Source: a virus (taxonomy: Duplodnaviria; Caudoviricetes). From it: a stretch of 64,000 nt of DNA. A program made the translations under genes and the position numbers. Under the pieces are notes generated by a model. It was given only the letters and a program-made list of their open reading frames with translations, did no database searches and was not told where the DNA came from. Where the stretch lies: IMG/VR virus record IMGVR_UViG_3300009082_000959. The stretch is one strand, 5' to 3'. Shown here in pieces: positions 1-64,000 of this stretch; the first letter of the stretch is position 1, and every line of letters starts with the position of its first letter.

Positions 1-1
1 T

Positions 2-289
2 GCGATTAGTGCCCACCAAAATAAGATTACCAATGTTGTTGCAACTTGTGGAACAATGTTTGGTAAAAAACAATTAGCAATACTATCCAGATATACTAAT
101 AATATATGCTTATTATTTGACAATGATGCGCCAGGGAGAACTAGTGCCATAAAGGCAGAGAAAAACTTAAAGGATATAGATGGGGCTAAAATCTTTTTAA
201 GATTCACACCAGATGGTTATAAAGATTTAGATGAATTCTTGCGAAATGGCGGAGATTATAATACGCTATTTAAAGACTCTAATGTTTGA
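2..289 (+). CDS. dnaG: DNA primase, C-terminal Toprim part (5'-truncated by window)
   Basis: Frame is open from nt 2: AISAHQNKITNVVATCGTMFGKKQLAILSRYTNNICLLFDNDAPG matches the DnaG Toprim pattern NVVAxxGT...LxFDxDxAG. Confidence 0.85.
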   Translation, partial: AISAHQNKITNVVATCGTMFGKKQLAILSRYTNNICLLFDNDAPGRTSAIKAEKNLKDIDGAKIFLRFTPDGYKDLDEFLRNGGDYNTLFKDSNV

Positions 290-298
290 GGAAATTTA

Positions 299-745
299 AT
301 GCCGAAAAATTTTGTATGCAGTGGATCTGGAGACGCAGATGTTTCTGGAAATTATATAGAAATAAGTATAGATCCAAATGTTTTAAATAATTTCTCAAAT
401 GAAGACGGAATGTCAGCATTTCTTTCATCACAATCATGTTCTGAGGAATTTAAATTATTAAAGGCAGAACTGTTACAGGAAGTTTTACTGATAATAGAAA
501 TGTGTCTTACCAAAAAACAGAAAGAGGTTATGAAAATGACATTTGTTGATGGTATGACACAGAATGAGATAGCGTCTGAACTTGGAAAGCATCAAACCAC
601 TATACATAAACTTTTGTATGGAAATTTGGACTACAATAATAAGAGAAGGCGTTATGGTGGTGCAATGAAAAAAATTAGAAAAATGTGCGCAAATAGTAAA
701 AAAATACAAGAAATACTTACAAAAATGAAACAACAGGTTGAATAA
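299..745 (+). CDS. Sigma-70 region-4 HTH domain protein
   Basis: LTKKQKEVMKMTFVDGMTQNEIASELGKHQTTIHKLL is a typical sigma region-4 HTH; no region 2 recognisable. Confidence 0.7.
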   Translation: MPKNFVCSGSGDADVSGNYIEISIDPNVLNNFSNEDGMSAFLSSQSCSEEFKLLKAELLQEVLLIIEMCLTKKQKEVMKMTFVDGMTQNEIASELGKHQTTIHKLLYGNLDYNNKRRRYGGAMKKIRKMCANSKKIQEILTKMKQQVE

Positions 746-747
746 AT

Positions 748-1788
748 ATGGGAAGAAAGAAAATAATATTGGATCCGGATAAGCTTACCAATAGTTACAA
801 ACAACTTTTATCAATTAATAAAGTTGCCTTAGAGTTAAATACTACACCATTTATTGTGCGAGAGAGATTAATTGAACTTGGGGTTAGACTGGTAAATCCA
901 GGCGGTCAACATAAATATTCGTGTAACGATGATTTTTTCTCAACTGATACTCCGGAATCTTTTTATTGGGCTGGGTATATGGCCGCAGATGGATGCGTGT
1001 CTCAATCATACCGTAATGGTAAAGTGGTGTCTGTATCAAGTATAGACATAGAACATATGGAAAAATTTAAAAAATGTGTTGAATATGATGGACCAGTAAG
1101 AATAGATACTAATTTAAATGAAATAAATAAGACCAAAACTATAAAAAGTACGAAACCATTTTCTGGCATTGGAATTCATTCTGAAAAAATGTTTTATAAT
1201 TTGGCTAGATTTGGAGTAATTCCTAATAAATCATTGATATATGTTTTCCCAGATTGGCTTAAGCAACATGCACTGGTTAATCATTTTATTCGAGGCTGCA
1301 CCGACGGAGATGGTTGCTGGTCTGAATTAAAACCGCGCGGCGGTGGAAGAACCAGAGATATATTGACATATCATTTATGTGGAACAAATAGTATGGTTGA
1401 ATCAGTTAGGGAAGTTTTTAGTAAAAATTGTGGACGAAAAATTACTCAAAAAATATATAAAAATAAAAATATTTTTTGCTTATCGTATTGTGGTAATGTT
1501 CAAGCCAAGGCAATAAGGGATTTCCTTTACGCCGGCGCAAATCAAAATATTTGGTTGAACCGCAAGCACAATATAGTATATAATGATTGGATAGATGTTT
1601 TGTCAGAGTATGCAATGGTTTCGGTAATAGGAACTAATGCGAAAACAAATGAGATAGTTGAGTTTAATGGTATGATGGAAGCGGAGCGACACGGATTTAA
1701 TCATTGCGGAATATCAGAATGTTGCTCCGGGAAAAGAAAGTTACATCATGGTTACAGTTGGAAATTTAACAAAAGGAGTTGTGTTTAA
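748..1788 (+). CDS. Free-standing LAGLIDADG homing endonuclease with C-terminal NUMOD1-like DNA-binding domain
   Basis: Two LAGLIDADG helices (YWAGYMAADG, HFIRGCTDGDG); C-terminal GFNHCGISECCSGKRKLHHGYSWKF. Confidence 0.85.
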   Translation: MGRKKIILDPDKLTNSYKQLLSINKVALELNTTPFIVRERLIELGVRLVNPGGQHKYSCNDDFFSTDTPESFYWAGYMAADGCVSQSYRNGKVVSVSSIDIEHMEKFKKCVEYDGPVRIDTNLNEINKTKTIKSTKPFSGIGIHSEKMFYNLARFGVIPNKSLIYVFPDWLKQHALVNHFIRGCTDGDGCWSELKPRGGGRTRDILTYHLCGTNSMVESVREVFSKNCGRKITQKIYKNKNIFCLSYCGNVQAKAIRDFLYAGANQNIWLNRKHNIVYNDWIDVLSEYAMVSVIGTNAKTNEIVEFNGMMEAERHGFNHCGISECCSGKRKLHHGYSWKFNKRSCV

Positions 1789-2258
1789 TGAAGGTAATGC
1801 TCATCAATGAGTCTGGAGAAAGAGTTGGGGAAGTTCTTATAGAGGAAGCAGAAAGGCAAGCAAAACTAGCGGGAAAACAGTTGGCGATGGTTGCCCAAAA
1901 TGTATATAGAATAGTTGAAATAGGCAAACTAAAATACGAAAAAAACCAAAAGCAACGCCAAAGCCGCGTACAAAAAAGGCAGCACAAGATAAAGGAAATA
2001 AAATTGGGAGTAGCAATAGAAACACACGACATAGAAGTAAAAGCAAATCATATACGAGAATTTCTTGAAAAGGGCCTTAAAACAAAGATTACTGTTCAGT
2101 TTAAGGGGCGACAAATGGCTTTTCAGGAAATAGGCTTTCAGAAGTTGAATCTATTAATTAAACCATTTCTTGATAATGGCTTAGCAACACTTGATAAAGA
2201 ACCAAAAATGGATGGTAAAAACCTGATAGCTTTTCTCATTCCAACCCGCCGAAGTTAA
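1788..2258 (+). CDS. infC: Translation initiation factor IF-3
   Basis: VMLINESGERVG...GKLKYE...IKEIKLGVAIETHDIEVK...FLEKGLKTKITVQFKGRQ follows IF-3 N- and C-domain motifs; AAGGAG Shine-Dalgarno 9 nt before ATG 1788. Confidence 0.9.
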   Translation: MKVMLINESGERVGEVLIEEAERQAKLAGKQLAMVAQNVYRIVEIGKLKYEKNQKQRQSRVQKRQHKIKEIKLGVAIETHDIEVKANHIREFLEKGLKTKITVQFKGRQMAFQEIGFQKLNLLIKPFLDNGLATLDKEPKMDGKNLIAFLIPTRRS

Positions 2259-2318
2259 TCTCACCACTTATACAGTAATCGTATAATTTTCTAAAAATCA
2301 AAACAAAAATACCATCTT

Positions 2319-2332
2319 TCTATCAATATTTT
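2319..2332 (+). promoter_or_regulatory. Putative late promoter TCTATCAATATTTT (copy 1)
   Basis: The 12-mer TCTATCAATATT recurs in four intergenic gaps (2319, 32754, 50291, 62510), each upstream of a gene block. Confidence 0.6.
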
Positions 2333-2397
2333 GAACTTATAATGTTAGGTGTGGTCTATTCTGACTACACCACATTATTTATGTGGGGTTATATTAA

Positions 2398-2871
2398 ATG
2401 GACACTCTTGATTGGACCCAGTTGGCCGGAAATGTTAATAAAGATGCAAATAAAATAGAATATGAACCAAACAAAGGTTTGTTTAGAAAAATAGCATTTG
2501 ATGTATTTCAACTAAATTCTGCGCCCGTTGAGTCTCTTTGGACACTCGAAAGTAGCGATGACGGAACACAGTATTTGGTCGCAATGTATGCCGATGATGA
2601 CACTGAGACACTAGAAGCAAAAGGTGACTGGAACGCAATTATGTGCAAAAATGCTAGCAGTGTCACACTAACCTATAAAGAAACACCATTATACAAGTTT
2701 GCTTCATCTGATTATGGTTTTATTGAGTCAGATGCTCATATTTTTCAGAGAAGTCTTATAGAAAAATTTAGTTCAGATAAAGCATTTGTGTCATTATTTT
2801 TGAAAGCACAGCCCAAAAATAAACTATCGGAAATATTAAATAAATTCCCAGAACTCAAAGATTTTGTATAA
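2398..2871 (+). CDS. Hypothetical phage protein
   Basis: 157-aa ORF in operon context; no motif recognised. Confidence 0.7.
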   Translation: MDTLDWTQLAGNVNKDANKIEYEPNKGLFRKIAFDVFQLNSAPVESLWTLESSDDGTQYLVAMYADDDTETLEAKGDWNAIMCKNASSVTLTYKETPLYKFASSDYGFIESDAHIFQRSLIEKFSSDKAFVSLFLKAQPKNKLSEILNKFPELKDFV

Positions 2872-2919
2872 TAAACTAATGGCCGCCTGGTCGGTCTAAT
2901 TTTTGGAGGAGAATGTAAC

Positions 2920-4482
2920 ATGACTAGCAATATAAATATTGGCGAGCTTGCTCGAATCGCCAAGGAAGCGCTTGATGCAAGAACCAATGGACAAGAGTTC
3001 ATGCTCAACGATGTATATAATGTTACTCGTGCTGCCTATGAGCGTCACCCAGAAGATCACGTAATAAGGCATGTTGCTGCAACAATAGAGAGAATGTATG
3101 AAAGATCAAAGGTTGGCGCAACAATAAACCAGTCCGAGATATCCAAAATATATAATCATTTCGCTAGTTTATCTGGTAATTCGAATTTTAAGAGTGTTCT
3201 TGGCCACTTGTTGCTTGGAGACGTAATAAAAAAATCCTCCCCAGATTACGATAAAATCAATAAAACAGCCCAAGAAGATTTATCTATAGACACACAAGAC
3301 GTAAGAGATGCATCGGCAGCAATACAGACCATGTTTGTTGACACCACAAATAATGTATATGATAAGAAAATTGCATCTGACGGAGTAAAAATTGTTTCTG
3401 CTGAGCTTCGAGCACTCGGCGTTCCATTTCACTCTGTTTCAGTTGTTGGTGGGGATAATAAACTATTGGTTTATTCCTCGCAATTTGATACGAGGAAAGG
3501 TCCATTACAAGTTGCAATACCAGTGGAGATTAAAAATAATCAAGTTTTATTTCCAACAAAGTTCGTAGAGAATGGGCAATTAACTGATCTCACGACTAAC
3601 AACATACGAAAACATATAGATAGGTTTGCAGAAAACAATGAGTTCTATGTAGATAGACAATTTCCAGAAAGTAAACCAGATATTAACACGCACAGTGACG
3701 TTGAAATGCCAAAGTCACTGGAACATTTGGCAAGAGACTTTGAAGATAGCGTAATAGAGGCAGCAAGCTCCTTTGGTCTTGGGTCAATTCAGTGTGGAAA
3801 GGAAATGGTTGGAAGAGAATTAAGGTCCGCTGGATTTAAGAATGCTCAGGTCAAATTTGGAAGCGAGAGCGCGGACTCGGTTGTGTATTTAGCGTCCATA
3901 CCAACGCCTAAGGGCGCAGTCGAAATAGAAGTTCCGGTTGAGATGATTGCAACAGCTGAAAATAAGTTTTCTCCACTAATTCCAACGTATTTTGCTTATG
4001 ATGGAATAATAGAGGATTTTACGGCAGCAAAACTTCAGAGATTTGCAATTAATCTACCAACACCATCAACTGAGAACAAAATTTATAGATCAGCGTTCGC
4101 ATACATGACACTCCCAGAATTAAAAGATGAGATTTTAAAGGCGGCTAGCGCAAACGATTATGTGAGTTGTGAAGCGGCATTATCAGAGATCGAAGAAAAG
4201 TTTTCAGAAGAAGATTTTAAAAATGCAGTCGCAGACTACCACTATATATTGATGCATAAGACACATTCTGAGCACTCTGAGATGCAAAAATGCAGCAGAA
4301 TGATTCCTGCTGGTAAGGGGTCTATATATCCCAGATGCGGCCATTACCTTGTTGCGATGAACAAAGTTGTGGTTGATGAGAACGGAAATTGTCATCTAAA
4401 GTCATCAATTGAGCGAGAAAAATTAAACCCGGCAGAAGACGGTGGTGCAGCCATAAGCACATCAAAGATTTTTATGGCATAA
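2920..4482 (+). CDS. Hypothetical protein with internal domain duplication
   Basis: GGAG SD; two ~80-aa copies (VSAELRALG..TRKGPLQVAIPVE / VGRELRSAG..TPKGAVEIEVPVE); Cys/His-containing C-terminus. Confidence 0.75.
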   Translation: MTSNINIGELARIAKEALDARTNGQEFMLNDVYNVTRAAYERHPEDHVIRHVAATIERMYERSKVGATINQSEISKIYNHFASLSGNSNFKSVLGHLLLGDVIKKSSPDYDKINKTAQEDLSIDTQDVRDASAAIQTMFVDTTNNVYDKKIASDGVKIVSAELRALGVPFHSVSVVGGDNKLLVYSSQFDTRKGPLQVAIPVEIKNNQVLFPTKFVENGQLTDLTTNNIRKHIDRFAENNEFYVDRQFPESKPDINTHSDVEMPKSLEHLARDFEDSVIEAASSFGLGSIQCGKEMVGRELRSAGFKNAQVKFGSESADSVVYLASIPTPKGAVEIEVPVEMIATAENKFSPLIPTYFAYDGIIEDFTAAKLQRFAINLPTPSTENKIYRSAFAYMTLPELKDEILKAASANDYVSCEAALSEIEEKFSEEDFKNAVADYHYILMHKTHSEHSEMQKCSRMIPAGKGSIYPRCGHYLVAMNKVVVDENGNCHLKSSIEREKLNPAEDGGAAISTSKIFMA

Positions 4483-4509
4483 TATATAATAATAGGAATA
4501 TATAAAAAA

Positions 4510-5490
4510 ATGGCACTTAATATCAATGAACTAGTGTTATTGTCTGAAACACTATCAAAAAGTGGCAAAATAAAGCAGGCAAAGACTATAGAAGGCATGA
4601 TTGATAAATTATCAGCCGAATGGGACACAATGGATCCAGAAAAACAAAAAAGTTGGGTAGAGAGGCAGGACTGGCACACAAATCCCATCGAATACATAAA
4701 TCGTCCCGAGAAAAAACCAGAGCCACCGACATCTGGTGTTTCAACAAAAAACGAAGACGAAACGAGTATTGATGAGGATAAAATTAATGAAAAGGCACTA
4801 GAAGATGCCAATAAAGAGTTTAGTAAATTTTTATCTTATCTTGATTCTAGCGGCATATCTCCTCAATCGTTTTTTGATACCGTTCATGGGTCTGGTGGAA
4901 TTATATTGCGCAACAATCCAGAAACAAACAAACCAGAGGTGGTGAAAGATTTTCCAGAAGATAATGAAATAGACTCTTCGGCCGCAATTAATAAAAATGA
5001 TGTATTATATAAACTTGCAGAAATGGCAGACAGATTAGATTCTATTGGGGCAACAAAAGAGGCAAATCTTATAGATAATTTCATATCAAAACACGCATCG
5101 GGTCCTGTAGTATTAAAGAGTGCAGACGACCAAGAAAAAAAGTATGATGCAAAATATCATCATTCGTTGCAGGTTAGAGAACCAAAAAATAAGGATAAAA
5201 AAGAAACAAAACATAGTGTCAAAAACTATGAAGGCGGGCACGGATGCAGCACACTTAGCACAAGATACTGCCCAGAACATCCTGGGGTTATGCTCGGAAG
5301 AATAGGCGAGCTTACATATCAGTGTTCTCTAGATGGCCATGTTTACAACTACGAAGCAGGCTGGGTTGATGCCGATGGGACAAATCACCCAGGAGGATCT
5401 GTTGCTGGCCAGACACCGGACTCTACCGGATATGATACGCCACACAGAGTATTTGATAGTAGAGAGAATACATTAAATAGGGGAAAATAA
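4510..5490 (+). CDS. Hairpin-tag protein (two tag copies) with Cys-containing C-terminal domain
   Basis: LVLLSETLSKSGKIKQAKTIEGMI and LYKLAEMADRLDSIGATKEANLIDNFISKHA; CSTLSTRYCPEHPG...CSLDGH. Confidence 0.75.
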   Translation: MALNINELVLLSETLSKSGKIKQAKTIEGMIDKLSAEWDTMDPEKQKSWVERQDWHTNPIEYINRPEKKPEPPTSGVSTKNEDETSIDEDKINEKALEDANKEFSKFLSYLDSSGISPQSFFDTVHGSGGIILRNNPETNKPEVVKDFPEDNEIDSSAAINKNDVLYKLAEMADRLDSIGATKEANLIDNFISKHASGPVVLKSADDQEKKYDAKYHHSLQVREPKNKDKKETKHSVKNYEGGHGCSTLSTRYCPEHPGVMLGRIGELTYQCSLDGHVYNYEAGWVDADGTNHPGGSVAGQTPDSTGYDTPHRVFDSRENTLNRGK

Positions 5491-5493
5491 ACA

Positions 5494-6045
5494 ATGTATA
5501 GTATTGATGAACTTATTGCAATAGCAGACTCTCTTGATGCGTGTGGATTACATTCAGAAGCAGAAACTATAGATGGTATGATAGAAAAATTGGCCGCACC
5601 GACGTCTGGTGCTATTCCATCATTTGTGACAAGGCTAAAAGAGACTTTTGTTTCTGAAATTGGTGATTCTGGGGACCGCATTAGCCTTGAATACATTTTA
5701 GAGGTAATAGACAGTGTTGCACAAAATAGTGGTCCATTTACTGGATATAAGGCTGGCCCAGAAGAAGTAAATAGACTTAAAGTTATGTCACAAGAGCCGG
5801 CGAGCAAGGCACTACACTTACTTGAGCTTCAGAGATCGGTAAAGGACATTAAATCTGAGTTAGACAAAGAAAATGACCCAGAAAAAATCAAATTGTTGCA
5901 GCGTGATTTGAAGAGCGATCAAGAAGACTTAGACGAAATACTCAAAAAAGTAGAACAATGGAAGAGTGGTAAAAGAGATAATGATATTGCATCATATGAT
6001 CTATTTACAAAGATATACAATAGTCGCGGAGAAAATATAGAATAA
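5494..6045 (+). CDS. Hairpin-tag protein
   Basis: N-terminal LIAIADSLDACGLHSEAETIDGMIEKLAA. Confidence 0.75.
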   Translation: MYSIDELIAIADSLDACGLHSEAETIDGMIEKLAAPTSGAIPSFVTRLKETFVSEIGDSGDRISLEYILEVIDSVAQNSGPFTGYKAGPEEVNRLKVMSQEPASKALHLLELQRSVKDIKSELDKENDPEKIKLLQRDLKSDQEDLDEILKKVEQWKSGKRDNDIASYDLFTKIYNSRGENIE

Positions 6046-6782
6046 TGTCTGCATCGAAAGTACTAAAGCATCCCGATAAAGATGAAATAATAGAACTACT
6101 TGCAACCAAAGGAGAGTCTGTAAGGGAAATAGAATCAATGTTGCGAAGCAAGTATCCGTCTAGTAAACATTTGTGGATATCATCAGTAACACTTCAAAAA
6201 TTCAGAAAAGAAAACTTAAAGCTTGAGGGAAGAGTTCTTAGGGATATACAAGAAGCCGGAAGAGTTCAAAAGCAGCAATCAGAAAAACAAGAGAAGATTC
6301 GTATTTTGGAATCTACCGGCGCTTACACAAAAAAAATTAATGAAATTGCTGATTCTAAACTAGATGTCCAAAAAAGAATTTTGCAGTTGGATAGAATAAT
6401 AGAATCAAGAATGGAGTACTGGTATAATGCCATTATTAGTGGTACAGAAACTGCATCAAAAGGTGACAAGGAATTAAGACAATTTATGGACAGACAAATG
6501 AATCTTTTGTCGCAATACAAGAAATTGGTTGAGGGAATGGCAGATAGAACAATAGATCATAATGTGAATATAACGGTAATGAATGAACAAATAGGAATAA
6601 TACAGGACGTAATAAGAGAGTGTATATCAAGTTTTTCGCCCGAACAAGCAATGTTGTTTATGGAAAAGCTAAACAGAAGATTAAACGCAACAACTTATCG
6701 CCCAAAAGAACTACAACCGGCATTATCATTAGTTGAACTTAAAAAATCTGAAGAAGATATTATTGACGGTGAATATGAATAA
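6045..6782 (+). CDS. Possible terminase small subunit
   Basis: N-terminal HTH-like segment, central coiled coil and TIDHNVNITV beta segment typical of TerS; lies ~6 kb upstream of TerL. Confidence 0.4.
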   Translation: MSASKVLKHPDKDEIIELLATKGESVREIESMLRSKYPSSKHLWISSVTLQKFRKENLKLEGRVLRDIQEAGRVQKQQSEKQEKIRILESTGAYTKKINEIADSKLDVQKRILQLDRIIESRMEYWYNAIISGTETASKGDKELRQFMDRQMNLLSQYKKLVEGMADRTIDHNVNITVMNEQIGIIQDVIRECISSFSPEQAMLFMEKLNRRLNATTYRPKELQPALSLVELKKSEEDIIDGEYE

Positions 6783-8238
6783 TTACCACCAAAGAATTAA
6801 AGTAGCGTATTCTGGCGGCAATGTAAACAAATATATGTCGAAACGATTGTCTGATGCGGCAGAAGACGGCATGACTGACAATTTATATGACGAATTAGAG
6901 CGAGACGCGATTGATGCCAGTGATGTGGGTGTCGAAAGTGACAGAGACTACAACATATACTTTTTTGTAAGCTCCTTAGTGGACGACATACTGCTAGACA
7001 CCTTTAATAAAAAGATTTCACCAGAAGATAAAAAAGAATTGTGTAGGTTTATCCTATCGCACAAGAATGATAAAAATTATAAACTTGACAACTTGACAGA
7101 TTACAGGATACTAATACACAAGTGGTTGTGTGATAGTTTATCAAAAAAGGCTCACCCAAATATATCTGGAAAAAACATAAAAGATCCAACATATTTGATT
7201 GATAAGTGGATAGATGCAATAAAAAAAATATACTCAATAATTCATACCAATAACATCGGACGAAGAGATGCATTTGATTATGTAACCTCAGATTGGGATG
7301 CTGACGAAAGAAGTAAGTTTGATAATTGGATGAAATACTACGAGAGTGGTAATACGGAGAAATATAACGTGAAAACCGCACAATTTAAAAATGTTTTTGG
7401 TGCAGAAATCCCAATACCGAGTACATTACTAAACAGAAGAGAACAATCAAATTCACCTATTCCAATTTCCACATATAAGGCAAATTTAGAACCAACCAAA
7501 AAAGAAATTGATGTGGAAAATGCAAAGCAATTTAAGGCCCAAATGCGTTCTCGGCTGTACTCGTTTAGAAAATTATTAGAAAAATACCACGATATATTGT
7601 CCAAACAGAACATAGACCAAATATACGATGAATTATTTGCGCTAGAAAAAAGTGTTGGAAAATTAAATGTTTATGCATCATTGAGAGATAGGGCCATACT
7701 ATCCGCAAACAGGATAAAAATATTTGGATTCCCAGAGGGAGCAGATATGCTAGAAAAATTTGCCGCCGAGCCGGCAGTTGGTCAAGGAGTAATGAGTGCT
7801 TTGCCGCAGACTGGATCAAAAGAACCAAATTTACCGCCACAAAGTACGTCTATGGCTGGAATTCAAGATGTAATAAATAGACTTGAGTCAATAGGCAAAA
7901 ACCTTAAATCTAGAGATATGATAAGAGAATTAGCTAGCATTGACATATTACTGAACGAGATGGGTATGGCTAGTTACTTCCCAGAATTAAGCGACTCTCA
8001 GGCAAAGCTAATAGAAGCTTATGGTTATGCATCGAACAAGGTTGAGGCAATAATAGCCAAATTACGCGGAAGTGGGCCAAGCAAACCAAAGAAAACCAAA
8101 GAAGAAGCCACACCAGACACTATTAATCCGTTGCCGATTAAGCAATCTCCACCTACACCAGCACAGAAACCGATGGAAACTGGAGAGATAATGGACAAGC
8201 CAGTTGGAAAAGTAGAAAACAGATTACCAATAAAATAA
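6775..8238 (+). CDS. Hypothetical protein with several K-x-A motifs
   Basis: ATG 6775 overlaps the upstream stop; contains IKVAY, LSKKAH, VKTAQ, EKFAA; Pro-rich tail. Confidence 0.7.
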   Translation: MNNYHQRIKVAYSGGNVNKYMSKRLSDAAEDGMTDNLYDELERDAIDASDVGVESDRDYNIYFFVSSLVDDILLDTFNKKISPEDKKELCRFILSHKNDKNYKLDNLTDYRILIHKWLCDSLSKKAHPNISGKNIKDPTYLIDKWIDAIKKIYSIIHTNNIGRRDAFDYVTSDWDADERSKFDNWMKYYESGNTEKYNVKTAQFKNVFGAEIPIPSTLLNRREQSNSPIPISTYKANLEPTKKEIDVENAKQFKAQMRSRLYSFRKLLEKYHDILSKQNIDQIYDELFALEKSVGKLNVYASLRDRAILSANRIKIFGFPEGADMLEKFAAEPAVGQGVMSALPQTGSKEPNLPPQSTSMAGIQDVINRLESIGKNLKSRDMIRELASIDILLNEMGMASYFPELSDSQAKLIEAYGYASNKVEAIIAKLRGSGPSKPKKTKEEATPDTINPLPIKQSPPTPAQKPMETGEIMDKPVGKVENRLPIK

Positions 8239-8240
8239 AA

Positions 8241-9008
8241 ATGAATATAAATGAGTTACTTGAGTCAATTGACAAAATATCAAAACTAAGTGGTTTGTCT
8301 AAGCCATTCATGGTTGGCGGCGTTCCAAGAGATCGTTTTTTGGGAAAGCTAGGAAAGCCCTCGGAAATAAAGGATGTTGATATTACAACAGGAAACAATG
8401 ATTCAAGAAAGCTTGCAGAAATATTGCATAAGAAATTTCCCAAAAGCACGTATAGGGAATACGATGACGGCCATATTTCATTAGATATATTTGGATTACA
8501 CATAGATTTCTCAAGTAATTTTGTTGCCCCTGGGGTATCCGAAGAATTGGCTAAAGCCGGAGTTACAGGTATATCACCAATGTTGCTTGAGGTTTATAGT
8601 CGAGATTTTACAATTAATACTCTGCTAGAGGATTTAGCTTTCTCAGGAATCTATGATTTAACAAAAGAGGGCATAAAGGACTTAAAAACCGGTGTAGTAA
8701 GGTGCCCAATAGATCCAGAAATAACAATAGGTGTTGATCCACGAAGAATATTGCGAGCAATTAAATTTTCAATAAAATATGGGTTTACAATTGAAGAAAA
8801 TCTTAAAAATGCTATTATGAATAATAGAAAAAAACTTCAATCTCTTCCTAGAAAATTTGTACAGGACAAAATAAGTGAAATTGTTACGCTCGATAGTGAT
8901 TTGGGAATCGATGAATTAATAAAATATAAAATTTTACCACTAGTTCCTTTATCAAAAACAGTTTCAGATATTTTAATACAAAAAAGAAAAATGGTTCACG
9001 CATTATAA
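8241..9008 (+). CDS. CCA-adding enzyme/poly(A) polymerase family nucleotidyltransferase (stand-alone, short)
   Basis: MVGGVPRDRFLG, KDVDIT (DxD), SRDFTINTL, DPRRILRAIKF: class II tRNA nucleotidyltransferase motifs. Confidence 0.85.
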   Translation: MNINELLESIDKISKLSGLSKPFMVGGVPRDRFLGKLGKPSEIKDVDITTGNNDSRKLAEILHKKFPKSTYREYDDGHISLDIFGLHIDFSSNFVAPGVSEELAKAGVTGISPMLLEVYSRDFTINTLLEDLAFSGIYDLTKEGIKDLKTGVVRCPIDPEITIGVDPRRILRAIKFSIKYGFTIEENLKNAIMNNRKKLQSLPRKFVQDKISEIVTLDSDLGIDELIKYKILPLVPLSKTVSDILIQKRKMVHAL

Positions 9009-9268
9009 TGGAAAAAGAATCTCAAGTCACGGCATTGCAGAATTTTCAAACACTAGAGCAAACACTGCTAAAGATCGACTCCTTGATGAAAGATTTTCAG
9101 ATAAATAGAGATATTATAAAAAACCTAATGTCACAACTCAAAGTTCAGGTTCAACAATTGGAAAAAATAAGAAACCAAGAACCGGGCATTGGAGCAACAC
9201 AAAGTGGCGCTGACGACGGAAAACACCACTCATTTTGGAGAAAAAATTTAGATTATGGCGTCAGATAA
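9008..9268 (+). CDS. Small coiled-coil hypothetical protein
   Basis: 86-aa ORF translationally coupled on both sides. Confidence 0.55.
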   Translation: MEKESQVTALQNFQTLEQTLLKIDSLMKDFQINRDIIKNLMSQLKVQVQQLEKIRNQEPGIGATQSGADDGKHHSFWRKNLDYGVR

Positions 9269-9938
9269 TATTACAAAAAAATGCATGATACGTGGAAACG
9301 GAGCATCTGCTTGTCCGTTTGGCCTACCCGCTATAGAGGCTTGTAAGTGTGCAGGAAATTGTGTTGATAGAATGGCTCCGGTCGACCAAGCAAATGAGCA
9401 GGAGACAGAGAGACTGGCACGTGCAAACAGAATAGTCTATGCATATTGTAAAGAAAAATGTAATTGCAAATATGCAGACAAAATAATTGAATCCAAGGAA
9501 AAGGTTGATTGTGATTTTGGTGATACTGGCGCTGGCCAACGAACACCATCATTTAGGGGAAGTCCGCTATACCCGCAAACATTTCATGGCATAGGTTTGG
9601 ATGGATTATATGGTTATCCACTGGGATATTACTCAGATAATAATGAAAGCAGAAATATGTTTTTTGGGTTATTTAGTTTAATCGGAACACACACAATACA
9701 AGAATTGGTTAAAGTTGGAGACCAATACGATAAGTCAGGAGAGCTAGAGAAAGCAAATATAGTTGATGATTTGTTAGTAAAATTGAAAGGAATAAGAGAT
9801 AATAATAGGGAATCGTTTGATACAATTGAATCATATTTAGAAGAATTTAGAAAAAAATACGATAGAGCCAGGTCTGACACCGGATTGTTGTGGGACTTGT
9901 CGCAAAAATGGTACGGCGCCCGACAATCTGCAAAATAA
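9255..9938 (+). CDS. Cys-rich protein with hairpin tag
   Basis: N-terminal Cys cluster (CPFGLPAIEACKCAGNC...CKEKCNCKY); LVKVGDQYDKSGELEKANIVDDLL. Confidence 0.7.
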   Translation: MASDNITKKCMIRGNGASACPFGLPAIEACKCAGNCVDRMAPVDQANEQETERLARANRIVYAYCKEKCNCKYADKIIESKEKVDCDFGDTGAGQRTPSFRGSPLYPQTFHGIGLDGLYGYPLGYYSDNNESRNMFFGLFSLIGTHTIQELVKVGDQYDKSGELEKANIVDDLLVKLKGIRDNNRESFDTIESYLEEFRKKYDRARSDTGLLWDLSQKWYGARQSAK

Positions 9939-9952
9939 TGGAGGATTAGACA

Positions 9953-10897
9953 ATGCCAGAATTTTTAGGAGATCAAGTGTTTGTTGATGAGGACGATGTT
10001 TTGCTAGGACAGCAAGACCAAGATAATGATATTTTCGTTGACGAAGACTTCGTCTTTGATGATTTAATGGTAGAGGAAGATCGACCTGGCGATGATGAAG
10101 TTGTGGTTGAGGACGAGCACAGGGACGTAATTCCAGGGTCAGACTCTGTTTTTGTTGATGAAGCTGACGACAATATTGTCGAAGAAAAGGCAAAAGATTG
10201 GTCACATGATAAGGATCACTCTCAATTTATAGCGTATATGAAGGAAAAACTCACAAAGATACCACGACACTCAGGAGAGACGGTGCCCGGTTGTGAGAGA
10301 GCTAAGGCTTATTTAAAGTCATTGGATTCAGAAATAAGCTCGGCCATGAGAAGCGATCTTGATGGCGCAATAGACGAAACAGATATAGATAATATTAGAA
10401 AGCGCATTGAGGACGACTGTGATAGGCTTGATAAACAAATAAAGAAATTGCGAGGAACCAAGAGAGCCAGTATTGATGTTAAGTTGGTTTCAGATGGCCA
10501 TTGCAGTGTGTGCAATTCGAATGTTCCCGTGTGGCACGATGTATCTAGTGATAAAACTATCTGTATGTCTTGTAATGCCTCCAACAAGCAAGAAGATAAT
10601 GAAACTCTGGAAAAAACCGCAGGGACTCCCGTTTTGAATGTATATGTTTCTGCCTTCGAGCGCGCAGTAGTTGGTACCATAATAAATTCTGCCGTTTCTG
10701 CCGGGAAAAATATCGAAGAAACATATTCGCGCATGAAGGGAAAATACAATTTTACTCCGCGTGAAGAACTGGCTATCATACAGCTTATCGCCGACTACGG
10801 ATATCCGGTTGGGTTATTGGATCGTGCAAGTATTAATGAAGATTCAGACCCATCTTCTGGTGAAAGCGCCGAGTGGATTACAAATTATAATGCCTAA
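9953..10897 (+). CDS. Hypothetical protein with acidic N-terminus and CxxC...CxxC zinc ribbon
   Basis: GGAGG SD; repeated VFVDE; CSVC...CMSC; KRAS and EKTAG motifs. Confidence 0.75.
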   Translation: MPEFLGDQVFVDEDDVLLGQQDQDNDIFVDEDFVFDDLMVEEDRPGDDEVVVEDEHRDVIPGSDSVFVDEADDNIVEEKAKDWSHDKDHSQFIAYMKEKLTKIPRHSGETVPGCERAKAYLKSLDSEISSAMRSDLDGAIDETDIDNIRKRIEDDCDRLDKQIKKLRGTKRASIDVKLVSDGHCSVCNSNVPVWHDVSSDKTICMSCNASNKQEDNETLEKTAGTPVLNVYVSAFERAVVGTIINSAVSAGKNIEETYSRMKGKYNFTPREELAIIQLIADYGYPVGLLDRASINEDSDPSSGESAEWITNYNA

Positions 10898-11999
10898 ATA
10901 TAACGGCATTGATATCGCAAATAGTATAGCTCACGAGAGGGGCGGACTATGTTTGTCTGAAAATTATACAGACTACAAGACAAAAATGTTGTGGGAGTGT
11001 GACAAGAAACACCGGTGGAATGCAAATTTAGCACAAGTAAAAACATTTAAAAAATGGTGTCCAAAGTGCGCAAAAATATCTGGAGCATCTTCTAGAAAAC
11101 TTGATGGTATAAAAGAAGCAAACCAAATTGCATTAGAAAAAAATGGCAAATGTTTGTCTAGTGAGTATATTAATATAGATAGCAAACTTGATTGGGAATG
11201 CCAACATGGTCATATTTGGAAGGCATCTTTATATGGCATTAAATCACAAAAAACATGGTGTCCTGTTTGTGCTGGTATATTAAAATTAGATGGACTTAAT
11301 GTTGCAAGAAAACTAGCAACCGATCATGGCGGAGTTTGTATGTCAGCAGACTACATAAACAACAAAACAAATATGATTTGGAAGTGTGGAAGAGGACATG
11401 TTTGGGAGGCTACGCTGAATGCAGTAAAAACAGCTAATCATTGGTGTAGAAAATGTTATGAGTTAGATACACTCCCAACACAGAAAAAGCTAAAAAATGG
11501 ACTAGAAATAGCACAACAACTAGCCAAGGCACATAGTGGAGAATGTTTATCAAACGAATATAAGCGTTCAGATAAAAAACTTTTATGGAGATGCAAAAAC
11601 AACCACCAATGGTGTGCATCTCTTAGCCATGTAAGATTCAGTAATTCATGGTGCCCGGATTGTGCACAAATAAATGGAGCGAGAGTACGAAACAACAGAT
11701 ATACAATAAAACACTGGAAAACAAACAAAGAATTGGTGTGTCAGGGTAGTTGGGAAAAACTTGTTGTTGAATATTTAAATAAAAATAATATAAATTTTAG
11801 ATGGCAACCGCGTTCATTTACTATGCCTAATGGGAAAAAATATTATCCTGATTTATATTTATTTGGAATAAAAACATGGATCGAAATAAAAGGGTATTTT
11901 TGGGGAGAATCAGAGAAAAAATGGAATTGGTTTTCGAGCACCAAGACTAATTCAGAACTGTGGAATAAAGATAAACTTAAAAAACTTGGAATTTTATAA
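10890..11999 (+). mobile_element. Zinc-ribbon-repeat PD-(D/E)XK endonuclease (homing-endonuclease-like)
   Basis: Four tandem GxCLSxxY...WxCxxxHxWxAxL...WCxxC repeats, then YYPDLYL...WIEIKG nuclease motif; ATG 10890 overlaps the upstream stop. Confidence 0.75.
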
Positions 12000-12010
12000 T
12001 AGGAAACACT

Positions 12011-12625
12011 ATGTCTGAGATATCTCGTTCTTTAATTTATGCTCGCCCAGAAAGAGGGCCGGATTGGTTTAATGATTTTTTGCTCTCTTTTGCGGAACAA
12101 AAAGATTCAACACAGGACATCCTTAATGCAATTCACAATGGGCATCAGACTGTATCAAGCGTAGTACAAGGTTATCGTGAGCAAGTAGGGCTAGACATTA
12201 TAGAATCTGCTGATGACTGCGAGGACAGTGCAATTAAAAATGCAAATGTCAAACACAAACCATTATCTGTCAGGGAAATTAGACTCACATCATCGTTTGT
12301 TCCTCTTTCTATTAGACATGCTCAAGAAGAATCATCTGTAAGTAAAATTAAGGCACAACCAGACTTAGTTGCTGCCCTCGAAAGTTTATGTCGTCATACT
12401 GGTGGAACTATAAAATTCCCATCCTTGATTAATTTTTTAAGGAAGAGGATGGGTAATGATATAAAATTCAATGATGATGAACTTAAAGAATATTTGACTG
12501 AAATAAAGAATAGATATTTGGACGCACAAGTATCCCACCAAAGCCAAGATTACGTTGGTTTGGTTGGCGTTACAAATGAAGATTATGATGACGATGTAGC
12601 GGAATATACTCGCAATGGCAGATAA
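12011..12625 (+). CDS. Hypothetical protein directly upstream of the large terminase
   Basis: AGGA SD; contains PLSVRE and PLSIRHA variants of the LSxRA motif. Confidence 0.7.
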   Translation: MSEISRSLIYARPERGPDWFNDFLLSFAEQKDSTQDILNAIHNGHQTVSSVVQGYREQVGLDIIESADDCEDSAIKNANVKHKPLSVREIRLTSSFVPLSIRHAQEESSVSKIKAQPDLVAALESLCRHTGGTIKFPSLINFLRKRMGNDIKFNDDELKEYLTEIKNRYLDAQVSHQSQDYVGLVGVTNEDYDDDVAEYTRNGR

Positions 12626-12627
12626 TT

Positions 12628-14502
12628 ATGTCAGCAAACAAGTTATTTACAACGGCAGAACAATGGTTTGAAGACCTAAAAAAAGAAGTCTTAAAGATAG
12701 ACCCAGTGTCGTTTGCTGAAAACTATCTTGTCGTAGACGGAAAACCACTAAAACTTGGCGGCGGGACCGGCTGGAAATACCTTACTGATATTTACAGGTA
12801 CATGGCAACGAAAGCCATGGAAGAAGATGGGAAACCCGTAGTATGTGTTAAGGGTCGTCAGGTAGGCGCAACAACTGCCGCCACTGCACTTGAACTTTTT
12901 TTTTGCACCAGCGGGCTATACGGAACATCTCCAAATAAACCACCAATAAGACTTCTTCATTGTTTTCCTGCACTAGCTCTTGTGCAAAAATTCGCAAAAG
13001 ATAAATTAAGTACAATGATGAGAACATCAAAGGATAATTATATCCTTAATCATTCTCTTGGCTACGACGCTGAATCAAAGAAAAAGAGAATTGATGTTCC
13101 AGAAGATACTCTCACAGAAAAACAATTCACCAATGAAAATAGGCTTTGGGTTGATTCCAACGCCAATGATGCTCAAAGACTTCATGGTATGTCTTTGGAT
13201 GGTATTTTCTATGATGAGGTTCAGAGAATGAACCAAGATGACATAGGAAATAGCAAAAGAACCCTAACATCTGCTCGATATGGGCCCCGCGGACAAGGAA
13301 TCCAGATGTATTTTGGCACTCCTTTGCAGCGCGGTTCAAATTTTCACAAAATGTGGGAATCCTCTGACAAAAGATATTATCATCTTGGGTGTGAAAATTG
13401 TGGTCATTATTTTATGCTATATTCTCCTGGGAATGATGATTGGGAGAAAATATGGCTATATGCTAATGTTGTGGCTTGTCCAAAGTGTCACCACGAACAG
13501 GATAAAGTTGATGCAATAGAGCGCGGTAAATGGATTCCAATGCAACCAGTTCTGCCAGACGGAAAGGAACCACAGTATGTTGGATTTCATTTTAATCAAT
13601 TGCTGATACCAAATTTTCATAAAGAAACGGTCATTAAAGAAAAACCAGGAATACATCCAACAAACTCAGAGCGCATTTGGCAAAACGAAATATTAGGAGA
13701 GTTTTACAGTGGTGAAGATTTGCCAATGTCGGAAGAAGAAATATATAAGTATTGTAGAGATATAGACAGAAGCATTTCATTTGGAGGCCCAGGCACATCC
13801 ATAAAAAGAGTGCAAAGCAACAAGATTTATTCTTCGAGTAAAATTCCCACTTTTTTGGGCATCGACTGGGGTGGTAAAATAGACGATCCAAATTCCAAGA
13901 TAGGAAAATCGTTTTCTTGTATGGCAATTATATCTGTTGATAAGGATGCGGTAGTGAGAATAGAGAATGCATTTAAACTAAAAAAGAATGATTTGCAACA
14001 CAAAAAAGATGTAGTAAGGGAAATGTTCAGAAGATTTGATATCAATTGCGCTGTCGCAGACTTAGGTCATGGTAATGATATAGTTCCAGAGCTTCAGGGG
14101 GAATTTGGAAACAGGTTAATAGGAAGCATAAGCAGTGGTAGTCTAACTAATCCAACGAAATATGACCCAGAGGAACTAAGACTGATTATAAATCATCACG
14201 TATTACTGGAAGATTTATTCGCGCATATGAGAAAGGGTAAAGTATTATTTCCATGGAAAAGTTATGAGCAAATTCAGTGGCTTATAGAGCACTGCTGTTC
14301 AATGGAAAAAGAAATACACACAGTTCAGGGTCGAGTCATATCAAGATTTGTAAAGGGTACCGGACCCAACGACGGTCTTATGGCTCTCCTATATGCCTAT
14401 TTGGCGTATAAATTTTATCTAACGCAAGGGTTTACGATAAAGGCCCACCAACTAAATGCAAAAAGTGCCGGACCAATATTGGCTTATTTGCCAAGTTTTT
14501 AA
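12628..14502 (+). CDS. Terminase large subunit (lambda gpA-like)
   Basis: Walker A VCVKGRQVGATT, Walker B IFYDEV, coupling motif FGTP, CENC/CPKC zinc site, GFHFNQL, nuclease FLGIDWG. Confidence 0.9.
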   Translation: MSANKLFTTAEQWFEDLKKEVLKIDPVSFAENYLVVDGKPLKLGGGTGWKYLTDIYRYMATKAMEEDGKPVVCVKGRQVGATTAATALELFFCTSGLYGTSPNKPPIRLLHCFPALALVQKFAKDKLSTMMRTSKDNYILNHSLGYDAESKKKRIDVPEDTLTEKQFTNENRLWVDSNANDAQRLHGMSLDGIFYDEVQRMNQDDIGNSKRTLTSARYGPRGQGIQMYFGTPLQRGSNFHKMWESSDKRYYHLGCENCGHYFMLYSPGNDDWEKIWLYANVVACPKCHHEQDKVDAIERGKWIPMQPVLPDGKEPQYVGFHFNQLLIPNFHKETVIKEKPGIHPTNSERIWQNEILGEFYSGEDLPMSEEEIYKYCRDIDRSISFGGPGTSIKRVQSNKIYSSSKIPTFLGIDWGGKIDDPNSKIGKSFSCMAIISVDKDAVVRIENAFKLKKNDLQHKKDVVREMFRRFDINCAVADLGHGNDIVPELQGEFGNRLIGSISSGSLTNPTKYDPEELRLIINHHVLLEDLFAHMRKGKVLFPWKSYEQIQWLIEHCCSMEKEIHTVQGRVISRFVKGTGPNDGLMALLYAYLAYKFYLTQGFTIKAHQLNAKSAGPILAYLPSF

Positions 14503-14514
14503 TAAAGAGGTTTT

Positions 14515-15180
14515 ATGAATAAAGTTTGTGGGCACTGCAAAGAAAAAAAGCAAGAATTTGAATTTGGAAAAGATAAATCAAGCAGCGACGGCTTGAAGTG
14601 TTTTTGTAAAAGTTGTATTAAACAATATTATATTAACAATAAAAGCAAAATTTCTGTTGCACAAAAACTCTATAGAGAAAAGAATAAAAACAAAATAGCG
14701 GATAAGAAAAAGCAATGGTGCGAAAAAAACAAAGACCGCGTGTTGGAGCATGCAAAACAATATTACGCAGACAACAAAAATGAAATTTTAGTGCAGAAAA
14801 AACATTATTATGAAGAAAATAAAACCGAAATTATTTATAAAAAGAAAAATTACCAAAGCAAAAGATTAAAAACTGACATTAATTTTAAAATAACTTGTGG
14901 TTTAAGGTCTCGGCTACATATAGCACTAAAAAATAATTATAAATCAGGTTCTGCTGTACGTGACTTAGGATGCACTATACCAGAATTAAAACTTCACCTC
15001 GAATCCAATTTTCAATCAGGAATGACTTGGGAAAATTACGGAGAGTGGCATATAGATCACATTTTGCCTCTTTCTAAATTTGATTTAACTGACAAAACAC
15101 AATTGCTTAAAGCCTGTCATTATACTAATCTGCAACCGCTTTGGGCTAAAGATAATTTAAAGAAATCGAATAAAATATAG
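14515..15180 (+). mobile_element. HNH homing endonuclease (paralog 1)
   Basis: MTWENYGEWHIDHILPLSKFDL...ACHYTNLQPLWAKDNLKKSN; N-terminal CxxC...CxxC and YYxxNK repeats. Confidence 0.85.
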
Positions 15181-15192
15181 GAAACAAAATAA

Positions 15193-18100
15193 ATGGAAAT
15201 ACGAAGAGGTCCATGGAAACCTGCTACAACCAATAAAGTAGCAACAGTAAAATCCAGTAGGTTCGGTGCGCGTCCAGCAACTGTTCTTAGTCCTGGTGTA
15301 TCAAATTCAGAGCACCATTTGGCTAATCGGCAGGCAGATACTGGCGCTATTCCCGAAAAAGTGTCAGAGTTTAGACAGGCAGAAATAATTAGAGCGACAG
15401 GATCCTCAAACAACCAAATCAAAGAGTCGCCTGCTCCATTATTATTATATAGTAATTCGTTCAAAAAATCTCAAGAAATAAAAGAAAATTTCCTGAGAAA
15501 AAGTGCCGCGTCTGTGACTTCTGGTGGATATAGTTCTGCTGGCGGCGGAACAACCATACAGGCACCAGAAATATATTCTCCACTATTTCAAATTGCAAAC
15601 CTACAGCTTCCGCGCGAAAGAATAACAATGAATGCGTGGAATAGAAATTTTTATGATACACATCCATTGGTTCACAACTGCATTAATTTGCACGCAACTT
15701 ATCCAATTAATAAAATAAACATTAAGTGCAAAGATGGCAAAATAGAACAATTTTTTAAGGATATGGCAGAGAACATAGACTTAATAGGTGTTTTGCAGGG
15801 AATGGCACTTGAGATTTTTAAGATTGGTGAGTGTTTCCCCTATGCCGAGTTGGATGAAAGAACTGGTGCTTGGAAAAGTATCGTAATTCAAAACCCAGAC
15901 TACATCCACATAAAAACATCTGTATTGGGAGGTGATCCAGTAATATCACTATCACCAGATGCGGCACTAAAACGATTGGTTCAAAGTAATAATCCAGCAG
16001 ACATACAATTAAGAAGCCAAATAGACGATGAAATTCTATATCACATTCGTAAGGGAAACAACATTCCTTTGGATAATTTTCACATAAGTCATTTGGCCCT
16101 TAAATCAGCTCCCTACGATGTGCATGGAACATCTCCAATAGTTACTGTCTACAAAGATCTTATGCTGTATGACAAACTTAGGGAGTGTTATTCTTCCGAT
16201 ACAGAAGTTTTGACTGATTCTGGTTTTATGAATGGTCTTGAATTGTCATTAAAGTATAAGAACAGTAATCAAAGCGATTTGCCATCTATTGCTTGTTTTA
16301 ATTCAGAAACAGAGATGGTTGAGCATCATAAACCAATAAAAACACATATATCAGAATATAATGGAAATATGTATAGGTTTAAGGGTAAAAAAGTAGATAT
16401 TCTCGTTACACCAGAGCATCGTATGTGGGTCAATAAGAACAAAAAGACTGGTTGGTCTGGATGGCATTTTGAACAAGCAAAGGATGTTAGCCCGTCCTAC
16501 TGGTACAAGTTTAGATGCCACGCAAAATACAATGAAGGCGAAAAGGTTGAATTTATTGATGTTCTTGGTAAAAAAATACCATCGGAACTTTACATGAAGG
16601 TTTTGGGACACATAATTTCGGAAGGATGTGTTTATCAAAGTTATAAAAACGGAAGATATGATAATAATGTTTCTATATGTCAAAATATAGAATCTAAATA
16701 TCAACAAAATATGAGAAATAATTTTAAGCAGTTTGCTGAATTATTGGGGAAAAATCTCGTAGAAAATACTAAGGTGGTTGGGTCTGGGTTTAGTGCACAT
16801 TCTCCAAAAAATAAGTGGGAAGCATTAGTGAGTGGTAAGGATTTAGTAAATTACTTCAAAAAAGAAATTGGAACAAATGATGTTTGTAATTCCGGAACCA
16901 AAAGAATTCCTAGGTGGATATTTGGACTACATTCTGATTTGTTAAAGTGTTTGTTGGAATCATTAATGGAGGGCGACGGGCATTTTTCAAGTAGTTTGTA
17001 TAATACAACATCAAAAGGCTTTCGTTATGACACTGGCTCAAAACAACTAGCAGATGATGTATATGAGTTAGTCTATCGCCTTGGATTTGTTCCGTTATTG
17101 CGAACAGTAGATAGGACTGGAGAAAATACTGGGAAAAATTTATTAGAATACTCTGTCTCTTGGTCAAACACACATTATGGCCGTGAGCCGCGTGTGTATG
17201 GAAAATCAGATTCAAAGCATCACGGTGCCCATATTGGTCAAACAGATTATGATGGTTTAGTTTGGTGCTTCGAAGTTCCTACTGGATTATTTATAACACG
17301 CAGAAATGGCAAAATAACTATTCAGGGAAACTCTAAATATGCACAGGCTGATAGCCTTGTAAATCCAATTACACTAATAAAAGTTGGTGGGGCTGGAGAA
17401 GGAGAATACAAAGCAACCGGTGATGACTTGGAGAAATGGCGTCAAATAATGGAGTGTCATGATGAAGAGACCGAGGTATTGACTGACCACGGTTTTAAGA
17501 AGTTTTTTGATGCAATTGATTACACAAGGAGCGATGATGTTGCTGTTTACACTGCATCACCAAAGACTGGAATAAAAATAGCTTGTTTTAATAATGATAC
17601 AAAACAACTTGAGTATCATATTCCATCCAGAGCTACTTTATATGATTATTCTGGAGAAATGTATCATTTCAGTGGCGGAAAATTAGATATCAAAGTTACA
17701 CCCAATCACAGAATGCTTGTTACAAGAAAACTAAAGAAAGGTTGGTCTAATAGTGAGATAATTACTGCTGAAAACCTTTCACTGGGGACACACTATAGGT
17801 TTAGGTCAGTCGCAAAATTCAACGGTGAAGAAAAAGAATCAATTAATGTTTGTGGGAAAAGTATAAAAACTGATGATTATTTGGAATTTTTGGGAAATGT
17901 TATAAGTGAGGGATATGTTTGTAAGATAAATGACAAGTATTATAATAGCATAACATTATATCAAGAAAATTGTTCTCCAGAAAAAAATAGTATGGAAACC
18001 AATTTAGAAAAAATAGCAAATTGTTTTGGGAAAACCATACAATCAAAAACAATTGATAATAGCCATACTCCATTTTCCGGCACAAATACAAGCACGATGT

Positions 18101-19422
18101 GGCGAGGAATTCTGTGCTCATCTGTTTTAACCAAACATTTGTTTGAAGAAATAGGTGAAAACGGAAAATGTAATTCGCACAACAAACGCATTCCAAGGTG
18201 GATTTATTCTCTATCTACACGACAAATGAAAATACTTATTAATTCTCTTGTCGCAGGAGATGGAACAAAATACACAAGTAAAACTGGTAAGAGTGGATTT
18301 AAATATAGTACAATATCTGAAAATTTGGCAAAAGACCTACATGAATTAGTGTTTTTGGCCGGGTTTGCTCCAAAAGTATATAAAACAAAGAATGGTCAAG
18401 GAAAAGACTATTGGCTTGTTACCTGGACTGAGAGTGGCAAGGGATCATTCCCGCATTTCGGTGGAGTATCAAATAAAAGAGAACAACAACTCACTAAAGA
18501 GCAATATAATGGTAAGGTTTGGTGCTTTACTGTTCCAACAGGATTATTTGTCACCAGACGAAACGGTTTAATTACAATTCAGGGTAATAGCGCTGAGTAT
18601 GATAAAAACTTTAAGATAATTACTCATGCAGGCGTTACGGTTGAAAGAGTTGGTGCTAATGGATCAATATTAGATATAAACCCAGACATGCAGGCTATTT
18701 TAGATAATATTTTGTACGGTCTTATGGTTCCAAAAGCGGTAGTGACACAGGAAGGTTCGTCTTTCAACAGCGCAACTGTTGGTCTAGAAGTTCTTAGGCA
18801 GCGCTACGAGGCTTTTAGGAACATGATGTCGCAGTGGCTCATTAAAAAGATATTTGCTCCAATCAGCGAAATACAAGAATTTTATGAGTATAAAGATGGG
18901 GATAAAAAACTTATTGTCCCAGACATTGAGTGGAATAGAATGATATTGTTTGATATGGATAACTATATCAGTGTATTAAACGGATTGGTCAAAGAAAAAG
19001 CAGTATCCAAGACTACACTTTTTAGAAGCCTTGGTCTAAACATCGATGAAGAGAATAGACTTCGTAAGGAAGAACTAATAAAAGAAGCTATAATAGGAAA
19101 AGAAACAGCTATTCTAAATTCAATGACTCTTGGTGCCTTGCGCTCACTAAAGGCAGAGGACGATATAATAGAACCAACAGACCAGGTTTCTCTACCTGGG
19201 ACACCTGGTTCAGAGGAATCAGGAATACCTGGAATGACTCCTCCTGGCGCCGGCGGATTAGGCGGTGGGGGTCTTGGTGGCTCTCCAATGCCTCCAATGG
19301 GCGGACTTGGCGGCGGCCTAGGTGAGCTTCCAACAGAGGGCCTTGGCGGCCCTGAAGCTCCTGCGGGCGGTGGAGAAACACCTCAAAGCCCAACGCCAGC
19401 ACCTACATCACCAACACAATAA
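15193..19422 (+). CDS. Portal protein precursor containing two inteins (spliced product ~649 aa)
   Basis: Follows TerL; exteins FYDTHPLVHNCINLHATYPI, GECFPY, PYDVHGTSPI resemble phage portal; Gly/Pro-rich C-tail; 1409-382-378=649 aa. Confidence 0.8.
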   Translation: MEIRRGPWKPATTNKVATVKSSRFGARPATVLSPGVSNSEHHLANRQADTGAIPEKVSEFRQAEIIRATGSSNNQIKESPAPLLLYSNSFKKSQEIKENFLRKSAASVTSGGYSSAGGGTTIQAPEIYSPLFQIANLQLPRERITMNAWNRNFYDTHPLVHNCINLHATYPINKINIKCKDGKIEQFFKDMAENIDLIGVLQGMALEIFKIGECFPYAELDERTGAWKSIVIQNPDYIHIKTSVLGGDPVISLSPDAALKRLVQSNNPADIQLRSQIDDEILYHIRKGNNIPLDNFHISHLALKSAPYDVHGTSPIVTVYKDLMLYDKLRECYSSDTEVLTDSGFMNGLELSLKYKNSNQSDLPSIACFNSETEMVEHHKPIKTHISEYNGNMYRFKGKKVDILVTPEHRMWVNKNKKTGWSGWHFEQAKDVSPSYWYKFRCHAKYNEGEKVEFIDVLGKKIPSELYMKVLGHIISEGCVYQSYKNGRYDNNVSICQNIESKYQQNMRNNFKQFAELLGKNLVENTKVVGSGFSAHSPKNKWEALVSGKDLVNYFKKEIGTNDVCNSGTKRIPRWIFGLHSDLLKCLLESLMEGDGHFSSSLYNTTSKGFRYDTGSKQLADDVYELVYRLGFVPLLRTVDRTGENTGKNLLEYSVSWSNTHYGREPRVYGKSDSKHHGAHIGQTDYDGLVWCFEVPTGLFITRRNGKITIQGNSKYAQADSLVNPITLIKVGGAGEGEYKATGDDLEKWRQIMECHDEETEVLTDHGFKKFFDAIDYTRSDDVAVYTASPKTGIKIACFNNDTKQLEYHIPSRATLYDYSGEMYHFSGGKLDIKVTPNHRMLVTRKLKKGWSNSEIITAENLSLGTHYRFRSVAKFNGEEKESINVCGKSIKTDDYLEFLGNVISEGYVCKINDKYYNSITLYQENCSPEKNSMETNLEKIANCFGKTIQSKTIDNSHTPFSGTNTSTMWRGILCSSVLTKHLFEEIGENGKCNSHNKRIPRWIYSLSTRQMKILINSLVAGDGTKYTSKTGKSGFKYSTISENLAKDLHELVFLAGFAPKVYKTKNGQGKDYWLVTWTESGKGSFPHFGGVSNKREQQLTKEQYNGKVWCFTVPTGLFVTRRNGLITIQGNSAEYDKNFKIITHAGVTVERVGANGSILDINPDMQAILDNILYGLMVPKAVVTQEGSSFNSATVGLEVLRQRYEAFRNMMSQWLIKKIFAPISEIQEFYEYKDGDKKLIVPDIEWNRMILFDMDNYISVLNGLVKEKAVSKTTLFRSLGLNIDEENRLRKEELIKEAIIGKETAILNSMTLGALRSLKAEDDIIEPTDQVSLPGTPGSEESGIPGMTPPGAGGLGGGGLGGSPMPPMGGLGGGLGELPTEGLGGPEAPAGGGETPQSPTPAPTSPTQ
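16186..17331 (+). mobile_element. Intein 1 in portal (382 aa, LAGLIDADG)
   Basis: Starts CYSSDTEVLT, block B LVTPEHRM, endonuclease helices LGHIISEG/LMEGDG, ends ITIQGN followed by Ser. Confidence 0.92.
17455..18588 (+). mobile_element. Intein 2 in portal (378 aa, LAGLIDADG)
   Basis: Starts CHDEETEVLT, block B VTPNHRM, LGNVISEG/LVAGDG, ends ITIQGN followed by Ser. Confidence 0.92.
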
Positions 19423-19431
19423 GGAAGCACA

Positions 19432-20187
19432 GTGTCTAAAAGACTCACAAGCAATAAAGTAGAAAGATCTATGTATCAACAGTGGTATTATGAAAACAAT
19501 AAAGACGAAATCACACAATATAAAAAGGCATATAACAAAAAAAATAAAAACAAAATAGCGGAAGAACAAAAACTATATTATGAAAATAATAAAGAGAAAA
19601 TAAAATCATATAAAAAGCAATATTACTTAGATAATAAAGACAAAATATCAGAGAAACAAAAACTATATTATGAAAACAATAAAGAGGTTATCGCAGAAAA
19701 AGAAAAACAATACTATGATAAAAATAAAGAAACCATATTGGTAAAAAATAAACAATACTATGAGGAAAATAAAGAAATAGTTTTAGAGAAAAATTCGGCG
19801 TATCGAAAAGAGCACAAAACAGAAATCACAGAAAAACAAAAAGAACGCTTAGAAGTTGATATTAATTTTAAGTTGTCATGTAGGTTGCGAACAAGACTTA
19901 GTGGTGCTTTAAAAAATAATCGCAAATGCGGTTCTGCAGTTAGTGACTTGGGTTGTTCAATATCAGAATTAAAAATTTGGTTGGAACAGCAATTTTATAA
20001 TCATTCTTATACTGGCGAACCTATGACTTGGGAAAACTACGGAGAATGGCATATAGATCACATTTTGCCTCTTTCTAAATTTGATTTAACTGACAAAACA
20101 CAATTATTGAAAGCTTGTAATTGGTTTAATCTACAACCTCTTTGGGCCGAAGATAATTTAAAGAAATCAGACAAAACAAAACAATGA
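19432..20187 (+). mobile_element. HNH homing endonuclease (paralog 2) with 15-aa tandem repeats
   Basis: Repeats of YYENNKEKIxxxxKx; same HNH C-terminus WHIDHILPLSKFDL as 14515..15180. Confidence 0.85.
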
Positions 20188-20459
20188 TAGATATTTTTAC
20201 TAAATTAGATAGTCTTATAAACTATGATGATAATTATAGTATTCTCAAAGCTTTTTCTACTTTGGAAAAAGAATTTAATATGTGTGTTACCAGGAAAGAC
20301 AAAAGATATGCCTATCAAATAGTTTATGCTGCAAACAAATTAGCAGGAAAACTATCATTATTGTTTGGTAATAGTGGGGTTTATTCTTCTGAAAAATTGG
20401 TAAAAATATCATCTGAGCTAGTTAGGAATTTTGGTTTCAGAATAAACAAAATATTGTAG
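20184..20459 (+). CDS. Hypothetical protein
   Basis: 91-aa ORF overlapping the upstream stop. Confidence 0.55.
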   Translation: MIDIFTKLDSLINYDDNYSILKAFSTLEKEFNMCVTRKDKRYAYQIVYAANKLAGKLSLLFGNSGVYSSEKLVKISSELVRNFGFRINKIL

Positions 20460-20466
20460 GTAAAAT

Positions 20467-23400
20467 ATGCTATTCAATAATTTTAAAATTTTATCAAAAC
20501 GCGCCAAAGTTGTCAGTGATAAACCTGCATACAAAGACAAACAAGAAAGTGACAGCGGGAACACAATTTATCACTATGACGAAAAACATTTATCAAAACG
20601 CTGGCAACACAAGCGAGATAAGGTAAAAAATCTCGAAAAAAATGTAAAGAAAATACGAGAACAATATGAGAAGGATTTAAGTTCAGATGATCCCAGAACA
20701 CGCGCTATTGCTGCTGTTGTTGGTGTTATAGATGATACGGCCGCGCGCGTTGGAAATCCTGACTCTATTAAAGATCATGACACATATGGTATAACTACGC
20801 TAAAACTAAAGCACATTTCGTTTAGCGGCGGCAAAGCAAAACTAAAATTCCCAGGAAAAGACAATGTTAATCAAGACCTTACTGTTGATAATAAGAAAGT
20901 CATTAAGGTCTTAAAAGAACTTACCAAAGACAAGAAAAAAGATGATTTCCTTTTTGAGGTTGATGGGAAAAGAATTTGGGACCGTGCTATCAATAGATAT
21001 TTGTCTCCCTTTAAGATTAGTGCAAAGGATTTGCGCGGTTTCCATGCCAATCGTTTAATGAAAGAGTTACTGAAGAAAAAAGACTTTGACGAGGCTTTAG
21101 AGGAAACGGCCTCCATTGTGGGTCATGAAAAAGCAACGCTCAAAAATCAATACCTTTTACCCGAATTAGTCGAAAAATACGAAGGCAAAAAGAAAGATGC
21201 TAGCATAATGCGTTTATCAAAACGCGCTGAACTCACACCAGAAGACTTGGCTTGGGTTAATAGCATTAAGGGTTTGACTGCTGATGTTCCTTCTGCGCCA
21301 GCAACACAAACAGGTGGCGTAAAAATAAACAGTTTAATACTAGCTGCTTGGCAAACTTTATTACCATTTTTGCCAAAGGGTTCTGTGATTACTTCCGGAG
21401 AAAGAACGGCAGATGATCAAAAACGAATCCTGGAACACTATTGGCAAAAAGCAACTGGCCAAAAAATACCAGATAAACTTAAAGCCAATGATAGCGTATG
21501 GTTCCAAGTATCTAAGTCTCTTAAAGAGGACTATGGTTATATAGTTGGACCTCCGAAAACAAATGATCCTTATTCTCACTTGAACGGAAGAGCACTTGAT
21601 GTTTCTGGTGCAAACTTAAATCAAATTGCCAATATAGCGGCTTCTGTATCAAACAACCCAAAATTACCAGTAAAATTTAGAAAACCAGTAATAGAGAAGC
21701 AAAACAATTGTGTTCATCTGGGAATAGAGAACGCAGAATATAATCCTGCGGCAATTAAAGAAGTATTAAGTAGCGGATTGGGAGTTACTGCATCTATATC
21801 TGTGCGTGCAAATAAATTTTTGGATGAAATGGGTTTTGGTCTTGAAACAGAACAGGGTGATTTATTTGAGAAATCACCAATATTCAGGCATTATGATGGC
21901 TACCAAACATACAAAATTCATGATATTAGCGAAACAGAAGCTAGCAAATTAGCAAAGAGTGAACCAGACGAATTCTTTTATCGCGGACTACACAAAGAAT
22001 ACGCTAATCTTGTTCCTGGTGCTTTACGTAGCATGATACAATCGAATGCAAAATTTTTCTTTGTATTTGATTATCACAAAGATGAAAAATATTCAGACTT
22101 GTTAATTTTGGCCGCCGAACTATTATCTCAACAGGACCCTAGGGCATTTTTCTATTTCGGCCTACATAAAAAGTTTCCAGAATTAGGCAGAGGTGCTGTT
22201 GTTCAGTTGATTGATACCAATCCGGACTCATTTTTCGATCTTGGTCTGGAAAAAGAATACAGCGATTTAGAGGGAAGTGCTGGTGCTGCCAGAAACATAA
22301 AAGACCCAAATAAAATTGAAATAGAAAAAGATTCTAATTTGAATAAAGCAGCAGAGGAAGACGACGAAGAAAAAAAGAAATTAGAGGAATATTTGAAACT
22401 TCGAGAAAAATATAAGCGATTATTTAAAGACAGAGACTATAAAGAGTTTCCACCAGAGGACCGCAAAAAGGAATTTTGGAAGCATCAATTTAATCCAAAG
22501 GAAATTGGTAGTTTTCCTAGTTTCTGGGAATATCCAAAAGAAGAAGACCCGGATCGTGAGGAAAAAGAAGAAGACCTTAAAAAAAGACGCAAACAGTACT
22601 GGCAGCACCAATTAAGTCCCACCCGGTGGCTTGGCTATGGCGCTATTCCTTTTTGGAAATATCCGAAGAGTTCTGTGATGCCAGTGCTATCAAAACGCGC
22701 AGAAGTCAATGACGTTGCTGGCGTATTTGCAGTATTGCCAAAAGAAATAGCAAAACAATTTAAGTCTCTTGGTGACCACGACAACAGTGATCCACACATA
22801 ACTGTGATTTTTTGCGGTAAAGTAAAAAAGAAAGATAGAAAGTTGCTGGAAGAAACTGTCAGAGGAGTAATAGAAAACTGGAAGCCCTTTAAAGCAGAAT
22901 TAGATAGCAAGGTCACTTATTTTCCTGCAACCAAAAATTCAGATGGCTGTAAAATAGCTAAAATGAGTGTGAAATCCAAAGAACTTCACAGACTGCACAA
23001 AGAATTAAAAGAAGCGATTGAAAGCGCCGGAATAGAAATCGATGATACATTTCCTGATTACAAACCACACGTGACATTGGAATATTTAGAAAAAGGTGCA
23101 ACAAAATACGAAGACGAAGTTCCGGAAGGCTCTTGGGAAATAGATTGTGTAGAAATTTGGGGAATTGGTAAAAATAGAAAAATTAAATTTGACAAGCACG
23201 AGAAGAAAGCGTGTCTATCAAAACGGGCATCATTCACAGAAGAAGAGGCGAAGGAACTGGCCGAAAAAGGTTCTGATACTTTTTTTTACTATCACCTACA
23301 GGAAACCTACCCACATCTCGCAGAACAGGCGGCGCGTAATCTAGCAAAAGTATCAGCATTTGATTTTTTTTATTACAGACTACACGAAACATACCCACAT

Positions 23401-26400
23401 CTTATAGAATACACAGTACAAAAGTTGGTAGAAGAGAATCCCAAAATGTTCTTTTTTCGTGGTTTTCACAAAACATATCCACATCTTACAGAACAAGCCG
23501 CCAAAAACCTAGTAGAAGAGGATTCTGGATATTTCTTTAGTTATGGACTACAGGAAACATTTCCACATCTTACAGAACAAGCCGCCAAAAGCCTAGCAGA
23601 AAAGGATCCTGATACTTTGTTTTTTAGGAAACTAGATAAAATTTATCCACAATTAGGTGAGTTGGCAGCCAAAAACCTAGCAGAAAATAAACCTGCCGAT
23701 TTCTTTTACTTCAAGCTGCATAAAACCTACCCACAAATAGGAGAACAGGTGGCCAAATACCTGGCAGAAAATAATATTAGTACATTCTTTCATTACAATT
23801 TACAAGAAATCTACCCAAAACAGGGCGAGCTACTATCAAAAAATCTAGCAGAAAAGGATCCTGATACTTTCTTTCGCAGGGAATTACACAAAATTTATCC
23901 GCAACTAGGTGAATTGGCAGCAAAGAGTACGGCAGAAGAGGATCCAAAAAAGTTCTTTCTTTTTGGATTACACAAAACCTATACACACTTTGCAGAATTG
24001 GCAGCAAAAGGCATTGCGGAAATCATTCCTGGTTATTTCTTTGATACTGAATTACATAAAATATACCCACAGTTATCAGAACAGGCTGCCGAAAATTTGG
24101 CGAAAGAAAATATTGTGTCCTTCTTTTATCGCAAAATACACGAAACCTATCCACATATCGCAGAACAAGCTGCCAAAAACCTAGCAGAAAATGATGAGGG
24201 AGAATTCTTTAAATTAAATTTGCAAAAAACTTATCCACAGTTTGCGGAACAACCAATAACAAATAGATTAAAAGCACAGAAACAATTTGATTACGAAAAT
24301 CCCGATCACAGAAATAGACCTCTTAAAGCAAAACAATTAGCCAGTAAAATGTATAATCAGGGATATAAAACCTACATACACACTAATGATTTAGATGATT
24401 TGGATGGAATCGGCAGTATTCCTGGGGAAATTTGTGTAAGTTCTTGGGACTTATCCAGAAAACTGTTTTCCTCAAGCCCAATGACTTACGCTGCAATTTT
24501 TGAGGGAAGACCTTCACATTTCTTTAATCAAGATGCTTGGTCTGACGTAGGTCAGGATGGCCTACGATTTTTGACAAGTATTGGGAGAGATAGGGACTTT
24601 TACGAAATGGATGAAAACCATGACGAAGCTTGGTTTAATCCACTAGCACCAGGAAACAAATTAGTTGGCTTTGCTTTAGTGGGAATACCGAAAGATCAAG
24701 AAACATATCAAGATGGAAAGAAAAAACTACAAAAACTGGCGGAGAAAAACGGAGTAGCGTATTTGGAGTTTGGAGAAAATCCTTGGGACTTGAAAAAAAT
24801 CAGAGAAAAACCTTTAATGAAAGAATATGAAAAACCAAACCCAATGATCAGCAAATATAAAAATCTACCAGAAATGAGAGACTACGCTAAACTGAAACTA
24901 TCAAAACGTGCCGAAGAGGAAACAACAATACAACTTACCGACAAAGAAAAACAAATCTTTGATGTTTTGCTTGAAACAATAAAGCATTTTAATTTAAAAT
25001 CCACCATTAGAGTTGCCGGCGGTTGGGCTAGAGATAAAATACTTGGGAAAAATAGTAAAGACATAGATATAGCAATTGATAATATGTCTGGTAAGCAGTT
25101 TGCCGAAAAAGTATTGCTATTTGCTCGCACGAAAAACATTCCAGTAAAATCAGTTGGAGTAATAGAGGCCAGACCAGAACAATCAAAACATCTCGAAACA
25201 GCTGTGGTTAATTTACTAGGCGAGAGTATAGACTTTGTAAATTTGCGCGCAGAAAAATATGATCCAGAAACCAGAATTCCAACGGCAGTTCCTGGAACTG
25301 CTCTTGAGGACTCATATCGTAGAGACTTGACCATTAATAGTTTATTTTACAATATTAATACTGGGAAAATAGAAGATTTGACCGGCAAAGGTATAGATGA
25401 TTTAAAAAATAAAATAATAAGAACGCCAGTTCCGCCGAAGGAAATTTGGTCACAGGTTGGAATTACAGACGAATCACAAGCAATTACTCCAAAGAAAACC
25501 TTTATGGATGACCCACTTCGTGTTCTTCGTGCAATTAGGTTTGCCTCAAGATACGGATTTTCTTTGGCACCAGAATTAATGGAAGCAGCAAAGGACCCCG
25601 AAGTTCAGGAATCATTTAAAAACAAAATATCTAGAGAGCGCATCGAGGCAGAATTAAGAAAAATGATAACTGGTCCAAATCCTGTTTGGGCTCTAAATTT
25701 AATAAACGAGTTGGGTTTTAGGTCTGAAGTATTAAAACTCCCAGAACAAACAAACTGGAAAACCGGTGATGAAGATATTTGGGGAAACATAATTCAAACA
25801 CTGGATAATTTACAAAGTATAATAAAAGAAAGAAATTTGGGTGAAGCAGACAAGTTCGTTATTAATTTTGCGGCATTCTTGCATGATGTTGGCCTACTTG
25901 ATCCAAAAAACCAAGACGCGAAAAAATTGGAGAAATCCATTGGACGATCTGAATCCAGCGTCGTAGTCGCAGAACATGTATTACGAAATTTGCCAGGCGT
26001 AAGGGTTGATGAAATAGAAAGAGTAAAGAAACTAATAGATGCCACCAAACTAATAGAAAACCAAAAACACGATTTGTCTGCTATTACACGAAAACAATTG
26101 GGTAATTTTGTTAGAGCAATAGGAGACGATTGGGAAAATGCAGTTGATATTTTGGCTGCACGAAACAAGGCCAACGAAGGATTTAGTCCAGAGTATTACA
26201 GTGGAATTAAAAAACAGGTAAAGGATTTTGGTCTTGAAAAAGCCCACACAATGAAACCGCTTTTGACTGGCGAAGAATTAATGAAATTGTTTGAAAGAAA
26301 GGGCGGAAAGTGGATGGGAGACCTAAATAGAGAACTAATTCAATGGCAGTTAGAAAATCCAAACGCAACGAAGGATGATGCAATTGTCGCAGCAAAAGAC

Positions 26401-28275
26401 ATTTATGGTAAGTTTGGGTTAGATAAAAAATCATCTCTTGGCCGTTTGTCTAAATTGGCTAGTGCTGGTTTTTCAGATAAAGATGTAATTGATTTATACA
26501 AATTTATGTATTTGCGAAACCAATTAGAAAGAAGAGGAGACCCGGAAAGCGATAGTTATATTGAGTATTTAGATGAAACTATGAATGATAAACTAAAGCA
26601 TATTTTTTATGTCCTGTCGACGGTATTTGAAAAATGGCTAAAAAGACATCGAGCTATGTTTGGTGATTTAAATAATCTAGAGAATTTTGAAACCGCCGTT
26701 GCATGGTATGTTGGTAATTTAATGGATCATGTGCATGAAAAAGACATCAACAAGGCGGAGCAATACTTACCACAGTCTCGTGATGAGGTTTTAAAGTGGA
26801 AAAATACATTTAATACAATACACGAAATATACGAAAATCTTGCAAAAGGTCCATCCAGAGACATGAATAGTAATTTCTCTATAATAAGTCGCGCAATTGG
26901 GGCATCACATATCCATGGTGATATGTTGTCGTATATTAAAGAAACAGTCGATGATCCAAACCAACAAATTACGCCAGAATTAATGTCTCAATTGACTTCT
27001 GGAAAACACGAAGATTTTAAAGAGTGGAACAAAGAACTGCGAAGAATTGGTTGTAAAAAATTACACTTATCGAAGAGAGCGTCTGTTTCTGAAGAAGAAG
27101 CAAAAGACCTAGCAGAAAAAGATCCAGATAGTTTCTTTATAGACAAACTACACAAAATATACCCCAAACTTGGTGGGTTAGCTGCAAAGAATTTAGCAGA
27201 AAAAGATCCTAATAAATTCTTTTCTAGATCACTACATATAACCTACCCACATCTTGAGGAATTAGCAGCCAAAAACCTATCAGAAAATGATCATTATAGT
27301 TTTTTTTATAATGGATTACACGAAATTTATCCGCAACTAGGTGAGCAAGCTGCCAAAAACCTAGCAGAAAATGATTTTCATGAGTTCCTTGCTTTTGGGT
27401 TACACAAAATCTATCCCCAAACCGCAGTTCAAGCAGCAAAAAATCTGTCAGAAAAAGATCCAGAAAATTTCTTTTATTTCGAACTACAGCAAATCTATCC
27501 ACAATTCGGGGCCCTGGCGGCCAAAAAGATAGCAGAAGATGATGCAGAGAAATTCTTTAAATTAAATTTGCAAAAAACTTACCCACAGTTTTCAGAACAA
27601 CTCATAAAAAACAGACTAAAAGCACAGAAACAATTTGACGAGGAAAATCCAAATCGCAAAAATAGGCCACTTAAAGCAAAGCAATTGGCTAATGAAATGT
27701 ATAATCATGGATATAAAACCTACATACACACTAATCACCTAGAAGATTTAGACGGAATTGGTAGTATTCCTGGGGAAATTTGTGTAAGTTCTTGGGATTT
27801 GTCTCGTAAGCTTTTTTCTGCAAACCCAATGACTTATGCTGCTATTTTTGAGGGGAAGCCTTCACACTTTTTTAATCAAGATGTTTATTCTAATATAGGC
27901 AAAGATGGCTTGCGGGTTTTGACAGACACCATGCGTGATGACACCTCTATTTACGAAATGGATGAAAACCATGACGAAGCTTGGTTTAATCCACTTACTC
28001 CGGGAAACAAACTGGTTGGTTTTGCTTTAGTGGGAATACCAAAAGACGAAAAAGAATACCAAGAAGCCAAGAAACAGCTACAAAAACTAGCGGAGAAAAA
28101 TGGAGTATCTTTCCTAGAATTTGGTGAAAGTCCCTGGGACTTGAAAAAAATCAGAGAAAAACCTTTGATGAAAGAATATGAAAAACCAAACCCAATGATC
28201 AGCAAATATAAAAATCTACCAGAAATGAGAGACTACGCTAAACTGAAACTATCAAAACGAACCAACATTGGTTGA
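20467..28275 (+). CDS. 2602-aa multi-enzyme protein (probable polyprotein) segmented by LSKRA motifs
   Basis: One uninterrupted ORF; six exact LSKRA plus ISVRA, LNKAA, LSKLA and LSKRT fall at domain boundaries. Confidence 0.9.
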   Translation: MLFNNFKILSKRAKVVSDKPAYKDKQESDSGNTIYHYDEKHLSKRWQHKRDKVKNLEKNVKKIREQYEKDLSSDDPRTRAIAAVVGVIDDTAARVGNPDSIKDHDTYGITTLKLKHISFSGGKAKLKFPGKDNVNQDLTVDNKKVIKVLKELTKDKKKDDFLFEVDGKRIWDRAINRYLSPFKISAKDLRGFHANRLMKELLKKKDFDEALEETASIVGHEKATLKNQYLLPELVEKYEGKKKDASIMRLSKRAELTPEDLAWVNSIKGLTADVPSAPATQTGGVKINSLILAAWQTLLPFLPKGSVITSGERTADDQKRILEHYWQKATGQKIPDKLKANDSVWFQVSKSLKEDYGYIVGPPKTNDPYSHLNGRALDVSGANLNQIANIAASVSNNPKLPVKFRKPVIEKQNNCVHLGIENAEYNPAAIKEVLSSGLGVTASISVRANKFLDEMGFGLETEQGDLFEKSPIFRHYDGYQTYKIHDISETEASKLAKSEPDEFFYRGLHKEYANLVPGALRSMIQSNAKFFFVFDYHKDEKYSDLLILAAELLSQQDPRAFFYFGLHKKFPELGRGAVVQLIDTNPDSFFDLGLEKEYSDLEGSAGAARNIKDPNKIEIEKDSNLNKAAEEDDEEKKKLEEYLKLREKYKRLFKDRDYKEFPPEDRKKEFWKHQFNPKEIGSFPSFWEYPKEEDPDREEKEEDLKKRRKQYWQHQLSPTRWLGYGAIPFWKYPKSSVMPVLSKRAEVNDVAGVFAVLPKEIAKQFKSLGDHDNSDPHITVIFCGKVKKKDRKLLEETVRGVIENWKPFKAELDSKVTYFPATKNSDGCKIAKMSVKSKELHRLHKELKEAIESAGIEIDDTFPDYKPHVTLEYLEKGATKYEDEVPEGSWEIDCVEIWGIGKNRKIKFDKHEKKACLSKRASFTEEEAKELAEKGSDTFFYYHLQETYPHLAEQAARNLAKVSAFDFFYYRLHETYPHLIEYTVQKLVEENPKMFFFRGFHKTYPHLTEQAAKNLVEEDSGYFFSYGLQETFPHLTEQAAKSLAEKDPDTLFFRKLDKIYPQLGELAAKNLAENKPADFFYFKLHKTYPQIGEQVAKYLAENNISTFFHYNLQEIYPKQGELLSKNLAEKDPDTFFRRELHKIYPQLGELAAKSTAEEDPKKFFLFGLHKTYTHFAELAAKGIAEIIPGYFFDTELHKIYPQLSEQAAENLAKENIVSFFYRKIHETYPHIAEQAAKNLAENDEGEFFKLNLQKTYPQFAEQPITNRLKAQKQFDYENPDHRNRPLKAKQLASKMYNQGYKTYIHTNDLDDLDGIGSIPGEICVSSWDLSRKLFSSSPMTYAAIFEGRPSHFFNQDAWSDVGQDGLRFLTSIGRDRDFYEMDENHDEAWFNPLAPGNKLVGFALVGIPKDQETYQDGKKKLQKLAEKNGVAYLEFGENPWDLKKIREKPLMKEYEKPNPMISKYKNLPEMRDYAKLKLSKRAEEETTIQLTDKEKQIFDVLLETIKHFNLKSTIRVAGGWARDKILGKNSKDIDIAIDNMSGKQFAEKVLLFARTKNIPVKSVGVIEARPEQSKHLETAVVNLLGESIDFVNLRAEKYDPETRIPTAVPGTALEDSYRRDLTINSLFYNINTGKIEDLTGKGIDDLKNKIIRTPVPPKEIWSQVGITDESQAITPKKTFMDDPLRVLRAIRFASRYGFSLAPELMEAAKDPEVQESFKNKISRERIEAELRKMITGPNPVWALNLINELGFRSEVLKLPEQTNWKTGDEDIWGNIIQTLDNLQSIIKERNLGEADKFVINFAAFLHDVGLLDPKNQDAKKLEKSIGRSESSVVVAEHVLRNLPGVRVDEIERVKKLIDATKLIENQKHDLSAITRKQLGNFVRAIGDDWENAVDILAARNKANEGFSPEYYSGIKKQVKDFGLEKAHTMKPLLTGEELMKLFERKGGKWMGDLNRELIQWQLENPNATKDDAIVAAKDIYGKFGLDKKSSLGRLSKLASAGFSDKDVIDLYKFMYLRNQLERRGDPESDSYIEYLDETMNDKLKHIFYVLSTVFEKWLKRHRAMFGDLNNLENFETAVAWYVGNLMDHVHEKDINKAEQYLPQSRDEVLKWKNTFNTIHEIYENLAKGPSRDMNSNFSIISRAIGASHIHGDMLSYIKETVDDPNQQITPELMSQLTSGKHEDFKEWNKELRRIGCKKLHLSKRASVSEEEAKDLAEKDPDSFFIDKLHKIYPKLGGLAAKNLAEKDPNKFFSRSLHITYPHLEELAAKNLSENDHYSFFYNGLHEIYPQLGEQAAKNLAENDFHEFLAFGLHKIYPQTAVQAAKNLSEKDPENFFYFELQQIYPQFGALAAKKIAEDDAEKFFKLNLQKTYPQFSEQLIKNRLKAQKQFDEENPNRKNRPLKAKQLANEMYNHGYKTYIHTNHLEDLDGIGSIPGEICVSSWDLSRKLFSANPMTYAAIFEGKPSHFFNQDVYSNIGKDGLRVLTDTMRDDTSIYEMDENHDEAWFNPLTPGNKLVGFALVGIPKDEKEYQEAKKQLQKLAEKNGVSFLEFGESPWDLKKIREKPLMKEYEKPNPMISKYKNLPEMRDYAKLKLSKRTNIG
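20506..21213 (+). other. Polyprotein module: DNA topoisomerase IB catalytic domain
   Basis: ARVGN, TYGITTL, FPGK, AKDLR, VGH, NQYL: the R-K-R-H-Y catalytic set is present. Confidence 0.9.
21229..21795 (+). other. Polyprotein module: peptidase M15-type Zn peptidoglycan hydrolase
   Basis: ITSGERTADDQ, YSHLNGRALDV (SxHxxGxAxD) and CVHLG supply the H/D/H ligands. Confidence 0.75.
22702..23214 (+). other. Polyprotein module: 2H phosphoesterase (2'-5' RNA ligase/LigT-like)
   Basis: Two HxT motifs: DPHITV and YKPHVTL. Confidence 0.88.
23257..24264 (+). repeat. 12 tandem 84-nt (28-aa) repeats, consensus LAEKDPDxFFxxxLHKxYPQLGEQAAKN
   Basis: Counted directly in the translation; 12x84=1008 nt ends exactly at ...PITN. 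Confidence 0.9.
24265..24897 (+). other. Polyprotein module: unknown enzyme-like domain, copy A (possibly ADP-ribosyltransferase fold)
   Basis: YIHT...EICVSSW...NHDEAWF spacing resembles the ART H/R-S-E triad; fold call is weak. Confidence 0.35.
24913..26445 (+). other. cca: Polyprotein module: CCA-adding tRNA nucleotidyltransferase with HD-like segment
   Basis: RVAGGWARDKILG, KDIDIA, DFVNLRAEKY, EDSYRRDLTIN, DDPLRVLRAIRFA, KISRERI, FLHDVG. Confidence 0.92.
27109..27612 (+). repeat. 6 tandem 84-nt (28-aa) repeats of the same family as 23257..24264
   Basis: Counted in the translation; 6x84=504 nt. Confidence 0.9.
27613..28248 (+). other. Polyprotein module: unknown enzyme-like domain, copy B (duplicate of 24265..24897)
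   Basis: High amino-acid and nucleotide identity to copy A; the last ~125 nt differ at one position by my reading. Confidence 0.8.
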
Positions 28276-28319
28276 AATATACTAATAAAATCACATTTAT
28301 CAGTAGAAGGAGAGAGTTT

Positions 28320-29000
28320 ATGAAAAAAATCGCATCTGGCGCCGAGATTATGAGCACCATACTATCTTTTACTGAAGCACTCGAAGAAATGTATGAGCAT
28401 ATGCATTGGAGGGCTTCTGGACCAAATTACTACGGTGATCATCTTTTGTATCAGAGACTGTATGAAGACATAGAGGGCGAAATAGATGGAATAGCTGAAA
28501 AGGCAGTTGGTGTTTTTGGGCCAGATTCGATAGGCCCAAACAAAAATATTTCAGAAACAGCCAAAATAACTGAAAAACTTATTTCTGATACTGATACAGC
28601 AGAAAAATTTCCAGAGATAGCAATATCCGCAGAGGAAAAGTTTGTTGAATTGGTTTCTCGCGCGCTTAAAGAAATGGATAAAAGCAACGAATTAACCAAT
28701 GGCATAGATAATATGCTACAGGGTGTGGTAGATAGCCACGAAGGTCACTTGTATTTATTAAAGCAAAGGGCTAATAAAAAGGAATCAAGCACAGTCATAA
28801 GACTGTTTAAGTTGGCATACTATTTGGATAGAAAGTCCTTATACAACGAAGCACGAGAAATAGAAGAAGTTATGCTACAATTGGCAAAACGAGTGGGCAT
28901 AAATCAAGAAGAAATGGTATCACTGGCTGATGAATTGGATCAAATTGGGGATACTGTCGTAGCGGATAAAATAGATAATATGATTAAATCAAATAAATAA
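28320..29000 (+). CDS. Ferritin/Dps-like domain protein with two C-terminal hairpin tags
   Basis: AGGAG SD then MKKIAS; HMHWRASGPNYYGDHLLYQRLYE...IDGIAEK is a Dps-like signature; tags LFKLAYYLD.. and VSLADELDQIG.. Confidence 0.75.
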   Translation: MKKIASGAEIMSTILSFTEALEEMYEHMHWRASGPNYYGDHLLYQRLYEDIEGEIDGIAEKAVGVFGPDSIGPNKNISETAKITEKLISDTDTAEKFPEIAISAEEKFVELVSRALKEMDKSNELTNGIDNMLQGVVDSHEGHLYLLKQRANKKESSTVIRLFKLAYYLDRKSLYNEAREIEEVMLQLAKRVGINQEEMVSLADELDQIGDTVVADKIDNMIKSNK

Positions 29001-29001
29001 T

Positions 29002-29376
29002 ATGCGTCCTCTATCAATTCGGCACAAAATAGCAACAATTGAAGCCTCCAAGTCTGGTGTCGGCGTAAGTGCTGGTGCGAGAAAATATATGAGAACCGCT
29101 ATGCCCGAATATAAGAGCGTTGGAAATGCTGAACTAAACGAGCTAATCGTGTTTGAGTTTTCAAAGTGCGCGCCGTGGAGCAGATTCAAACTAAATAAAA
29201 CACTAGATGGAATAGCCGAAATAAGAAAAAGTTCGAGGTTTGTATTCGTCGCTAGAATAAGAGATAGAGGGACATCGCAGTCTGGGTATGATATTATAAC
29301 GATACAACCAAACTCTAAAGAGGTTTCAGAAAAAATTAGAAAACTACGCCTACAGCCCGGTTGGGGCTTTGAATAA
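29002..29376 (+). CDS. Hypothetical basic protein
   Basis: Starts MRPLSIRHKIA (motif variant). Confidence 0.65.
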   Translation: MRPLSIRHKIATIEASKSGVGVSAGARKYMRTAMPEYKSVGNAELNELIVFEFSKCAPWSRFKLNKTLDGIAEIRKSSRFVFVARIRDRGTSQSGYDIITIQPNSKEVSEKIRKLRLQPGWGFE

Positions 29377-29387
29377 CGGAGAACAAT

Positions 29388-29789
29388 ATGGAAATCCTTA
29401 AAAAACTAGCTACTTTGGCAAATGAACTTGATAAGATGGGGCTTACTGCTGAAGCAACTGAAATAGACCTTATAATTGAAAAGTTGGGCCAAAACGGAAT
29501 TGATAATGTTTTTGAGCAAATAAAAAATGAGATTACTCCGTTTATTCCAGCAGGAACGCTTAAATGGAATCCCAAAAAGCCAGTATTATCCCTTCGTCCA
29601 GTATTAGATGAGTATTATCCTGGATTATTTAGAAAGGGAATGACTGCGGACGGATTACTGGAGGCCATAAGAAATTCCAACAAAACAAAGACAAAACCAA
29701 CCACAGCTCCAATTGGTCAAACGAGAGACCCTGGACCAATTAAAGTCGATTTTCAAATGCCATCGCCTGGACCACAACCTAAACTATAA
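29388..29789 (+). CDS. Hairpin-tag protein
   Basis: GGAG SD; LKKLATLANELDKMGLTAEATEIDLII. Confidence 0.75.
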   Translation: MEILKKLATLANELDKMGLTAEATEIDLIIEKLGQNGIDNVFEQIKNEITPFIPAGTLKWNPKKPVLSLRPVLDEYYPGLFRKGMTADGLLEAIRNSNKTKTKPTTAPIGQTRDPGPIKVDFQMPSPGPQPKL

Positions 29790-30685
29790 TGGACAAGCTT
29801 GCTATTATTAAAAAACTTCCAAACGGAAAATATCGTCTTTATAGCAAGAAGAAAGATAAAAATGGCAAAAGACGAAATCTTGGGACATTTGATTCCATTT
29901 CAGCCGCGAAAGATAGGGAAAAAGATATAAATTATTTTAAACATAATGCTGATGATGGTGAGACAGATTCAGAGTTGGATAAACTTATTTCTGACCTCTC
30001 CACTATTGCTGCATATTTAGAGGAGGCAGGAATGTCTGGAGCAAACGAAATAAGCAAAGCTATGGACGCAATAGATGGAAGTTTTGCAGATGATGGTATT
30101 CCAGAGTGGGAAATGGAACTTGCTAATATGGATATTTCTCCCAAAGCGCGTAAAAAAGAAAAACTATATCGAAAACACGAAATATTAACTGACCCAGAAG
30201 AAATGGATGAAATGACAGGAGAGAACCCTGATTTATACGACTTAATGTCTTACAATAAAATAAATAAAGAGTTGGATGAAATTTACAGAACAGAAAGCGC
30301 TGGTGGCTACGCAAAAGCACAAAGATGGATAGAGGAAAATGTAGATCAAATGAAACTTTCTGACAATATGAAACAATCTTTATTAGATAGAGTTTCATCA
30401 CCAATGTGGGAAATTTTTGATGCTAACGACGGCGATTATGCTGACGATCCGATAATGGCTAGTGTTCCTGATGTCCAAATGAACTACCCTGGTTCTGGAA
30501 ATTATGAAATGACTGGTGAGGTTGCTGGTGGAACACAAGCACTTTTCTCAATTCCAGAAGCAACCGTAATGGCGCATCTTGTTGAAAAATTAACAAAACT
30601 AGCAAATCATCTTGATGGTATTGGATACTTTGATTGTGCCAGTGAAATAGATGAAATAACCAAATCATTACGAAAAACAAAATAA
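29789..30685 (+). CDS. Hairpin-tag protein with basic N-terminal domain
   Basis: IIKKLPNGKYRLYSKK...NLGTFDS; C-terminal LTKLANHLDGIGYFDCASEIDEI. Confidence 0.75.
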   Translation: MDKLAIIKKLPNGKYRLYSKKKDKNGKRRNLGTFDSISAAKDREKDINYFKHNADDGETDSELDKLISDLSTIAAYLEEAGMSGANEISKAMDAIDGSFADDGIPEWEMELANMDISPKARKKEKLYRKHEILTDPEEMDEMTGENPDLYDLMSYNKINKELDEIYRTESAGGYAKAQRWIEENVDQMKLSDNMKQSLLDRVSSPMWEIFDANDGDYADDPIMASVPDVQMNYPGSGNYEMTGEVAGGTQALFSIPEATVMAHLVEKLTKLANHLDGIGYFDCASEIDEITKSLRKTK

Positions 30686-30699
30686 TAGGAGAGAGAACC

Positions 30700-31515
30700 A
30701 TGAAATTTTTGCAGAGACTTATTAAATTAGCAAATGATTTGGACAGCCGCGGTCTTTTTGGCGAGGCTGACGAACTTGATGCAATTATACGAAATGCAGC
30801 GGACGGCGTCTTTGGCCCAGGAACAGGCGGATTGGCTGGATTACCAACACCATCTATGGAGGGAGCCTATCAAAGATACAAATCACGAACCAGTCCAGAC
30901 AATATAAAAACCTGGCAATCACAATATAATGCCGCCCTTCAATTGCTACAAAAACGCTTGGGATTTTTGCCAAGCGGAATGACACCGCTTAAAGTAGATG
31001 GAATAAGGGGCAAAAACACTATTATGGCCATGAATTATGTAAAGCAAATTCTTGGCGGAAAAGGAACACTAAAAAACTTTGTAGAAACAGTTGTCGCTAA
31101 CGAAATGAACAATAAACAATTAGGTAGTCCAGCAGTTGCAACACGAGAACAAATTACCGATGCTCTAAAAAAATATGTTGAACAGAACATGAGCATTACT
31201 GATGCTCCACTCGACGCAGAAGTTCAAAATAATATAACTGGTGTCGCCAATAAATTATTCGAACAAGTTGCACAAGGACAACTAACCCAAAAACAACTAC
31301 TCTCTGCCATAGTTGATTCCGCAAGGTCAATAGGTTCGCAGTTTGAGGAAAGAATGTATGCACAAATGGGTGAAAACCCTCTTAAAGATTTCGAGATCTC
31401 CGCACCAACACAACCAAAACCATCAATGATTAGAGAGCCACGCGGAGGACAGATAGGAACCTATATGCCAATCCCAGACAGCGTAATGCCAACCACAAAT
31501 TACCCAATAAAGTAA
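30700..31515 (+). CDS. Hairpin-tag protein with peptidoglycan-binding-like motif
   Basis: LIKLANDLDSRGLFGEADELDAIIRNAA; LKVDGIRGKNT resembles PG_binding_1 (VDGxxGxxT). Confidence 0.7.
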   Translation: MKFLQRLIKLANDLDSRGLFGEADELDAIIRNAADGVFGPGTGGLAGLPTPSMEGAYQRYKSRTSPDNIKTWQSQYNAALQLLQKRLGFLPSGMTPLKVDGIRGKNTIMAMNYVKQILGGKGTLKNFVETVVANEMNNKQLGSPAVATREQITDALKKYVEQNMSITDAPLDAEVQNNITGVANKLFEQVAQGQLTQKQLLSAIVDSARSIGSQFEERMYAQMGENPLKDFEISAPTQPKPSMIREPRGGQIGTYMPIPDSVMPTTNYPIK

Positions 31516-31527
31516 AAGAGGACTAAA

Positions 31528-32418
31528 ATGATCACCAAACTTGTAAAACTAGCAAATCACCTAGACTCAATTGGAGAACACGATTTAGCAGACCAAATTG
31601 ATGCTATAGTAAAAAGCGCCGCATTGTTGAGCGCAAGAAATAGTTTAATTGATGCGCTTAAAAACGACGACACCAAAAAGGCCAATGACGCAATTATGGA
31701 ATTGGTGTCTCAAATTCCGCGCGGCTCTAATGCCGCTGATGAATTGGGTATTTCCAGCAAAGAATTCAAAGAACTTGCTAATGCCATACACACAGGTGAT
31801 CTTGAATCAGCGCGCAAAGTATTTAATGTTGGCAAAGCGGTAAGCAAGGACCCAAATAAAATAAATCCCTTTACAGGACAACCATGGCCATCCGGAGAAG
31901 TAAAAGAGGAACCAAAGCAGTCTGATACGGGTAAAAAGAAATATGAATTTACGGGGAAAGAAACATCCACAAGAGGGTTTGGTGGAGTAAAAGTAAAAGA
32001 AATTATGCGGTTAAGTGATGGCAAGATTGGTGGGTGGATAGAGAAAGAAGAAAACCTATCACATGAGGGTCAGTGTTTTGTTTATGATAATGCCATGGTT
32101 TACAATGACGCAACGGTTACTGAAGACGCCATTGTTTGTGGTAATGCACATGTTTATGGAACAGTTAGTGTTAGTGGTAGAACCCATGTTGCTGAAAAAG
32201 CACATGTTCATGGAAATGCGAAAATTTCTGGTATAGGATATATTGGTGGTAATGCAGAAATACTTGAAGATGCAGAAATATCTGAAGATGCATCGGTTTA
32301 CGATGACGCCATTGTTGGAGGGTCTGCAAAAATTAGTGGAACTGCTGACATACGCGGAAATGCAAAAGTGTTTATAGATTTTTCGAGTGGTACTGTTTCA
32401 TCAGGAACACATGTATAA
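31528..32418 (+). CDS. Hairpin-tag protein with left-handed beta-helix (hexapeptide) repeats
   Basis: LVKLANHLDSIGEHDLADQIDAIVKSAA; GGWIEKEENLS followed by VYDNAM/VCGNAH/VHGNAK hexapeptides. Confidence 0.8.
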   Translation: MITKLVKLANHLDSIGEHDLADQIDAIVKSAALLSARNSLIDALKNDDTKKANDAIMELVSQIPRGSNAADELGISSKEFKELANAIHTGDLESARKVFNVGKAVSKDPNKINPFTGQPWPSGEVKEEPKQSDTGKKKYEFTGKETSTRGFGGVKVKEIMRLSDGKIGGWIEKEENLSHEGQCFVYDNAMVYNDATVTEDAIVCGNAHVYGTVSVSGRTHVAEKAHVHGNAKISGIGYIGGNAEILEDAEISEDASVYDDAIVGGSAKISGTADIRGNAKVFIDFSSGTVSSGTHV

Positions 32419-32737
32419 TTCAATTTTTAATAAATTGGTTGTTTTGGCTAATGCGCTAGATTCCAAGGGTTTTTATTTAGAAGCCTCGGAACTAGACAAA
32501 ATATTGAGTGATTTATGCAGCGATGAAATGTCTGATATAATAGAGAAATTGGAAGACACAGAAAACAGCAAAAAATCAGTAAGAGTGGATAAACCAGAGA
32601 AAGAAAAACAGAAAAGTGATGTTGTTCCTAATTCAACCGGGCATGTTGGAAGTGGTTTAATAGATAATCCAAATTCCGGAATGGGCCAGGGTTTCAGCGA
32701 GGCATATATGTACTCCACTTTTGGTGATTTAAGTTAA
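32411..32737 (+). CDS. Small hairpin-tag protein
   Basis: ATG 32411 overlaps the upstream stop; LVVLANALDSKGFYLEASELDKIL. Confidence 0.7.
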   Translation: MYNSIFNKLVVLANALDSKGFYLEASELDKILSDLCSDEMSDIIEKLEDTENSKKSVRVDKPEKEKQKSDVVPNSTGHVGSGLIDNPNSGMGQGFSEAYMYSTFGDLS

Positions 32738-32753
32738 GCCAAAAAACCATAAA

Positions 32754-32767
32754 TCTATCAATATTAT
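32754..32767 (+). promoter_or_regulatory. Putative late promoter TCTATCAATATTAT (copy 2)
   Basis: Intergenic copy of the recurring motif. Confidence 0.6.
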
Positions 32768-32825
32768 TGAAATATATTGTACGGACCGGCCTATCTGGGC
32801 CTTATCTTATTTGTAGGAAATATAA

Positions 32826-33419
32826 ATGAAACAATTAAATGCCAATGTCGGTCCAAAAATGGTTCTCGAAATTACCGATACAGAACGTGAAACAGCAAAA
32901 CAGGTAAAAGAAGAGTTTAAAGCGATCCTTAAAAAATTGACCTCCGCAATCCGCGTTGTCACTAGTTTAAGGGATGCAATAGTTGAAGAGCACCCATCAC
33001 GAGAGGATCTAAAAACCAAATACCACGGTCGTCTTTTAAGATATCGTAGAAAGATTTTAGATACCTTCAATGATTTACTGACCGATGTAAAAACCTCCCT
33101 AGAAAAATTATCACATATAAGCGATCCAGAAATGATTAGGTTGCGTGAAGTAATAATAGCAGAGGTTGGCGAATTATCTGATGGCGTTGAAGCTATTGTT
33201 GATTTACTTAAAGACTCTAATAGGGAAAGTTTTACCAAAACACTCGAACGAATTACCTCACAAATCGAAAAAAGACAGCGATCAATTATTGATGTAATAG
33301 ACAACCAATTGACAAATCACATAAACAATGATATATTTGGTAGAATGAAGATTAGTGATTTGCGTTTTAGAATTATGCGCAGAGCACGATTGGTTAGATT
33401 AGCAATAAGGGAAAATTAG
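32826..33419 (+). CDS. Helical hypothetical protein
   Basis: AGGA SD; 197-aa ORF. Confidence 0.7.
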   Translation: MKQLNANVGPKMVLEITDTERETAKQVKEEFKAILKKLTSAIRVVTSLRDAIVEEHPSREDLKTKYHGRLLRYRRKILDTFNDLLTDVKTSLEKLSHISDPEMIRLREVIIAEVGELSDGVEAIVDLLKDSNRESFTKTLERITSQIEKRQRSIIDVIDNQLTNHINNDIFGRMKISDLRFRIMRRARLVRLAIREN

Positions 33420-33599
33420 ATGGCACTTGTAAAATATGGAACAGAAATGCCAGTCATTTCCTATTACGACCAGAATGGCGTGAAAGAAGTTTGCCCCGAT
33501 TGTGGAAAACTTCTCACGGTTGTTGTGCTGGACGACAATGATACCATCCTTGTGTGCGAGTACTGTATTAAAAAAGAAATCAAGCAGGAGTCCCGTTAA
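33420..33599 (+). CDS. 59-aa zinc-ribbon protein (not in the ORF track)
   Basis: MALVKYG...VCPDCGK...VCEYCIK; fills the gap exactly (ATG follows the upstream TAG; TAA overlaps the next ATG). Confidence 0.7.
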   Translation: MALVKYGTEMPVISYYDQNGVKEVCPDCGKLLTVVVLDDNDTILVCEYCIKKEIKQESR

Positions 33600-34216
33600 T
33601 GAATCAAAAAGAAAATGAAATTCTTTCACTACTGGTCAAAATGGCAGACGAATTTGATCAAACCGGTGACCATGATTTGGCAGCCAATGTAGACAAAACA
33701 ATTACGTCTATGGCCAGCAGAAGGACACCACTAAAAGAACTAGACGACGAAACCAAGAAAAACCTTATAATTTTTATTCATGATGCAAACCAAAATACCT
33801 CTAAATCAGTCAAAGGCTTAAAAGAGTTATTTAGACGACTTAGATATTTTGATTTAGTTGATTCAATTAAAGACCTTGGTTTGGATAGAGTTGTCAAGGA
33901 TATGAGCAAAACGCAAGAGTGTCTCGATGGCGCAAAAAAGAAATTTTTTGAGTTAATACACGGAAAGAAACCATCAAGACAGGACTTGGAAAAATTATTT
34001 GATACGTTGTCTGATGCTGCCGAAAAATCAGGTGGCCCACTAGATTTCTTTGAATCACAGCTTAAAAAAGAAATTGTGGATAGTGAAAACGAAGACAGCG
34101 ATGACGAAGAGGAAAACGAGGACACGGAAGAAGATGAGAAAGAAACAGAGATAGACGAAGAATCACTCAAAGAATTTTGGTCCGATTTAGAAAACTACAA
34201 GGACAAAGAAGAATAA
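33599..34216 (+). CDS. Hairpin-tag protein with acidic C-tail
   Basis: LVKMADEFDQTGDHDLAANVDKTI. Confidence 0.75.
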   Translation: MNQKENEILSLLVKMADEFDQTGDHDLAANVDKTITSMASRRTPLKELDDETKKNLIIFIHDANQNTSKSVKGLKELFRRLRYFDLVDSIKDLGLDRVVKDMSKTQECLDGAKKKFFELIHGKKPSRQDLEKLFDTLSDAAEKSGGPLDFFESQLKKEIVDSENEDSDDEEENEDTEEDEKETEIDEESLKEFWSDLENYKDKEE

Positions 34217-34219
34217 AGA

Positions 34220-35062
34220 ATGAGTTATAGTTTAGAAGAGATTAGTAATTGGGCAAAATATTATAGCGAATGTCATTCGTTTAATAAGGTTGCCAAAAAA
34301 TTCCGTGTTAATATAAAAACAGTTAATAAGCATTTGACAAAAAATAAAGAACTGTTATCTATATCTCTTTCGCACGAAGAATCGAAAAAACTAAAAGAGG
34401 CAGGAGTTAAAAGGTGCAATAAGTGCAATACTACACTTACACTAGATAAGTTTGAGTTCAATAAGTCAAACAATTCGCATAGATCCGAATGTATTGTTTG
34501 TCGCAGAAACGAAAATAAAAAATACAGGGACTCTCATAAAACAGAGTCAGCAGAGTATCAAAAAGAGTATAGGGAAATAAACGCAGACAAAATTAAAGAA
34601 CACGATTACCAACGGCACCAGAACAACAAGCAAGTATGGAATGCAAACGTAAAAGAATGGTATTATGCAAATTGGTCTGTTATAAGACAAACACGAAACG
34701 AAAGACATAAAGAAAGAATGCGTGACGACCCAAAATATAGAATTGCTAGAACTTTGCGCGGCAGACTTCATACAATGGCCAGAAAATCTAAACTTAATAA
34801 AAAAGAACAACACACACTTGATTATCTCGGTTGTTCTATTGAGTTTTTTGTTTCTTATATTGAAAATAAGTTTTATCAAAGAGTAGAAACAAAAGAAAGT
34901 ATGACTTGGGACAACTATGGATTTTATGGTTGGCACATAGACCACATAAAGCCATTGGATTCATTTAATCTATTTGATGAGGAAGAAATAAAACTAGCAT
35001 GTCATTATACTAATCTTCAACCTCTTTGGTCGGAGGATAATTGGAGTAAAGGAAACAGGTAG
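34220..35062 (+). mobile_element. HNH homing endonuclease (paralog 3)
   Basis: WHIDHIKPLDSFNL...ACHYTNLQPLWSEDNWSKGN; N-terminal HTH and CxxC pairs. Confidence 0.85.
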
Positions 35063-35063
35063 A

Positions 35064-35732
35064 ATGGAAAAGAAGTGCAAGAGATGTAATGAAACAAAGA
35101 CCGAGGAATGTTTTTATCTCAATAAAAAAACATTAAAACGCGCAAATATATGTATTGCTTGTGACAAGAAGAGATTAAAGGAATATAGAATCAAAAACAA
35201 GGACAAGTTGTCTGCGCGGACGAAAGAGTGGCAAAAACAAAACCCAGAAAAAGCAAAAAAGAATAGGGACAATTGGGCAAGAAAACACAAAGAAAAAGTA
35301 AATGCAAAAAGCAAGCGGTGGAAGGATAAGAATAAAAAACATTCATTAGAATATAATAGTGCTGTATATGCCAGTAGAAAACATGATCCAATGTATATGC
35401 TTCCTAGAAATTTGAGGACTAGACTATATCAGGCAATTAAACATAATTTTAAGTCTGGCTCAGCAGTGGCGAGTCTTGGTTGTTCTATAAAGAGTTTTAA
35501 AAAATATATGGAATCTAAATTTTATGATAATAAAAAAACAAAAATGAAGATGTCTTGGGATAACTATGGCAAAAATGGCTGGCACATTGATCACATTATC
35601 CCTTTGGCAAGTTTTGATTTAAGTGACGCTAGTCAGCTTGCAATAGCATGTCACTATACTAATTTACAACCGTTGTGGGCAGAAGAAAATTTTAAAAAGG
35701 GCAATAGAGTTGAGGAGATCAAAAATGTTTAA
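35064..35732 (+). mobile_element. HNH homing endonuclease (paralog 4)
   Basis: WHIDHIIPLASFDL...ACHYTNLQPLWAEENFKKGN. Confidence 0.85.
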
Positions 35733-38700
35733 AAAACTTGGAGAAAATTTTGATTTTTCTTCATCCAGTTTGCTTGAACCAAAACAAGCACTACAAGACA
35801 CGGAAATTGCTGCACGTTTTGTTAAAATGGCAAAAAAGTTACGTCGAATTGCGCCAAAGGCTAAAGATTTCGTGTACGGAGATGCCATTATTATGCACTC
35901 GGCCGAGGCTTCGTTGATCGACTTGAATACAGGAAAACCAATATTAAACAAAAATGGAGAGCCGGTTCAGGGATGTTTTGAGGACTTTATAAACAAAAAA
36001 GGCGTAAAATCTGTTAGATGGATTTCAAAAGATGGTATTAAGCCATATAAAAATAAAAACGGTGATATTTTCAGTGAAGCAGAGTTGTTAAAAGCATACA
36101 AAAAATGGATAGGTAAGCCTCTGTGTAAAGATCATATCTCTGATTCGGTTGATGGTATTCGAGGAATAATCATTGATACATATTATGATAGTAAATTCAA
36201 GAGGGTACGCGCTCTTTTTGCCTTAGACCGCAAAAACTACGGTGACTTGGCTCGTAAAGTTGAGTCTGGTTATGCTACAGCGGTTTCCATGGGCACTGCG
36301 GTTGGTAGAGCGGTTTGCACAGAATGCGGAAATGTTGCAGTTACCGAGAAAGAGTACTGCAATTGTATTCGTTCCCACGCAAACTATGGCGAAATAAACC
36401 TGGACCTAAGCCCACTAGAACTATCTCTCGTTGTTAATGGTGCTGATGGACTCGCTCATGTTAGAAATGTCATCGCTTCTATGAATAATTATGTAGAAAC
36501 TAAACAGGCACGAATTTGCGAGTTGGTTAATGATAGATGCGTTAATCCAACAGAACTACAGAGTATAGCCGATTCTCTCTCGGATATGCAAACCAAAATA
36601 AGTGGATTACTTGGTCTTACGAAAAAAGCAGATCTCGGAGAAGATGTCGCTGCTTTAAGGGAAATTTCAAAAATGGAAGAGTCCCTCAATGATCCAGAAA
36701 AATCAGAAGAGACCAAGGAAAAACTTAAAAAACGAATCCATGATCTTGAAATACAACTTGATCGCGCTGGTGAAGAACAAAAACAAGAAAAAACTTGGCC
36801 ACCAGTTAGACCAGGACCAGTTCCTTCATTGCCAAGTTCTATGGACGGTGATGCAAGCGATTTAGGCAAACCAAGCACAACTACTTTCAATGGATTTGCC
36901 GAACCAAACCTACGATATGCGAGTTTAGAAGGAGACAAACAGGGTGCTTTGTCAGTTGAATTAGGTCTCCTTCGATCCAAAATAGATAAAATGCAAGACA
37001 GTTTGAATGTATTGAATACAAAAGTCTCTAAGGAGGAGAATATTATGAATTCTGCTAGATTACGTGCGCGTGCTAAGGCACGAAGGGCTTATTGGCTTGG
37101 CGGTGGTGGTATCAATGAACCAACACCTGGACAACCAAAGTATGAGAAAGATCCTATGGCCGAGAAAGTGCGAGATAGTGAAGATAAGCAAATGGTGGGA
37201 GAACCACTTGAAACTGGATCCGAAGGCTTGCACCCTGGTGATGAAGAGAAATTGAGAGACGCTGGTCGCAATGGTCTAAACCTAAGTAAGGCCGAACTCA
37301 AAGAACGCGCTTTAAAGCGTCGTGGTTATTTCCAAGGTGGCGGCGGCATTAATGAACCAACACCTGGGCAGCCAAAGTATGAGAAAGATCCTATGGCCGA
37401 GAATGTTCGTGACAAGGAAGATAAGCAGTTGGAGACCTATGACATGGGCGGGACCGATGGAACCGTTCCTGGTGATATGGAAATAAAGAAAACACTATTG
37501 CGTGCCAAGTTGCGCGCAAAGTTTGTTAAGGTTGCTGATAGAACCGGTGGAATCAATAAGGCTGCTTCTCGTTGGGAAGTTTATGCTGGCGATAAGATGA
37601 TTCTTACTGCTACCGGCAAAGAAATCTTTGATGACCAGCTCGAAGGTAGTTGGGATTATCTAAGTTCAAGAGATTACGGCAAAGATGTTATCGCTGCAAT
37701 TAGGTCTGACGGTTTTGATCGTGTTGCCTACTTGCTTAAGGGCGCAGCCGATCCAATGCCTGCCGATCCGTTGGCAGGAGATCCTTTGGCTGGTCTTCCA
37801 GCCGCTGCTCCAGCTCCGGATGCGGCTCCACCAGCCGCAGAAGCACCTGCTGAGCCAAAGAAAGAAGAGGGCGGGGTTAAAGAGAAGGTAGATTCTGCTC
37901 TCGGCGAAATGGAGGAAGCAATTGAGTCAGTTAGATCCGCCGTTACAGAGGGTGGCGAAAAGTTGGTTGATATAGAGGTAAAGGTTGATGAGGATGCAAA
38001 GGGTGAAGGCAAAGATTCAACCCCAGTTGCTGCCCTTACTGCCGCTGAAAGAAGCGAGTTAATGGAATTGCATGCGTTGCTAAATGAATCAGCAGACGAA
38101 TTGGCCCTAATAAGTGAAGCACTAGAGTCAAATAAGTCAGACCGCAGGGTTGTTAATGCCGCTTACCAGGCTCTTTCTGATGCTCAAATTATCCTAGAGG
38201 CCAAGAAAAAGAAGGTGAAGGACGACGAAGAGGAAGACAAGGAAGATGGTAAGGGTTTCTTTGGCAAAAAGGACAAGAAGGACGAAGACAAGGACGACAA
38301 GAAAGATAAGAAGGACGAGGATAAAGACGACAAGAAGGAAGATAAGGACGAGAAGAAAGATAAGAAGGATGCGAAAAAGGACAAGAAGGACGAAGACAAG
38401 GAAGATGAGAAGGAATCAAAGGCACAGAAGTTGCTAAATGACGCTCTTCGCGTTCGTTCTGAAAACCGCGCCGCATTGCTGTCAAAGATGGCAGAGCCCG
38501 AATTAAAAGACATGGTTAAGGAAAAGGTTAATACAGAAATTAAGAAGGAGTTAGAGGGCGGATTGCCAGCCGATGATGCAATGCTAGATGACAGTGGGTG
38601 TCTTGGTTGCACAGATGACGTTGTAGAAAGCGATGAATCTGCAAAGCTGGCTCGACGGAAGGCTCGTGAAGAATTGGTTGCTAATGCCGCCAAGAGTCTT

Positions 38701-39399
38701 TTGGGCAAGTACGAGTTGGATCTTGGTCCAGCATCAAACGCCACCGAACCAACTTATTTCCAAGCTCATCCAAGTGGCAAGGGAACTGTTACCGAGCTTA
38801 CTCACACAAAAACACCTGAAGCTAAGGTTGAGACAATTTCAGAAGTTCATGATGTTATGCGTGATGTAGCAGAGTCAGGTCCTCGTAATGTTCGTGAAGC
38901 CGCTGCTCTATTACAGGAAGCAATTGTTAAGGGTGCTTTCTCGTCTGCCGATGTGGACGGCTTAGTTGCAGAGGGTAAGGTTGATGCTGCTGCTGCCGCT
39001 TATTGGAAGAAATACTTTGCTATGGCTCCCGATTCAAATAATTTTGGAGCGGAACTAAGCAAGGAATTTGCTACCAAGAAGAAGGCATCAGAGGATACCA
39101 ATTATAAGGTTAAGCTTCGCAGAGCTTATGACATTGGTCTCATGGCACAGGAAAAGGGAATGATAGGTGAAACCCGTGCATCACTTGATACCTATGTTGA
39201 TGAGGTTATGCAGTTTGATGACGCTGCATTTGAATCAACCAAGCGTATTGTTGCTGGTATGAGCGGCCGTAGTAAGAAGTCGTCTCTTCCAAGGGTTGGA
39301 GCTGATGCAGCTAATGAAGCTATGAATGTTACTGCCAGCTCAGATGTTGCTCCTGTTGTAAGTTTGACAGACCAACTCGGTAGCTTGGGTTGGAAGTAA
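35725..39399 (+). CDS. Prohead (maturation) protease fused to a scaffold-like region
   Basis: GAGGAG SD; NKNGDIF...KPLCKDH...VSMG...ELSLVVNGAD fits the HK97/assemblin-type His/Ser protease; long coiled-coil and low-complexity C-terminal region. Confidence 0.75.
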   Translation: MFKKLGENFDFSSSSLLEPKQALQDTEIAARFVKMAKKLRRIAPKAKDFVYGDAIIMHSAEASLIDLNTGKPILNKNGEPVQGCFEDFINKKGVKSVRWISKDGIKPYKNKNGDIFSEAELLKAYKKWIGKPLCKDHISDSVDGIRGIIIDTYYDSKFKRVRALFALDRKNYGDLARKVESGYATAVSMGTAVGRAVCTECGNVAVTEKEYCNCIRSHANYGEINLDLSPLELSLVVNGADGLAHVRNVIASMNNYVETKQARICELVNDRCVNPTELQSIADSLSDMQTKISGLLGLTKKADLGEDVAALREISKMEESLNDPEKSEETKEKLKKRIHDLEIQLDRAGEEQKQEKTWPPVRPGPVPSLPSSMDGDASDLGKPSTTTFNGFAEPNLRYASLEGDKQGALSVELGLLRSKIDKMQDSLNVLNTKVSKEENIMNSARLRARAKARRAYWLGGGGINEPTPGQPKYEKDPMAEKVRDSEDKQMVGEPLETGSEGLHPGDEEKLRDAGRNGLNLSKAELKERALKRRGYFQGGGGINEPTPGQPKYEKDPMAENVRDKEDKQLETYDMGGTDGTVPGDMEIKKTLLRAKLRAKFVKVADRTGGINKAASRWEVYAGDKMILTATGKEIFDDQLEGSWDYLSSRDYGKDVIAAIRSDGFDRVAYLLKGAADPMPADPLAGDPLAGLPAAAPAPDAAPPAAEAPAEPKKEEGGVKEKVDSALGEMEEAIESVRSAVTEGGEKLVDIEVKVDEDAKGEGKDSTPVAALTAAERSELMELHALLNESADELALISEALESNKSDRRVVNAAYQALSDAQIILEAKKKKVKDDEEEDKEDGKGFFGKKDKKDEDKDDKKDKKDEDKDDKKEDKDEKKDKKDAKKDKKDEDKEDEKESKAQKLLNDALRVRSENRAALLSKMAEPELKDMVKEKVNTEIKKELEGGLPADDAMLDDSGCLGCTDDVVESDESAKLARRKAREELVANAAKSLLGKYELDLGPASNATEPTYFQAHPSGKGTVTELTHTKTPEAKVETISEVHDVMRDVAESGPRNVREAAALLQEAIVKGAFSSADVDGLVAEGKVDAAAAAYWKKYFAMAPDSNNFGAELSKEFATKKKASEDTNYKVKLRRAYDIGLMAQEKGMIGETRASLDTYVDEVMQFDDAAFESTKRIVAGMSGRSKKSSLPRVGADAANEAMNVTASSDVAPVVSLTDQLGSLGWK
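37099..37427 (+). repeat. Direct repeat pair encoding GGGGINEPTPGQPKYEKDPMAExVRDxEDKQ
   Basis: Copies at ~37099-37190 and ~37336-37427. Confidence 0.9.
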
Positions 39400-39427
39400 A
39401 TAATATATAGCACATTGCAGAATTCAT

Positions 39428-39456
39428 AGGAGGAGCGGTAAAACGCTCCTCCTTTC
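39428..39456 (+). terminator. Intrinsic terminator-like hairpin after the protease/scaffold gene
   Basis: AGGAGGAGCG-gtaaaa-CGCTCCTCCT perfect 10-bp stem; short T tract. Confidence 0.7.
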
Positions 39457-39474
39457 TCCTAATAGAGAAATAAA

Positions 39475-39645
39475 ATGAACATTGATGGTTTAATTGCGTG
39501 CTTAGAGTTTAATTTAGAGTTGCAAAACCTTAGGAAGATTGGATTATCAGAGGAAGAGATAGAGGGTTTCTTTGATTTCAATTGGTGCTCCGATAAGGAC
39601 ATAATAAATTCTCTCTTGGAATTGGTAAAAGATGATGATAACTAG
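39475..39645 (+). CDS. 56-aa hypothetical protein (not in the ORF track)
   Basis: MNIDGLIACLEFNLELQNLRKIG...KDDDN*; GAGA SD; overlaps the next start. Confidence 0.5.
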   Translation: MNIDGLIACLEFNLELQNLRKIGLSEEEIEGFFDFNWCSDKDIINSLLELVKDDDN

Positions 39646-40927
39646 CGACGAGATACTAAACAAATTGGCTGGTATTCTGAGTGTTGCCATAGAACCGCCA
39701 CCAGAAGAAGAGGAATTTATAGAAGTAGAGCCGGAACAAATAATTGGTCCTGCTGACGAAGAATCCAATCAAAAAACAATCGACATCACAGAAGATGAAA
39801 AGAGCATAAAAGTTCCACTAGATGACCTTTCTTGGTCAGACCCAAGAGCTGGGTCACCTGATTGGGTTGCAAGTAATCATCCCTATGTTTATTTGCGTGG
39901 CACTGGAGCACAATATCTTGGCTATTTAAATCCAGCCAATTCAAAAACATCTGATCAATTAGTTAAGCAAGTCTTGAATAAAAACCCCGAACTGTATTAT
40001 GAGTGGGAAATAGATAAGGCCGAACCAAAGGCCGGCCAAGACGCAGCTAGTTGGAAAAAAACAGCATTGGATAATTTGATTAAATCAAATCCGCAATATG
40101 CTTTAATTTTGGGTGTTTTCCAGGATAGATTACAGGACACGCAACTTGATAAAGAAATGCTTGGGAATTTATTTAAGAATGCAATTGCAAGCGAAAGCAA
40201 GAACTATTCGAATATTTATGAGATGTTTCCAGGCGTATTGCACAACAGAATGCAGGAATTAGTTAAGACAATAAAATCATCGTATCCCGATTTATATGCT
40301 TCTCTTATTGCTGGGACAGAGTGGGAATATAGACTTGCCCCTGGAACGACTGCTCCAGAACAAAAAAACAAACTAAGCTCAAGAGAGCCAGCTAGAGGTT
40401 CATATGAGTGGATGGCCCAAAATTACCCACACACTTATTTGCGTGGACAAAATACAATGAAACATGGATTTATTCGCGAGAAACAGGATCCAAAAATCAT
40501 TCAACCGTTGATGGACACAATAGTTAAAGAAAATCCAGATAAATACTTTGCTTGGCATTTAAATCTGGTTGGTGGGCAGCCAAGAAAAAGGGATAGTAGC
40601 GCGATTAATTTCAAAGATTGGTTGCGTCCGGCGATATCTTCCATAGTTGATAAGAGCCCCTACGGCGCACTAGTGTATGATGTGACTAGGTTCAAGAATG
40701 AGTCTGCACCGTATCTGGAAAAATTATGGAATAATCTACAAAATATTGCAAATAATAGGTTTGAACAGGGTTTGGATCCATATCCTGGTCAAATAGCTGG
40801 CAGTATGAGGAAATTGGCCGGAAGAATGGCAGTAGTTCGACCTGATTTATATATTCAGCATGTAATTGGAACACGATTTGAGGACAAGGATTTCACAGAT
40901 CGCGCTAAACAAAACTTGAAACAATAG
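39632..40927 (+). CDS. Hypothetical helical-repeat protein with two divergent ~160-aa halves
   Basis: WVASNHPYVYLRG...NKNPELYY versus WMAQNYPHTYLRG...KENPDKYF. Confidence 0.75.
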   Translation: MMITSDEILNKLAGILSVAIEPPPEEEEFIEVEPEQIIGPADEESNQKTIDITEDEKSIKVPLDDLSWSDPRAGSPDWVASNHPYVYLRGTGAQYLGYLNPANSKTSDQLVKQVLNKNPELYYEWEIDKAEPKAGQDAASWKKTALDNLIKSNPQYALILGVFQDRLQDTQLDKEMLGNLFKNAIASESKNYSNIYEMFPGVLHNRMQELVKTIKSSYPDLYASLIAGTEWEYRLAPGTTAPEQKNKLSSREPARGSYEWMAQNYPHTYLRGQNTMKHGFIREKQDPKIIQPLMDTIVKENPDKYFAWHLNLVGGQPRKRDSSAINFKDWLRPAISSIVDKSPYGALVYDVTRFKNESAPYLEKLWNNLQNIANNRFEQGLDPYPGQIAGSMRKLAGRMAVVRPDLYIQHVIGTRFEDKDFTDRAKQNLKQ

Positions 40928-40937
40928 GAGAATAAAA

Positions 40938-41420
40938 ATGTCACAGTCTGGAGAAGAGATGATTGCGGGACTTTCGAAACTTTTGGACAGTAAAGTGGTA
41001 ACAAAAACAGCTTCTACAAAGGTAGAAACACAGAAAGTTCCCAAAAAGAAGGCAAACGTAATAAGCATATTGAAAGAACTTTCTAAATTAGCATCAACAC
41101 TTGATGAGTCTGGAGCATGGGTTGCTGCTCAACTGGTTGATGATTCTATAACCGCGATTTCATCGAACATGGACGAAGACGAAGATCCCACAGAGATTTT
41201 TGAGGAAGAACTACCAGTCAGTGGTAACGAAGAAGGAATGGGGTCTAGGATGGAACGCACCTTACAGGATGATGGCCAGCCGCCACAAGAAATGACTCCA
41301 GAAGGACTTGGAATGAGTGATTTCAATGAAGCCGGTGGGACGGTGCATGAAGACAAAATGGACGCACTATTCCGCGATCCAGCTTTCCGCGCAAAAGTAA
41401 AAGAATTTTTGGGCCAATAA
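40938..41420 (+). CDS. Hairpin-tag protein
   Basis: AGGAG SD; VTKTAS motif; LSKLASTLDESGAWVAAQLVDD. Confidence 0.75.
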   Translation: MSQSGEEMIAGLSKLLDSKVVTKTASTKVETQKVPKKKANVISILKELSKLASTLDESGAWVAAQLVDDSITAISSNMDEDEDPTEIFEEELPVSGNEEGMGSRMERTLQDDGQPPQEMTPEGLGMSDFNEAGGTVHEDKMDALFRDPAFRAKVKEFLGQ

Positions 41421-41435
41421 TCAAGGAGAAGTAAG

Positions 41436-42128
41436 TTGCTTAAACTTATTCAAATCGGACAGTCATTACCTGTTAGTTTCCCAGTAGACCCAACTGCGCA
41501 GTTTCAGCCAGGACAAATTGCGCAACTTAAAGTTCTTGGAAACGAAGTTGTGTGCGGTGTTTCTGATGGAACTGCTCCATTTGGAATTATAGATGAAATA
41601 AATACATCTGCTTTTACTGCCCCAGTGAGAGATGAGGTTGTCGTAATATCCACCGTTGGAATGAATGATGGATACGGAAGATATGTGTCTATCATAGAGT
41701 CTATGAAAAATTTGAGATTTTCCAACATAGTTAGAAGTAGTTTTAGTTGCGATGTAGAGGGCTTAATACTAAATGATGTGAATGGTTTGGTTATTGCGCC
41801 AGCAGGAACACCACTTAATTATGACTACGATGGTGATGGGGTTCTCGATTCAATTAGGGTTATTTGCACATATATTTATAGGATAGCCAATATACCAGGA
41901 GACAACACAACGATAGGTAGCGGAAGAATGACAATCTGGTTTCAGAGAGGTATATTTGAAACCGATCAATATGACACACGGGCAGCATATGTCGTTGGTG
42001 CAGTTTTGTTTTGTAATGCAGAAGGATATCTAACCACTAATCAATTAACACCACAACATCCTGGTTTTGCTATGGTAACTGGACCCCCAACAGGTCTTAA
42101 TAATACATTAGAATTTTTGTTTTACTAG
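41436..42128 (+). CDS. Probable capsid decoration/cement protein (paralog A)
   Basis: TTG start with AAGGAG SD; beta-rich, GSGRMTIW...GIFETDQYD; shares a motif with 50393..51082. Confidence 0.5.
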   Translation: MLKLIQIGQSLPVSFPVDPTAQFQPGQIAQLKVLGNEVVCGVSDGTAPFGIIDEINTSAFTAPVRDEVVVISTVGMNDGYGRYVSIIESMKNLRFSNIVRSSFSCDVEGLILNDVNGLVIAPAGTPLNYDYDGDGVLDSIRVICTYIYRIANIPGDNTTIGSGRMTIWFQRGIFETDQYDTRAAYVVGAVLFCNAEGYLTTNQLTPQHPGFAMVTGPPTGLNNTLEFLFY

Positions 42129-42138
42129 TGGATTTATT

Positions 42139-42870
42139 ATGATTTTTAAAATTTGTCCTCATTGTGGCGTCCAAAAAGACGAAAATGAATTTGGAAAAAA
42201 TAAAAACAGACGTGATGGCCTACAAGGTTATTGTAAAATTTGTAGAAAGCAACAGTATGAGGAAAATAAAGAAGAAATTTTAGAATGTAATAGAAAATTC
42301 TATGAAGAAAATAAAGAAATGATTTCCGCAAGAAACAAAGATTGGCGCGCAAAAAATCCAGAAAAAGTTAAAGCAAGAAAAAAACATTATCGCGAAACAA
42401 ATAAAGAAAAAATTGCTGTGGGAAACAGATGCTATCGCACAGAGAACGCAGAAAAAATTAAAACACACTATAAATCATATTACGAACAAAATACAGATAT
42501 GCTTAAAACAAAAAGCAGTCTATACAAAAAAACACATCCAGAAAAGATACGCGAACAAACAAGAAAACGACGCGCCATGAAACGATCAGTTAATGAAAAT
42601 TTTACCGCACAAGATGAGCTACTTGTTTTTGAAGTTTTTGGCAATCGGTGTGCGAATTGTGGTTCGATAGAAAATTTATGTATTGATCATTTTTACCCCC
42701 TTTCGGCTGGAAACGCCTTAACTATCAATAATGCGTGTTTATTATGTGGCCATTGTAATTGTTCCAAACGAAATAGTGATCCAAAATGTTTCTTTACCGC
42801 AGATAAATATAATGAAATTACACAACTAATGTCAAAAGCGATAGAACTCAATTGGAGACAAAATGTTTGA
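42139..42870 (+). mobile_element. HNH endonuclease (classical CxxC-HNH type)
   Basis: CANCGS...IDHFYPLSAG...NACLLCGHCNCSK. Confidence 0.85.
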
Positions 42871-43297
42871 ATTTGATGATGGGCTTTTGTTTAAATCAAT
42901 AGCTTCGTTGATTAGTGACGAAGCAAGTCGCATCGTGTCACTTGGGCTAGCCTGTCACGCAGATATGAAAAATTGGCTGGACCACTCAATTGGCGATTTG
43001 AACCAACACGATAGGGACACTGCACTAGGTGAATTAGCAGAAACGCATAAGACTCTTTCTGCAATTTGGCTTCCCGGCGACTTTGAAAAAATAGCAATAG
43101 TAGAAGAAGAAGAAAAAATAGAAGAAGTTCCGGAAAAAACAAGTGAAACAAAAACGATTGTTGATAATAATATGTCAATAATTCGTTCAGGTCTTACTGG
43201 AATTGCATATAAACTTGGTAGTTCGGGCAACCATAAGGCGGCCTATCTGATCGAAAGAGCGTTATTTGATATAGAAAATATTATTGACCGTAAATAA
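42863..43297 (+). CDS. Hypothetical protein with a degenerate hairpin tag
   Basis: LTGIAYKLGSSGNHKAAYLIERAL; EKIA motif. Confidence 0.65.
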   Translation: MFEFDDGLLFKSIASLISDEASRIVSLGLACHADMKNWLDHSIGDLNQHDRDTALGELAETHKTLSAIWLPGDFEKIAIVEEEEKIEEVPEKTSETKTIVDNNMSIIRSGLTGIAYKLGSSGNHKAAYLIERALFDIENIIDRK

Positions 43298-43309
43298 TTG
43301 GAGACAACA

Positions 43310-45508
43310 ATGAAACACATAGGATTTAGCGAAAGCACTGTTATGGGAGAATACGCAAGAATAGCGAGTGAGCAAGGACTCATTAAGGTTGCTGATATTC
43401 AGTTTGGAGAGCCAGAGATAAAAACGGATACAAGGTGGTCTCCATCTATGTCTGTGGATGACTACACTGACTATGTTCTTAAAAATGTATTTAAACTAGA
43501 TACATCTGTTGCTCCAACAATTCAGTCGGCACAACTATTTCCACAATTATTGGTCAAATACGAACAGTATCTCCGCAGTGTTGTTTCTGCACAGGTTGGT
43601 GCGCTGTCTGGTAGAGAAGATCGCGCTGCCGCTCACAAATTTCATTCTGATGTAAGAAAGGCAATTGGCAATAAGGTATCAGAATGGTATAAACTTAATA
43701 AATTACCAGTAGCGCAGAGCGAAGTTTCTTTTATTGTCCCGGCTCAAAAATTATATTCAGCAATAGTTGAGGGCATTGCCCCAATTAGCCAAGAAGCAAA
43801 TGACGGTGGTGCAAACCCACTGACACCTCATATGCAACGTCTTAACAGTACATTTGCAAATCTTATGAAGCAGTATGGTAACGATCAGGCAAAGGTGAGA
43901 CCACTATACAACAAAAAAGTTGATGAAATGATGAAATCATTAGAGAAATTTAAAAGTAATCCCGCCAATATACCTGTGCTAAAACAATTCGAGAGTTCTG
44001 CCAGACAAATTGGAATAGATGTAGACAAAAAGAAATCCAGCAAACTTGATATTGATTTATCCAAGCGAGCCAAGGGTAATTCTGGCGGAGTTTATGATGT
44101 TTCTGGCGAAACCGGAGAACAATTGATAGATTCTGCTCACCCAGGCAAAATGAGAACAGAACTAACCAGCAAAACCGATGAAAATTTGGTAGAAACAATC
44201 ATAGAACAGCAGGTTCGTGACATCGAAGTTGCAAACAGTATTCCAAAGGGAACATACGCTGCCCTAGTAAGTCTTGTCGCTAAACTCAATAAGATGGGGT
44301 ATTCAAAGCAGGCAGAACCGCTAAAGAAAATGATCGTTAAATTAAACGGCTTTAATATGGTGGATGTAGAACTTATATCTCTGGCTATGAAACTAAAAGA
44401 CGGTGGCCTTAAAAAAGAGGCAGTAAAAGTAATACGATTACTATCAAAAAAAGCACAGGGAACCCAGGAATCGGTTAATGAGACACTACCTAAGGTTTCC
44501 GGAAATCTATCAAGTCTAGTGTCTTCAATGAATGCCTTGGGACTTGGAAACAACCAGGAATTCGCAGGTATTTTAGATGAATTAAAGAGAGACCTTACTA
44601 ATATACAGAACATACAAGCTGTAGCAGCGATGGATAGAAAAACGGCAGATGGGGCTCAAAATTCACTTAAAGAGATATTAGCAAACCTCAATAAAGCACA
44701 ATCAGTAATTGTTGTTGCATCAAGGTCTGGCGAATTTACTGGTATGCCCGGTGATATAAGTAGTGTAAGCAAAAGTATAGGTTCCACAATTTCATCTGTT
44801 GTTGCTGCATCAGTGGCGGTTAGGTCATTTGCAGAGACCCTGCCGCAAGAAGTTGCACAGCCAACCGAACAAGAAAAGAAAAAGATACCGTTCATAAAGC
44901 AGTTGTTGTCTGAAGAGAAATTTGCCAATGAGTGGGGTAAGAGATTTAATGCACAATTAGAGGAAATAAGGGAAAAGAATGATGTCTCCGAACAGTATCT
45001 TCCTGATGAAATTAGTGCACTGCGAGCAAAAACCGATGGAAGTTGGGATGAGCTAAAACGAAGCCTAAGCAATATAGTTAAGGTATGGCGATCTAAAGGA
45101 AAGTGGAATGATTTTATTAAATACATAGATGATGTTATGAAGAATGTTAATATGGATTTTAAGGACAAGGACAGTCCCTCTGACACAGTTCCCGATGTAG
45201 AACAAGAAACAAAGATATCAGGTGACCGCAGCGCAGAGGATATTAGAAGATATAATCAAATGATTCATGATCGCGCATTGGAGCTAACAAAGTGGTCTTA
45301 TGCAAATTCCGCAAAATTAATCGGAGTTGATTTGAGGAATTCTGGCATTACCCCAGCACAAGCACGGCAATGGAGAGATAAACTATATGAAGACGCTTTT
45401 AGTTTCATAAGGGATGTGACGCCGTATGTGCTGGATGCTGCTGCAAGCCCGCTTCAAGACTTAAGACAAGATTTTACTGATTTTGTTAAAGAGAAATATA
45501 AGAAATAA
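43310..45508 (+). CDS. Large probable internal virion protein with LSKRA/LSKKA sites and degenerate tags
   Basis: GGAG SD before ATG 43310; IKVAD, LSKRA (44057), LSKKA (44441); AHP...LVE...EQQ block shared with 47960..48541. Confidence 0.75.
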   Translation: MKHIGFSESTVMGEYARIASEQGLIKVADIQFGEPEIKTDTRWSPSMSVDDYTDYVLKNVFKLDTSVAPTIQSAQLFPQLLVKYEQYLRSVVSAQVGALSGREDRAAAHKFHSDVRKAIGNKVSEWYKLNKLPVAQSEVSFIVPAQKLYSAIVEGIAPISQEANDGGANPLTPHMQRLNSTFANLMKQYGNDQAKVRPLYNKKVDEMMKSLEKFKSNPANIPVLKQFESSARQIGIDVDKKKSSKLDIDLSKRAKGNSGGVYDVSGETGEQLIDSAHPGKMRTELTSKTDENLVETIIEQQVRDIEVANSIPKGTYAALVSLVAKLNKMGYSKQAEPLKKMIVKLNGFNMVDVELISLAMKLKDGGLKKEAVKVIRLLSKKAQGTQESVNETLPKVSGNLSSLVSSMNALGLGNNQEFAGILDELKRDLTNIQNIQAVAAMDRKTADGAQNSLKEILANLNKAQSVIVVASRSGEFTGMPGDISSVSKSIGSTISSVVAASVAVRSFAETLPQEVAQPTEQEKKKIPFIKQLLSEEKFANEWGKRFNAQLEEIREKNDVSEQYLPDEISALRAKTDGSWDELKRSLSNIVKVWRSKGKWNDFIKYIDDVMKNVNMDFKDKDSPSDTVPDVEQETKISGDRSAEDIRRYNQMIHDRALELTKWSYANSAKLIGVDLRNSGITPAQARQWRDKLYEDAFSFIRDVTPYVLDAAASPLQDLRQDFTDFVKEKYKK

Positions 45509-45526
45509 TTAAACTAGGATTATATT

Positions 45527-47332
45527 ATGCAAAAAATTTCTTGGACCTGGCGAGATATAGTTACGGAGCTTGGAGTTGGGGCCGTCACTGACCTGGCAAT
45601 TGCTGGCGGTGCCGCAGCTCTTGGTCTTGGCACTGGTCCAATAGGATGGACTCTATTGGCTGGAGCAGGAATTACAGCGGCAGTTTGGTATTTTACGCGC
45701 CAAATGGACGACAACTTACCAGACCTCATAGATAGACTTGAAGACCTTGATCCAAAACCAGAGTATGAACTCAAAATAAATAATTGGATTGACACACTAA
45801 AATCAATACTGCCCACAATTTCTGCTCCACCAACCACTACTGATGTTGCACAAAGAGGACAACTCAATGCTCAACAGTATGTTGCTATGAGAAATTTGCT
45901 TGCTTATATGGAGCAATTAGAGAAAGAGTGGAGAACAGATGTATATCCAAATGGACTTACGGATATCGTTTTTGATGCAGGTCAGGTAAATTATACTATA
46001 TCTGAAACCCTAAATGCTATAAAGACTTCTATCACAAAAATGCGTGAAGCTGCAAAACAAGATGCTGACACACTATTGAACCAAATTAAAGAAAAATCAA
46101 AGATTGATTACAAGCAATTATCCACAGATATAGTTGGTTTATATGACCAATTGACCAGTTTATATGGAAAGGCACCAGAGTGGGAAACAAATGAAAGAAA
46201 TTTGGAGGCAGCTTTTAATTTTGCAAAAAATATAGTTGGCCGAGGCGAGGAATTCAAAGCATTCACACAGCAGGATTTGACTGCTATGTTGCCCCTGATG
46301 AATAAAGTTAAGGAATTGTTTTCTCGTGCCCTACAAGCAAAACAACCTGCTCAAAAAACATCATCTCACCAGGCTTTATCTAAACGGGCACTTATATTGG
46401 GTGATGGTAGTCGTATTTCAGACACAGAATCTCCAATTCCACATGGCCAGTTAAGGCAGGCACCACTTACCTCAAAATCTCCAACTGTGGCAAAATTACA
46501 AATGGCGCTTAATGTAATAAACGAAAAGATTGGCAGTCCAACAAAATGCATAGTTGATGGGCTGTATGGAAAACAAACAGCCGGCGCAGTTGTTGAGTTA
46601 ATGGGAAAAAGCAAAGCAGTTGCAGATATGGTTGCACCTCTTGATGCAGAACAAATATCTAATGTCTCCGCCATGAATCAAAATCCAGGCAATATAAAAG
46701 ATTTGTTTGACGCGTTTTATTCAATTGCCCTACAATTAAAAGAGAGCGGCGGTAAAGGCACAGAGCAACCAGCAGCACAGTGTAATCCAGAAAAATTCAA
46801 TCCAACTCCGGCAGAAATGTTGGCTTGTTTAAAGGAAGAATTGCAAGTAGAGGAACCAAATACTGGTAAAAGAATGTATGCCTATGATTGGATGAGAAGT
46901 CTTGGTGTAAGTGATTCCACAATGATTTCTTGGGTCACGAGTTTATTTCCGCCAAGTGATTATAGACCAAAGGACTGGTCTCCTTCGGTTTTGGTATCTC
47001 ACGTAAAATCAGAGTTTGCTAGGGCTCAAAAAAACAAAAACCCAACACAATTGGGAAATATATCAATACCAAAGGATGATAATAGCCTAATAAGATATAT
47101 GAAAAATTATTTTGAAGTAATAGACCCACCAACCAATGAAAAAATGGGAGTATATTTCTGGCTACAAGGAAAAGGATTGGATAAATACATATCATTAAAA
47201 ATGATGAATGATTTCATAAACAAACAACAAGGTGGCCAGAGAATTTGGAACACAGCAACAACTCCAAGACAATTCACCTCTTTTGTTGAATCACTTATGG
47301 GAGGCCGAGAAGGTGCAGCACGTATTATCTAA
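45527..47332 (+). CDS. Probable internal virion/ejection protein with glycine-rich hydrophobic N-terminus and PG-binding-like motif
   Basis: LGVGAVTDLAIAGGAAALGLGTGPIGWTLLAGAG; LSKRA at 46376; LQMALN...IVDGLYGKQT. Confidence 0.7.
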   Translation: MQKISWTWRDIVTELGVGAVTDLAIAGGAAALGLGTGPIGWTLLAGAGITAAVWYFTRQMDDNLPDLIDRLEDLDPKPEYELKINNWIDTLKSILPTISAPPTTTDVAQRGQLNAQQYVAMRNLLAYMEQLEKEWRTDVYPNGLTDIVFDAGQVNYTISETLNAIKTSITKMREAAKQDADTLLNQIKEKSKIDYKQLSTDIVGLYDQLTSLYGKAPEWETNERNLEAAFNFAKNIVGRGEEFKAFTQQDLTAMLPLMNKVKELFSRALQAKQPAQKTSSHQALSKRALILGDGSRISDTESPIPHGQLRQAPLTSKSPTVAKLQMALNVINEKIGSPTKCIVDGLYGKQTAGAVVELMGKSKAVADMVAPLDAEQISNVSAMNQNPGNIKDLFDAFYSIALQLKESGGKGTEQPAAQCNPEKFNPTPAEMLACLKEELQVEEPNTGKRMYAYDWMRSLGVSDSTMISWVTSLFPPSDYRPKDWSPSVLVSHVKSEFARAQKNKNPTQLGNISIPKDDNSLIRYMKNYFEVIDPPTNEKMGVYFWLQGKGLDKYISLKMMNDFINKQQGGQRIWNTATTPRQFTSFVESLMGGREGAARII

Positions 47333-47963
47333 ACGAGCCTTTGAAATAGAGGATTTATGGCAACAGATTAGTTCTGTTTGGCACACTAACGAGGGTTTTT
47401 GTGAAAATCTGTTTAGGATTTCATCATACCTTTTGCCATTTGTTCCTGGTTTGGGGTGGAGTGTTTTTATACTTGAAAAAATTGCTGCGTTTTTTGGATT
47501 TGGTTTAGCAGACTTGGGTGCAGCAATTGATAGGTTTGCTGGGTGGGAACCTAGTAATAATTTAAACATTGGTCAGAGCGAGTTTTCTTCTGTTTTGGTA
47601 GATTTCATAACCACTCAATCTAAATCTGTAAATGCTTCTAAAAACCTAGAGCAAATAACAAAAACTGCTTGGTTTGGTGGTCTAATAAAACTAATCCAAT
47701 TATTGCCAAGAGCAATTGTTCCACTAACGAATGCAGTCAAGTTTATGCTACTGACATTTGGATTTTCAAAGGTTGGTGAAATATATTCTGCCGTAAGTGG
47801 AACAACAAAGGCCCCGGGTGCCTTGATGTTGGAAAACTCAAAACCCCAAAAAACAGAATTGCTATCAGAAGAGAACATTAGTGCGTTTAAAGACCTTATA
47901 TCAAACCCACTCAATGTTGTAAAACCACTAACAGACCTATATAAAGTAATGGAGACAAAATGA
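47313..47963 (+). CDS. Hydrophobic probable virion protein with a short LSKRA leader
   Basis: GGGAGG SD 8 nt before GTG 47313 gives MQHVLSKRA|F; internal ITKTAW; hydrophobic segments. Confidence 0.65.
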   Translation: MQHVLSKRAFEIEDLWQQISSVWHTNEGFCENLFRISSYLLPFVPGLGWSVFILEKIAAFFGFGLADLGAAIDRFAGWEPSNNLNIGQSEFSSVLVDFITTQSKSVNASKNLEQITKTAWFGGLIKLIQLLPRAIVPLTNAVKFMLLTFGFSKVGEIYSAVSGTTKAPGALMLENSKPQKTELLSEENISAFKDLISNPLNVVKPLTDLYKVMETK

Positions 47964-48541
47964 GTATTACTAAAAACGAAATCATGGATGAATTTTTCAG
48001 ATTAGCAAAAGAACAGGGATTCGCTGATGAAGTTGAACCAAATCCTTATCAAGAGGACGAAAAGGTTATACGTGAAAAGAGAGTTAAAACTCCTGAAAAA
48101 AATATCATAGAAGAAGCTCATCCGGAACCAATTTATGTTGCAGAGGCTTTTGGAGATGGTGGTTTGGTTGAAAATCAAGTTGAACAGCAAAAGAAATTAA
48201 TTGATATGATAAATAAAATGCCAACAGGTAATCTCACTGCTCATTATGCATCAACCGCAATAGAGTTGCTTAAAATTGCCAACAAATGCGATGACTTGGG
48301 ACACACAAAGGCTGCTGATTTAATTACCACTGCGGCAGAAAACTTACTTGAAATGGCTGAAAAAAATGATCTTGGATTTGAATGCCCTGGGTGTGAGAAA
48401 CCAGAAGACCAATGCACTTGCGACAAATCAAATGATGCTGAGTATTGTGATAAGTGCGACCGAAGTATGGAAAATTGCATTTGCGATAAAGAATCAGGCA
48501 ACGAGAAAGCCTTCCCTTTTACCAAGGCTCCTATCGTTTAA
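47960..48541 (+). CDS. Hairpin-tag protein with Cys-rich C-terminus; 0-frame partner of a candidate -1 frameshift
   Basis: LLKIANKCDDLGHTKAADLI; CPGC..CTC..CDKC..CIC; ends F-P-F over C CCT TTT. Confidence 0.75.
   Translation: MSITKNEIMDEFFRLAKEQGFADEVEPNPYQEDEKVIREKRVKTPEKNIIEEAHPEPIYVAEAFGDGGLVENQVEQQKKLIDMINKMPTGNLTAHYASTAIELLKIANKCDDLGHTKAADLITTAAENLLEMAEKNDLGFECPGCEKPEDQCTCDKSNDAEYCDKCDRSMENCICDKESGNEKAFPFTKAPIV
48514..48520 (+). promoter_or_regulatory. Candidate -1 ribosomal frameshift heptamer C CCT TTT
   Basis: Perfect X XXY YYZ in the frame of ORF 47960; the -1 frame is open from 48490 to 50283. Confidence 0.6.
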
Positions 48542-48591
48542 GCGCTAGGGTAAGTCCGCTATTAAAGAAAGCCTGGATAGGAAGTGCTATT

Positions 48592-50283
48592 TTGGCCGGC
48601 GCTCGTGCTTTTTTAAAGGGAGTTGGAGCAAAAGGTGCACAAAAACTTGGAGTCAATACTGCAAAGACCATAGAAAATGCAGGACCAGGTGTTTTAAAAA
48701 CACTAACCAATTGGTGGGATGGCGGAATGAAACAAGCCGCCAAAGAAGCACAGGAGTTTGCCGGGAAATCATCACAAGAAATGATTCAGGCTCTTGACCC
48801 TGGATTGTTGTCTCGTGTAAGTTCTGAAACCGCAACTAGGCTAAATGCATCCTTGGCTAGCGCAAGACAAAAAATGGCAGAAACGGCGGTGAGACTTTCT
48901 GAGGAACTAACAAGAATACCAGGTGCTCCCAGATTATTGCCAGGTGTTTCTATGTCAGAGGCCAATGCTGCCAAACAGACCATTAAAAATACTGCTAATT
49001 CTGTGGCAAAACAACTAGACGAAGTAAAAAACAAAGCTGGTGCTCTTGAAGAACAAATGGAGCATATGGTTGGTGAAAACTCAAAAGATGCAGTTCAAAT
49101 GGCAACTTTTATGCGAAGTGAACTAAATTCTCTTGCATCAAAACAAGTAAAGTTAGAAAATCAATTGGTTGGGCTTGAACACGCAAAAAAGATTGTTGGA
49201 AAACTCTCTCATGTGTCTGAACTTGATAATCTACTAATTCAGAAAAAATACGACGAAATTCTAAAAAGAATGTATTCCTATGACCCAAATATTTCAAAAT
49301 GGACATCTGACTTAATGGGGCACGATGTAGCGGCTCAAGTTGAAGCAGCACGTCATTCACTGTCTGCTGCAAGCAAAAACTTAAACAAACCAAAAGCTCT
49401 TTTACAAGAATATTTGGATATGATTAATAGGGGCGATAAAGTAAATGCCGATGCCTTTAGAACAAATCCGCACAATGCCTCTGTTTTGCTAGACATAACC
49501 AAGAGACGCCCTGATTTAATGGCACAAGTAACCAAGGGAGAAATTACAAGGGTTCCGCTTAGGCAATCTTTGGTTGGTCTCACTCGTGGTGATACGGTAA
49601 AAAGGCTTGGTCTTGGTGCTGCTGGTCTAACTGCTACTGGATTTGGCGCAGTGAAAGCTTTTGACTGGTTTGGTAAAAACGATCCAGCACAAACAGCAAA
49701 AGACAGCACCTTGGTTCGTGGTTCTATTTCTTCACTACGAGTAAAGGAACCAGGCGCTTCCGTTCTTAGGTCAGCACAAAATGCCGTCACAAGAATAGGC
49801 GAAATAGCAAACAACACCAACACTCAATTGGCCCAAGAAACCACTTCTGCTTCCGCCGCAGGCAATTTTGTTACCGGAATTTCTTCAGAGCTTTCAATTT
49901 TAGTTAAGGCTCTGGAACAATGGGACCTAGTTGAACAAAATGCAGAGGACCCCCAACAAGCAAGAGAAGTTGGAGAAGATTTGGCTGAATTTGCAAACGG
50001 AATAGCTAGCAGTTTGGGTGAGTTAAATACACAAGTTGCCAGTGGTTCTGATAGCAATCCGTCAGTTGGTTCCGAGAATTTATCAAAAATTCAGGGGTTT
50101 TTAAATATACCAGTGACAGGGAAATTAGATGAACCCACCGCAACTGGATTAAAAAACCTAGAGAAGCAGTTTAATGCGAAGACAAATGACACTGCTTTTA
50201 CTGGGGCTTTAATAAAAAACGATGGAAGTGTGATATCTTATGATAATTTAATCAAAGCATATCAAAAATTACAGAATTATTAA
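48592..50283 (+). CDS. Probable internal virion protein (likely the -1 extension of 47960..48541, or a TTG start)
   Basis: Frame open upstream to 48490 and reads ..LLKKAWIGSAILAG..; glycine-rich hydrophobic segment; C-terminal PVTGKLDEPT PG-binding-like motif. Confidence 0.75.
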   Translation: MAGARAFLKGVGAKGAQKLGVNTAKTIENAGPGVLKTLTNWWDGGMKQAAKEAQEFAGKSSQEMIQALDPGLLSRVSSETATRLNASLASARQKMAETAVRLSEELTRIPGAPRLLPGVSMSEANAAKQTIKNTANSVAKQLDEVKNKAGALEEQMEHMVGENSKDAVQMATFMRSELNSLASKQVKLENQLVGLEHAKKIVGKLSHVSELDNLLIQKKYDEILKRMYSYDPNISKWTSDLMGHDVAAQVEAARHSLSAASKNLNKPKALLQEYLDMINRGDKVNADAFRTNPHNASVLLDITKRRPDLMAQVTKGEITRVPLRQSLVGLTRGDTVKRLGLGAAGLTATGFGAVKAFDWFGKNDPAQTAKDSTLVRGSISSLRVKEPGASVLRSAQNAVTRIGEIANNTNTQLAQETTSASAAGNFVTGISSELSILVKALEQWDLVEQNAEDPQQAREVGEDLAEFANGIASSLGELNTQVASGSDSNPSVGSENLSKIQGFLNIPVTGKLDEPTATGLKNLEKQFNAKTNDTAFTGALIKNDGSVISYDNLIKAYQKLQNY

Positions 50284-50290
50284 CAATAAA

Positions 50291-50304
50291 TCTATCAATA
50301 TTTT
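50291..50304 (+). promoter_or_regulatory. Putative late promoter TCTATCAATATTTT (copy 3), upstream of the capsid operon
   Basis: Intergenic copy of the recurring motif. Confidence 0.65.
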
Positions 50305-50392
50305 CTAATTAGATAAGCGGTTATTCTCTATGACCAACTAAGTTTTTCACCGAGAATTCACCCAAAAAACAAATTTTGGAGGAAATGCATAA

Positions 50393-51082
50393 ATGGCATT
50401 ATTTATTTTTCAATCAGGTCTTACACCCCTTGGTGATTTTGACTGCCTAGACACCGATCAAGCTAGTATTCTTGGTGGAGAGGTAATGTGTTTGGATGAG
50501 GCAGCTGCGGCCAATTCAGCAACTGAAAAGGCTGCTTACGATGTTTTCGATGGTTATATCGCTAATGCAGTAAGCGAAAATTCACCAACAAGAACCAGAA
50601 CCATTGCGCGTATTGCCGATGAAAGCACTGAGACCTATAATCTCTTTTATCTCTCAGATGAAGGCACTACGAGTTACGGCGTTATGTTTGGGTCAGTGAT
50701 TGGCGCTCCTGTTGGCCAATCAACTACCGGGACCAATCTTGGGCCACACACTCAGTCTGGGTCTGGCAAGGTTACTCTTTGGGGTATGGCCGGCATGTAT
50801 GGCGTGTCTTTGACCGCTTTGGCTACCGATGTAGTTCCAACCACAACTGGAGCTGGTTCAGCAGCTGTCAATCTTTATGACACTCCACTTCCCGGTGACT
50901 TGCTCTATCGTTCTACTGCTGGTCGTTTGACTCGTGCAACTGGAACATCGGACAAGATTGCCTTGTTCGTAGAGCTTACCAACAATGGTTCCTTGGTCAC
51001 TACTCCAGCTAAGTTGGTTGGTGCCGCTGAAACATTTGACCGCATCAAGATCCAGTATCTTGGCGCGACTCATAATGCGTAA
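50393..51082 (+). CDS. Probable capsid decoration/cement protein (paralog B)
   Basis: GGAGG SD; sits just before the MCP; GSGKVTLWGMAGMYGV motif shared with 41436..42128. Confidence 0.55.
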   Translation: MALFIFQSGLTPLGDFDCLDTDQASILGGEVMCLDEAAAANSATEKAAYDVFDGYIANAVSENSPTRTRTIARIADESTETYNLFYLSDEGTTSYGVMFGSVIGAPVGQSTTGTNLGPHTQSGSGKVTLWGMAGMYGVSLTALATDVVPTTTGAGSAAVNLYDTPLPGDLLYRSTAGRLTRATGTSDKIALFVELTNNGSLVTTPAKLVGAAETFDRIKIQYLGATHNA

Positions 51083-51151
51083 TTAGTTGATTAGTCTACT
51101 GGGTTTGGTCCGAACCCGAACCCAGTAGAATTTTGGAAATGGAAAGGTAAG

Positions 51152-51904
51152 ATGATAGATAGAGATACATTGTATAGACTATATGATGTTGAAGAAAAAA
51201 CGACATATGAAATTGCAGACATTTTTTCGGTTGATCGCTCCTCTGTGTGTCTTTGGTTAAAGAAATATAATATTAAAACAAGAATTGCCAAAAGAGATGA
51301 AGCAGTATTGGATAGAAAACTTACAGAAATACAAAAAAATTTTTTAATTGGCTCAATTCTTGGTGACGGACATATTACAGACAACAGAAAAACACCAGTA
51401 TATACAACAAGCCATAGTGACAAACAAAAAGAATATATCTACTGGAATTGGAAAATTTTTGGTGATTTGGGAAATGAACCTAAACTATTTAAAACCATAA
51501 ACAAAACAAATAATAAGACGTATTCATTTTATAATTTTAGAACAAAGTGTATCCCAGAGTTAAAAATATTTAGAGAAATATTTTACACAGAAAGCAGAAC
51601 AAAGATTATTCCAGAAAATATTAAAGATATTATTGTTAGTCCGTTTTCTTTTGCTGTGTGGTTAATGGAAGATGGTTCTTTTGCGAGAAGAGGAAAGCAA
51701 ACAATTTTATGCACTGATTGTTTTACATATCGAGAGCACGAAATACTTAAAGATGCTATTGAATGTAATTTTAAACTTAAAGCAAATATAATAAAATACA
51801 ACGATAGACATTTTAGGTTAAGATTTGGCGCAAGTGAAGCGCAAAAGATAAAAGAATTACTGGAAGAACACATAATAGAAAGTATGAAGTATAAAATTTT
51901 TTAG
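51152..51904 (+). mobile_element. Free-standing LAGLIDADG homing endonuclease with N-terminal HTH
   Basis: FLIGSILGDG and FAVWLMEDGS helices; TTYEIADIFSVDRSSVCLWLKK HTH. Confidence 0.88.
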
Positions 51905-51989
51905 TCGTGAGCCTGTCGGTAACAACCGACTTAAAATTTTAAAATAACTCGGCCGGTTTTCCGCTCGGGTAAAACATAGGAGTTTCTAT

Positions 51990-53015
51990 ATGAGTCTTTT
52001 TAATACCCAAGGTGAGCTAAATGCGCTTAACGATCGTGACGCACTTAGCCAAATCGTAAAATATGCTTCGATTATCCAAAATAATCAATCAGCAAGTCAG
52101 GGTCTTGCCGGCCGTCCATCTTTTACTGAAGAGCAAAAAGATGAGCTGCTTCGCAAGGCTTTGATGTCAACTGAAGGTAAGGTTGCTCTAGGTCAGGCTA
52201 TGGCTAACCCAATCCGCCGAAACTTAGATTATCAGGGTGTAGGCCGTCGGGTTCTTGTTGTAGACCCACTACCACAAGGTGCTTTGCCTGTTTACGACCG
52301 TGATATCGATGTTTCAGCCGTAGTGATTTCAAGCAACGGTTCAGCTCCAGAATCTCGCGTGTTCTCAGATCGCGTGACCATTCCTGAGTTTGAAGTTGTT
52401 TCTAATCCAACCGTTCGTATTGCTGAAGTAAAGCGACGTCGGTTTAACGTCATTGATCGTGCGCAGCAAAAAGCTCGCCAAGAAATTCAGGCCCAAGAAG
52501 ATGCTAACATTTTCGCGGCTCTAGATTTCGCTGGTGACCTAAGTCTTGGTGGCGAAAACACCGCACAGGACATCGCTGACGCTGGTCTACTTAAGCGTGA
52601 CCTCTCAGAAGTCAAAGTTCAGGTTGATCGTTGGGACCTAGTGACCTCAAAGTTCCTCATGAATATCGTTGAGTTTAACGACATTCTAAACTGGGGCTCA
52701 GGTGGTGGTCAGGCTGCCGGTTCTGGTGGTGAGTTGGACATGGTAAGCCAACGCGAAATTCTCCAGACTGGTCTTTTCGCTCACATTTGGGGCGCTGACA
52801 TTATCGTAAGCAAGGTAGTTCCAGCGGGCACAGTGTTCGGTGTTGCGGATCCAGAGTTTGTTGGTGTGATGCCTATCAGGCAAGATATAGAGGTGCTCCC
52901 CGCAGACGAGCCGAAGCAGCTTAAGTTGGGCTGGGTGGTGAATGAGATCATTGGTATCGGAATTGTGAACCCAAGAGGTGTAAGCGTTGGTCGTAAGAGC
53001 GTGACTGCCGGCTAA
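51990..53015 (+). CDS. Major capsid protein (HK97 fold)
   Basis: AGGAG SD, strong terminator after it, 341 aa; LGQAMANPIRRNLDYQGVGRRVLVVDPLPQG...PEFEVVSNP..., typical MCP position after protease and decoration genes. Confidence 0.8.
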   Translation: MSLFNTQGELNALNDRDALSQIVKYASIIQNNQSASQGLAGRPSFTEEQKDELLRKALMSTEGKVALGQAMANPIRRNLDYQGVGRRVLVVDPLPQGALPVYDRDIDVSAVVISSNGSAPESRVFSDRVTIPEFEVVSNPTVRIAEVKRRRFNVIDRAQQKARQEIQAQEDANIFAALDFAGDLSLGGENTAQDIADAGLLKRDLSEVKVQVDRWDLVTSKFLMNIVEFNDILNWGSGGGQAAGSGGELDMVSQREILQTGLFAHIWGADIIVSKVVPAGTVFGVADPEFVGVMPIRQDIEVLPADEPKQLKLGWVVNEIIGIGIVNPRGVSVGRKSVTAG

Positions 53016-53049
53016 TTGCCTGATTTAGATAGTAAAATAGAATAGCATT

Positions 53050-53082
53050 AAGGCGACCCACTGGGTCGCCTTTTTGTTTTTT
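53050..53082 (+). terminator. Rho-independent terminator after the MCP
   Basis: AAGGCGACCC-act-GGGTCGCCTT followed by a T-rich tract. Confidence 0.85.
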
Positions 53083-53244
53083 GTGTTTCGTGACGTCTGA
53101 TTCGCTCATTTTTTTGGTTCATCTGCTGGCAGACCTTGTTTAAAATAATTTAAAATTTTTCAACAATGTGCTTTAAATTTTTATTGGCTTGGCGTATTAC
53201 TATAGACAGCAGGGAATCTTTTCCCACCTAACAATGGAGACATT

Positions 53245-54777
53245 ATGAAAAAGTTTACGGACACAGAGATTTTAAATGAAATGAAAAAAATATTTGAAGA
53301 ACATGGATCTATACCTTCCATAAAAGAGTGGAGGAAACTAGGACGCATTTCGGCAGATGCAATTCTACGAGCATTCGGAACTTGGACAAAAGCGTGGCAA
53401 GCGGCAGGGTTGCTAAGCAGTGAGGGTCCTGTATATCAGATTAAAGAAAAAATGATTATTGAAATACAAAAAGCATTCATTGAATACAAAAAGGCCGGAG
53501 AAGCGTTTGGCGTTCAAGAATTAGTAAGAGCGTCTGGTCATTCTCGCCCAACCGTAGTAAAATATTTTGGGTCAGTATCAAATTTATTGAGTGCCGCCAA
53601 AATAGATATAAACAAGCAAATCACCAAAGATGACCTTATTAATGATTTTTTGGCAACCCACAAGAAACTAAGCAGAATACCTACAGCAAAAGATATAGAA
53701 AATAATTGCGAACACGCAAAATCAACTTTTCTTAGAGTATTTGGTTCTCTTGATGCGGTTATCTCTGCTGCTGGCCTTGAAAAACCAGAGGTAAAAGATG
53801 GTTTATCTGATGATGAATTATTGGAAGATCTTAAACGACTTCATGCAGAATTATCTCATACGCCAACCAATGAAGACATAATGATTCACGGAAAATTTAG
53901 TCCAAATGCTTATTCGAGAAACTTTGGTTCTTTCTCTAATGCTTTGGCTAAAATTGGTCTCTCTGCCGCCACACAAACAAAAAGTAATCAGGTTTGCCGT
54001 GTATGTGGGATTAACACAGTCTCAATGATATCACATGTGTCAAAAGATCATCCCGAAGAATTTAAAAAGCAAGAGCAGTCTGTAGTAGAATTATATCGTT
54101 CTGGACTAAGCTCAAAAAAGATTTGTGCTCGCGATGATCATATATTTATTAGTTCAACCAGCGTTGCCCGTATTATTAAAAAATACACTACGGCAGAAGA
54201 ACGAGAATTGCTTAGAAAACAGAAAATTGAAACTACTTTAAAAAAGGATTACGCCGATGGCAAATATAATTGGGTAAACGAATTAAATTCTAATCGAAAT
54301 ATATCCTCTGAGGCGCGACAAAAGAATTCCGACGGACTTAAAGAGGCTTATTTGAGTGGTGATCGCGAACCATGGAATAAAGGCGCCACCAAAGAAACGG
54401 ACCCGAGATTGGCTCTGGCTGCCATTAATACAAGTATATCTATGAAAACTCTATTTAAAGCAGGAGAGATAGACAAGAAAATAGGACCAGAAAGCAGTAG
54501 ATGGATCGAAGACCGTGGAAAGGTTGCAAAGAGATATAGGTTGGGCCTTAGTTTTAATTATGAAGAACGCTCTAATATTAAGAAAAGAGCCAACTATTGC
54601 TGTCAGCACTGCGGAATTTCACAAGAACAATTGGAAGAAAGCAACCAGACTTTGGAATGCGACCACATTATAGCTATTACAGATGGCGGGCTTAGAGATT
54701 GGGAAACCAATGGCCAAGCCCTTTGTCCAATTTGTCATTTAAAGAAAACCGCCAGTGATGCAGAAAGGTCAAAATGA
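53245..54777 (+). mobile_element. HNH endonuclease with four N-terminal homing-endonuclease-associated repeats
   Basis: Repeats like DELLEDLKRLHAELSHTPT...YSRNFGSFSNALAKIG; C-terminal CQHC...LECDHII...NGQALCPICH. Confidence 0.8.
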
Positions 54778-55406
54778 AATGTAAAAATTGTAAGAACGAA
54801 GCCACTATCGATAGGTCATTGTGCCAATCGTGTTTGGATAAAGCTCGTCTTAAGTCAGAAAAACGTAGACAGGTTTTGTTGTCTGTTGGTAAATGCATTA
54901 GTTGCGGCAAAAACAATCACTTAGAACAAAAGGAATTATGTCAAGTTTGTTTGGATAAAAAAACAATTTCATCAAAAAACAGAAAAGAAAGATATAAAAG
55001 TGAAAATAAGTGTGCAAAATGTTCTAGAACAAAATCTAATGTTGTGTTGTGGAGTAACGCTTGCTGTGCTGGATGCCATTTAAAATATAAATTTGGATTC
55101 AGCGGCACCAAAGAAGAGGCAGAAAAAATAATAAACGACTTATTGATAAAACAGAACTTTTGTTGCGCTCTTACTGGCAGGGATTTAAAAATAAACAAAT
55201 TTCATATCGATCATATAGTTTCACGCTCTACTGATCCATTAAGAATATCGGATCCAACCAATTGGCAGTTGATAGTTGAAGACGCCAATATGTTTAAAGA
55301 GACAGCATCACAAGAAACAATCATTGCTCTTGCTCGCGATATCGTTGTAAAAGCACTGCACGATGGTGTATTATGTATCGATGACATACAGAAAGGACCA
55401 AAATGA
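54774..55406 (+). mobile_element. Cys-rich HNH-like endonuclease
   Basis: Three CxxC...CxxC units; CALTGRDL...HIDHIVSR...NWQLI. Confidence 0.7.
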
Positions 55407-56521
55407 ACACTACACCTTACGACGCCACTAATTCAACTAATCCGTGGCTGATGAATAAAAAATCCACACCAATAATTGGGCCAGAGAACCTACCATTAAC
55501 AGCCGAAAATATATGGAGCAAACAGGGCCAGGACCGCATAGATTTAGTTGATTGGATTTTTAATTATTATCGGACCAAAGGTTTTCCGTATTTTAAGCTA
55601 ACCGACCAAGAATTATTTGACGAATTTCAAAATCTTAAATCAAAAGACCCTAATATTATATTTGACGGACAAATTATAAAAAACTCAAATACCGCTGGCC
55701 TTAATATCGCTAAACATTTTACCAGCGAATTATTTTACGCATCCAGAGAAAAAACAGGGAAATCGTGTATAGATGTTTTCAATGATGATGAATTATTTAA
55801 GAAAGTTCTTCAAAATCGAATGGGTTTTTGTACGAGCAAAGAAGATGGAACAGAGCGACCTTATATTTTTGCCATTGATGATGATATGATTTTGCAAGGA
55901 TTTAGATCATCCAAAATTGGGGGTGCGAGCAGTATCAGTCACTTCAAGCCTATGATTGCAAAATATATTTATGCAAAATATAATACAAAGAAAACATTAG
56001 ATTTTTCATGTGGTTGGTCGGCTCGTTGTGTGGCAGCTTTGTCGCTTGGAATAGAGTATTATGGCATTGACCCACTTACCGCAGAAAAAATAAATGAAAC
56101 TATAAAGTATTTTGGTGGAACTGGGAAATGCATAAAGGACTGTTCTGAAAGCGCTGACTATAGTGTTTTTCCGCAAGTTGATTTGTGTTTTAGTTGTTGT
56201 CCATATTTCAACATAGAAATATACAGCAACGATACAACGCAAAGCAGTAATTATGGCGACTATCAGGACTGGTTGGATAAGTATTGGAAAGCAACGGTTT
56301 TAAATTGCTACCAAAAAACTAATTATTTCGGTTTCGTTGCCATGGAAAATGTTAGAAAATTTAGTTTTTTGGCCGACCTAATGAAAATTTGTTCTGATTG
56401 TGGCGGTGTTTTGGTGGAAGATACTTTGATTTCTGCCGCACGAAGTCATTTAAGCGGTAAAAAGAAAAGTGGTCAAGTTAATAAAAAGACAGAGCATTTA
56501 GTGGTTTATAAGGTAAGGTAA
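55403..56521 (+). CDS. DNA amino-methyltransferase-like protein
   Basis: SAM-binding LDFSCGWSAR, YYGIDP, and motif-IV-like FSCCPYFNIEIY. Confidence 0.7.
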   Translation: MNTTPYDATNSTNPWLMNKKSTPIIGPENLPLTAENIWSKQGQDRIDLVDWIFNYYRTKGFPYFKLTDQELFDEFQNLKSKDPNIIFDGQIIKNSNTAGLNIAKHFTSELFYASREKTGKSCIDVFNDDELFKKVLQNRMGFCTSKEDGTERPYIFAIDDDMILQGFRSSKIGGASSISHFKPMIAKYIYAKYNTKKTLDFSCGWSARCVAALSLGIEYYGIDPLTAEKINETIKYFGGTGKCIKDCSESADYSVFPQVDLCFSCCPYFNIEIYSNDTTQSSNYGDYQDWLDKYWKATVLNCYQKTNYFGFVAMENVRKFSFLADLMKICSDCGGVLVEDTLISAARSHLSGKKKSGQVNKKTEHLVVYKVR

Positions 56522-56524
56522 TAA

Positions 56525-57247
56525 ATGTTTGAATATAATTCAAAGTATTGTATTTTAGGCATGATGTCAGCAAAAACTGTTCCTTCACCAGACTGGAAGT
56601 GGTTTAAGAAAAATAGAACCACTGCGGTTTGTTTTGATGCCAACTTTAAACCAGATTTTCCAAAAGTATCTTATTCTTATATTTACAACAAACCACCAAA
56701 ACCGATCAAATCATATAAAAGCACACAATTAACCTCCAAATTGGATGCTGGTTTTTTTGATTTGTCTGGTAAAAAATATCAAGAGATACGAGAAACACGA
56801 AACCATTTTGATAGAATTATCACAACCAGGGATTACAACAAACAAGATGTTCTCGATTTAATAGATTTTTGGGACACACATACAGGGAAACCCAAGTATA
56901 AATGGCAGTTACACTCAGGCTATGATCGTAATTTTTTTAATATTTGGTATGATCAAGAAAAGGATAATTTATTTTCCAGATTTTATTATATTGAAGACCG
57001 TATGGTGGGATATTCTATTCTTCATAAAGGCGTAGATTGCTGGGAATACTTGCTGCGTAAGGCAGACAATACATTAAGAAACACTTGTTTGTATATTGAT
57101 TATAAAACATTCGAGTCTATTTATCAGCAAGAACAACGGGATTTCTTTGTTTGTTGGGGGTCCAGTAAAGGTAGTTTATTGATTTATAAAAGAAAGTTTG
57201 GTAGTTACGACGAAAGACCAACATATTTTTATAAGATTGGTGGATAA
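56525..57247 (+). CDS. Hypothetical protein, possibly GNAT/DUF2156-like acyltransferase fold
   Basis: RMVGYSILH...EYLLRKAD...WGSSKGSLLIYKRKF loosely resembles the GNAT-type C-terminus. Confidence 0.3.
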   Translation: MFEYNSKYCILGMMSAKTVPSPDWKWFKKNRTTAVCFDANFKPDFPKVSYSYIYNKPPKPIKSYKSTQLTSKLDAGFFDLSGKKYQEIRETRNHFDRIITTRDYNKQDVLDLIDFWDTHTGKPKYKWQLHSGYDRNFFNIWYDQEKDNLFSRFYYIEDRMVGYSILHKGVDCWEYLLRKADNTLRNTCLYIDYKTFESIYQQEQRDFFVCWGSSKGSLLIYKRKFGSYDERPTYFYKIGG

Positions 57248-57248
57248 A

Positions 57249-57581
57249 ATGGGTTTTGTTCCAATCACGCAGGGTAGAAAAACAAAGAGAGCAAAGAAAC
57301 TGGATAGAGCGAGTCGTAGGTCTTGTTTGAAGGGAAAAAATAAACTAGCGAGTGCTGGTTTAGGTGATTTTTATTTTTCGCCTGGCATTTGCTGTTATGT
57401 GGCTACCAAACAAACGAACGAATGCATATTTTATATTAAAGAGGAGCGCGCAATAAACACTTTATTGAAAAGTGATTGTAAAATATACTACGAAGATGAA
57501 AAAACATGGTTTTATAACATAGAAGAATTTAGAAAATATTTATTGATATTAAAACTATCTTGTTTGGAGAAAAATGAATGA
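57249..57581 (+). CDS. Hypothetical protein
   Basis: ORF in operon context. Confidence 0.55.
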   Translation: MGFVPITQGRKTKRAKKLDRASRRSCLKGKNKLASAGLGDFYFSPGICCYVATKQTNECIFYIKEERAINTLLKSDCKIYYEDEKTWFYNIEEFRKYLLILKLSCLEKNE

Positions 57582-57849
57582 TACTATTGGCCTCAAGGCT
57601 GCCTTTGGTTTAGAGAACCTTTGTTTTTATGAAAAGGGAAGTAAAAAGCGCGGCAAATACCATTGCTTATACATTTCTGATCCAGACTCCAAACACGACA
57701 CCATACCAACAGAAGAATTGGAGTTTTTGCTGCAATCATTGTCAAGGCAACAGGGAGTAATTTATTTCGATGATTACCAAAAAACCTGCACTGGACTAGA
57801 TGAATTAAAAACACTGTTGCTAACAATTAAATTAGCTGGTCTCTACTGA
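57574..57849 (+). CDS. Hypothetical protein
   Basis: GGAG SD; overlaps the upstream stop. Confidence 0.6.
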   Translation: MNDTIGLKAAFGLENLCFYEKGSKKRGKYHCLYISDPDSKHDTIPTEELEFLLQSLSRQQGVIYFDDYQKTCTGLDELKTLLLTIKLAGLY

Positions 57850-57960
57850 TATTTCAAAAGTTGCAACTCCTTTTCGACAAACCGAATTTATTCAGACCAT
57901 ATTTAAAAATATACTAATATTTTTTGATAATGTGTATATTTTGACCAATGGTGGATCATT

Positions 57961-58254
57961 ATGACCAGAAATAGAGATAATAATTTTTTTGAAGAATTAC
58001 ATGTATCATCAACTAATTTTGTTGTTTCAGTAAGTTGGAATTTTGTTTCTGTTGGAATTGCTCTTATGATAGAGAGTAATGATGCTAATGATATAATCCA
58101 TTATTCATTTGATGGTTCTACTGTTCATGGCTCTATGCATGCCACTTTCCCATCCGAAGCCATTATATTTGATAACAGAAGCCAGTGTCAAGTCTGGTTT
58201 AAGCGGGCGTCTGGAAGCACGCCGGTTTTGGTGCGAGTTGAGGCTTGGCGGTAA
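57961..58254 (+). CDS. Small beta-rich probable virion protein
   Basis: First gene after the TACTAATA promoter-like variant; beta-strand pattern. Confidence 0.6.
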   Translation: MTRNRDNNFFEELHVSSTNFVVSVSWNFVSVGIALMIESNDANDIIHYSFDGSTVHGSMHATFPSEAIIFDNRSQCQVWFKRASGSTPVLVRVEAWR

Positions 58255-59009
58255 TGAGTCATTTCTTTGGACGAAACATCTACAAACCGGCTTTAGCGGA
58301 TTTAACAGATGTATCTGATACAGATACTCCAGCCTCTAATGATGTTCTTATTTTTAATGGAACAGAATGGGTTTTTGCTCCATACAATACTACATTTTCA
58401 TTTTCAATTGCATCATTTACCGACTCACAATCTTCAACAATTTTGATTGGAACTGGTGTTTGGAAAGCTATTGGAGCATTATCCTATACCGCTTCCTACT
58501 CTAATGGACCAGCTACTGGGGGGTACGTCTCTCACAATGGATGGACTGGAAACCTAACTTTAACCAGTACTTTCCAGGGCCCTACGGTGTCCACAGAGAA
58601 TACTAGTTACCCAGCATCTCCTGGGTCTCTTTCTTTTGTATTACATGCAGCCAAGGGAGCCGAAACTGCTACCTCCACTATCACCAGAAACTTTTACAAT
58701 TATCGTTTTTGGGGAGTAACAACAACTGCTGGTGGATATACCGAAGCAGATATTGAAGCATTTAATAGCAGCGAACTTTCCAACTTGCGGACCAAAACTT
58801 TTACTGTTGTTCCAGCTGCTGGTGAGTACATTGTCTACGCTTACCCCAGTAGATTGGGAACTGCTACGTTTTTTGTGGGAGGATTCGAAGGGGGATTTGT
58901 TGGGCCCGAAACGGTTTCTGTAACAAATTCCGCGGGCTATGTTGAAAATTACTACGCCTATTATTCAACTAATTCTGGTCTTGGAAGTACAACAGTGAGT
59001 GTAACCTAA
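58254..59009 (+). CDS. Probable tail/fibre structural protein
   Basis: LADLTDVS...NDVLIFNGTEW fibre-type repeat; Ser/Thr/Gly-rich beta domains. Confidence 0.65.
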   Translation: MSHFFGRNIYKPALADLTDVSDTDTPASNDVLIFNGTEWVFAPYNTTFSFSIASFTDSQSSTILIGTGVWKAIGALSYTASYSNGPATGGYVSHNGWTGNLTLTSTFQGPTVSTENTSYPASPGSLSFVLHAAKGAETATSTITRNFYNYRFWGVTTTAGGYTEADIEAFNSSELSNLRTKTFTVVPAAGEYIVYAYPSRLGTATFFVGGFEGGFVGPETVSVTNSAGYVENYYAYYSTNSGLGSTTVSVT

Positions 59010-60397
59010 TGGCTATTAATTTAATTGATAAAATTGTTGCGAAAAATAACGCTTTTACTGGGCTTGTGGACGCCGAGCAAATTATTGGCGACGGGGCAAC
59101 CAATGTGCTTCCGGACGCTGTAGTTTCTGTTTCTAATGTTACACAACATGAGATTTCAATAGACCACGAAAACCTACTTAATGCCGGAATCGACATAAGA
59201 AACGAGGGGCTGGCTATTTATGTTGACCCAGCCGGTAGCGATGATGCCTCTGGAGACATTGGTCATCCAGTACAAACGATTTGGGGTGCAATTCAAAAAA
59301 TTCCTGTGCAGGGGCTCACTTATGTTTATTTAGCAGCAGGAACTTATACCCTTCCAAACTGGACTGCAGATGTTAACTACTACAAAAACACCATCATTCA
59401 GTCAGAAGGCCGAGTGGCTGTTATTGGAACAGTAACTACTCTCGAATCTTTTACCGTTCTTTCTTGTGTTAATAATATTGTAACCGCTACGCCTGATCCG
59501 GGGTGGACGATTAATGAACATCGTGGAAAATGTCTTCGTTGGGGAACCAGTAGTCATTATTGGATAATTAGCAATACTTCAGACGCGTTGACTGTTGCCA
59601 TTACAACCTCTGATATTGGCGGATCTAATGCAAAGCCAACCGGAACTGTAAATATTTGTGAGCTTTCCTCTATTATAGCCCCGGGCACAAGTAATAATTA
59701 TAGTTCCTATCTTTATGCTACTGGTCGTACTATTTTTTGGGATATACATTTTAATGGATCGGCTGGTGGTTCGGCGGGGAGAATTGGGCTTAACGGAATT
59801 GGCGGGAACGAACTTACGGTTAAAGAGTGTAAATTTTCCAATTGGTCTTGGTATGGCATAGTAGGCGCTTATTATATAGCTGTCACTAAAACCATGTTCG
59901 ACAACTGCGCAATTGGAATTGCTCCTGGTTATGGAGCAACTATCAATGGCAATAACTTTTTTTATAACAAGCTAACAGGAGTAGCTATTGAAAGCCGTTA
60001 CACAAACAGTTTAGTTACGCTCAACCATGATTGCGCAGCCTGGATGCATGACATTGGAACTTATTTGAGAATCGGCAACAATACAATGGTTGATGATTCG
60101 TCGTTTCGTGTTTGGGCAAGCGGAACATGCCAAACATATGCAAATCTTTGGGCTCTTGCTATTTATAAAAATAGTGGCCATGGTCTAATTGGAATGCCCG
60201 GAGCACTTACCTTCACCGTTCAAGTGTTTTATTTCAAAGAAGAGCATAACAAGCTTGTTCTTTATGATTCCACAACCTCCACGCTTCAACCCGACGCTAG
60301 CTATTTTAAAAGTGATACTTACACTTTGTCTTTAACAGACTATATAGCAGAAGGCTCGTCAGTTGAGTTTGATGACGGAAACACGGCAATAGGTTAA
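59009..60397 (+). CDS. Tailspike-like protein with pectin-lyase-type beta-helix
   Basis: IYVDPAGSDDASG...VQTIWGAI...VYLAAGTY, then beta-helix-like repeats. Confidence 0.6.
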   Translation: MAINLIDKIVAKNNAFTGLVDAEQIIGDGATNVLPDAVVSVSNVTQHEISIDHENLLNAGIDIRNEGLAIYVDPAGSDDASGDIGHPVQTIWGAIQKIPVQGLTYVYLAAGTYTLPNWTADVNYYKNTIIQSEGRVAVIGTVTTLESFTVLSCVNNIVTATPDPGWTINEHRGKCLRWGTSSHYWIISNTSDALTVAITTSDIGGSNAKPTGTVNICELSSIIAPGTSNNYSSYLYATGRTIFWDIHFNGSAGGSAGRIGLNGIGGNELTVKECKFSNWSWYGIVGAYYIAVTKTMFDNCAIGIAPGYGATINGNNFFYNKLTGVAIESRYTNSLVTLNHDCAAWMHDIGTYLRIGNNTMVDDSSFRVWASGTCQTYANLWALAIYKNSGHGLIGMPGALTFTVQVFYFKEEHNKLVLYDSTTSTLQPDASYFKSDTYTLSLTDYIAEGSSVEFDDGNTAIG

Positions 60398-60399
60398 AC

Positions 60400-61170
60400 A
60401 TGAAGTATAATATAGGCGACAGAGTTTTTGCAAACGACGTAGAAATACGGGGCAATCTTACAATTGTGGGAGCAACCACGGGTCTTGCTCTAGACGGTTA
60501 TGCATTAGATTCTGCGCTAGACTCCAATTGGGCCGAGCTTAACTCTCAAACACAAGCTTTACGAGACGCTTGTGACGGTTATGGTGCGCCAGATACTACA
60601 ACCATAGATGCCCATTGGACTGAGTTAAATAGCCAAACACAAAGCCTGCGCGATGTTCTAGATGATTCAGACGGGTATGTGCTTTGTGATGGTTCTCGTC
60701 CTTTAACCGGTTTATTGAAATTTGAGGGAACTACGGCAGATTACCCGGCTCTCAAGGCCGTAGGAAATGGTTTACATGCACGATTGGCTAGTGACGACGG
60801 CTATTGTTTTGTCTCTGTTGGCAACTTAGAAATTAATGGACAAGCCTGGAGCACAATACCCGCTGTCCTAACTCCTACTGGCACCACACAGAACATAGAC
60901 TGGAGCTTGGGTGCATATCAGATACTAGACTTGGAATCGGCCAGTGGTAACGTTACTTTAACCTTTTCTGACGAAAAAGCTGGTGCAAGTTATGTTTTAG
61001 AAATACGTCAAGATTCGTCGGTAGCTCTAACCGTAACTTTCCCAGATAATGTGTGGTGGGCAGACGGAATCAGCCCTGTCATATCTATTGGCGCAAATGC
61101 TGTAGATGTATGCACTTTCGTCTTTAACGGCGCTAATTTTTTTGGTAGCTGTGGTAAAAACTACTCCTAA
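60400..61170 (+). CDS. Tail-fibre-associated protein
   Basis: Repeated WxELNSQTQxLRD..DGY; C-terminal IDWSLG...VTLTF...TFPDNVWW fibre domain. Confidence 0.6.
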   Translation: MKYNIGDRVFANDVEIRGNLTIVGATTGLALDGYALDSALDSNWAELNSQTQALRDACDGYGAPDTTTIDAHWTELNSQTQSLRDVLDDSDGYVLCDGSRPLTGLLKFEGTTADYPALKAVGNGLHARLASDDGYCFVSVGNLEINGQAWSTIPAVLTPTGTTQNIDWSLGAYQILDLESASGNVTLTFSDEKAGASYVLEIRQDSSVALTVTFPDNVWWADGISPVISIGANAVDVCTFVFNGANFFGSCGKNYS

Positions 61171-61410
61171 TGCTTTATAATAACCTACTACAAAACATTG
61201 GCTGCCAAAACCCCCACTTTTAAGATTTTTGACGGTGTAAATAATTTAATTTCATTCGAGGTAGTGCTGCCCCAACAAGGAAATAAGAGTCACTAACAAA
61301 TAATCAGATTGACGACCGAATATTGGCTATTGAAACTTTACTCACAGATTTACAAGAAGATATTAACCAGCTACCAGAAAACTTGTACTGGTTTGGCTGA
61401 AATAAAACAC
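61170..61410 (+). pseudogene. Possible decayed small ORF(s)
   Basis: ATG 61170 frame stops after 17 codons at a C5 run but continues in another frame; a start-less frame reads SLTNNQIDDRILAIETLLTDLQEDINQL. Confidence 0.3.
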
Positions 61411-61558
61411 CACTGTCGACAATGAAATTCACAACTCTCTACTAATATTTATTTTAATTTATGGGGAAACCCAATAAACCTTTTGAGAGAAACGATGCCT
61501 GAACTATTAGAGCAAGAAACGCAAGAAGACTCCGAACCTCCAAGTAAAAGAGCAAGTT

Positions 61559-61825
61559 ATGCTAACCCTAATATTGCTGTTCACGATATCCGTTGTGTTA
61601 GAGGTCCTAATAGTTGGATGCACTCTTGCTATAACACATCGAAAAATATTATTAGCCGCGCTTTTGTCGGCCTCTATAGAGCCATTAAAAGCAGCAGCAA
61701 TTATACTAGTTGTGGATGGGGACCAAAGGATAATAATGATTTTGCTGCTATCTATATCTTGCTTCGTAGGTAATATTTTAGCATTTTATGGATTTGATAG
61801 GATTTTCAAAAAGAAAGAAAAATAA
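61559..61825 (+). CDS. Small three-TM membrane protein
   Basis: Three hydrophobic segments and a basic C-tail (KKKEK); holin-like topology is possible. Confidence 0.55.
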   Translation: MLTLILLFTISVVLEVLIVGCTLAITHRKILLAALLSASIEPLKAAAIILVVDGDQRIIMILLLSISCFVGNILAFYGFDRIFKKKEK

Positions 61826-61844
61826 CTAACTTTTTGAGGCACCT

Positions 61845-62501
61845 ATGCGTACTTTAGTTGTTTCTGATTTGCATTCTGGCGATCCAAGATGTGAAAACAC
61901 TAGTTTTGTTTTAAAAGTATTGCGCGAAACTAATTACGATCAGCTAATATTGAACGGCGATATAGTTGATTTATGGTTAGTTAGCCCAGCCCAAATAAAA
62001 ACTCATCCGGTTGTAATCGAGTTATCGCGGATAGCAAAAAACAAAAAGGTTATCTGGGTTCTTGGAAATCATGACTGGGATGCTCGTGGCCAAAACATAA
62101 TACCGGGCGCAGAAGAAGTAGAATCCTATACTTTAAAAACCAGCAACCATGATGTGTTTTTTATACACGGGCACCAGGTTTATGAATTTCAGAATATGCC
62201 GTGGTATTCTAAATTACTAACAAAAATAAATTTTTGGTTTTGGCAAAAAACTGGAATTAATTTTCAAAGATTTCTTAATCGCGGTCCAATGTATGTGTGG
62301 CTAATTAGATATAGAAGAAAAGAAATAATAAAACAATATAAAGATAAATCAAACACAATAGTTATTGGTCATACTCACCTTTTTGGTTGCTCTAGTTCGT
62401 CTAAAACAACCGTCTTTGATATCGGTAGTCTTCCGATACGCAAAACCTACTGCATCATAAACGATAACGGTGACGTTTTGCTTCAAAAATTCCAATATTA
62501 G
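61845..62501 (+). CDS. Calcineurin-like metallophosphoesterase (LpxH-like)
   Basis: SDLH, NGDIVD, GNHD, HGH and GHTH motifs. Confidence 0.9.
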   Translation: MRTLVVSDLHSGDPRCENTSFVLKVLRETNYDQLILNGDIVDLWLVSPAQIKTHPVVIELSRIAKNKKVIWVLGNHDWDARGQNIIPGAEEVESYTLKTSNHDVFFIHGHQVYEFQNMPWYSKLLTKINFWFWQKTGINFQRFLNRGPMYVWLIRYRRKEIIKQYKDKSNTIVIGHTHLFGCSSSSKTTVFDIGSLPIRKTYCIINDNGDVLLQKFQY

Positions 62502-62509
62502 TTGCTCAA

Positions 62510-62523
62510 TCTATCAATATTTT
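62510..62523 (+). promoter_or_regulatory. Putative late promoter TCTATCAATATTTT (copy 4)
   Basis: Intergenic copy of the recurring motif, upstream of the csp gene. Confidence 0.6.
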
Positions 62524-62618
62524 GACTTTAAATTGTAAGGATTGGTTTGCCTTGCGTTAGGCAGGCACCAATCTAATCAAGGCGGGAAGTAACCCGCAAA
62601 TTAAAGGAGAAGTACAAG

Positions 62619-62849
62619 ATGGCGCAAGTTTTTACAGGAAAGGTTTGTTGGTTTGATCCGGCTCGTGGAATTGGTTTTATTTCAAAGGATGACGGAACTG
62701 GTGATGTTTTCGTTCACTGGACCAATATAGAAATGGAAGGATTTAAGACACTAAAACCAGGTCAGCCTGTTTCTTTTGAGATGGGCGAGAATAACCGCGG
62801 CCCGCAAAGTATAAAAGTAAAATTGTTGGGAACACCAGCAAAGAGCTAA
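62619..62849 (+). CDS. csp: Cold-shock domain protein (CspA family)
   Basis: GKVCWFD..GIGFI (RNP1), DVFVHW (RNP2), GFKTL..GQ.VSFE..RGPQ; AAGGAG SD. Confidence 0.92.
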   Translation: MAQVFTGKVCWFDPARGIGFISKDDGTGDVFVHWTNIEMEGFKTLKPGQPVSFEMGENNRGPQSIKVKLLGTPAKS

Positions 62850-62872
62850 ACCAGCAAAAGAGGAGCAAAAAA

Positions 62873-63883
62873 ATGAAAGTTAAGAACAACAATGTTTTGT
62901 GGTTGTTGAATACCACGAAACATGCCGTAAGTATTAGTGATTTGGGCGTTAAAGTTGCACCAGGAAACACCGTGAATATTTACAAACACAACCCATATTT
63001 GACAAAGGAACAGGTCGATTGTTCCCTTAAGTCTGGATCACTTGCTAGCCATCTTGCATCAAAAACTGTAAAAATAGTTAATAAGAATGTAAGTTCTGTG
63101 GCAGATACTATTGGCAAAATAAAAGCAAGTAAAGAGGGTAATAGCAAGGCAATAAAGACAAAATCATCTGTAGTATTAGATTCCAGTTCCCAAAACGAAG
63201 AAGATGGAGAGTCCTTTGATTTTGCAGACTATGGTGTATCTGACATAGGTGCGCTTAGTAAAAGGCAAAATGATGGTTCAGTTGTTATGAAAACAGAACC
63301 ACTTGCAGAAAAACCCCAAAGCACTGAGACCAAATTAGAACCACAAGTTGAATCTGGCGTAAGCAAGCAATCTCAAATTGTTATGAAAGTAACACAGGAA
63401 GCAATGGTTGATCCCACTGGTCCTATTGCTCCTGCATCACAACCAACAACATCACAACCATTCACCGTTGTAAAACCTGAGGAAAAAGAAGGTGTTTGGT
63501 GTGCTGTGGCCGATGATGGAAAAATTCTCACATCCAAAGACGGTAGTGTTTTGGTTGAGGGAGCGCAAGAATCAGAAGAACCAACTAGCTTTTCACAAGA
63601 GCAGCAGACGTACAAGTCCTATGTTCGCGACACCCACAAGGACGAAAGTGGAGCAATTGTGGTAGGAAATGCTCCTGCTCGCTCAATAAAGAAAATTTCA
63701 CAGCAACCGGAATCAGAAGCAGATGGAGCACTTGGTGACGCAGATGATTCTGTTATAGTGTTTGGTGACGTTGGAGAACAGGTAAGGGAACCCGAAAAAC
63801 TAGACGATGGCGCAATCGTTATGAAGGTTGAACCAGAGCCAGAGCCTGTTAAGAGAGTTAGAAAGAAGAAAGTGAAAGAATAA
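62873..63883 (+). CDS. Hypothetical protein with a low-complexity repeated C-terminal region
   Basis: GAGGAG SD; repeated DG(S/A)(V/I)V(M/L) segments. Confidence 0.7.
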   Translation: MKVKNNNVLWLLNTTKHAVSISDLGVKVAPGNTVNIYKHNPYLTKEQVDCSLKSGSLASHLASKTVKIVNKNVSSVADTIGKIKASKEGNSKAIKTKSSVVLDSSSQNEEDGESFDFADYGVSDIGALSKRQNDGSVVMKTEPLAEKPQSTETKLEPQVESGVSKQSQIVMKVTQEAMVDPTGPIAPASQPTTSQPFTVVKPEEKEGVWCAVADDGKILTSKDGSVLVEGAQESEEPTSFSQEQQTYKSYVRDTHKDESGAIVVGNAPARSIKKISQQPESEADGALGDADDSVIVFGDVGEQVREPEKLDDGAIVMKVEPEPEPVKRVRKKKVKE

Positions 63884-63905
63884 TATTTTATTTGGAGCGT
63901 AGTAA

Positions 63906-64000
63906 ATGGCCTGTCATCGTGTCGGAATACGCGGAAGAACAGTGGAATTGTATGTTCAATTCGTCGATTCTGCTGGAAATCCAACAAACGCCGATGACAC
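63906..64000 (+). CDS. Start of a probable structural protein (3'-truncated)
   Basis: GGAG SD; MACHRVGIRGRTVELYVQFVDSAGNPTNADD open to the window end. Confidence 0.5.
   Translation, partial: MACHRVGIRGRTVELYVQFVDSAGNPTNADD

Follow-up and report, generated by a model that had tools for sequence, protein, structure and literature searches.

Does the CCA-adding module carried by a large tailed phage belong with the enzymes of plants and fungi, and what would that say about where the eukaryotic enzyme came from? The question arises from a 64,000-nucleotide stretch of viral DNA (IMG/VR record IMGVR_UViG_3300009082_000959; hereafter the window). The original prediction, made from the letters of this stretch, was that the module resembles plant/fungal CCA1 rather than a typical bacterial Cca, and that its presence in a phage matters for the eukaryotic enzyme's origin or for cross-domain transfer. 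The claim on the origin is reasonable. A preprint (10.64898/2026.05.29.728689, 2026) calls the origin of the eukaryotic enzyme (eCCA) unresolved, with no progenitor identified before that study. The preprint proposes a weakly similar Heimdallarchaeial/Bacteroidota link and a Bacteroidota/Chlorobiota/Rhodothermota signal, and viruses were not considered in it. Large phages are known to encode tRNA nucleotidyltransferases among their translation-related genes (Al-Shayeb et al. 2020, PMC7162821); no paper linking a phage CCA enzyme to the e-type was found in the open-access literature. From the sequence and model evidence described below, we think it probable that the module is an e-type class II enzyme of a huge tailed phage with an SD-using host, carried as polyprotein cargo for tRNA repair, and that it shares an HD-tailed ancestor with eCCA.

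The gene for the terminase large subunit (TerL) marks the window as that of a tailed phage. All of its long ORFs lie on one strand, and SD-like motifs precede 30 of the 57 starts against a background of 10.6%, which points to a prokaryotic host. The portal gene is upstream of the polyprotein gene, with two short genes between them (Table 1), and the GC content of the CCA module (37.0%) is close to that of the window (37.8%). Four further IMG/VR contigs (L099, L084, L085 and L086) have a TerL with 70-76% identity to that of the window, together with polyproteins that contain TopoIB and CCA-HD modules; judged by these genes, they belong to the same huge-phage lineage. Chimeric assembly or eukaryotic contamination could be ruled out, because the module is in frame, the motif at its borders is that of the phage itself, its GC content matches the phage's, and it recurs in the four related contigs.

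Table 1. Positions of the CCA-adding module, its motifs and the surrounding phage features in the window
Feature	Position	Strand	Basis
Terminase large subunit (TerL)	12628..14502	+	phrog_675 1.2e-57; GpA_ATPase 1e-16
Portal protein with intein/LAGLIDADG inserts	15193..19422	+	phrog_16240 9.3e-43; LAGLIDADG_3, Intein_splicing
2602-aa polyprotein	20467..28275	+	ORF, Pfam
2H phosphoesterase module	22702..23214	+	PF13563 1.3e-13, LigT_PEase 2.6e-9, Acb1 3.8e-7
LSKRA junction adjoining the CCA module upstream	24898..24912	+	six-frame motif scan
CCA-adding module (P0001, 511 aa)	24913..26445	+	translation, Pfam, PDB phmmer, AF2, Foldseek
Motif A, GGWARD...DIDIA; catalytic D50 and D52 of the module	25003..25077	+	D50/D52 invariant in two alignments
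B/A motif (R-A-E), then flexible loop YDPETRIP	25243..25281	+	regex Yxxx(x)[ST]RxP, residue 116
Motif B, RRDLTINSLFYN (RRDLTIN)	25318..25353	+	R136, R137, D138, T140, N142 invariant
Motif D, DDPLRVLRAIRF, nucleotide-templating (E/D)DxxR	25507..25542	+	regex, residue 199; D200, P201, L202, R203, R206, R209 invariant
Degenerate HD region	25741..26200	+	motif table by group; Pfam HD
LSKLA junction adjoining the CCA module downstream	26446..26460	+	six-frame motif scan
1229-aa ORF with head-maturation-protease-like stretch, aa 115-223	35710..39399	+	phrog_18299 1.1e-11

The polyprotein contains a TopoIB module (aa 47-240), a 2H/LigT-Acb1-like phosphoesterase (aa 769-883), the CCA module (aa 1483-1993, its 511-codon frame open throughout), two repeat-plus-domain-X cassettes and other modules without assignment. 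The motif LSKRA occurs in it six times, with LSKLA and LSKRT in addition, always at a module border, and three more copies of LSKRA are present in nearby head genes. The same arrangement is seen in relatives: a motif of the [LI]SKRA type lies upstream of the CCA module in L099, L085, P0126 and P0125, the variants ISKHA and ISKRL are found there in P0123 and P0127, and the downstream border has LSKRA, ISKRA or a variant. The polyproteins of the relatives combine TopoIB and CCA-HD with 2H, LigD 3'-phosphoesterase or LigD prim-pol modules, and fusions to 2H, LigD-PE or ligase domains recur among the CCA enzymes of these clades, those to 2H often so in the Pfam annotation of the matches.

The CCA module itself begins with a head and neck that carry motifs A-E and a flexible loop close to the e-type, and continues as a helical body/tail. 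Pfam PolyA_pol (PF01743) matches polyprotein residues 1515-1652 with 88.3 bits, above its gathering score of 23. Motif C reads IEDLTGKGIDDL and motif E ISRERIEAELRKM; the key residues of motifs A-E are invariant in a 50-sequence alignment, and all of them are present in the module. The strings on which the original prediction was built (IQLTDKEKQIFDVLL, RVAGGWARDKILG, KDIDIAIDNMSG, PEQSKHLETA, DFVNLRAEKY, RIP, RRDLTINSLFYN and KISRERI) are all encoded in frame +1 of the module. The flexible loop is full-length with R-A-E in front of it, in agreement with the loop and B/A-motif criteria of PMC7014341; bacterial CC-adding enzymes are marked by a deletion of this loop (PMC7014341). The e-type consensus for the loop is Yxxx(x)SRxP (PMC7014341), and the module has Thr where the consensus has Ser; most members of its own clade (clade A, below) have SRIP. 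A regex scan of the module, using motif definitions from PMC7014341 and the preprint 10.64898/2026.05.29.728689, found no PAP signature, no a-type loop DGRbAxV and no A-adding motif.

The resemblance to the eukaryotic enzymes extends from sequence to fold, and for those of plants and fungi it goes well past what chance would give. In a phmmer search of the PDB, the best match was the A. thaliana structure 9kma (E 1.4e-86), and S. pombe cca2 and cca1 gave 3.6e-66 and 7.1e-64, as against 4.9e-16 for the T. maritima enzyme, 1e-16 or weaker for the bacterial matches and 4.4e-6 for human TRNT1. The AF2 model of the module (pLDDT 92.9) again had 9kma as its best Foldseek match, with a TM score of 0.79 and an E value of 3.8e-29, compared with 4e-15 to 7e-9 for all other CCA and PAP structures. 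Identity is 35-44% to eukaryotic eCCA over the full length and 23-28% to the bacterial enzymes sampled, the nearest of which reach 25-28%. The CCA1 hallmarks named in the original prediction were tabulated group by group, together with I-N-S-L-F-Y-N: P-x-Q-S-K-H-L-E-T-A, I-D-F-V-N-L-R-x-E-x-Y, D-I-D-I-A-x-D-N-M-x-G, I-N-S-L-F-Y-N and the N-terminal helix L-T-x-x-E-x-x-I-F are common to eukaryotes and the viral clades A-F, and none of the five was found in the Bacteroidota, Actinomycetota or E. coli Cca sequences. Two other identities can be set aside. The module scores 69.1 bits against a cut-off of 305.65 as PcnB (poly(A) polymerase I), whose PAP signature it lacks, and an a-type (holozoan/alphaproteobacterial) enzyme is contradicted by the missing DGR.A.V and by the contrast between the TRNT1 and plant E values. 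By its sequence, motifs and modelled fold, the module is an e-type (eCCA-like) class II tRNA nucleotidyltransferase.

Set beside the known eCCA enzymes (the A. thaliana At1g22660 product 9kma, S. cerevisiae Cca1, and S. pombe cca1 and cca2), the module has in common with them the class II fold, motifs A-E, the B/A motif, the N-terminal helix and the head motifs, and its flexible loop resembles theirs, with Thr for the Ser of the consensus. It differs from them in having 18 extra residues between motifs C and D and no organelle-targeting extension, and in being an internal part of a phage polyprotein; moreover, it falls outside the eukaryotic clade, and its own clade keeps the HD motifs. Other phage tRNA nucleotidyltransferases, such as those of Acinetobacter phage ABPH49, the Lak phages and huge phages, are likewise phage-encoded CCA enzymes; these, however, fall among the usual bacterial types (L113 and L116 next to E. 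coli Cca). In the GenBank phage genomes, identity did not exceed 28% across most of the query, or 33% across the N-terminal half, so that no cultured relative emerged.

The position of the module was examined in a maximum-likelihood tree of 113 rows and 496 columns (LG+C20+F+G4 PMSF), built without the Heimdallarchaeaceae ('Heim12'), Chlorobiota and Rhodothermota sequences that 10.64898/2026.05.29.728689 puts forward as kin of eCCA. The window copy pairs with P0123 (100/96) within clade A (100/100), whose members are phage and uncultured-metagenome sequences only. Clade A is sister to the eukaryotes plus clade B (99/95), a virus-like metagenomic clade that groups with the eukaryotes at 100/95, and the eukaryotes, including the protist contig L134 and its kin, form a clade of their own (94/97). 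Further huge-phage clades from IMG/VR branch outside this assemblage; the node of clades A, B, D, E and F3 plus the eukaryotes has 100/99, and 94/93 when L105/L107 are added. All sampled cellular prokaryotes fall outside this supergroup of eCCA and viral enzymes, the nearest being Bacteroidota plus Calditrichota, and Actinomycetota; the base of the tree is rooted by distant outgroups with 48/73. AU tests, run under LG+G4 rather than the mixture model and with groups named after the tree had been seen, rejected grouping the module with bacteria (p 0.0022, at a cost of 109 lnL), so that it was not placed in an ordinary bacterial Cca clade, the outcome named beforehand as contrary to the prediction. 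They also rejected, with the same limits, uniting the viral clades in one clade with the eukaryotes outside all of them (p 0.0047). When the tree uses the N-terminal catalytic core alone (267 columns), the branching order inside the supergroup is weakly supported: this applies to the order of clade A, clades B and D, and the eukaryotes, and the last form a weak grade. Clade F3, whose source is a 394-kb record that is complete by CheckV and has a terminase match, lies outside the eukaryotes in both the full-length (100/99) and the core-only trees.

The HD domain is a further character. The head-neck-body/tail architecture with a C-terminal HD domain is shared by the phage clade and the HD-bearing bacterial enzymes (E. 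coli Cca, NF008137; the actinobacterial TIGR02692; Bacteroidota CCA), from which the module is set apart by its low identity, by scores far below every NCBIfam cut-off, by e-type motifs that they lack and by its own degenerate HD. The HD motifs occur throughout the viral clades and in bacteria but in no sampled eukaryote, which argues against descent of the phage enzymes from crown eukaryotes. Clade A as a whole keeps H...HD...HE...D, and loss in the window copy has followed its own route: the PHH...H element is gone, LHDVG remains but lacks the Lys, GRSE stands in place of GHE, and AAR in place of AD. Pfam HD (PF01966) gives this copy 17.2 bits, below the cut-off of 22, and gives its relatives 20.2-27.2 bits, two of them reaching the cut-off. 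The original prediction of a plant/fungal CCA1 is therefore right as to type, the module being eukaryotic-like in sequence, motifs and fold, and has to be amended as to place: it sits not among plants and fungi but in a phage-metagenome clade that is sister to the eukaryotes plus another virus-like clade. As the HD domain of its relatives is intact and of the bacterial style, it is better described as an eCCA-like enzyme whose tail is prokaryotic than as yeast or plant CCA1.

How did a phage come to carry such an enzyme? That it is an ordinary Cca or PcnB taken from the host, with its eukaryotic look due to convergence or chance, is scarcely credible. The best NCBIfam model is indeed the actinobacterial tRNA_CCA_actino (TIGR02692), which aligns over the full length, but with 122.7 bits against a cut-off of 438.8; all other bacterial models also stay far under their cut-offs (NF008137, 57.6 against 451; NF009814, 85.4 against 290), and the low identity, the absent PAP signature and the AU test all speak against this account. 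Capture of the gene from a plant, fungus or protist by a phage ancestor, followed by spread among phages, fits with plants being the best named matches and A. thaliana the best solved structure. We nonetheless consider it very unlikely, as the module is not nested in the eukaryotic clade, is at most 44% identical to any eukaryote, matches its phage in GC content in a genome whose SD use indicates a prokaryotic host, and has relatives with the HD catalytic motifs that the sampled eukaryotes lack. Most likely, one ancestor that already had an e-type head and an HD tail gave rise both to the phage enzymes, which bear HD, and to the eukaryotic ones, which lack it; if so, the phage genes would not be captures from modern eukaryotes.

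Where that ancestor resided is a separate matter. It may have been a cellular bacterium (for example a Bacteroidota relative or the hosts of the phages; unsampled, extinct or with its enzyme since replaced) that passed the e-type enzyme to phages and eukaryotes alike, the phages being a reservoir and not the donor. We regard this as a serious possibility, somewhat short of an even chance. The nearest cellular prokaryotes in the tree have the HD-bearing architecture in common with the phage clade, the idea agrees with the Bacteroidota/Chlorobiota/Rhodothermota signal of 10.64898/2026.05.29.728689, and one member of clade D, on a contig of 65.8% GC in a Polyangia MAG, could be cellular. Against it stands the scan of 185,579 species genomes, in which there was no match above 35% identity and no e-type copy on a long contig of a cellular prokaryote; the two best matches came from short contigs (2-5 kb) of MAGs in which an ordinary CCA gene is also present. 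All non-eukaryotic members with a readable context look viral. In a search of 5.8 billion proteins, the named matches among the best 120 were all eukaryotic except a fragment from a 'marine sediment metagenome' and a 'Promethearchaeota' MAG protein (P0010), which proved to be on a 177-kb phage-like contig. When the deep-branching L105 enzyme was used as the query of a large protein search, no named cellular neighbours came back, and all matches were unnamed metagenome proteins from the abundant family to which it belongs. Look-alikes in the ESM Atlas did not discriminate, with virus-dominated (Uroviricota) HD-bearing clusters and bacterial ones (Absconditibacteriota, Acidobacteriota) equal at 0.96, and the Absconditibacteriota lead was unsupported by the genome scan.

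The alternative is that eCCA descends from an HD-bearing enzyme of large tailed viruses of prokaryotes, which reached the pre-LECA lineage directly or via a host and lost its HD motifs later. This we hold to be unlikely, though it deserves attention: the eukaryotes are nested among viral clades in the full-length tree, a single viral clade is rejected by the AU test, HD is present in all viral clades and bacteria and absent from all eukaryotes, and clade F3, with its terminase match, branches outside the eukaryotes in both trees. No NCLDV capsid was found in ten IMG/VR records, that of F3 included, a weak negative given that the capsid family was also silent in all 14 control genomes. On the other side, fast-evolving viral sequences are liable to attraction towards outgroups, and the weak internal order on the catalytic core and the distant root limit what can be read from the nesting.

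As to what the enzyme does, our favoured reading is that of a packaged repair enzyme. Phages are known to pack protease-processed proteins into their virions; examples are the internal proteins and Alt of T4 (processed by gp21) and the inner-body proteins of phiKZ (processed by gp175). Like this cargo and like the phage 'polyvalent proteins', the polyprotein lies beside portal and head genes, joins unrelated enzyme modules on one chain, has a recurring junction motif and has a head-protease-like gene nearby; its [LI]SKRA junction and its cargo set (TopoIB, 2H, CCA) differ from those of T4 and phiKZ. The head maturation protease would cut the polyprotein at LSKRA, and the 1229-aa ORF of Table 1 is the candidate for this enzyme. 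The modules would travel inside the capsid and leave it together with the DNA, and the freed CCA enzyme would then rebuild the 3'-CCA of host tRNAs hit by host nucleases, defence systems or normal end turnover. The HD domain of E. coli Cca serves the repair of tRNA ends as a phosphatase and as a 2',3'-cyclic phosphodiesterase. That of the window copy is probably no longer able to open 2',3'-cyclic phosphate ends, and the 2H module of the same polyprotein may do so in its stead, which makes it a candidate partner in 3'-end healing.

It is also conceivable that the module is no full CCA-adder now: it could be a decaying passenger, a partial CC- or A-adder, or an enzyme that has shifted to a different RNA 3' end, such as those of phage tRNAs or defence RNAs. 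Only the window copy has lost the HD motifs, and it sits on a longer terminal branch than its sister P0123 (0.36 against 0.096), which together could reflect relaxed constraint. In addition, small loop changes restrict activity in the S. pombe e-type enzymes (PMC7014341), so the Thr in place of Ser in the flexible loop makes a restriction to CC- or A-addition possible. Yet the invariant head residues are all kept, the N-terminal core is 77% identical to P0123 compared with 68% overall, the frame is open and the AF2 model is confident; we judge this account improbable and prefer that of a working repair enzyme.

The finding introduces phages as candidates in the unsolved origin of the eukaryotic CCA enzyme. 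No bacterial enzyme in the sample comes nearly as close to eCCA as does a broad radiation of huge-phage enzymes with all the e-type motifs, and the HD-bearing members of this radiation are a concrete intermediate form, needed in any test of where eCCA came from. Such tests will have to reckon with phage contigs binned into MAGs, which can pass for archaeal class II CCA genes, as the 'Promethearchaeota' protein illustrates. If a virus was indeed the donor, the huge-phage clades, the polyprotein module among them, would be surviving relatives of the donor lineage, and an essential part of translation would have reached the pre-LECA lineage through a virus and not directly from a bacterium or an Asgard archaeon. 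For the phage itself, the module may exemplify a translation-repair enzyme delivered ready-made from the capsid.

The CCA-adding module (P0001) is part of one ORF of 2602 aa (20467-28275), a phage polyprotein, in which it spans residues 1483-1993, and every sequence string quoted in the original prediction is found in the translated module. It has retained motifs A-E, whose key residues do not vary across an alignment of 50 sequences. The R-A-E of the module corresponds to the B/A motif, and the YDPETRIP after it to the flexible loop of the plant, fungal and protist (e-type) enzymes, whose consensus is Yxxx(x)SRxP (PMC7014341), except that Thr replaces Ser. A motif search of the module found no PAP signature, a-type (holozoan/alphaproteobacterial) loop or A-adding motif. 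The AF2 model has high confidence (pLDDT 92.9) and its closest PDB fold is the CCA-adding enzyme of A. thaliana (9kma; TM 0.79, E 3.8e-29), with bacterial and human CCA/PAP structures all at E between 4e-15 and 7e-9. A sequence search of PDB gave 9kma at 1.4e-86, S. pombe cca2/cca1 at about 1e-65, T. maritima at 4.9e-16 and human TRNT1 at 4.4e-6. An ordinary bacterial Cca was rejected, every NCBIfam bacterial model falling far under its cut-off. The PDB matches, this shortfall and the AU test against a bacterial grouping described below bear out the prediction of a eukaryotic-type enzyme rather than a typical bacterial Cca.

The element carrying the module is a phage. Its terminase and portal genes precede the polyprotein (table), every long ORF of the window is on the + strand, and the GC of the module matches that of the window (37.0% vs 37.8%). 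No tRNA genes were found in the window. Shine-Dalgarno-like motifs precede 30 of the 57 starts, vs a background of 10.6%, which makes the host a prokaryote with Shine-Dalgarno sites. The ORF with the protease-like stretch far exceeds the usual length of a head maturation protease and has a local GC of 0.43-0.44 vs a window mean of ~0.38, which suggests inserted elements such as inteins. The four endonuclease paralogues, dispersed through the head genes, are probably homing endonucleases. The Dps-like protein bears an L-x-x-L-A-x-x-L-D-x-x-G helical tag that is repeated in the small ORFs after it.

Features of the window around the CCA-adding module (aa, polyprotein residues)
Feature	Position	Strand	Basis or remark
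Large terminase, gpA-type	12628-14502	+	
Portal with intein/LAGLIDADG inserts	15193-19422	+	two short genes upstream of polyprotein
Four paralogous endonuclease VII/HNH-like genes	14515-15180, 19432-20187, 34220-35062, 35064-35732		phrog_1035, phrog_28061
TopoIB	aa 47-240		Pfam
2H/LigT/Acb1-like phosphoesterase	aa 769-883		Pfam
LSKRA directly upstream of module	24898-24912	+	motif scan
CCA-adding module P0001	24913-26445	+	stop-free translation, 511 residues
PolyA_pol head	aa 1515-1652		Pfam, 88.3 bits
LSKLA directly downstream of module	26446-26460	+	motif scan
Dps/starvation-inducible DNA-binding-like protein	28272-29000		directly after polyprotein; phrog_3636, phrog_858
ORF with head-maturation-protease-like stretch	35710-39399	+	1229 aa; stretch at its residues 115-223

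The polyprotein contains LSKRA six times, together with LSKLA and LSKRT, and every site lies between recognisable modules; three more LSKRA sites occur in ORFs 43298-45508 and 45527-47332. A cassette of ~28-aa repeats and an unassigned C-terminal domain is present twice (about 23215-24897 and 27067-28263), and related phage contigs carry the same modules reshuffled, plus others such as LigD 3'-phosphoesterase and LigD prim-pol.

In a search of 5.8 billion proteins, the best ~35 matches (38-52% identity) were metagenomic and without an organism name, with two exceptions, a plant fusion protein (by bit-score rank) and one 'Promethearchaeota' MAG protein; fusion to 2H, HD, LigD-type or ligase domains is common among the best matches. 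Plant proteins come next, at 35-40% identity. An exhaustive representative search added two polyproteins, P0123 (1697 aa, 68% identical to the module) and P0127 (2589 aa). Among the 38 related loci in IMG/VR, four (L099, L084, which is P0127, L085 and L086) have a TerL 70-76% identical to that of the window and polyproteins with TopoIB and CCA-HD, with [LI]SKRA-type junctions on either side of the CCA module; their CheckV completeness values imply ~400 kb genomes. Deposited phage genomes gave no match above 28% identity over most of the query. One genome per species was scanned for 185,579 prokaryotic species, and only two loci were more than 30% identical across most of the query length, each on a 2-5 kb contig in a MAG with a separate, ordinary CCA gene; the next best, from Bacteroidota and Actinomycetota, reached 24-33% local identity. 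These two sole e-type-like genes of the scan are from a Verrucomicrobia MAG (L005, 2 kb) and a Polyangia MAG (L004:2987-4510; JBNLED010000166.1, 4.9 kb, GC 65.8%), the latter of clade D with an intact HD; this high-GC copy could be a genuine cellular or prophage copy. A deep-branching e-type-like CCA is also found in a huge phage (L105, IMGVR_UViG_3300045988_162489, 351 kb), whose CCA family is very abundant in metagenomes (>120 clusters at identities of 57-93%, hundreds of members in some of them) and occurs on contigs as long as ~390 kb.

The phylogeny (113 sequences, 496 columns, LG+C20+F+G4 PMSF) included the window, 17 members of its phage/metagenome clade A, 10 from the virus-like metagenomic clade B together with 5 metagenomic sequences that are basal, 28 eukaryotes (among them labelled plants, fungi, Paramecium, Andalucia, Paratrimastix, Pygsuia, Aphanomyces and glaucophytes), 29 further metagenomic/IMG/VR sequences, 20 bacterial ones (including E. 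coli Cca and PcnB) and 3 ordinary phage CCAs; Heim12, Chlorobiota and Rhodothermota sequences were not in the set. The window pairs with P0123 (100/96) within clade A, which is entirely phage or metagenome (100/100) and sister (99/95) to clade B plus eukaryotes (100/95). The eukaryotes (94/97) include an unnamed protist group whose contig encodes actin, ASF1 and TFIIIC. The IMG/VR huge-phage clades D, E and F fall outside this group; clades A, B, D, E and F3 join the eukaryotes at 100/99, and L105/L107 are added at 94/93. The nearest cellular prokaryotes are Bacteroidota plus Calditrichota, and Actinomycetota. The same groups were recovered under LG+G4, and AU tests under that model, with groups set after the tree was seen, rejected both clade A with bacteria (delta lnL 109, p 0.0022) and all viral clades together, apart from eukaryotes (delta lnL 107, p 0.0047). 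A tree of the catalytic core (267 columns) keeps clade A (100/99) and the node that joins the eukaryotes to A, B, D, E and F3 (100/99); its internal order is weak, with clade A beside B and D (85/77) and the eukaryotes a poorly supported grade. Five IMG/VR records from clades D-F have a completeness rating of 90% or more; none of them gave an NCLDV capsid match, and three have a Terminase_6N match. Outside the eukaryotes, the nearest sister of eukaryotic eCCA in the full-length tree is clade B. Its members are CCA-HD-2H-SAK fusions (L131:10001-11941, L133:10001-12061) on 143-159 kb virus-like contigs, which also encode PARP, Ro60/TROVE, SET, histone deacetylase and PIF1-like proteins.

The C-terminal HD domain bears on polarity. 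Its H...HD...HE...D motifs are kept in Bacteroidota, Actinomycetota and every viral clade A-F, and are present in none of the 32 eukaryotic rows, so that an origin from crown eukaryotes would need the residues to be regained. The window copy lost most of them independently (PHH...H element deleted, GHE to GRSE, AD to AAR); Pfam HD gives 17.2 bits vs a cut-off of 22, and 20.2-27.2 bits in the four polyprotein relatives, two of which reach it.

The polyprotein belongs to the head region and combines an intact e-type nucleotidyltransferase head with a 2H phosphoesterase and junction motifs that are conserved. From this layout we infer that a head protease would cut the polyprotein at LSKRA, and that the modules would be packaged and then ejected with the phage DNA. 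The CCA module would restore tRNA 3'-CCA ends, and the 2H module may provide the end-healing step lost with the decayed HD. The repeated fusion to 2H-SAK, LigT, LigD 3'-phosphoesterase or ligase domains in these clades supports a role in RNA-end repair.

Phage CCA-adding enzymes are already known as a category (PMC7162821) and the split between e-type and a-type is established (PMC4538823); searches of the open-access literature found no earlier description of an e-type clade in phages. A recent preprint calls the origin of eCCA unresolved and proposes Heimdallarchaeaceae and Bacteroidota/Chlorobiota/Rhodothermota; the direct similarity for its proposal is weak, and viruses are left out of account (10.64898/2026.05.29.728689). 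The class II, e-type gene of P0010, which NCBI also lists as a 'Promethearchaeota archaeon' MAG protein, lies at L001:10001-11539 (JGI 3300041085 Ga0452209_000086, 177,110 bp). The gene content of this contig is phage-like (aaRS, NAD salvage, RNA ligase, a kinase and numerous small ORFs on a single strand), and the closest sister of P0010 comes from contig L003 (481 kb). Contig L001 was probably mis-binned as Asgard-archaeal, which bears on surveys of archaeal class II CCA genes.

Follow-up and report, generated by a model that had tools for sequence, protein, structure and literature searches.

Two overlapping reading frames in the head module

The window, that is, the whole stretch of 64,000 nt analyzed here, lies within a contig of about 289 kb present in a freshwater sediment metagenome, and its source is an uncultivated jumbo phage. 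All large ORFs of the window are on the + strand. The major capsid protein (MCP) is encoded at 51990-53015 (phrog_2522, E = 7.7e-77), and its closest cultured relative is gp27 of Bacillus phage G (52% identity). The locus under study is found two genes upstream of the MCP gene, the genes between them encoding a 229-aa protein (P0080) and a homing endonuclease. No similarity was detected between P0080 and the decoration protein gp26 of phage G, so the label "decoration protein" for P0080 is based only on its position. Homing-endonuclease-like genes occur across the head module (42139-42870, 51152-51904 and 53245-54777; EndoVII/HNH, LAGLIDADG and HNH), and relatives carry different homing-endonuclease-like genes at similar places. 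Just upstream of the locus, the stop-to-start ORFs 45527-47332 and 47232-47963 overlap by about 100 nt, while the equivalent genes in relatives overlap by 0-30 nt; the GTG start of ORF 47232-47963 is probably not the real start.

The upstream ORF of the locus (47960-48541, + strand) encodes P0001, a protein of 193 aa that would be the short, non-shifted product. Its 3' codons read TTC CCT TTT ACC AAG GCT CCT ATC GTT TAA, which confirmed the in-register heptamer that a preliminary description of this DNA had placed near the end of the ORF: C CCT TTT at 48514-48520 (+ strand) follows the pattern X_XXY_YYZ in the register of the 0 frame, with six sense codons between it and the 0-frame stop at 48539-48541. 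A TAA at 48487-48489 (+ strand) closes the -1 frame before the shift site, and from 48490 that frame is open to the stop at 50281-50283. The permissible shift window at the locus, earlier estimated as about 50 nt, was measured as 52 nt. No ATG, GTG or TTG occurs in the -1 frame between 48490 and 48592, where the first canonical start, the TTG at 48592-48594 (+ strand), is found 19 codons downstream of the conserved KxA. This TTG is the start chosen by the gene caller and the start of the database entry for the long protein (P0003), and it is probably not the main start of that protein.

In-register X_XXY_YYZ heptamers were found 213 times in the 19,833 codon positions of the window's genes, and the one at 48514 is the only one that precedes a long -1 frame (589 codons) without a start of its own. 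Only one other heptamer, T TTA AAG at 20157 near the end of ORF 19432-20187, is followed by at least 100 open -1 codons (100 open, 20157-20459). It was considered as a second frameshift site and rejected, the frame behind it being a separate gene of 91 aa that starts at ATG 20184 and overlaps the upstream stop (ATGA). Searches for a promoter or terminator between the two ORFs of the locus found none, no Rfam family was found at the shift site, and the 15 loci compared below showed no consistent Shine-Dalgarno-like element upstream of the heptamer.

Tandem slippage at the heptamer would give a trans-frame product of 774 aa, in which 187 residues come from the 0 frame (through Phe 48518-48520) and 587 from the -1 frame (from Tyr 48520-48522). 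The -1 part of the long product occupies 48520-50283 on the + strand (587 codons and the stop). The predicted junction, AFPF/YQGSYR, matches the peptide AFPFYQGSYR proposed in the preliminary description. In E. coli, heptamers of the type H_HH.U_UU.Y rank among the most efficient, C_CC.U_UU.C being a high-level frameshifter and C_CC.U_UU.A giving more than 0.1% frameshifting without stimulators (Sharma et al., 2014, PMC4066793).

Conservation of the heptamer, its register and the frame relation

Comparative loci came from identity look-up and from scanning IMG/VR and JGI metagenomes with alignments; single-protein scans of IMG/VR gave no match, and it was the alignment-based scans that recovered loci. 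The same architecture was common to 15 distinct loci (the window included) from independent metagenomes, with different samples and assemblers. The heptamer is C CCT TTC in eight of these loci, C CCT TTA in four, T TTT TTC in two and C CCT TTT in one (the window), and it is located 0-9 codons before the stop of the upstream ORF. The -1 frame after the heptamer encodes 471-603 aa where the contig contains the stop, and is otherwise open to the contig end. The shift windows of the 15 loci intersect in only 12 nt, from -3 to +9 relative to the first base of the heptamer, and in 13 of the loci the -1 frame has no canonical start until after the conserved K-x-A site. Loss of the heptamer in relatives had been named beforehand as a result that would speak against frameshifting; in the 15 loci the heptamer is kept, in register.

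The protein families show the same pattern. P0001 has 75 homologues, and in 73 of these 76 proteins, P0001 itself included, the sequence ends 0-9 residues after PF, PL, FF or FL. For the long protein, a profile search of 1.84 billion representatives recovered 103 relatives. Among the representatives of clusters at 50% identity, 36 begin just past the conserved N-terminal motif, three begin a few codons before PF and six are in-frame fusions with a P0001-type domain. Three lineages have a start codon 2-6 codons ahead of PF, and independent initiation may occur in them. Of the 13 invariant columns in the long-protein alignment, six (F10, G13, S22, P23, K26 and A28) fall within 19 residues after the heptamer. 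The peptide between the heptamer and the first start codon (PF.xG..SPLxKxA) is the most conserved stretch of the long protein, and it contains the cleavage-type motif SPLLKKA that had been pointed out in the -1 frame upstream of the first usable start.

The only close homologue of the long protein is P0004 (625 aa, 49% identity). Aligned to the -1 frame of the window, it reaches past TTG 48592 to the PF encoded by the heptamer, and it reads MHVPFRGGTYSLSSRVSPL where the window reads LPFYQGSYRLSARVSPL. By this alignment, the sequence ahead of TTG 48592 is coding. There is a 37-nt overlap between the gene for P0004 and that of the P0001 homologue on its contig, again in the -1 relation, and six codons separate PF from the upstream stop, as in the window. 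The heptamer of this locus would read C CCT TTC, as derived from the two overlapping protein sequences rather than from DNA, and the called start of P0004 would be a TTG or CTG two codons before PF.

Relatives with a single reading frame

The earlier suggestion that in-frame fusions might be found in relatives was borne out: besides the six cluster representatives, five lineages (L008, L009, L048, L069 and L070) have a single in-frame ORF of 643-801 aa. The junction in these proteins, ..LPF(D/A)xG(T/A)..(E/G)VSPLxKxA.., is the same as the predicted trans-frame junction of the window. In a tree of the N-terminal domain that included three of the in-frame members (L008, L009 and L048), these formed one supported clade among many deep branches of the frameshift type. 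All five in-frame relatives carry C CCT TTT in register, with a spacer of 6 nt versus 5 nt and the same hairpin bases, and a -1 slip would lead to an immediate TGA in four cases and to TGC TAA in one. The signal in this clade may work in the opposite sense, giving a truncated product beside the full-length one as in dnaX. This reading is suggestive only, because the in-frame clade is a single lineage.

Slippery runs were also observed in more distant in-frame relatives. At the domain boundary, L054 has C CCT TTT, and L011, L012, L019, L024 and L027 have A AAA AAA/G on a KKK run; five other distant in-frame relatives have no slippery run there. The runs sit between the conserved module and the K-x-A/hydrophobic segment, each with a -1 stop within 2-5 codons. 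They could serve a dnaX-like truncation or be due to chance in A-rich DNA.

A conserved hairpin downstream of the heptamer

Alignment of the 15 loci revealed a spacer of 5 nt (48521-48525, + strand) followed by a conserved hairpin at 48526-48556 (+ strand, RNAalifold on the 15 loci), in which the 0-frame stop of the window (48539-48541) is in the apical loop. The hairpin has an invariant GGC/GYC base, an internal loop or bulge with UAA, an upper stem, and a variable apex that usually contains the 0-frame stop. In the upper stem, C-G is replaced by U-A in four sequences, a covariation. Over the alignment, 91.4% of the cells are paired, compared with 83.1 ± 1.8 in shuffles (0 of 500 shuffles reach 91.4%) and with 16-64% in controls slid along the alignment; doubly changed cells number 13, against 4.5 in shuffles. 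In the VSPL codons of the 15 loci, Val is always GTA or ATA and Ser is always AGY, which indicates constraint at the nucleotide level. Since the hairpin bases belong to codons for conserved residues of both frames, their conservation may in part reflect coding rather than structure. Thermodynamically the hairpin of the window is ordinary (dG = -8.4 kcal/mol, z = -0.13), and 84 of 200 shuffles fold as well. The hairpin is a probable frameshift stimulator.

The preliminary description had listed downstream complementarities (AGGCT/AGCCT and CCTATC/GATAGG) in an order resembling a pseudoknot. These complementarities are present in the window, but the pseudoknot found no support and was rejected: its 3' arms AGCCT and GATAGG (48571-48582) are not conserved in relatives, and they compete with the simpler conserved hairpin.

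The upstream protein and its modules

P0001 contains a conserved core module at aa 40-100 (48077-48259, + strand), defined by invariant alignment columns as AHP..GDGGLVEN..PTG..RYA. The module is mobile. In distant relatives it is either C-terminal in proteins of 700-1350 aa or N-terminal before a K-x-A and a hydrophobic segment, and a P0080-like gene always follows it closely. The window has a further, weak copy of the core module at aa 274-319 of ORF 43298-45508 (736 aa, HMM E = 3e-5).

The preliminary description had spoken of a "tag" in P0001, and this proved to be a genuine repeated motif. It is a helix-turn-helix at aa 93-135 (48236-48364, + strand; L.K[LIM]A..[LC]D), recognized by AF2 and HMM. 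In the AF2 model P0001 is helical, and its best-modelled part is this helix-turn-helix (residues 100-130, pLDDT about 97). An HMM of residues 93-135 matched at least ten other + strand proteins of the window (E = 2.6e-7 to 0.012) and none of the minus-strand ORFs of the window. The matching proteins are encoded on the + strand at 4483-5487, 5491-6042, 9252-9935, 28242-28997, 29783-30682, 30655-31512, 31516-32415, 32378-32734, 33572-34213 and 40920-41417. The motif is N-terminal, internal or C-terminal in these otherwise unrelated proteins, and may serve them all for docking or targeting.

A Cys-rich insert, CPGC..CTC..CDKC..CIC (aa 140-177, 48377-48490), separates the tag helix from the heptamer. 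This linker region is highly variable, and some relatives have DnaJ-type CxxCxGxG repeats in it (P0024, precomputed PF00684 match).

For P0001 and the long protein, searches of Pfam and PHROG gave no confident family, and fold searches with the AF2 models of P0001 and of the long product gave generic helical matches only. The helical models and the position near the capsid gene would fit a scaffolding protein, but no homologue or fold match was found.

The long product and its putative cleavage site

The motif VSPLLKKA (48550-48573, + strand) contains a putative maturation-protease site after Ala (48571-48573); its residues S22, P23, K26 and A28 are invariant. The pattern L.K.A occurs 41 times in the proteins of the window, compared with 10.8 ± 3.3 in shuffles, a four-fold excess, with a z-score of 9.3 versus 4.3 and 2.8 for control motifs. 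Among these occurrences are exact LSKRA, six times in the 2602-aa ORF 20467-28275, SPLLKKA in the long product, and LSK[RK]A in the three genes that precede the locus (43298-45508, aa 254 and 382; 45527-47332, aa 284; 47232-47963, aa 32). As a candidate motif, L-x-K-x-A fits a head-protease site cut after Ala, and a candidate for the protease is the N-terminal domain of ORF 35710-39399 (phrog_18299).

The long product was modelled by AF2 as all-helical, the C-terminal half confidently, and it starts with a Gly/Ala-rich hydrophobic stretch. At its C-terminal end, a segment weakly resembling PG_binding_1 (50062-50184, + strand) was located by PF01471 matches in relatives, which were found in 2 of 14 family members (best E = 1.3e-4); the window's own long protein gave no match to PF01471 at E = 0.01. 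Atlas look-ups gave only leads, with scores below 0.9, among them weak support for PG_binding_1. PDB profile searching gave a weak match of the family profile to MMP prodomains (E about 0.01) and weak apolipoprotein-like matches. A match to Peptidase_S64 (E = 0.005) was below threshold and was disregarded.

Alternative explanations of the locus

The locus might consist of two independent genes, with an incidental heptamer and with initiation of the long protein at TTG 48592 or, from a rare non-canonical codon, within 48490-48590. A weak AGGAAG lies 9 nt upstream of that TTG, gene callers choose it, and three relatives do have a start codon just upstream of PF. However, translation from 48592 loses the most conserved segment of the long protein, before which 13 of the 15 loci have no canonical start. 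Two independent genes would also have to be reconciled with a heptamer, register and -1 relation kept in 15 loci and with the existence of in-frame fusions, and we regard them as very unlikely. Transcriptional slippage, in which the RNA polymerase rather than the ribosome slips on the T run, would be compatible with the six T's of the T TTT TTC lineages and with the A7 runs at the same domain boundary in distant relatives. Most lineages, however, have only three T's (C CCT TTC) and the window has four, and for the polymerase to slip efficiently, longer runs than these are needed. Conservation concerns the X_XXY_YYZ register rather than run length. Polymerase slippage, too, is very unlikely.

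The gene might in truth be a single in-frame ORF, split here by an indel error of assembly or sequencing or by a pseudogenising mutation of recent date. This is the least likely of the three explanations, even though in-frame relatives exist and homopolymer runs are error-prone. The same -1 architecture was recovered in 15 loci from different samples and assemblers, and the split form is present in 36 cluster representatives. In addition, a Logan contig (about 9.5x) is identical to the window over 47900-49100; this contig comes from the same probable source run and is a second assembly rather than an independent sample, the independent samples being the 14 other loci. The 15 loci and the identical second assembly exclude the assembly indel that the preliminary description had listed as a way in which its reading might fail. 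Sequencing run X2 contained only short diverged pieces.

Proposed mechanism and function

Frameshifting is strongly supported, because of the conservation in 15 loci, the 12-nt intersection of their shift windows, the conserved peptide before the start codon and the in-frame fusions. A programmed -1 ribosomal frameshift at 48514-48520 is very probable, and with it the reading of 47960-48541 and 48592-50283 as one recoded gene. Under this mechanism, most ribosomes would stay in the 0 frame and stop at 48539, yielding the 193-aa protein. In a fraction of ribosomes, tRNA-Pro and tRNA-Phe on CCU UUU would slip back by one base and re-pair on CCC UUU; these ribosomes would continue in the -1 frame to 50283 and yield the 774-aa protein with the junction ..AFPF/YQGSYR... 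The hairpin that starts 5 nt downstream (48526-48556) would be the probable stimulator. The sequences show the anatomy of the site and how it is conserved; the occurrence of slippage and its efficiency are inferred.

As to function, the N-terminal part of the long product (core module and tag helix) would bring the protein into the assembling head, where the head protease would cut at the SPLxKxA site behind the shift site. Cleavage would free a helical cargo of 569 aa with a hydrophobic N-terminus and a peptidoglycan-binding-like C-terminus, and the proportion of module made alone to module fused with cargo would be set by frameshifting, as in Gag/Gag-Pol. Points in favor are the tag in at least ten other proteins, the enrichment of L.K.A, the weak PG_binding_1 signals and the proximity of the MCP gene. 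We tentatively suggest that a targeting module loads a cell-wall-directed internal protein into the head in a ratio set by recoding; the role as an internal protein and the setting of stoichiometry, both already put forward in the preliminary description, are likewise tentative proposals.

A wider generalization is more speculative, and we consider it rather doubtful. Making a head-targeting module both alone and fused to a cargo might be the trait under selection in the whole family, with one signal that would lengthen the product in most lineages and truncate it in the in-frame clade, and with A AAA AAA/G in distant relatives. Together with cleavage at L-x-K-x-A, this would amount to a Gag/Gag-Pol-like loading of an ejected, cell-wall-directed protein in the heads of giant phages.

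In the window phage and in dozens of relatives, the gene is split by gene callers, which place the start of the long protein 19 codons beyond its most conserved segment, so that family annotation and structure prediction are wrong at the N-terminus. A natural experiment is also offered by sister clades, where one and the same signal would make the product longer in some and shorter in others. If the loading model were true, it would show how giant phages meter and deliver internal proteins.

Comparison with known recoding systems

The mechanism is a known one: -1 frameshifting by canonical tandem slippage is familiar from lambda G/GT, T7 gene 10, phage A2 and dnaX. The gene family and its location within the head module appear to be undescribed, a well-supported case of recoding outside the tail-chaperone paradigm. 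The literature examined gave no description of the site or of the gene family, and neither the family nor its location in the head module is found among the phage cases of the review and tool papers examined. Searches of cultured phages were likewise negative: blastn of 47200-50400 and tblastn of P0001 and two distant family members against GenBank phages gave no match, Bacillus phage G having no detectable P0001 homologue, and neither P0001 nor the long protein was found in a cultured phage by these searches.

Among phage examples are the -1 frameshifts of tail assembly chaperones (Xu, Hendrix and Duda, 2004, as cited in PMC10885494). As in lambda G/GT, the heptamer sits close to where a short ORF ends, and through it some of the product would be extended into a start-less -1 ORF; the position of the site is conserved across very diverged phages. 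Unlike G/GT, the locus belongs to another gene family, is situated in the head module rather than between the genes for tail tube and tape measure, and has an extension of about 590 aa, much larger than T. Identity with the tail assembly chaperones was considered and rejected, given the head-module position and the absence of a PHROG or Pfam match.

In phage heads, T7 gene 10A/10B and Lactobacillus phage A2 (references on the A2 major head protein are listed in PMC5009743) are similar to what is proposed here, in that two virion-related forms arise in a fixed ratio when a head gene is frameshifted by -1. There, however, the shifted gene is that of the major capsid protein and the extension is short, whereas P0001 is not the MCP. 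The locus is not of this capsid-protein type: the MCP is encoded at 51990-53015, and P0001 is helical and without a family. Bacillus phage G, which has the closest cultured MCP, also has a -1 frameshift, on A AAA AAG, in gp22/gp23 (annotated as a joined CDS; L068 5568-7237). This frameshift was considered as a homologue and rejected, since what it extends, by a second lytic domain, is an amidase-LysM endolysin, whose gene is unrelated to the P0001 family.

The E. coli dnaX gene (tau/gamma) resembles the in-frame relatives, in which a slip meets a stop and truncated and full-length products are predicted. The window differs from dnaX in that its slip lengthens the product, in the heptamer (C CCU UUU versus A AAA AAG) and in having no consistent internal Shine-Dalgarno stimulator.

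For the proposed function, the T4 internal proteins offer a parallel in concept, that of an N-terminal targeting segment; in T4, a capsid targeting sequence is removed from the internal proteins by the prohead protease. The T4 targeting sequence has about 10 residues and involves no recoding, whereas the putative propeptide of the window has about 205 aa, and the motif is L-x-K-x-A here versus L/I-x-E in T4. The proposed logic matches that of retroviral and Ty Gag/Gag-Pol, where the module alone is made in bulk, a -1 shift fuses it to a cargo, and co-assembly is followed by release by a protease; there is no homology between the systems, and for the phage protein incorporation and cleavage are the predicted steps.
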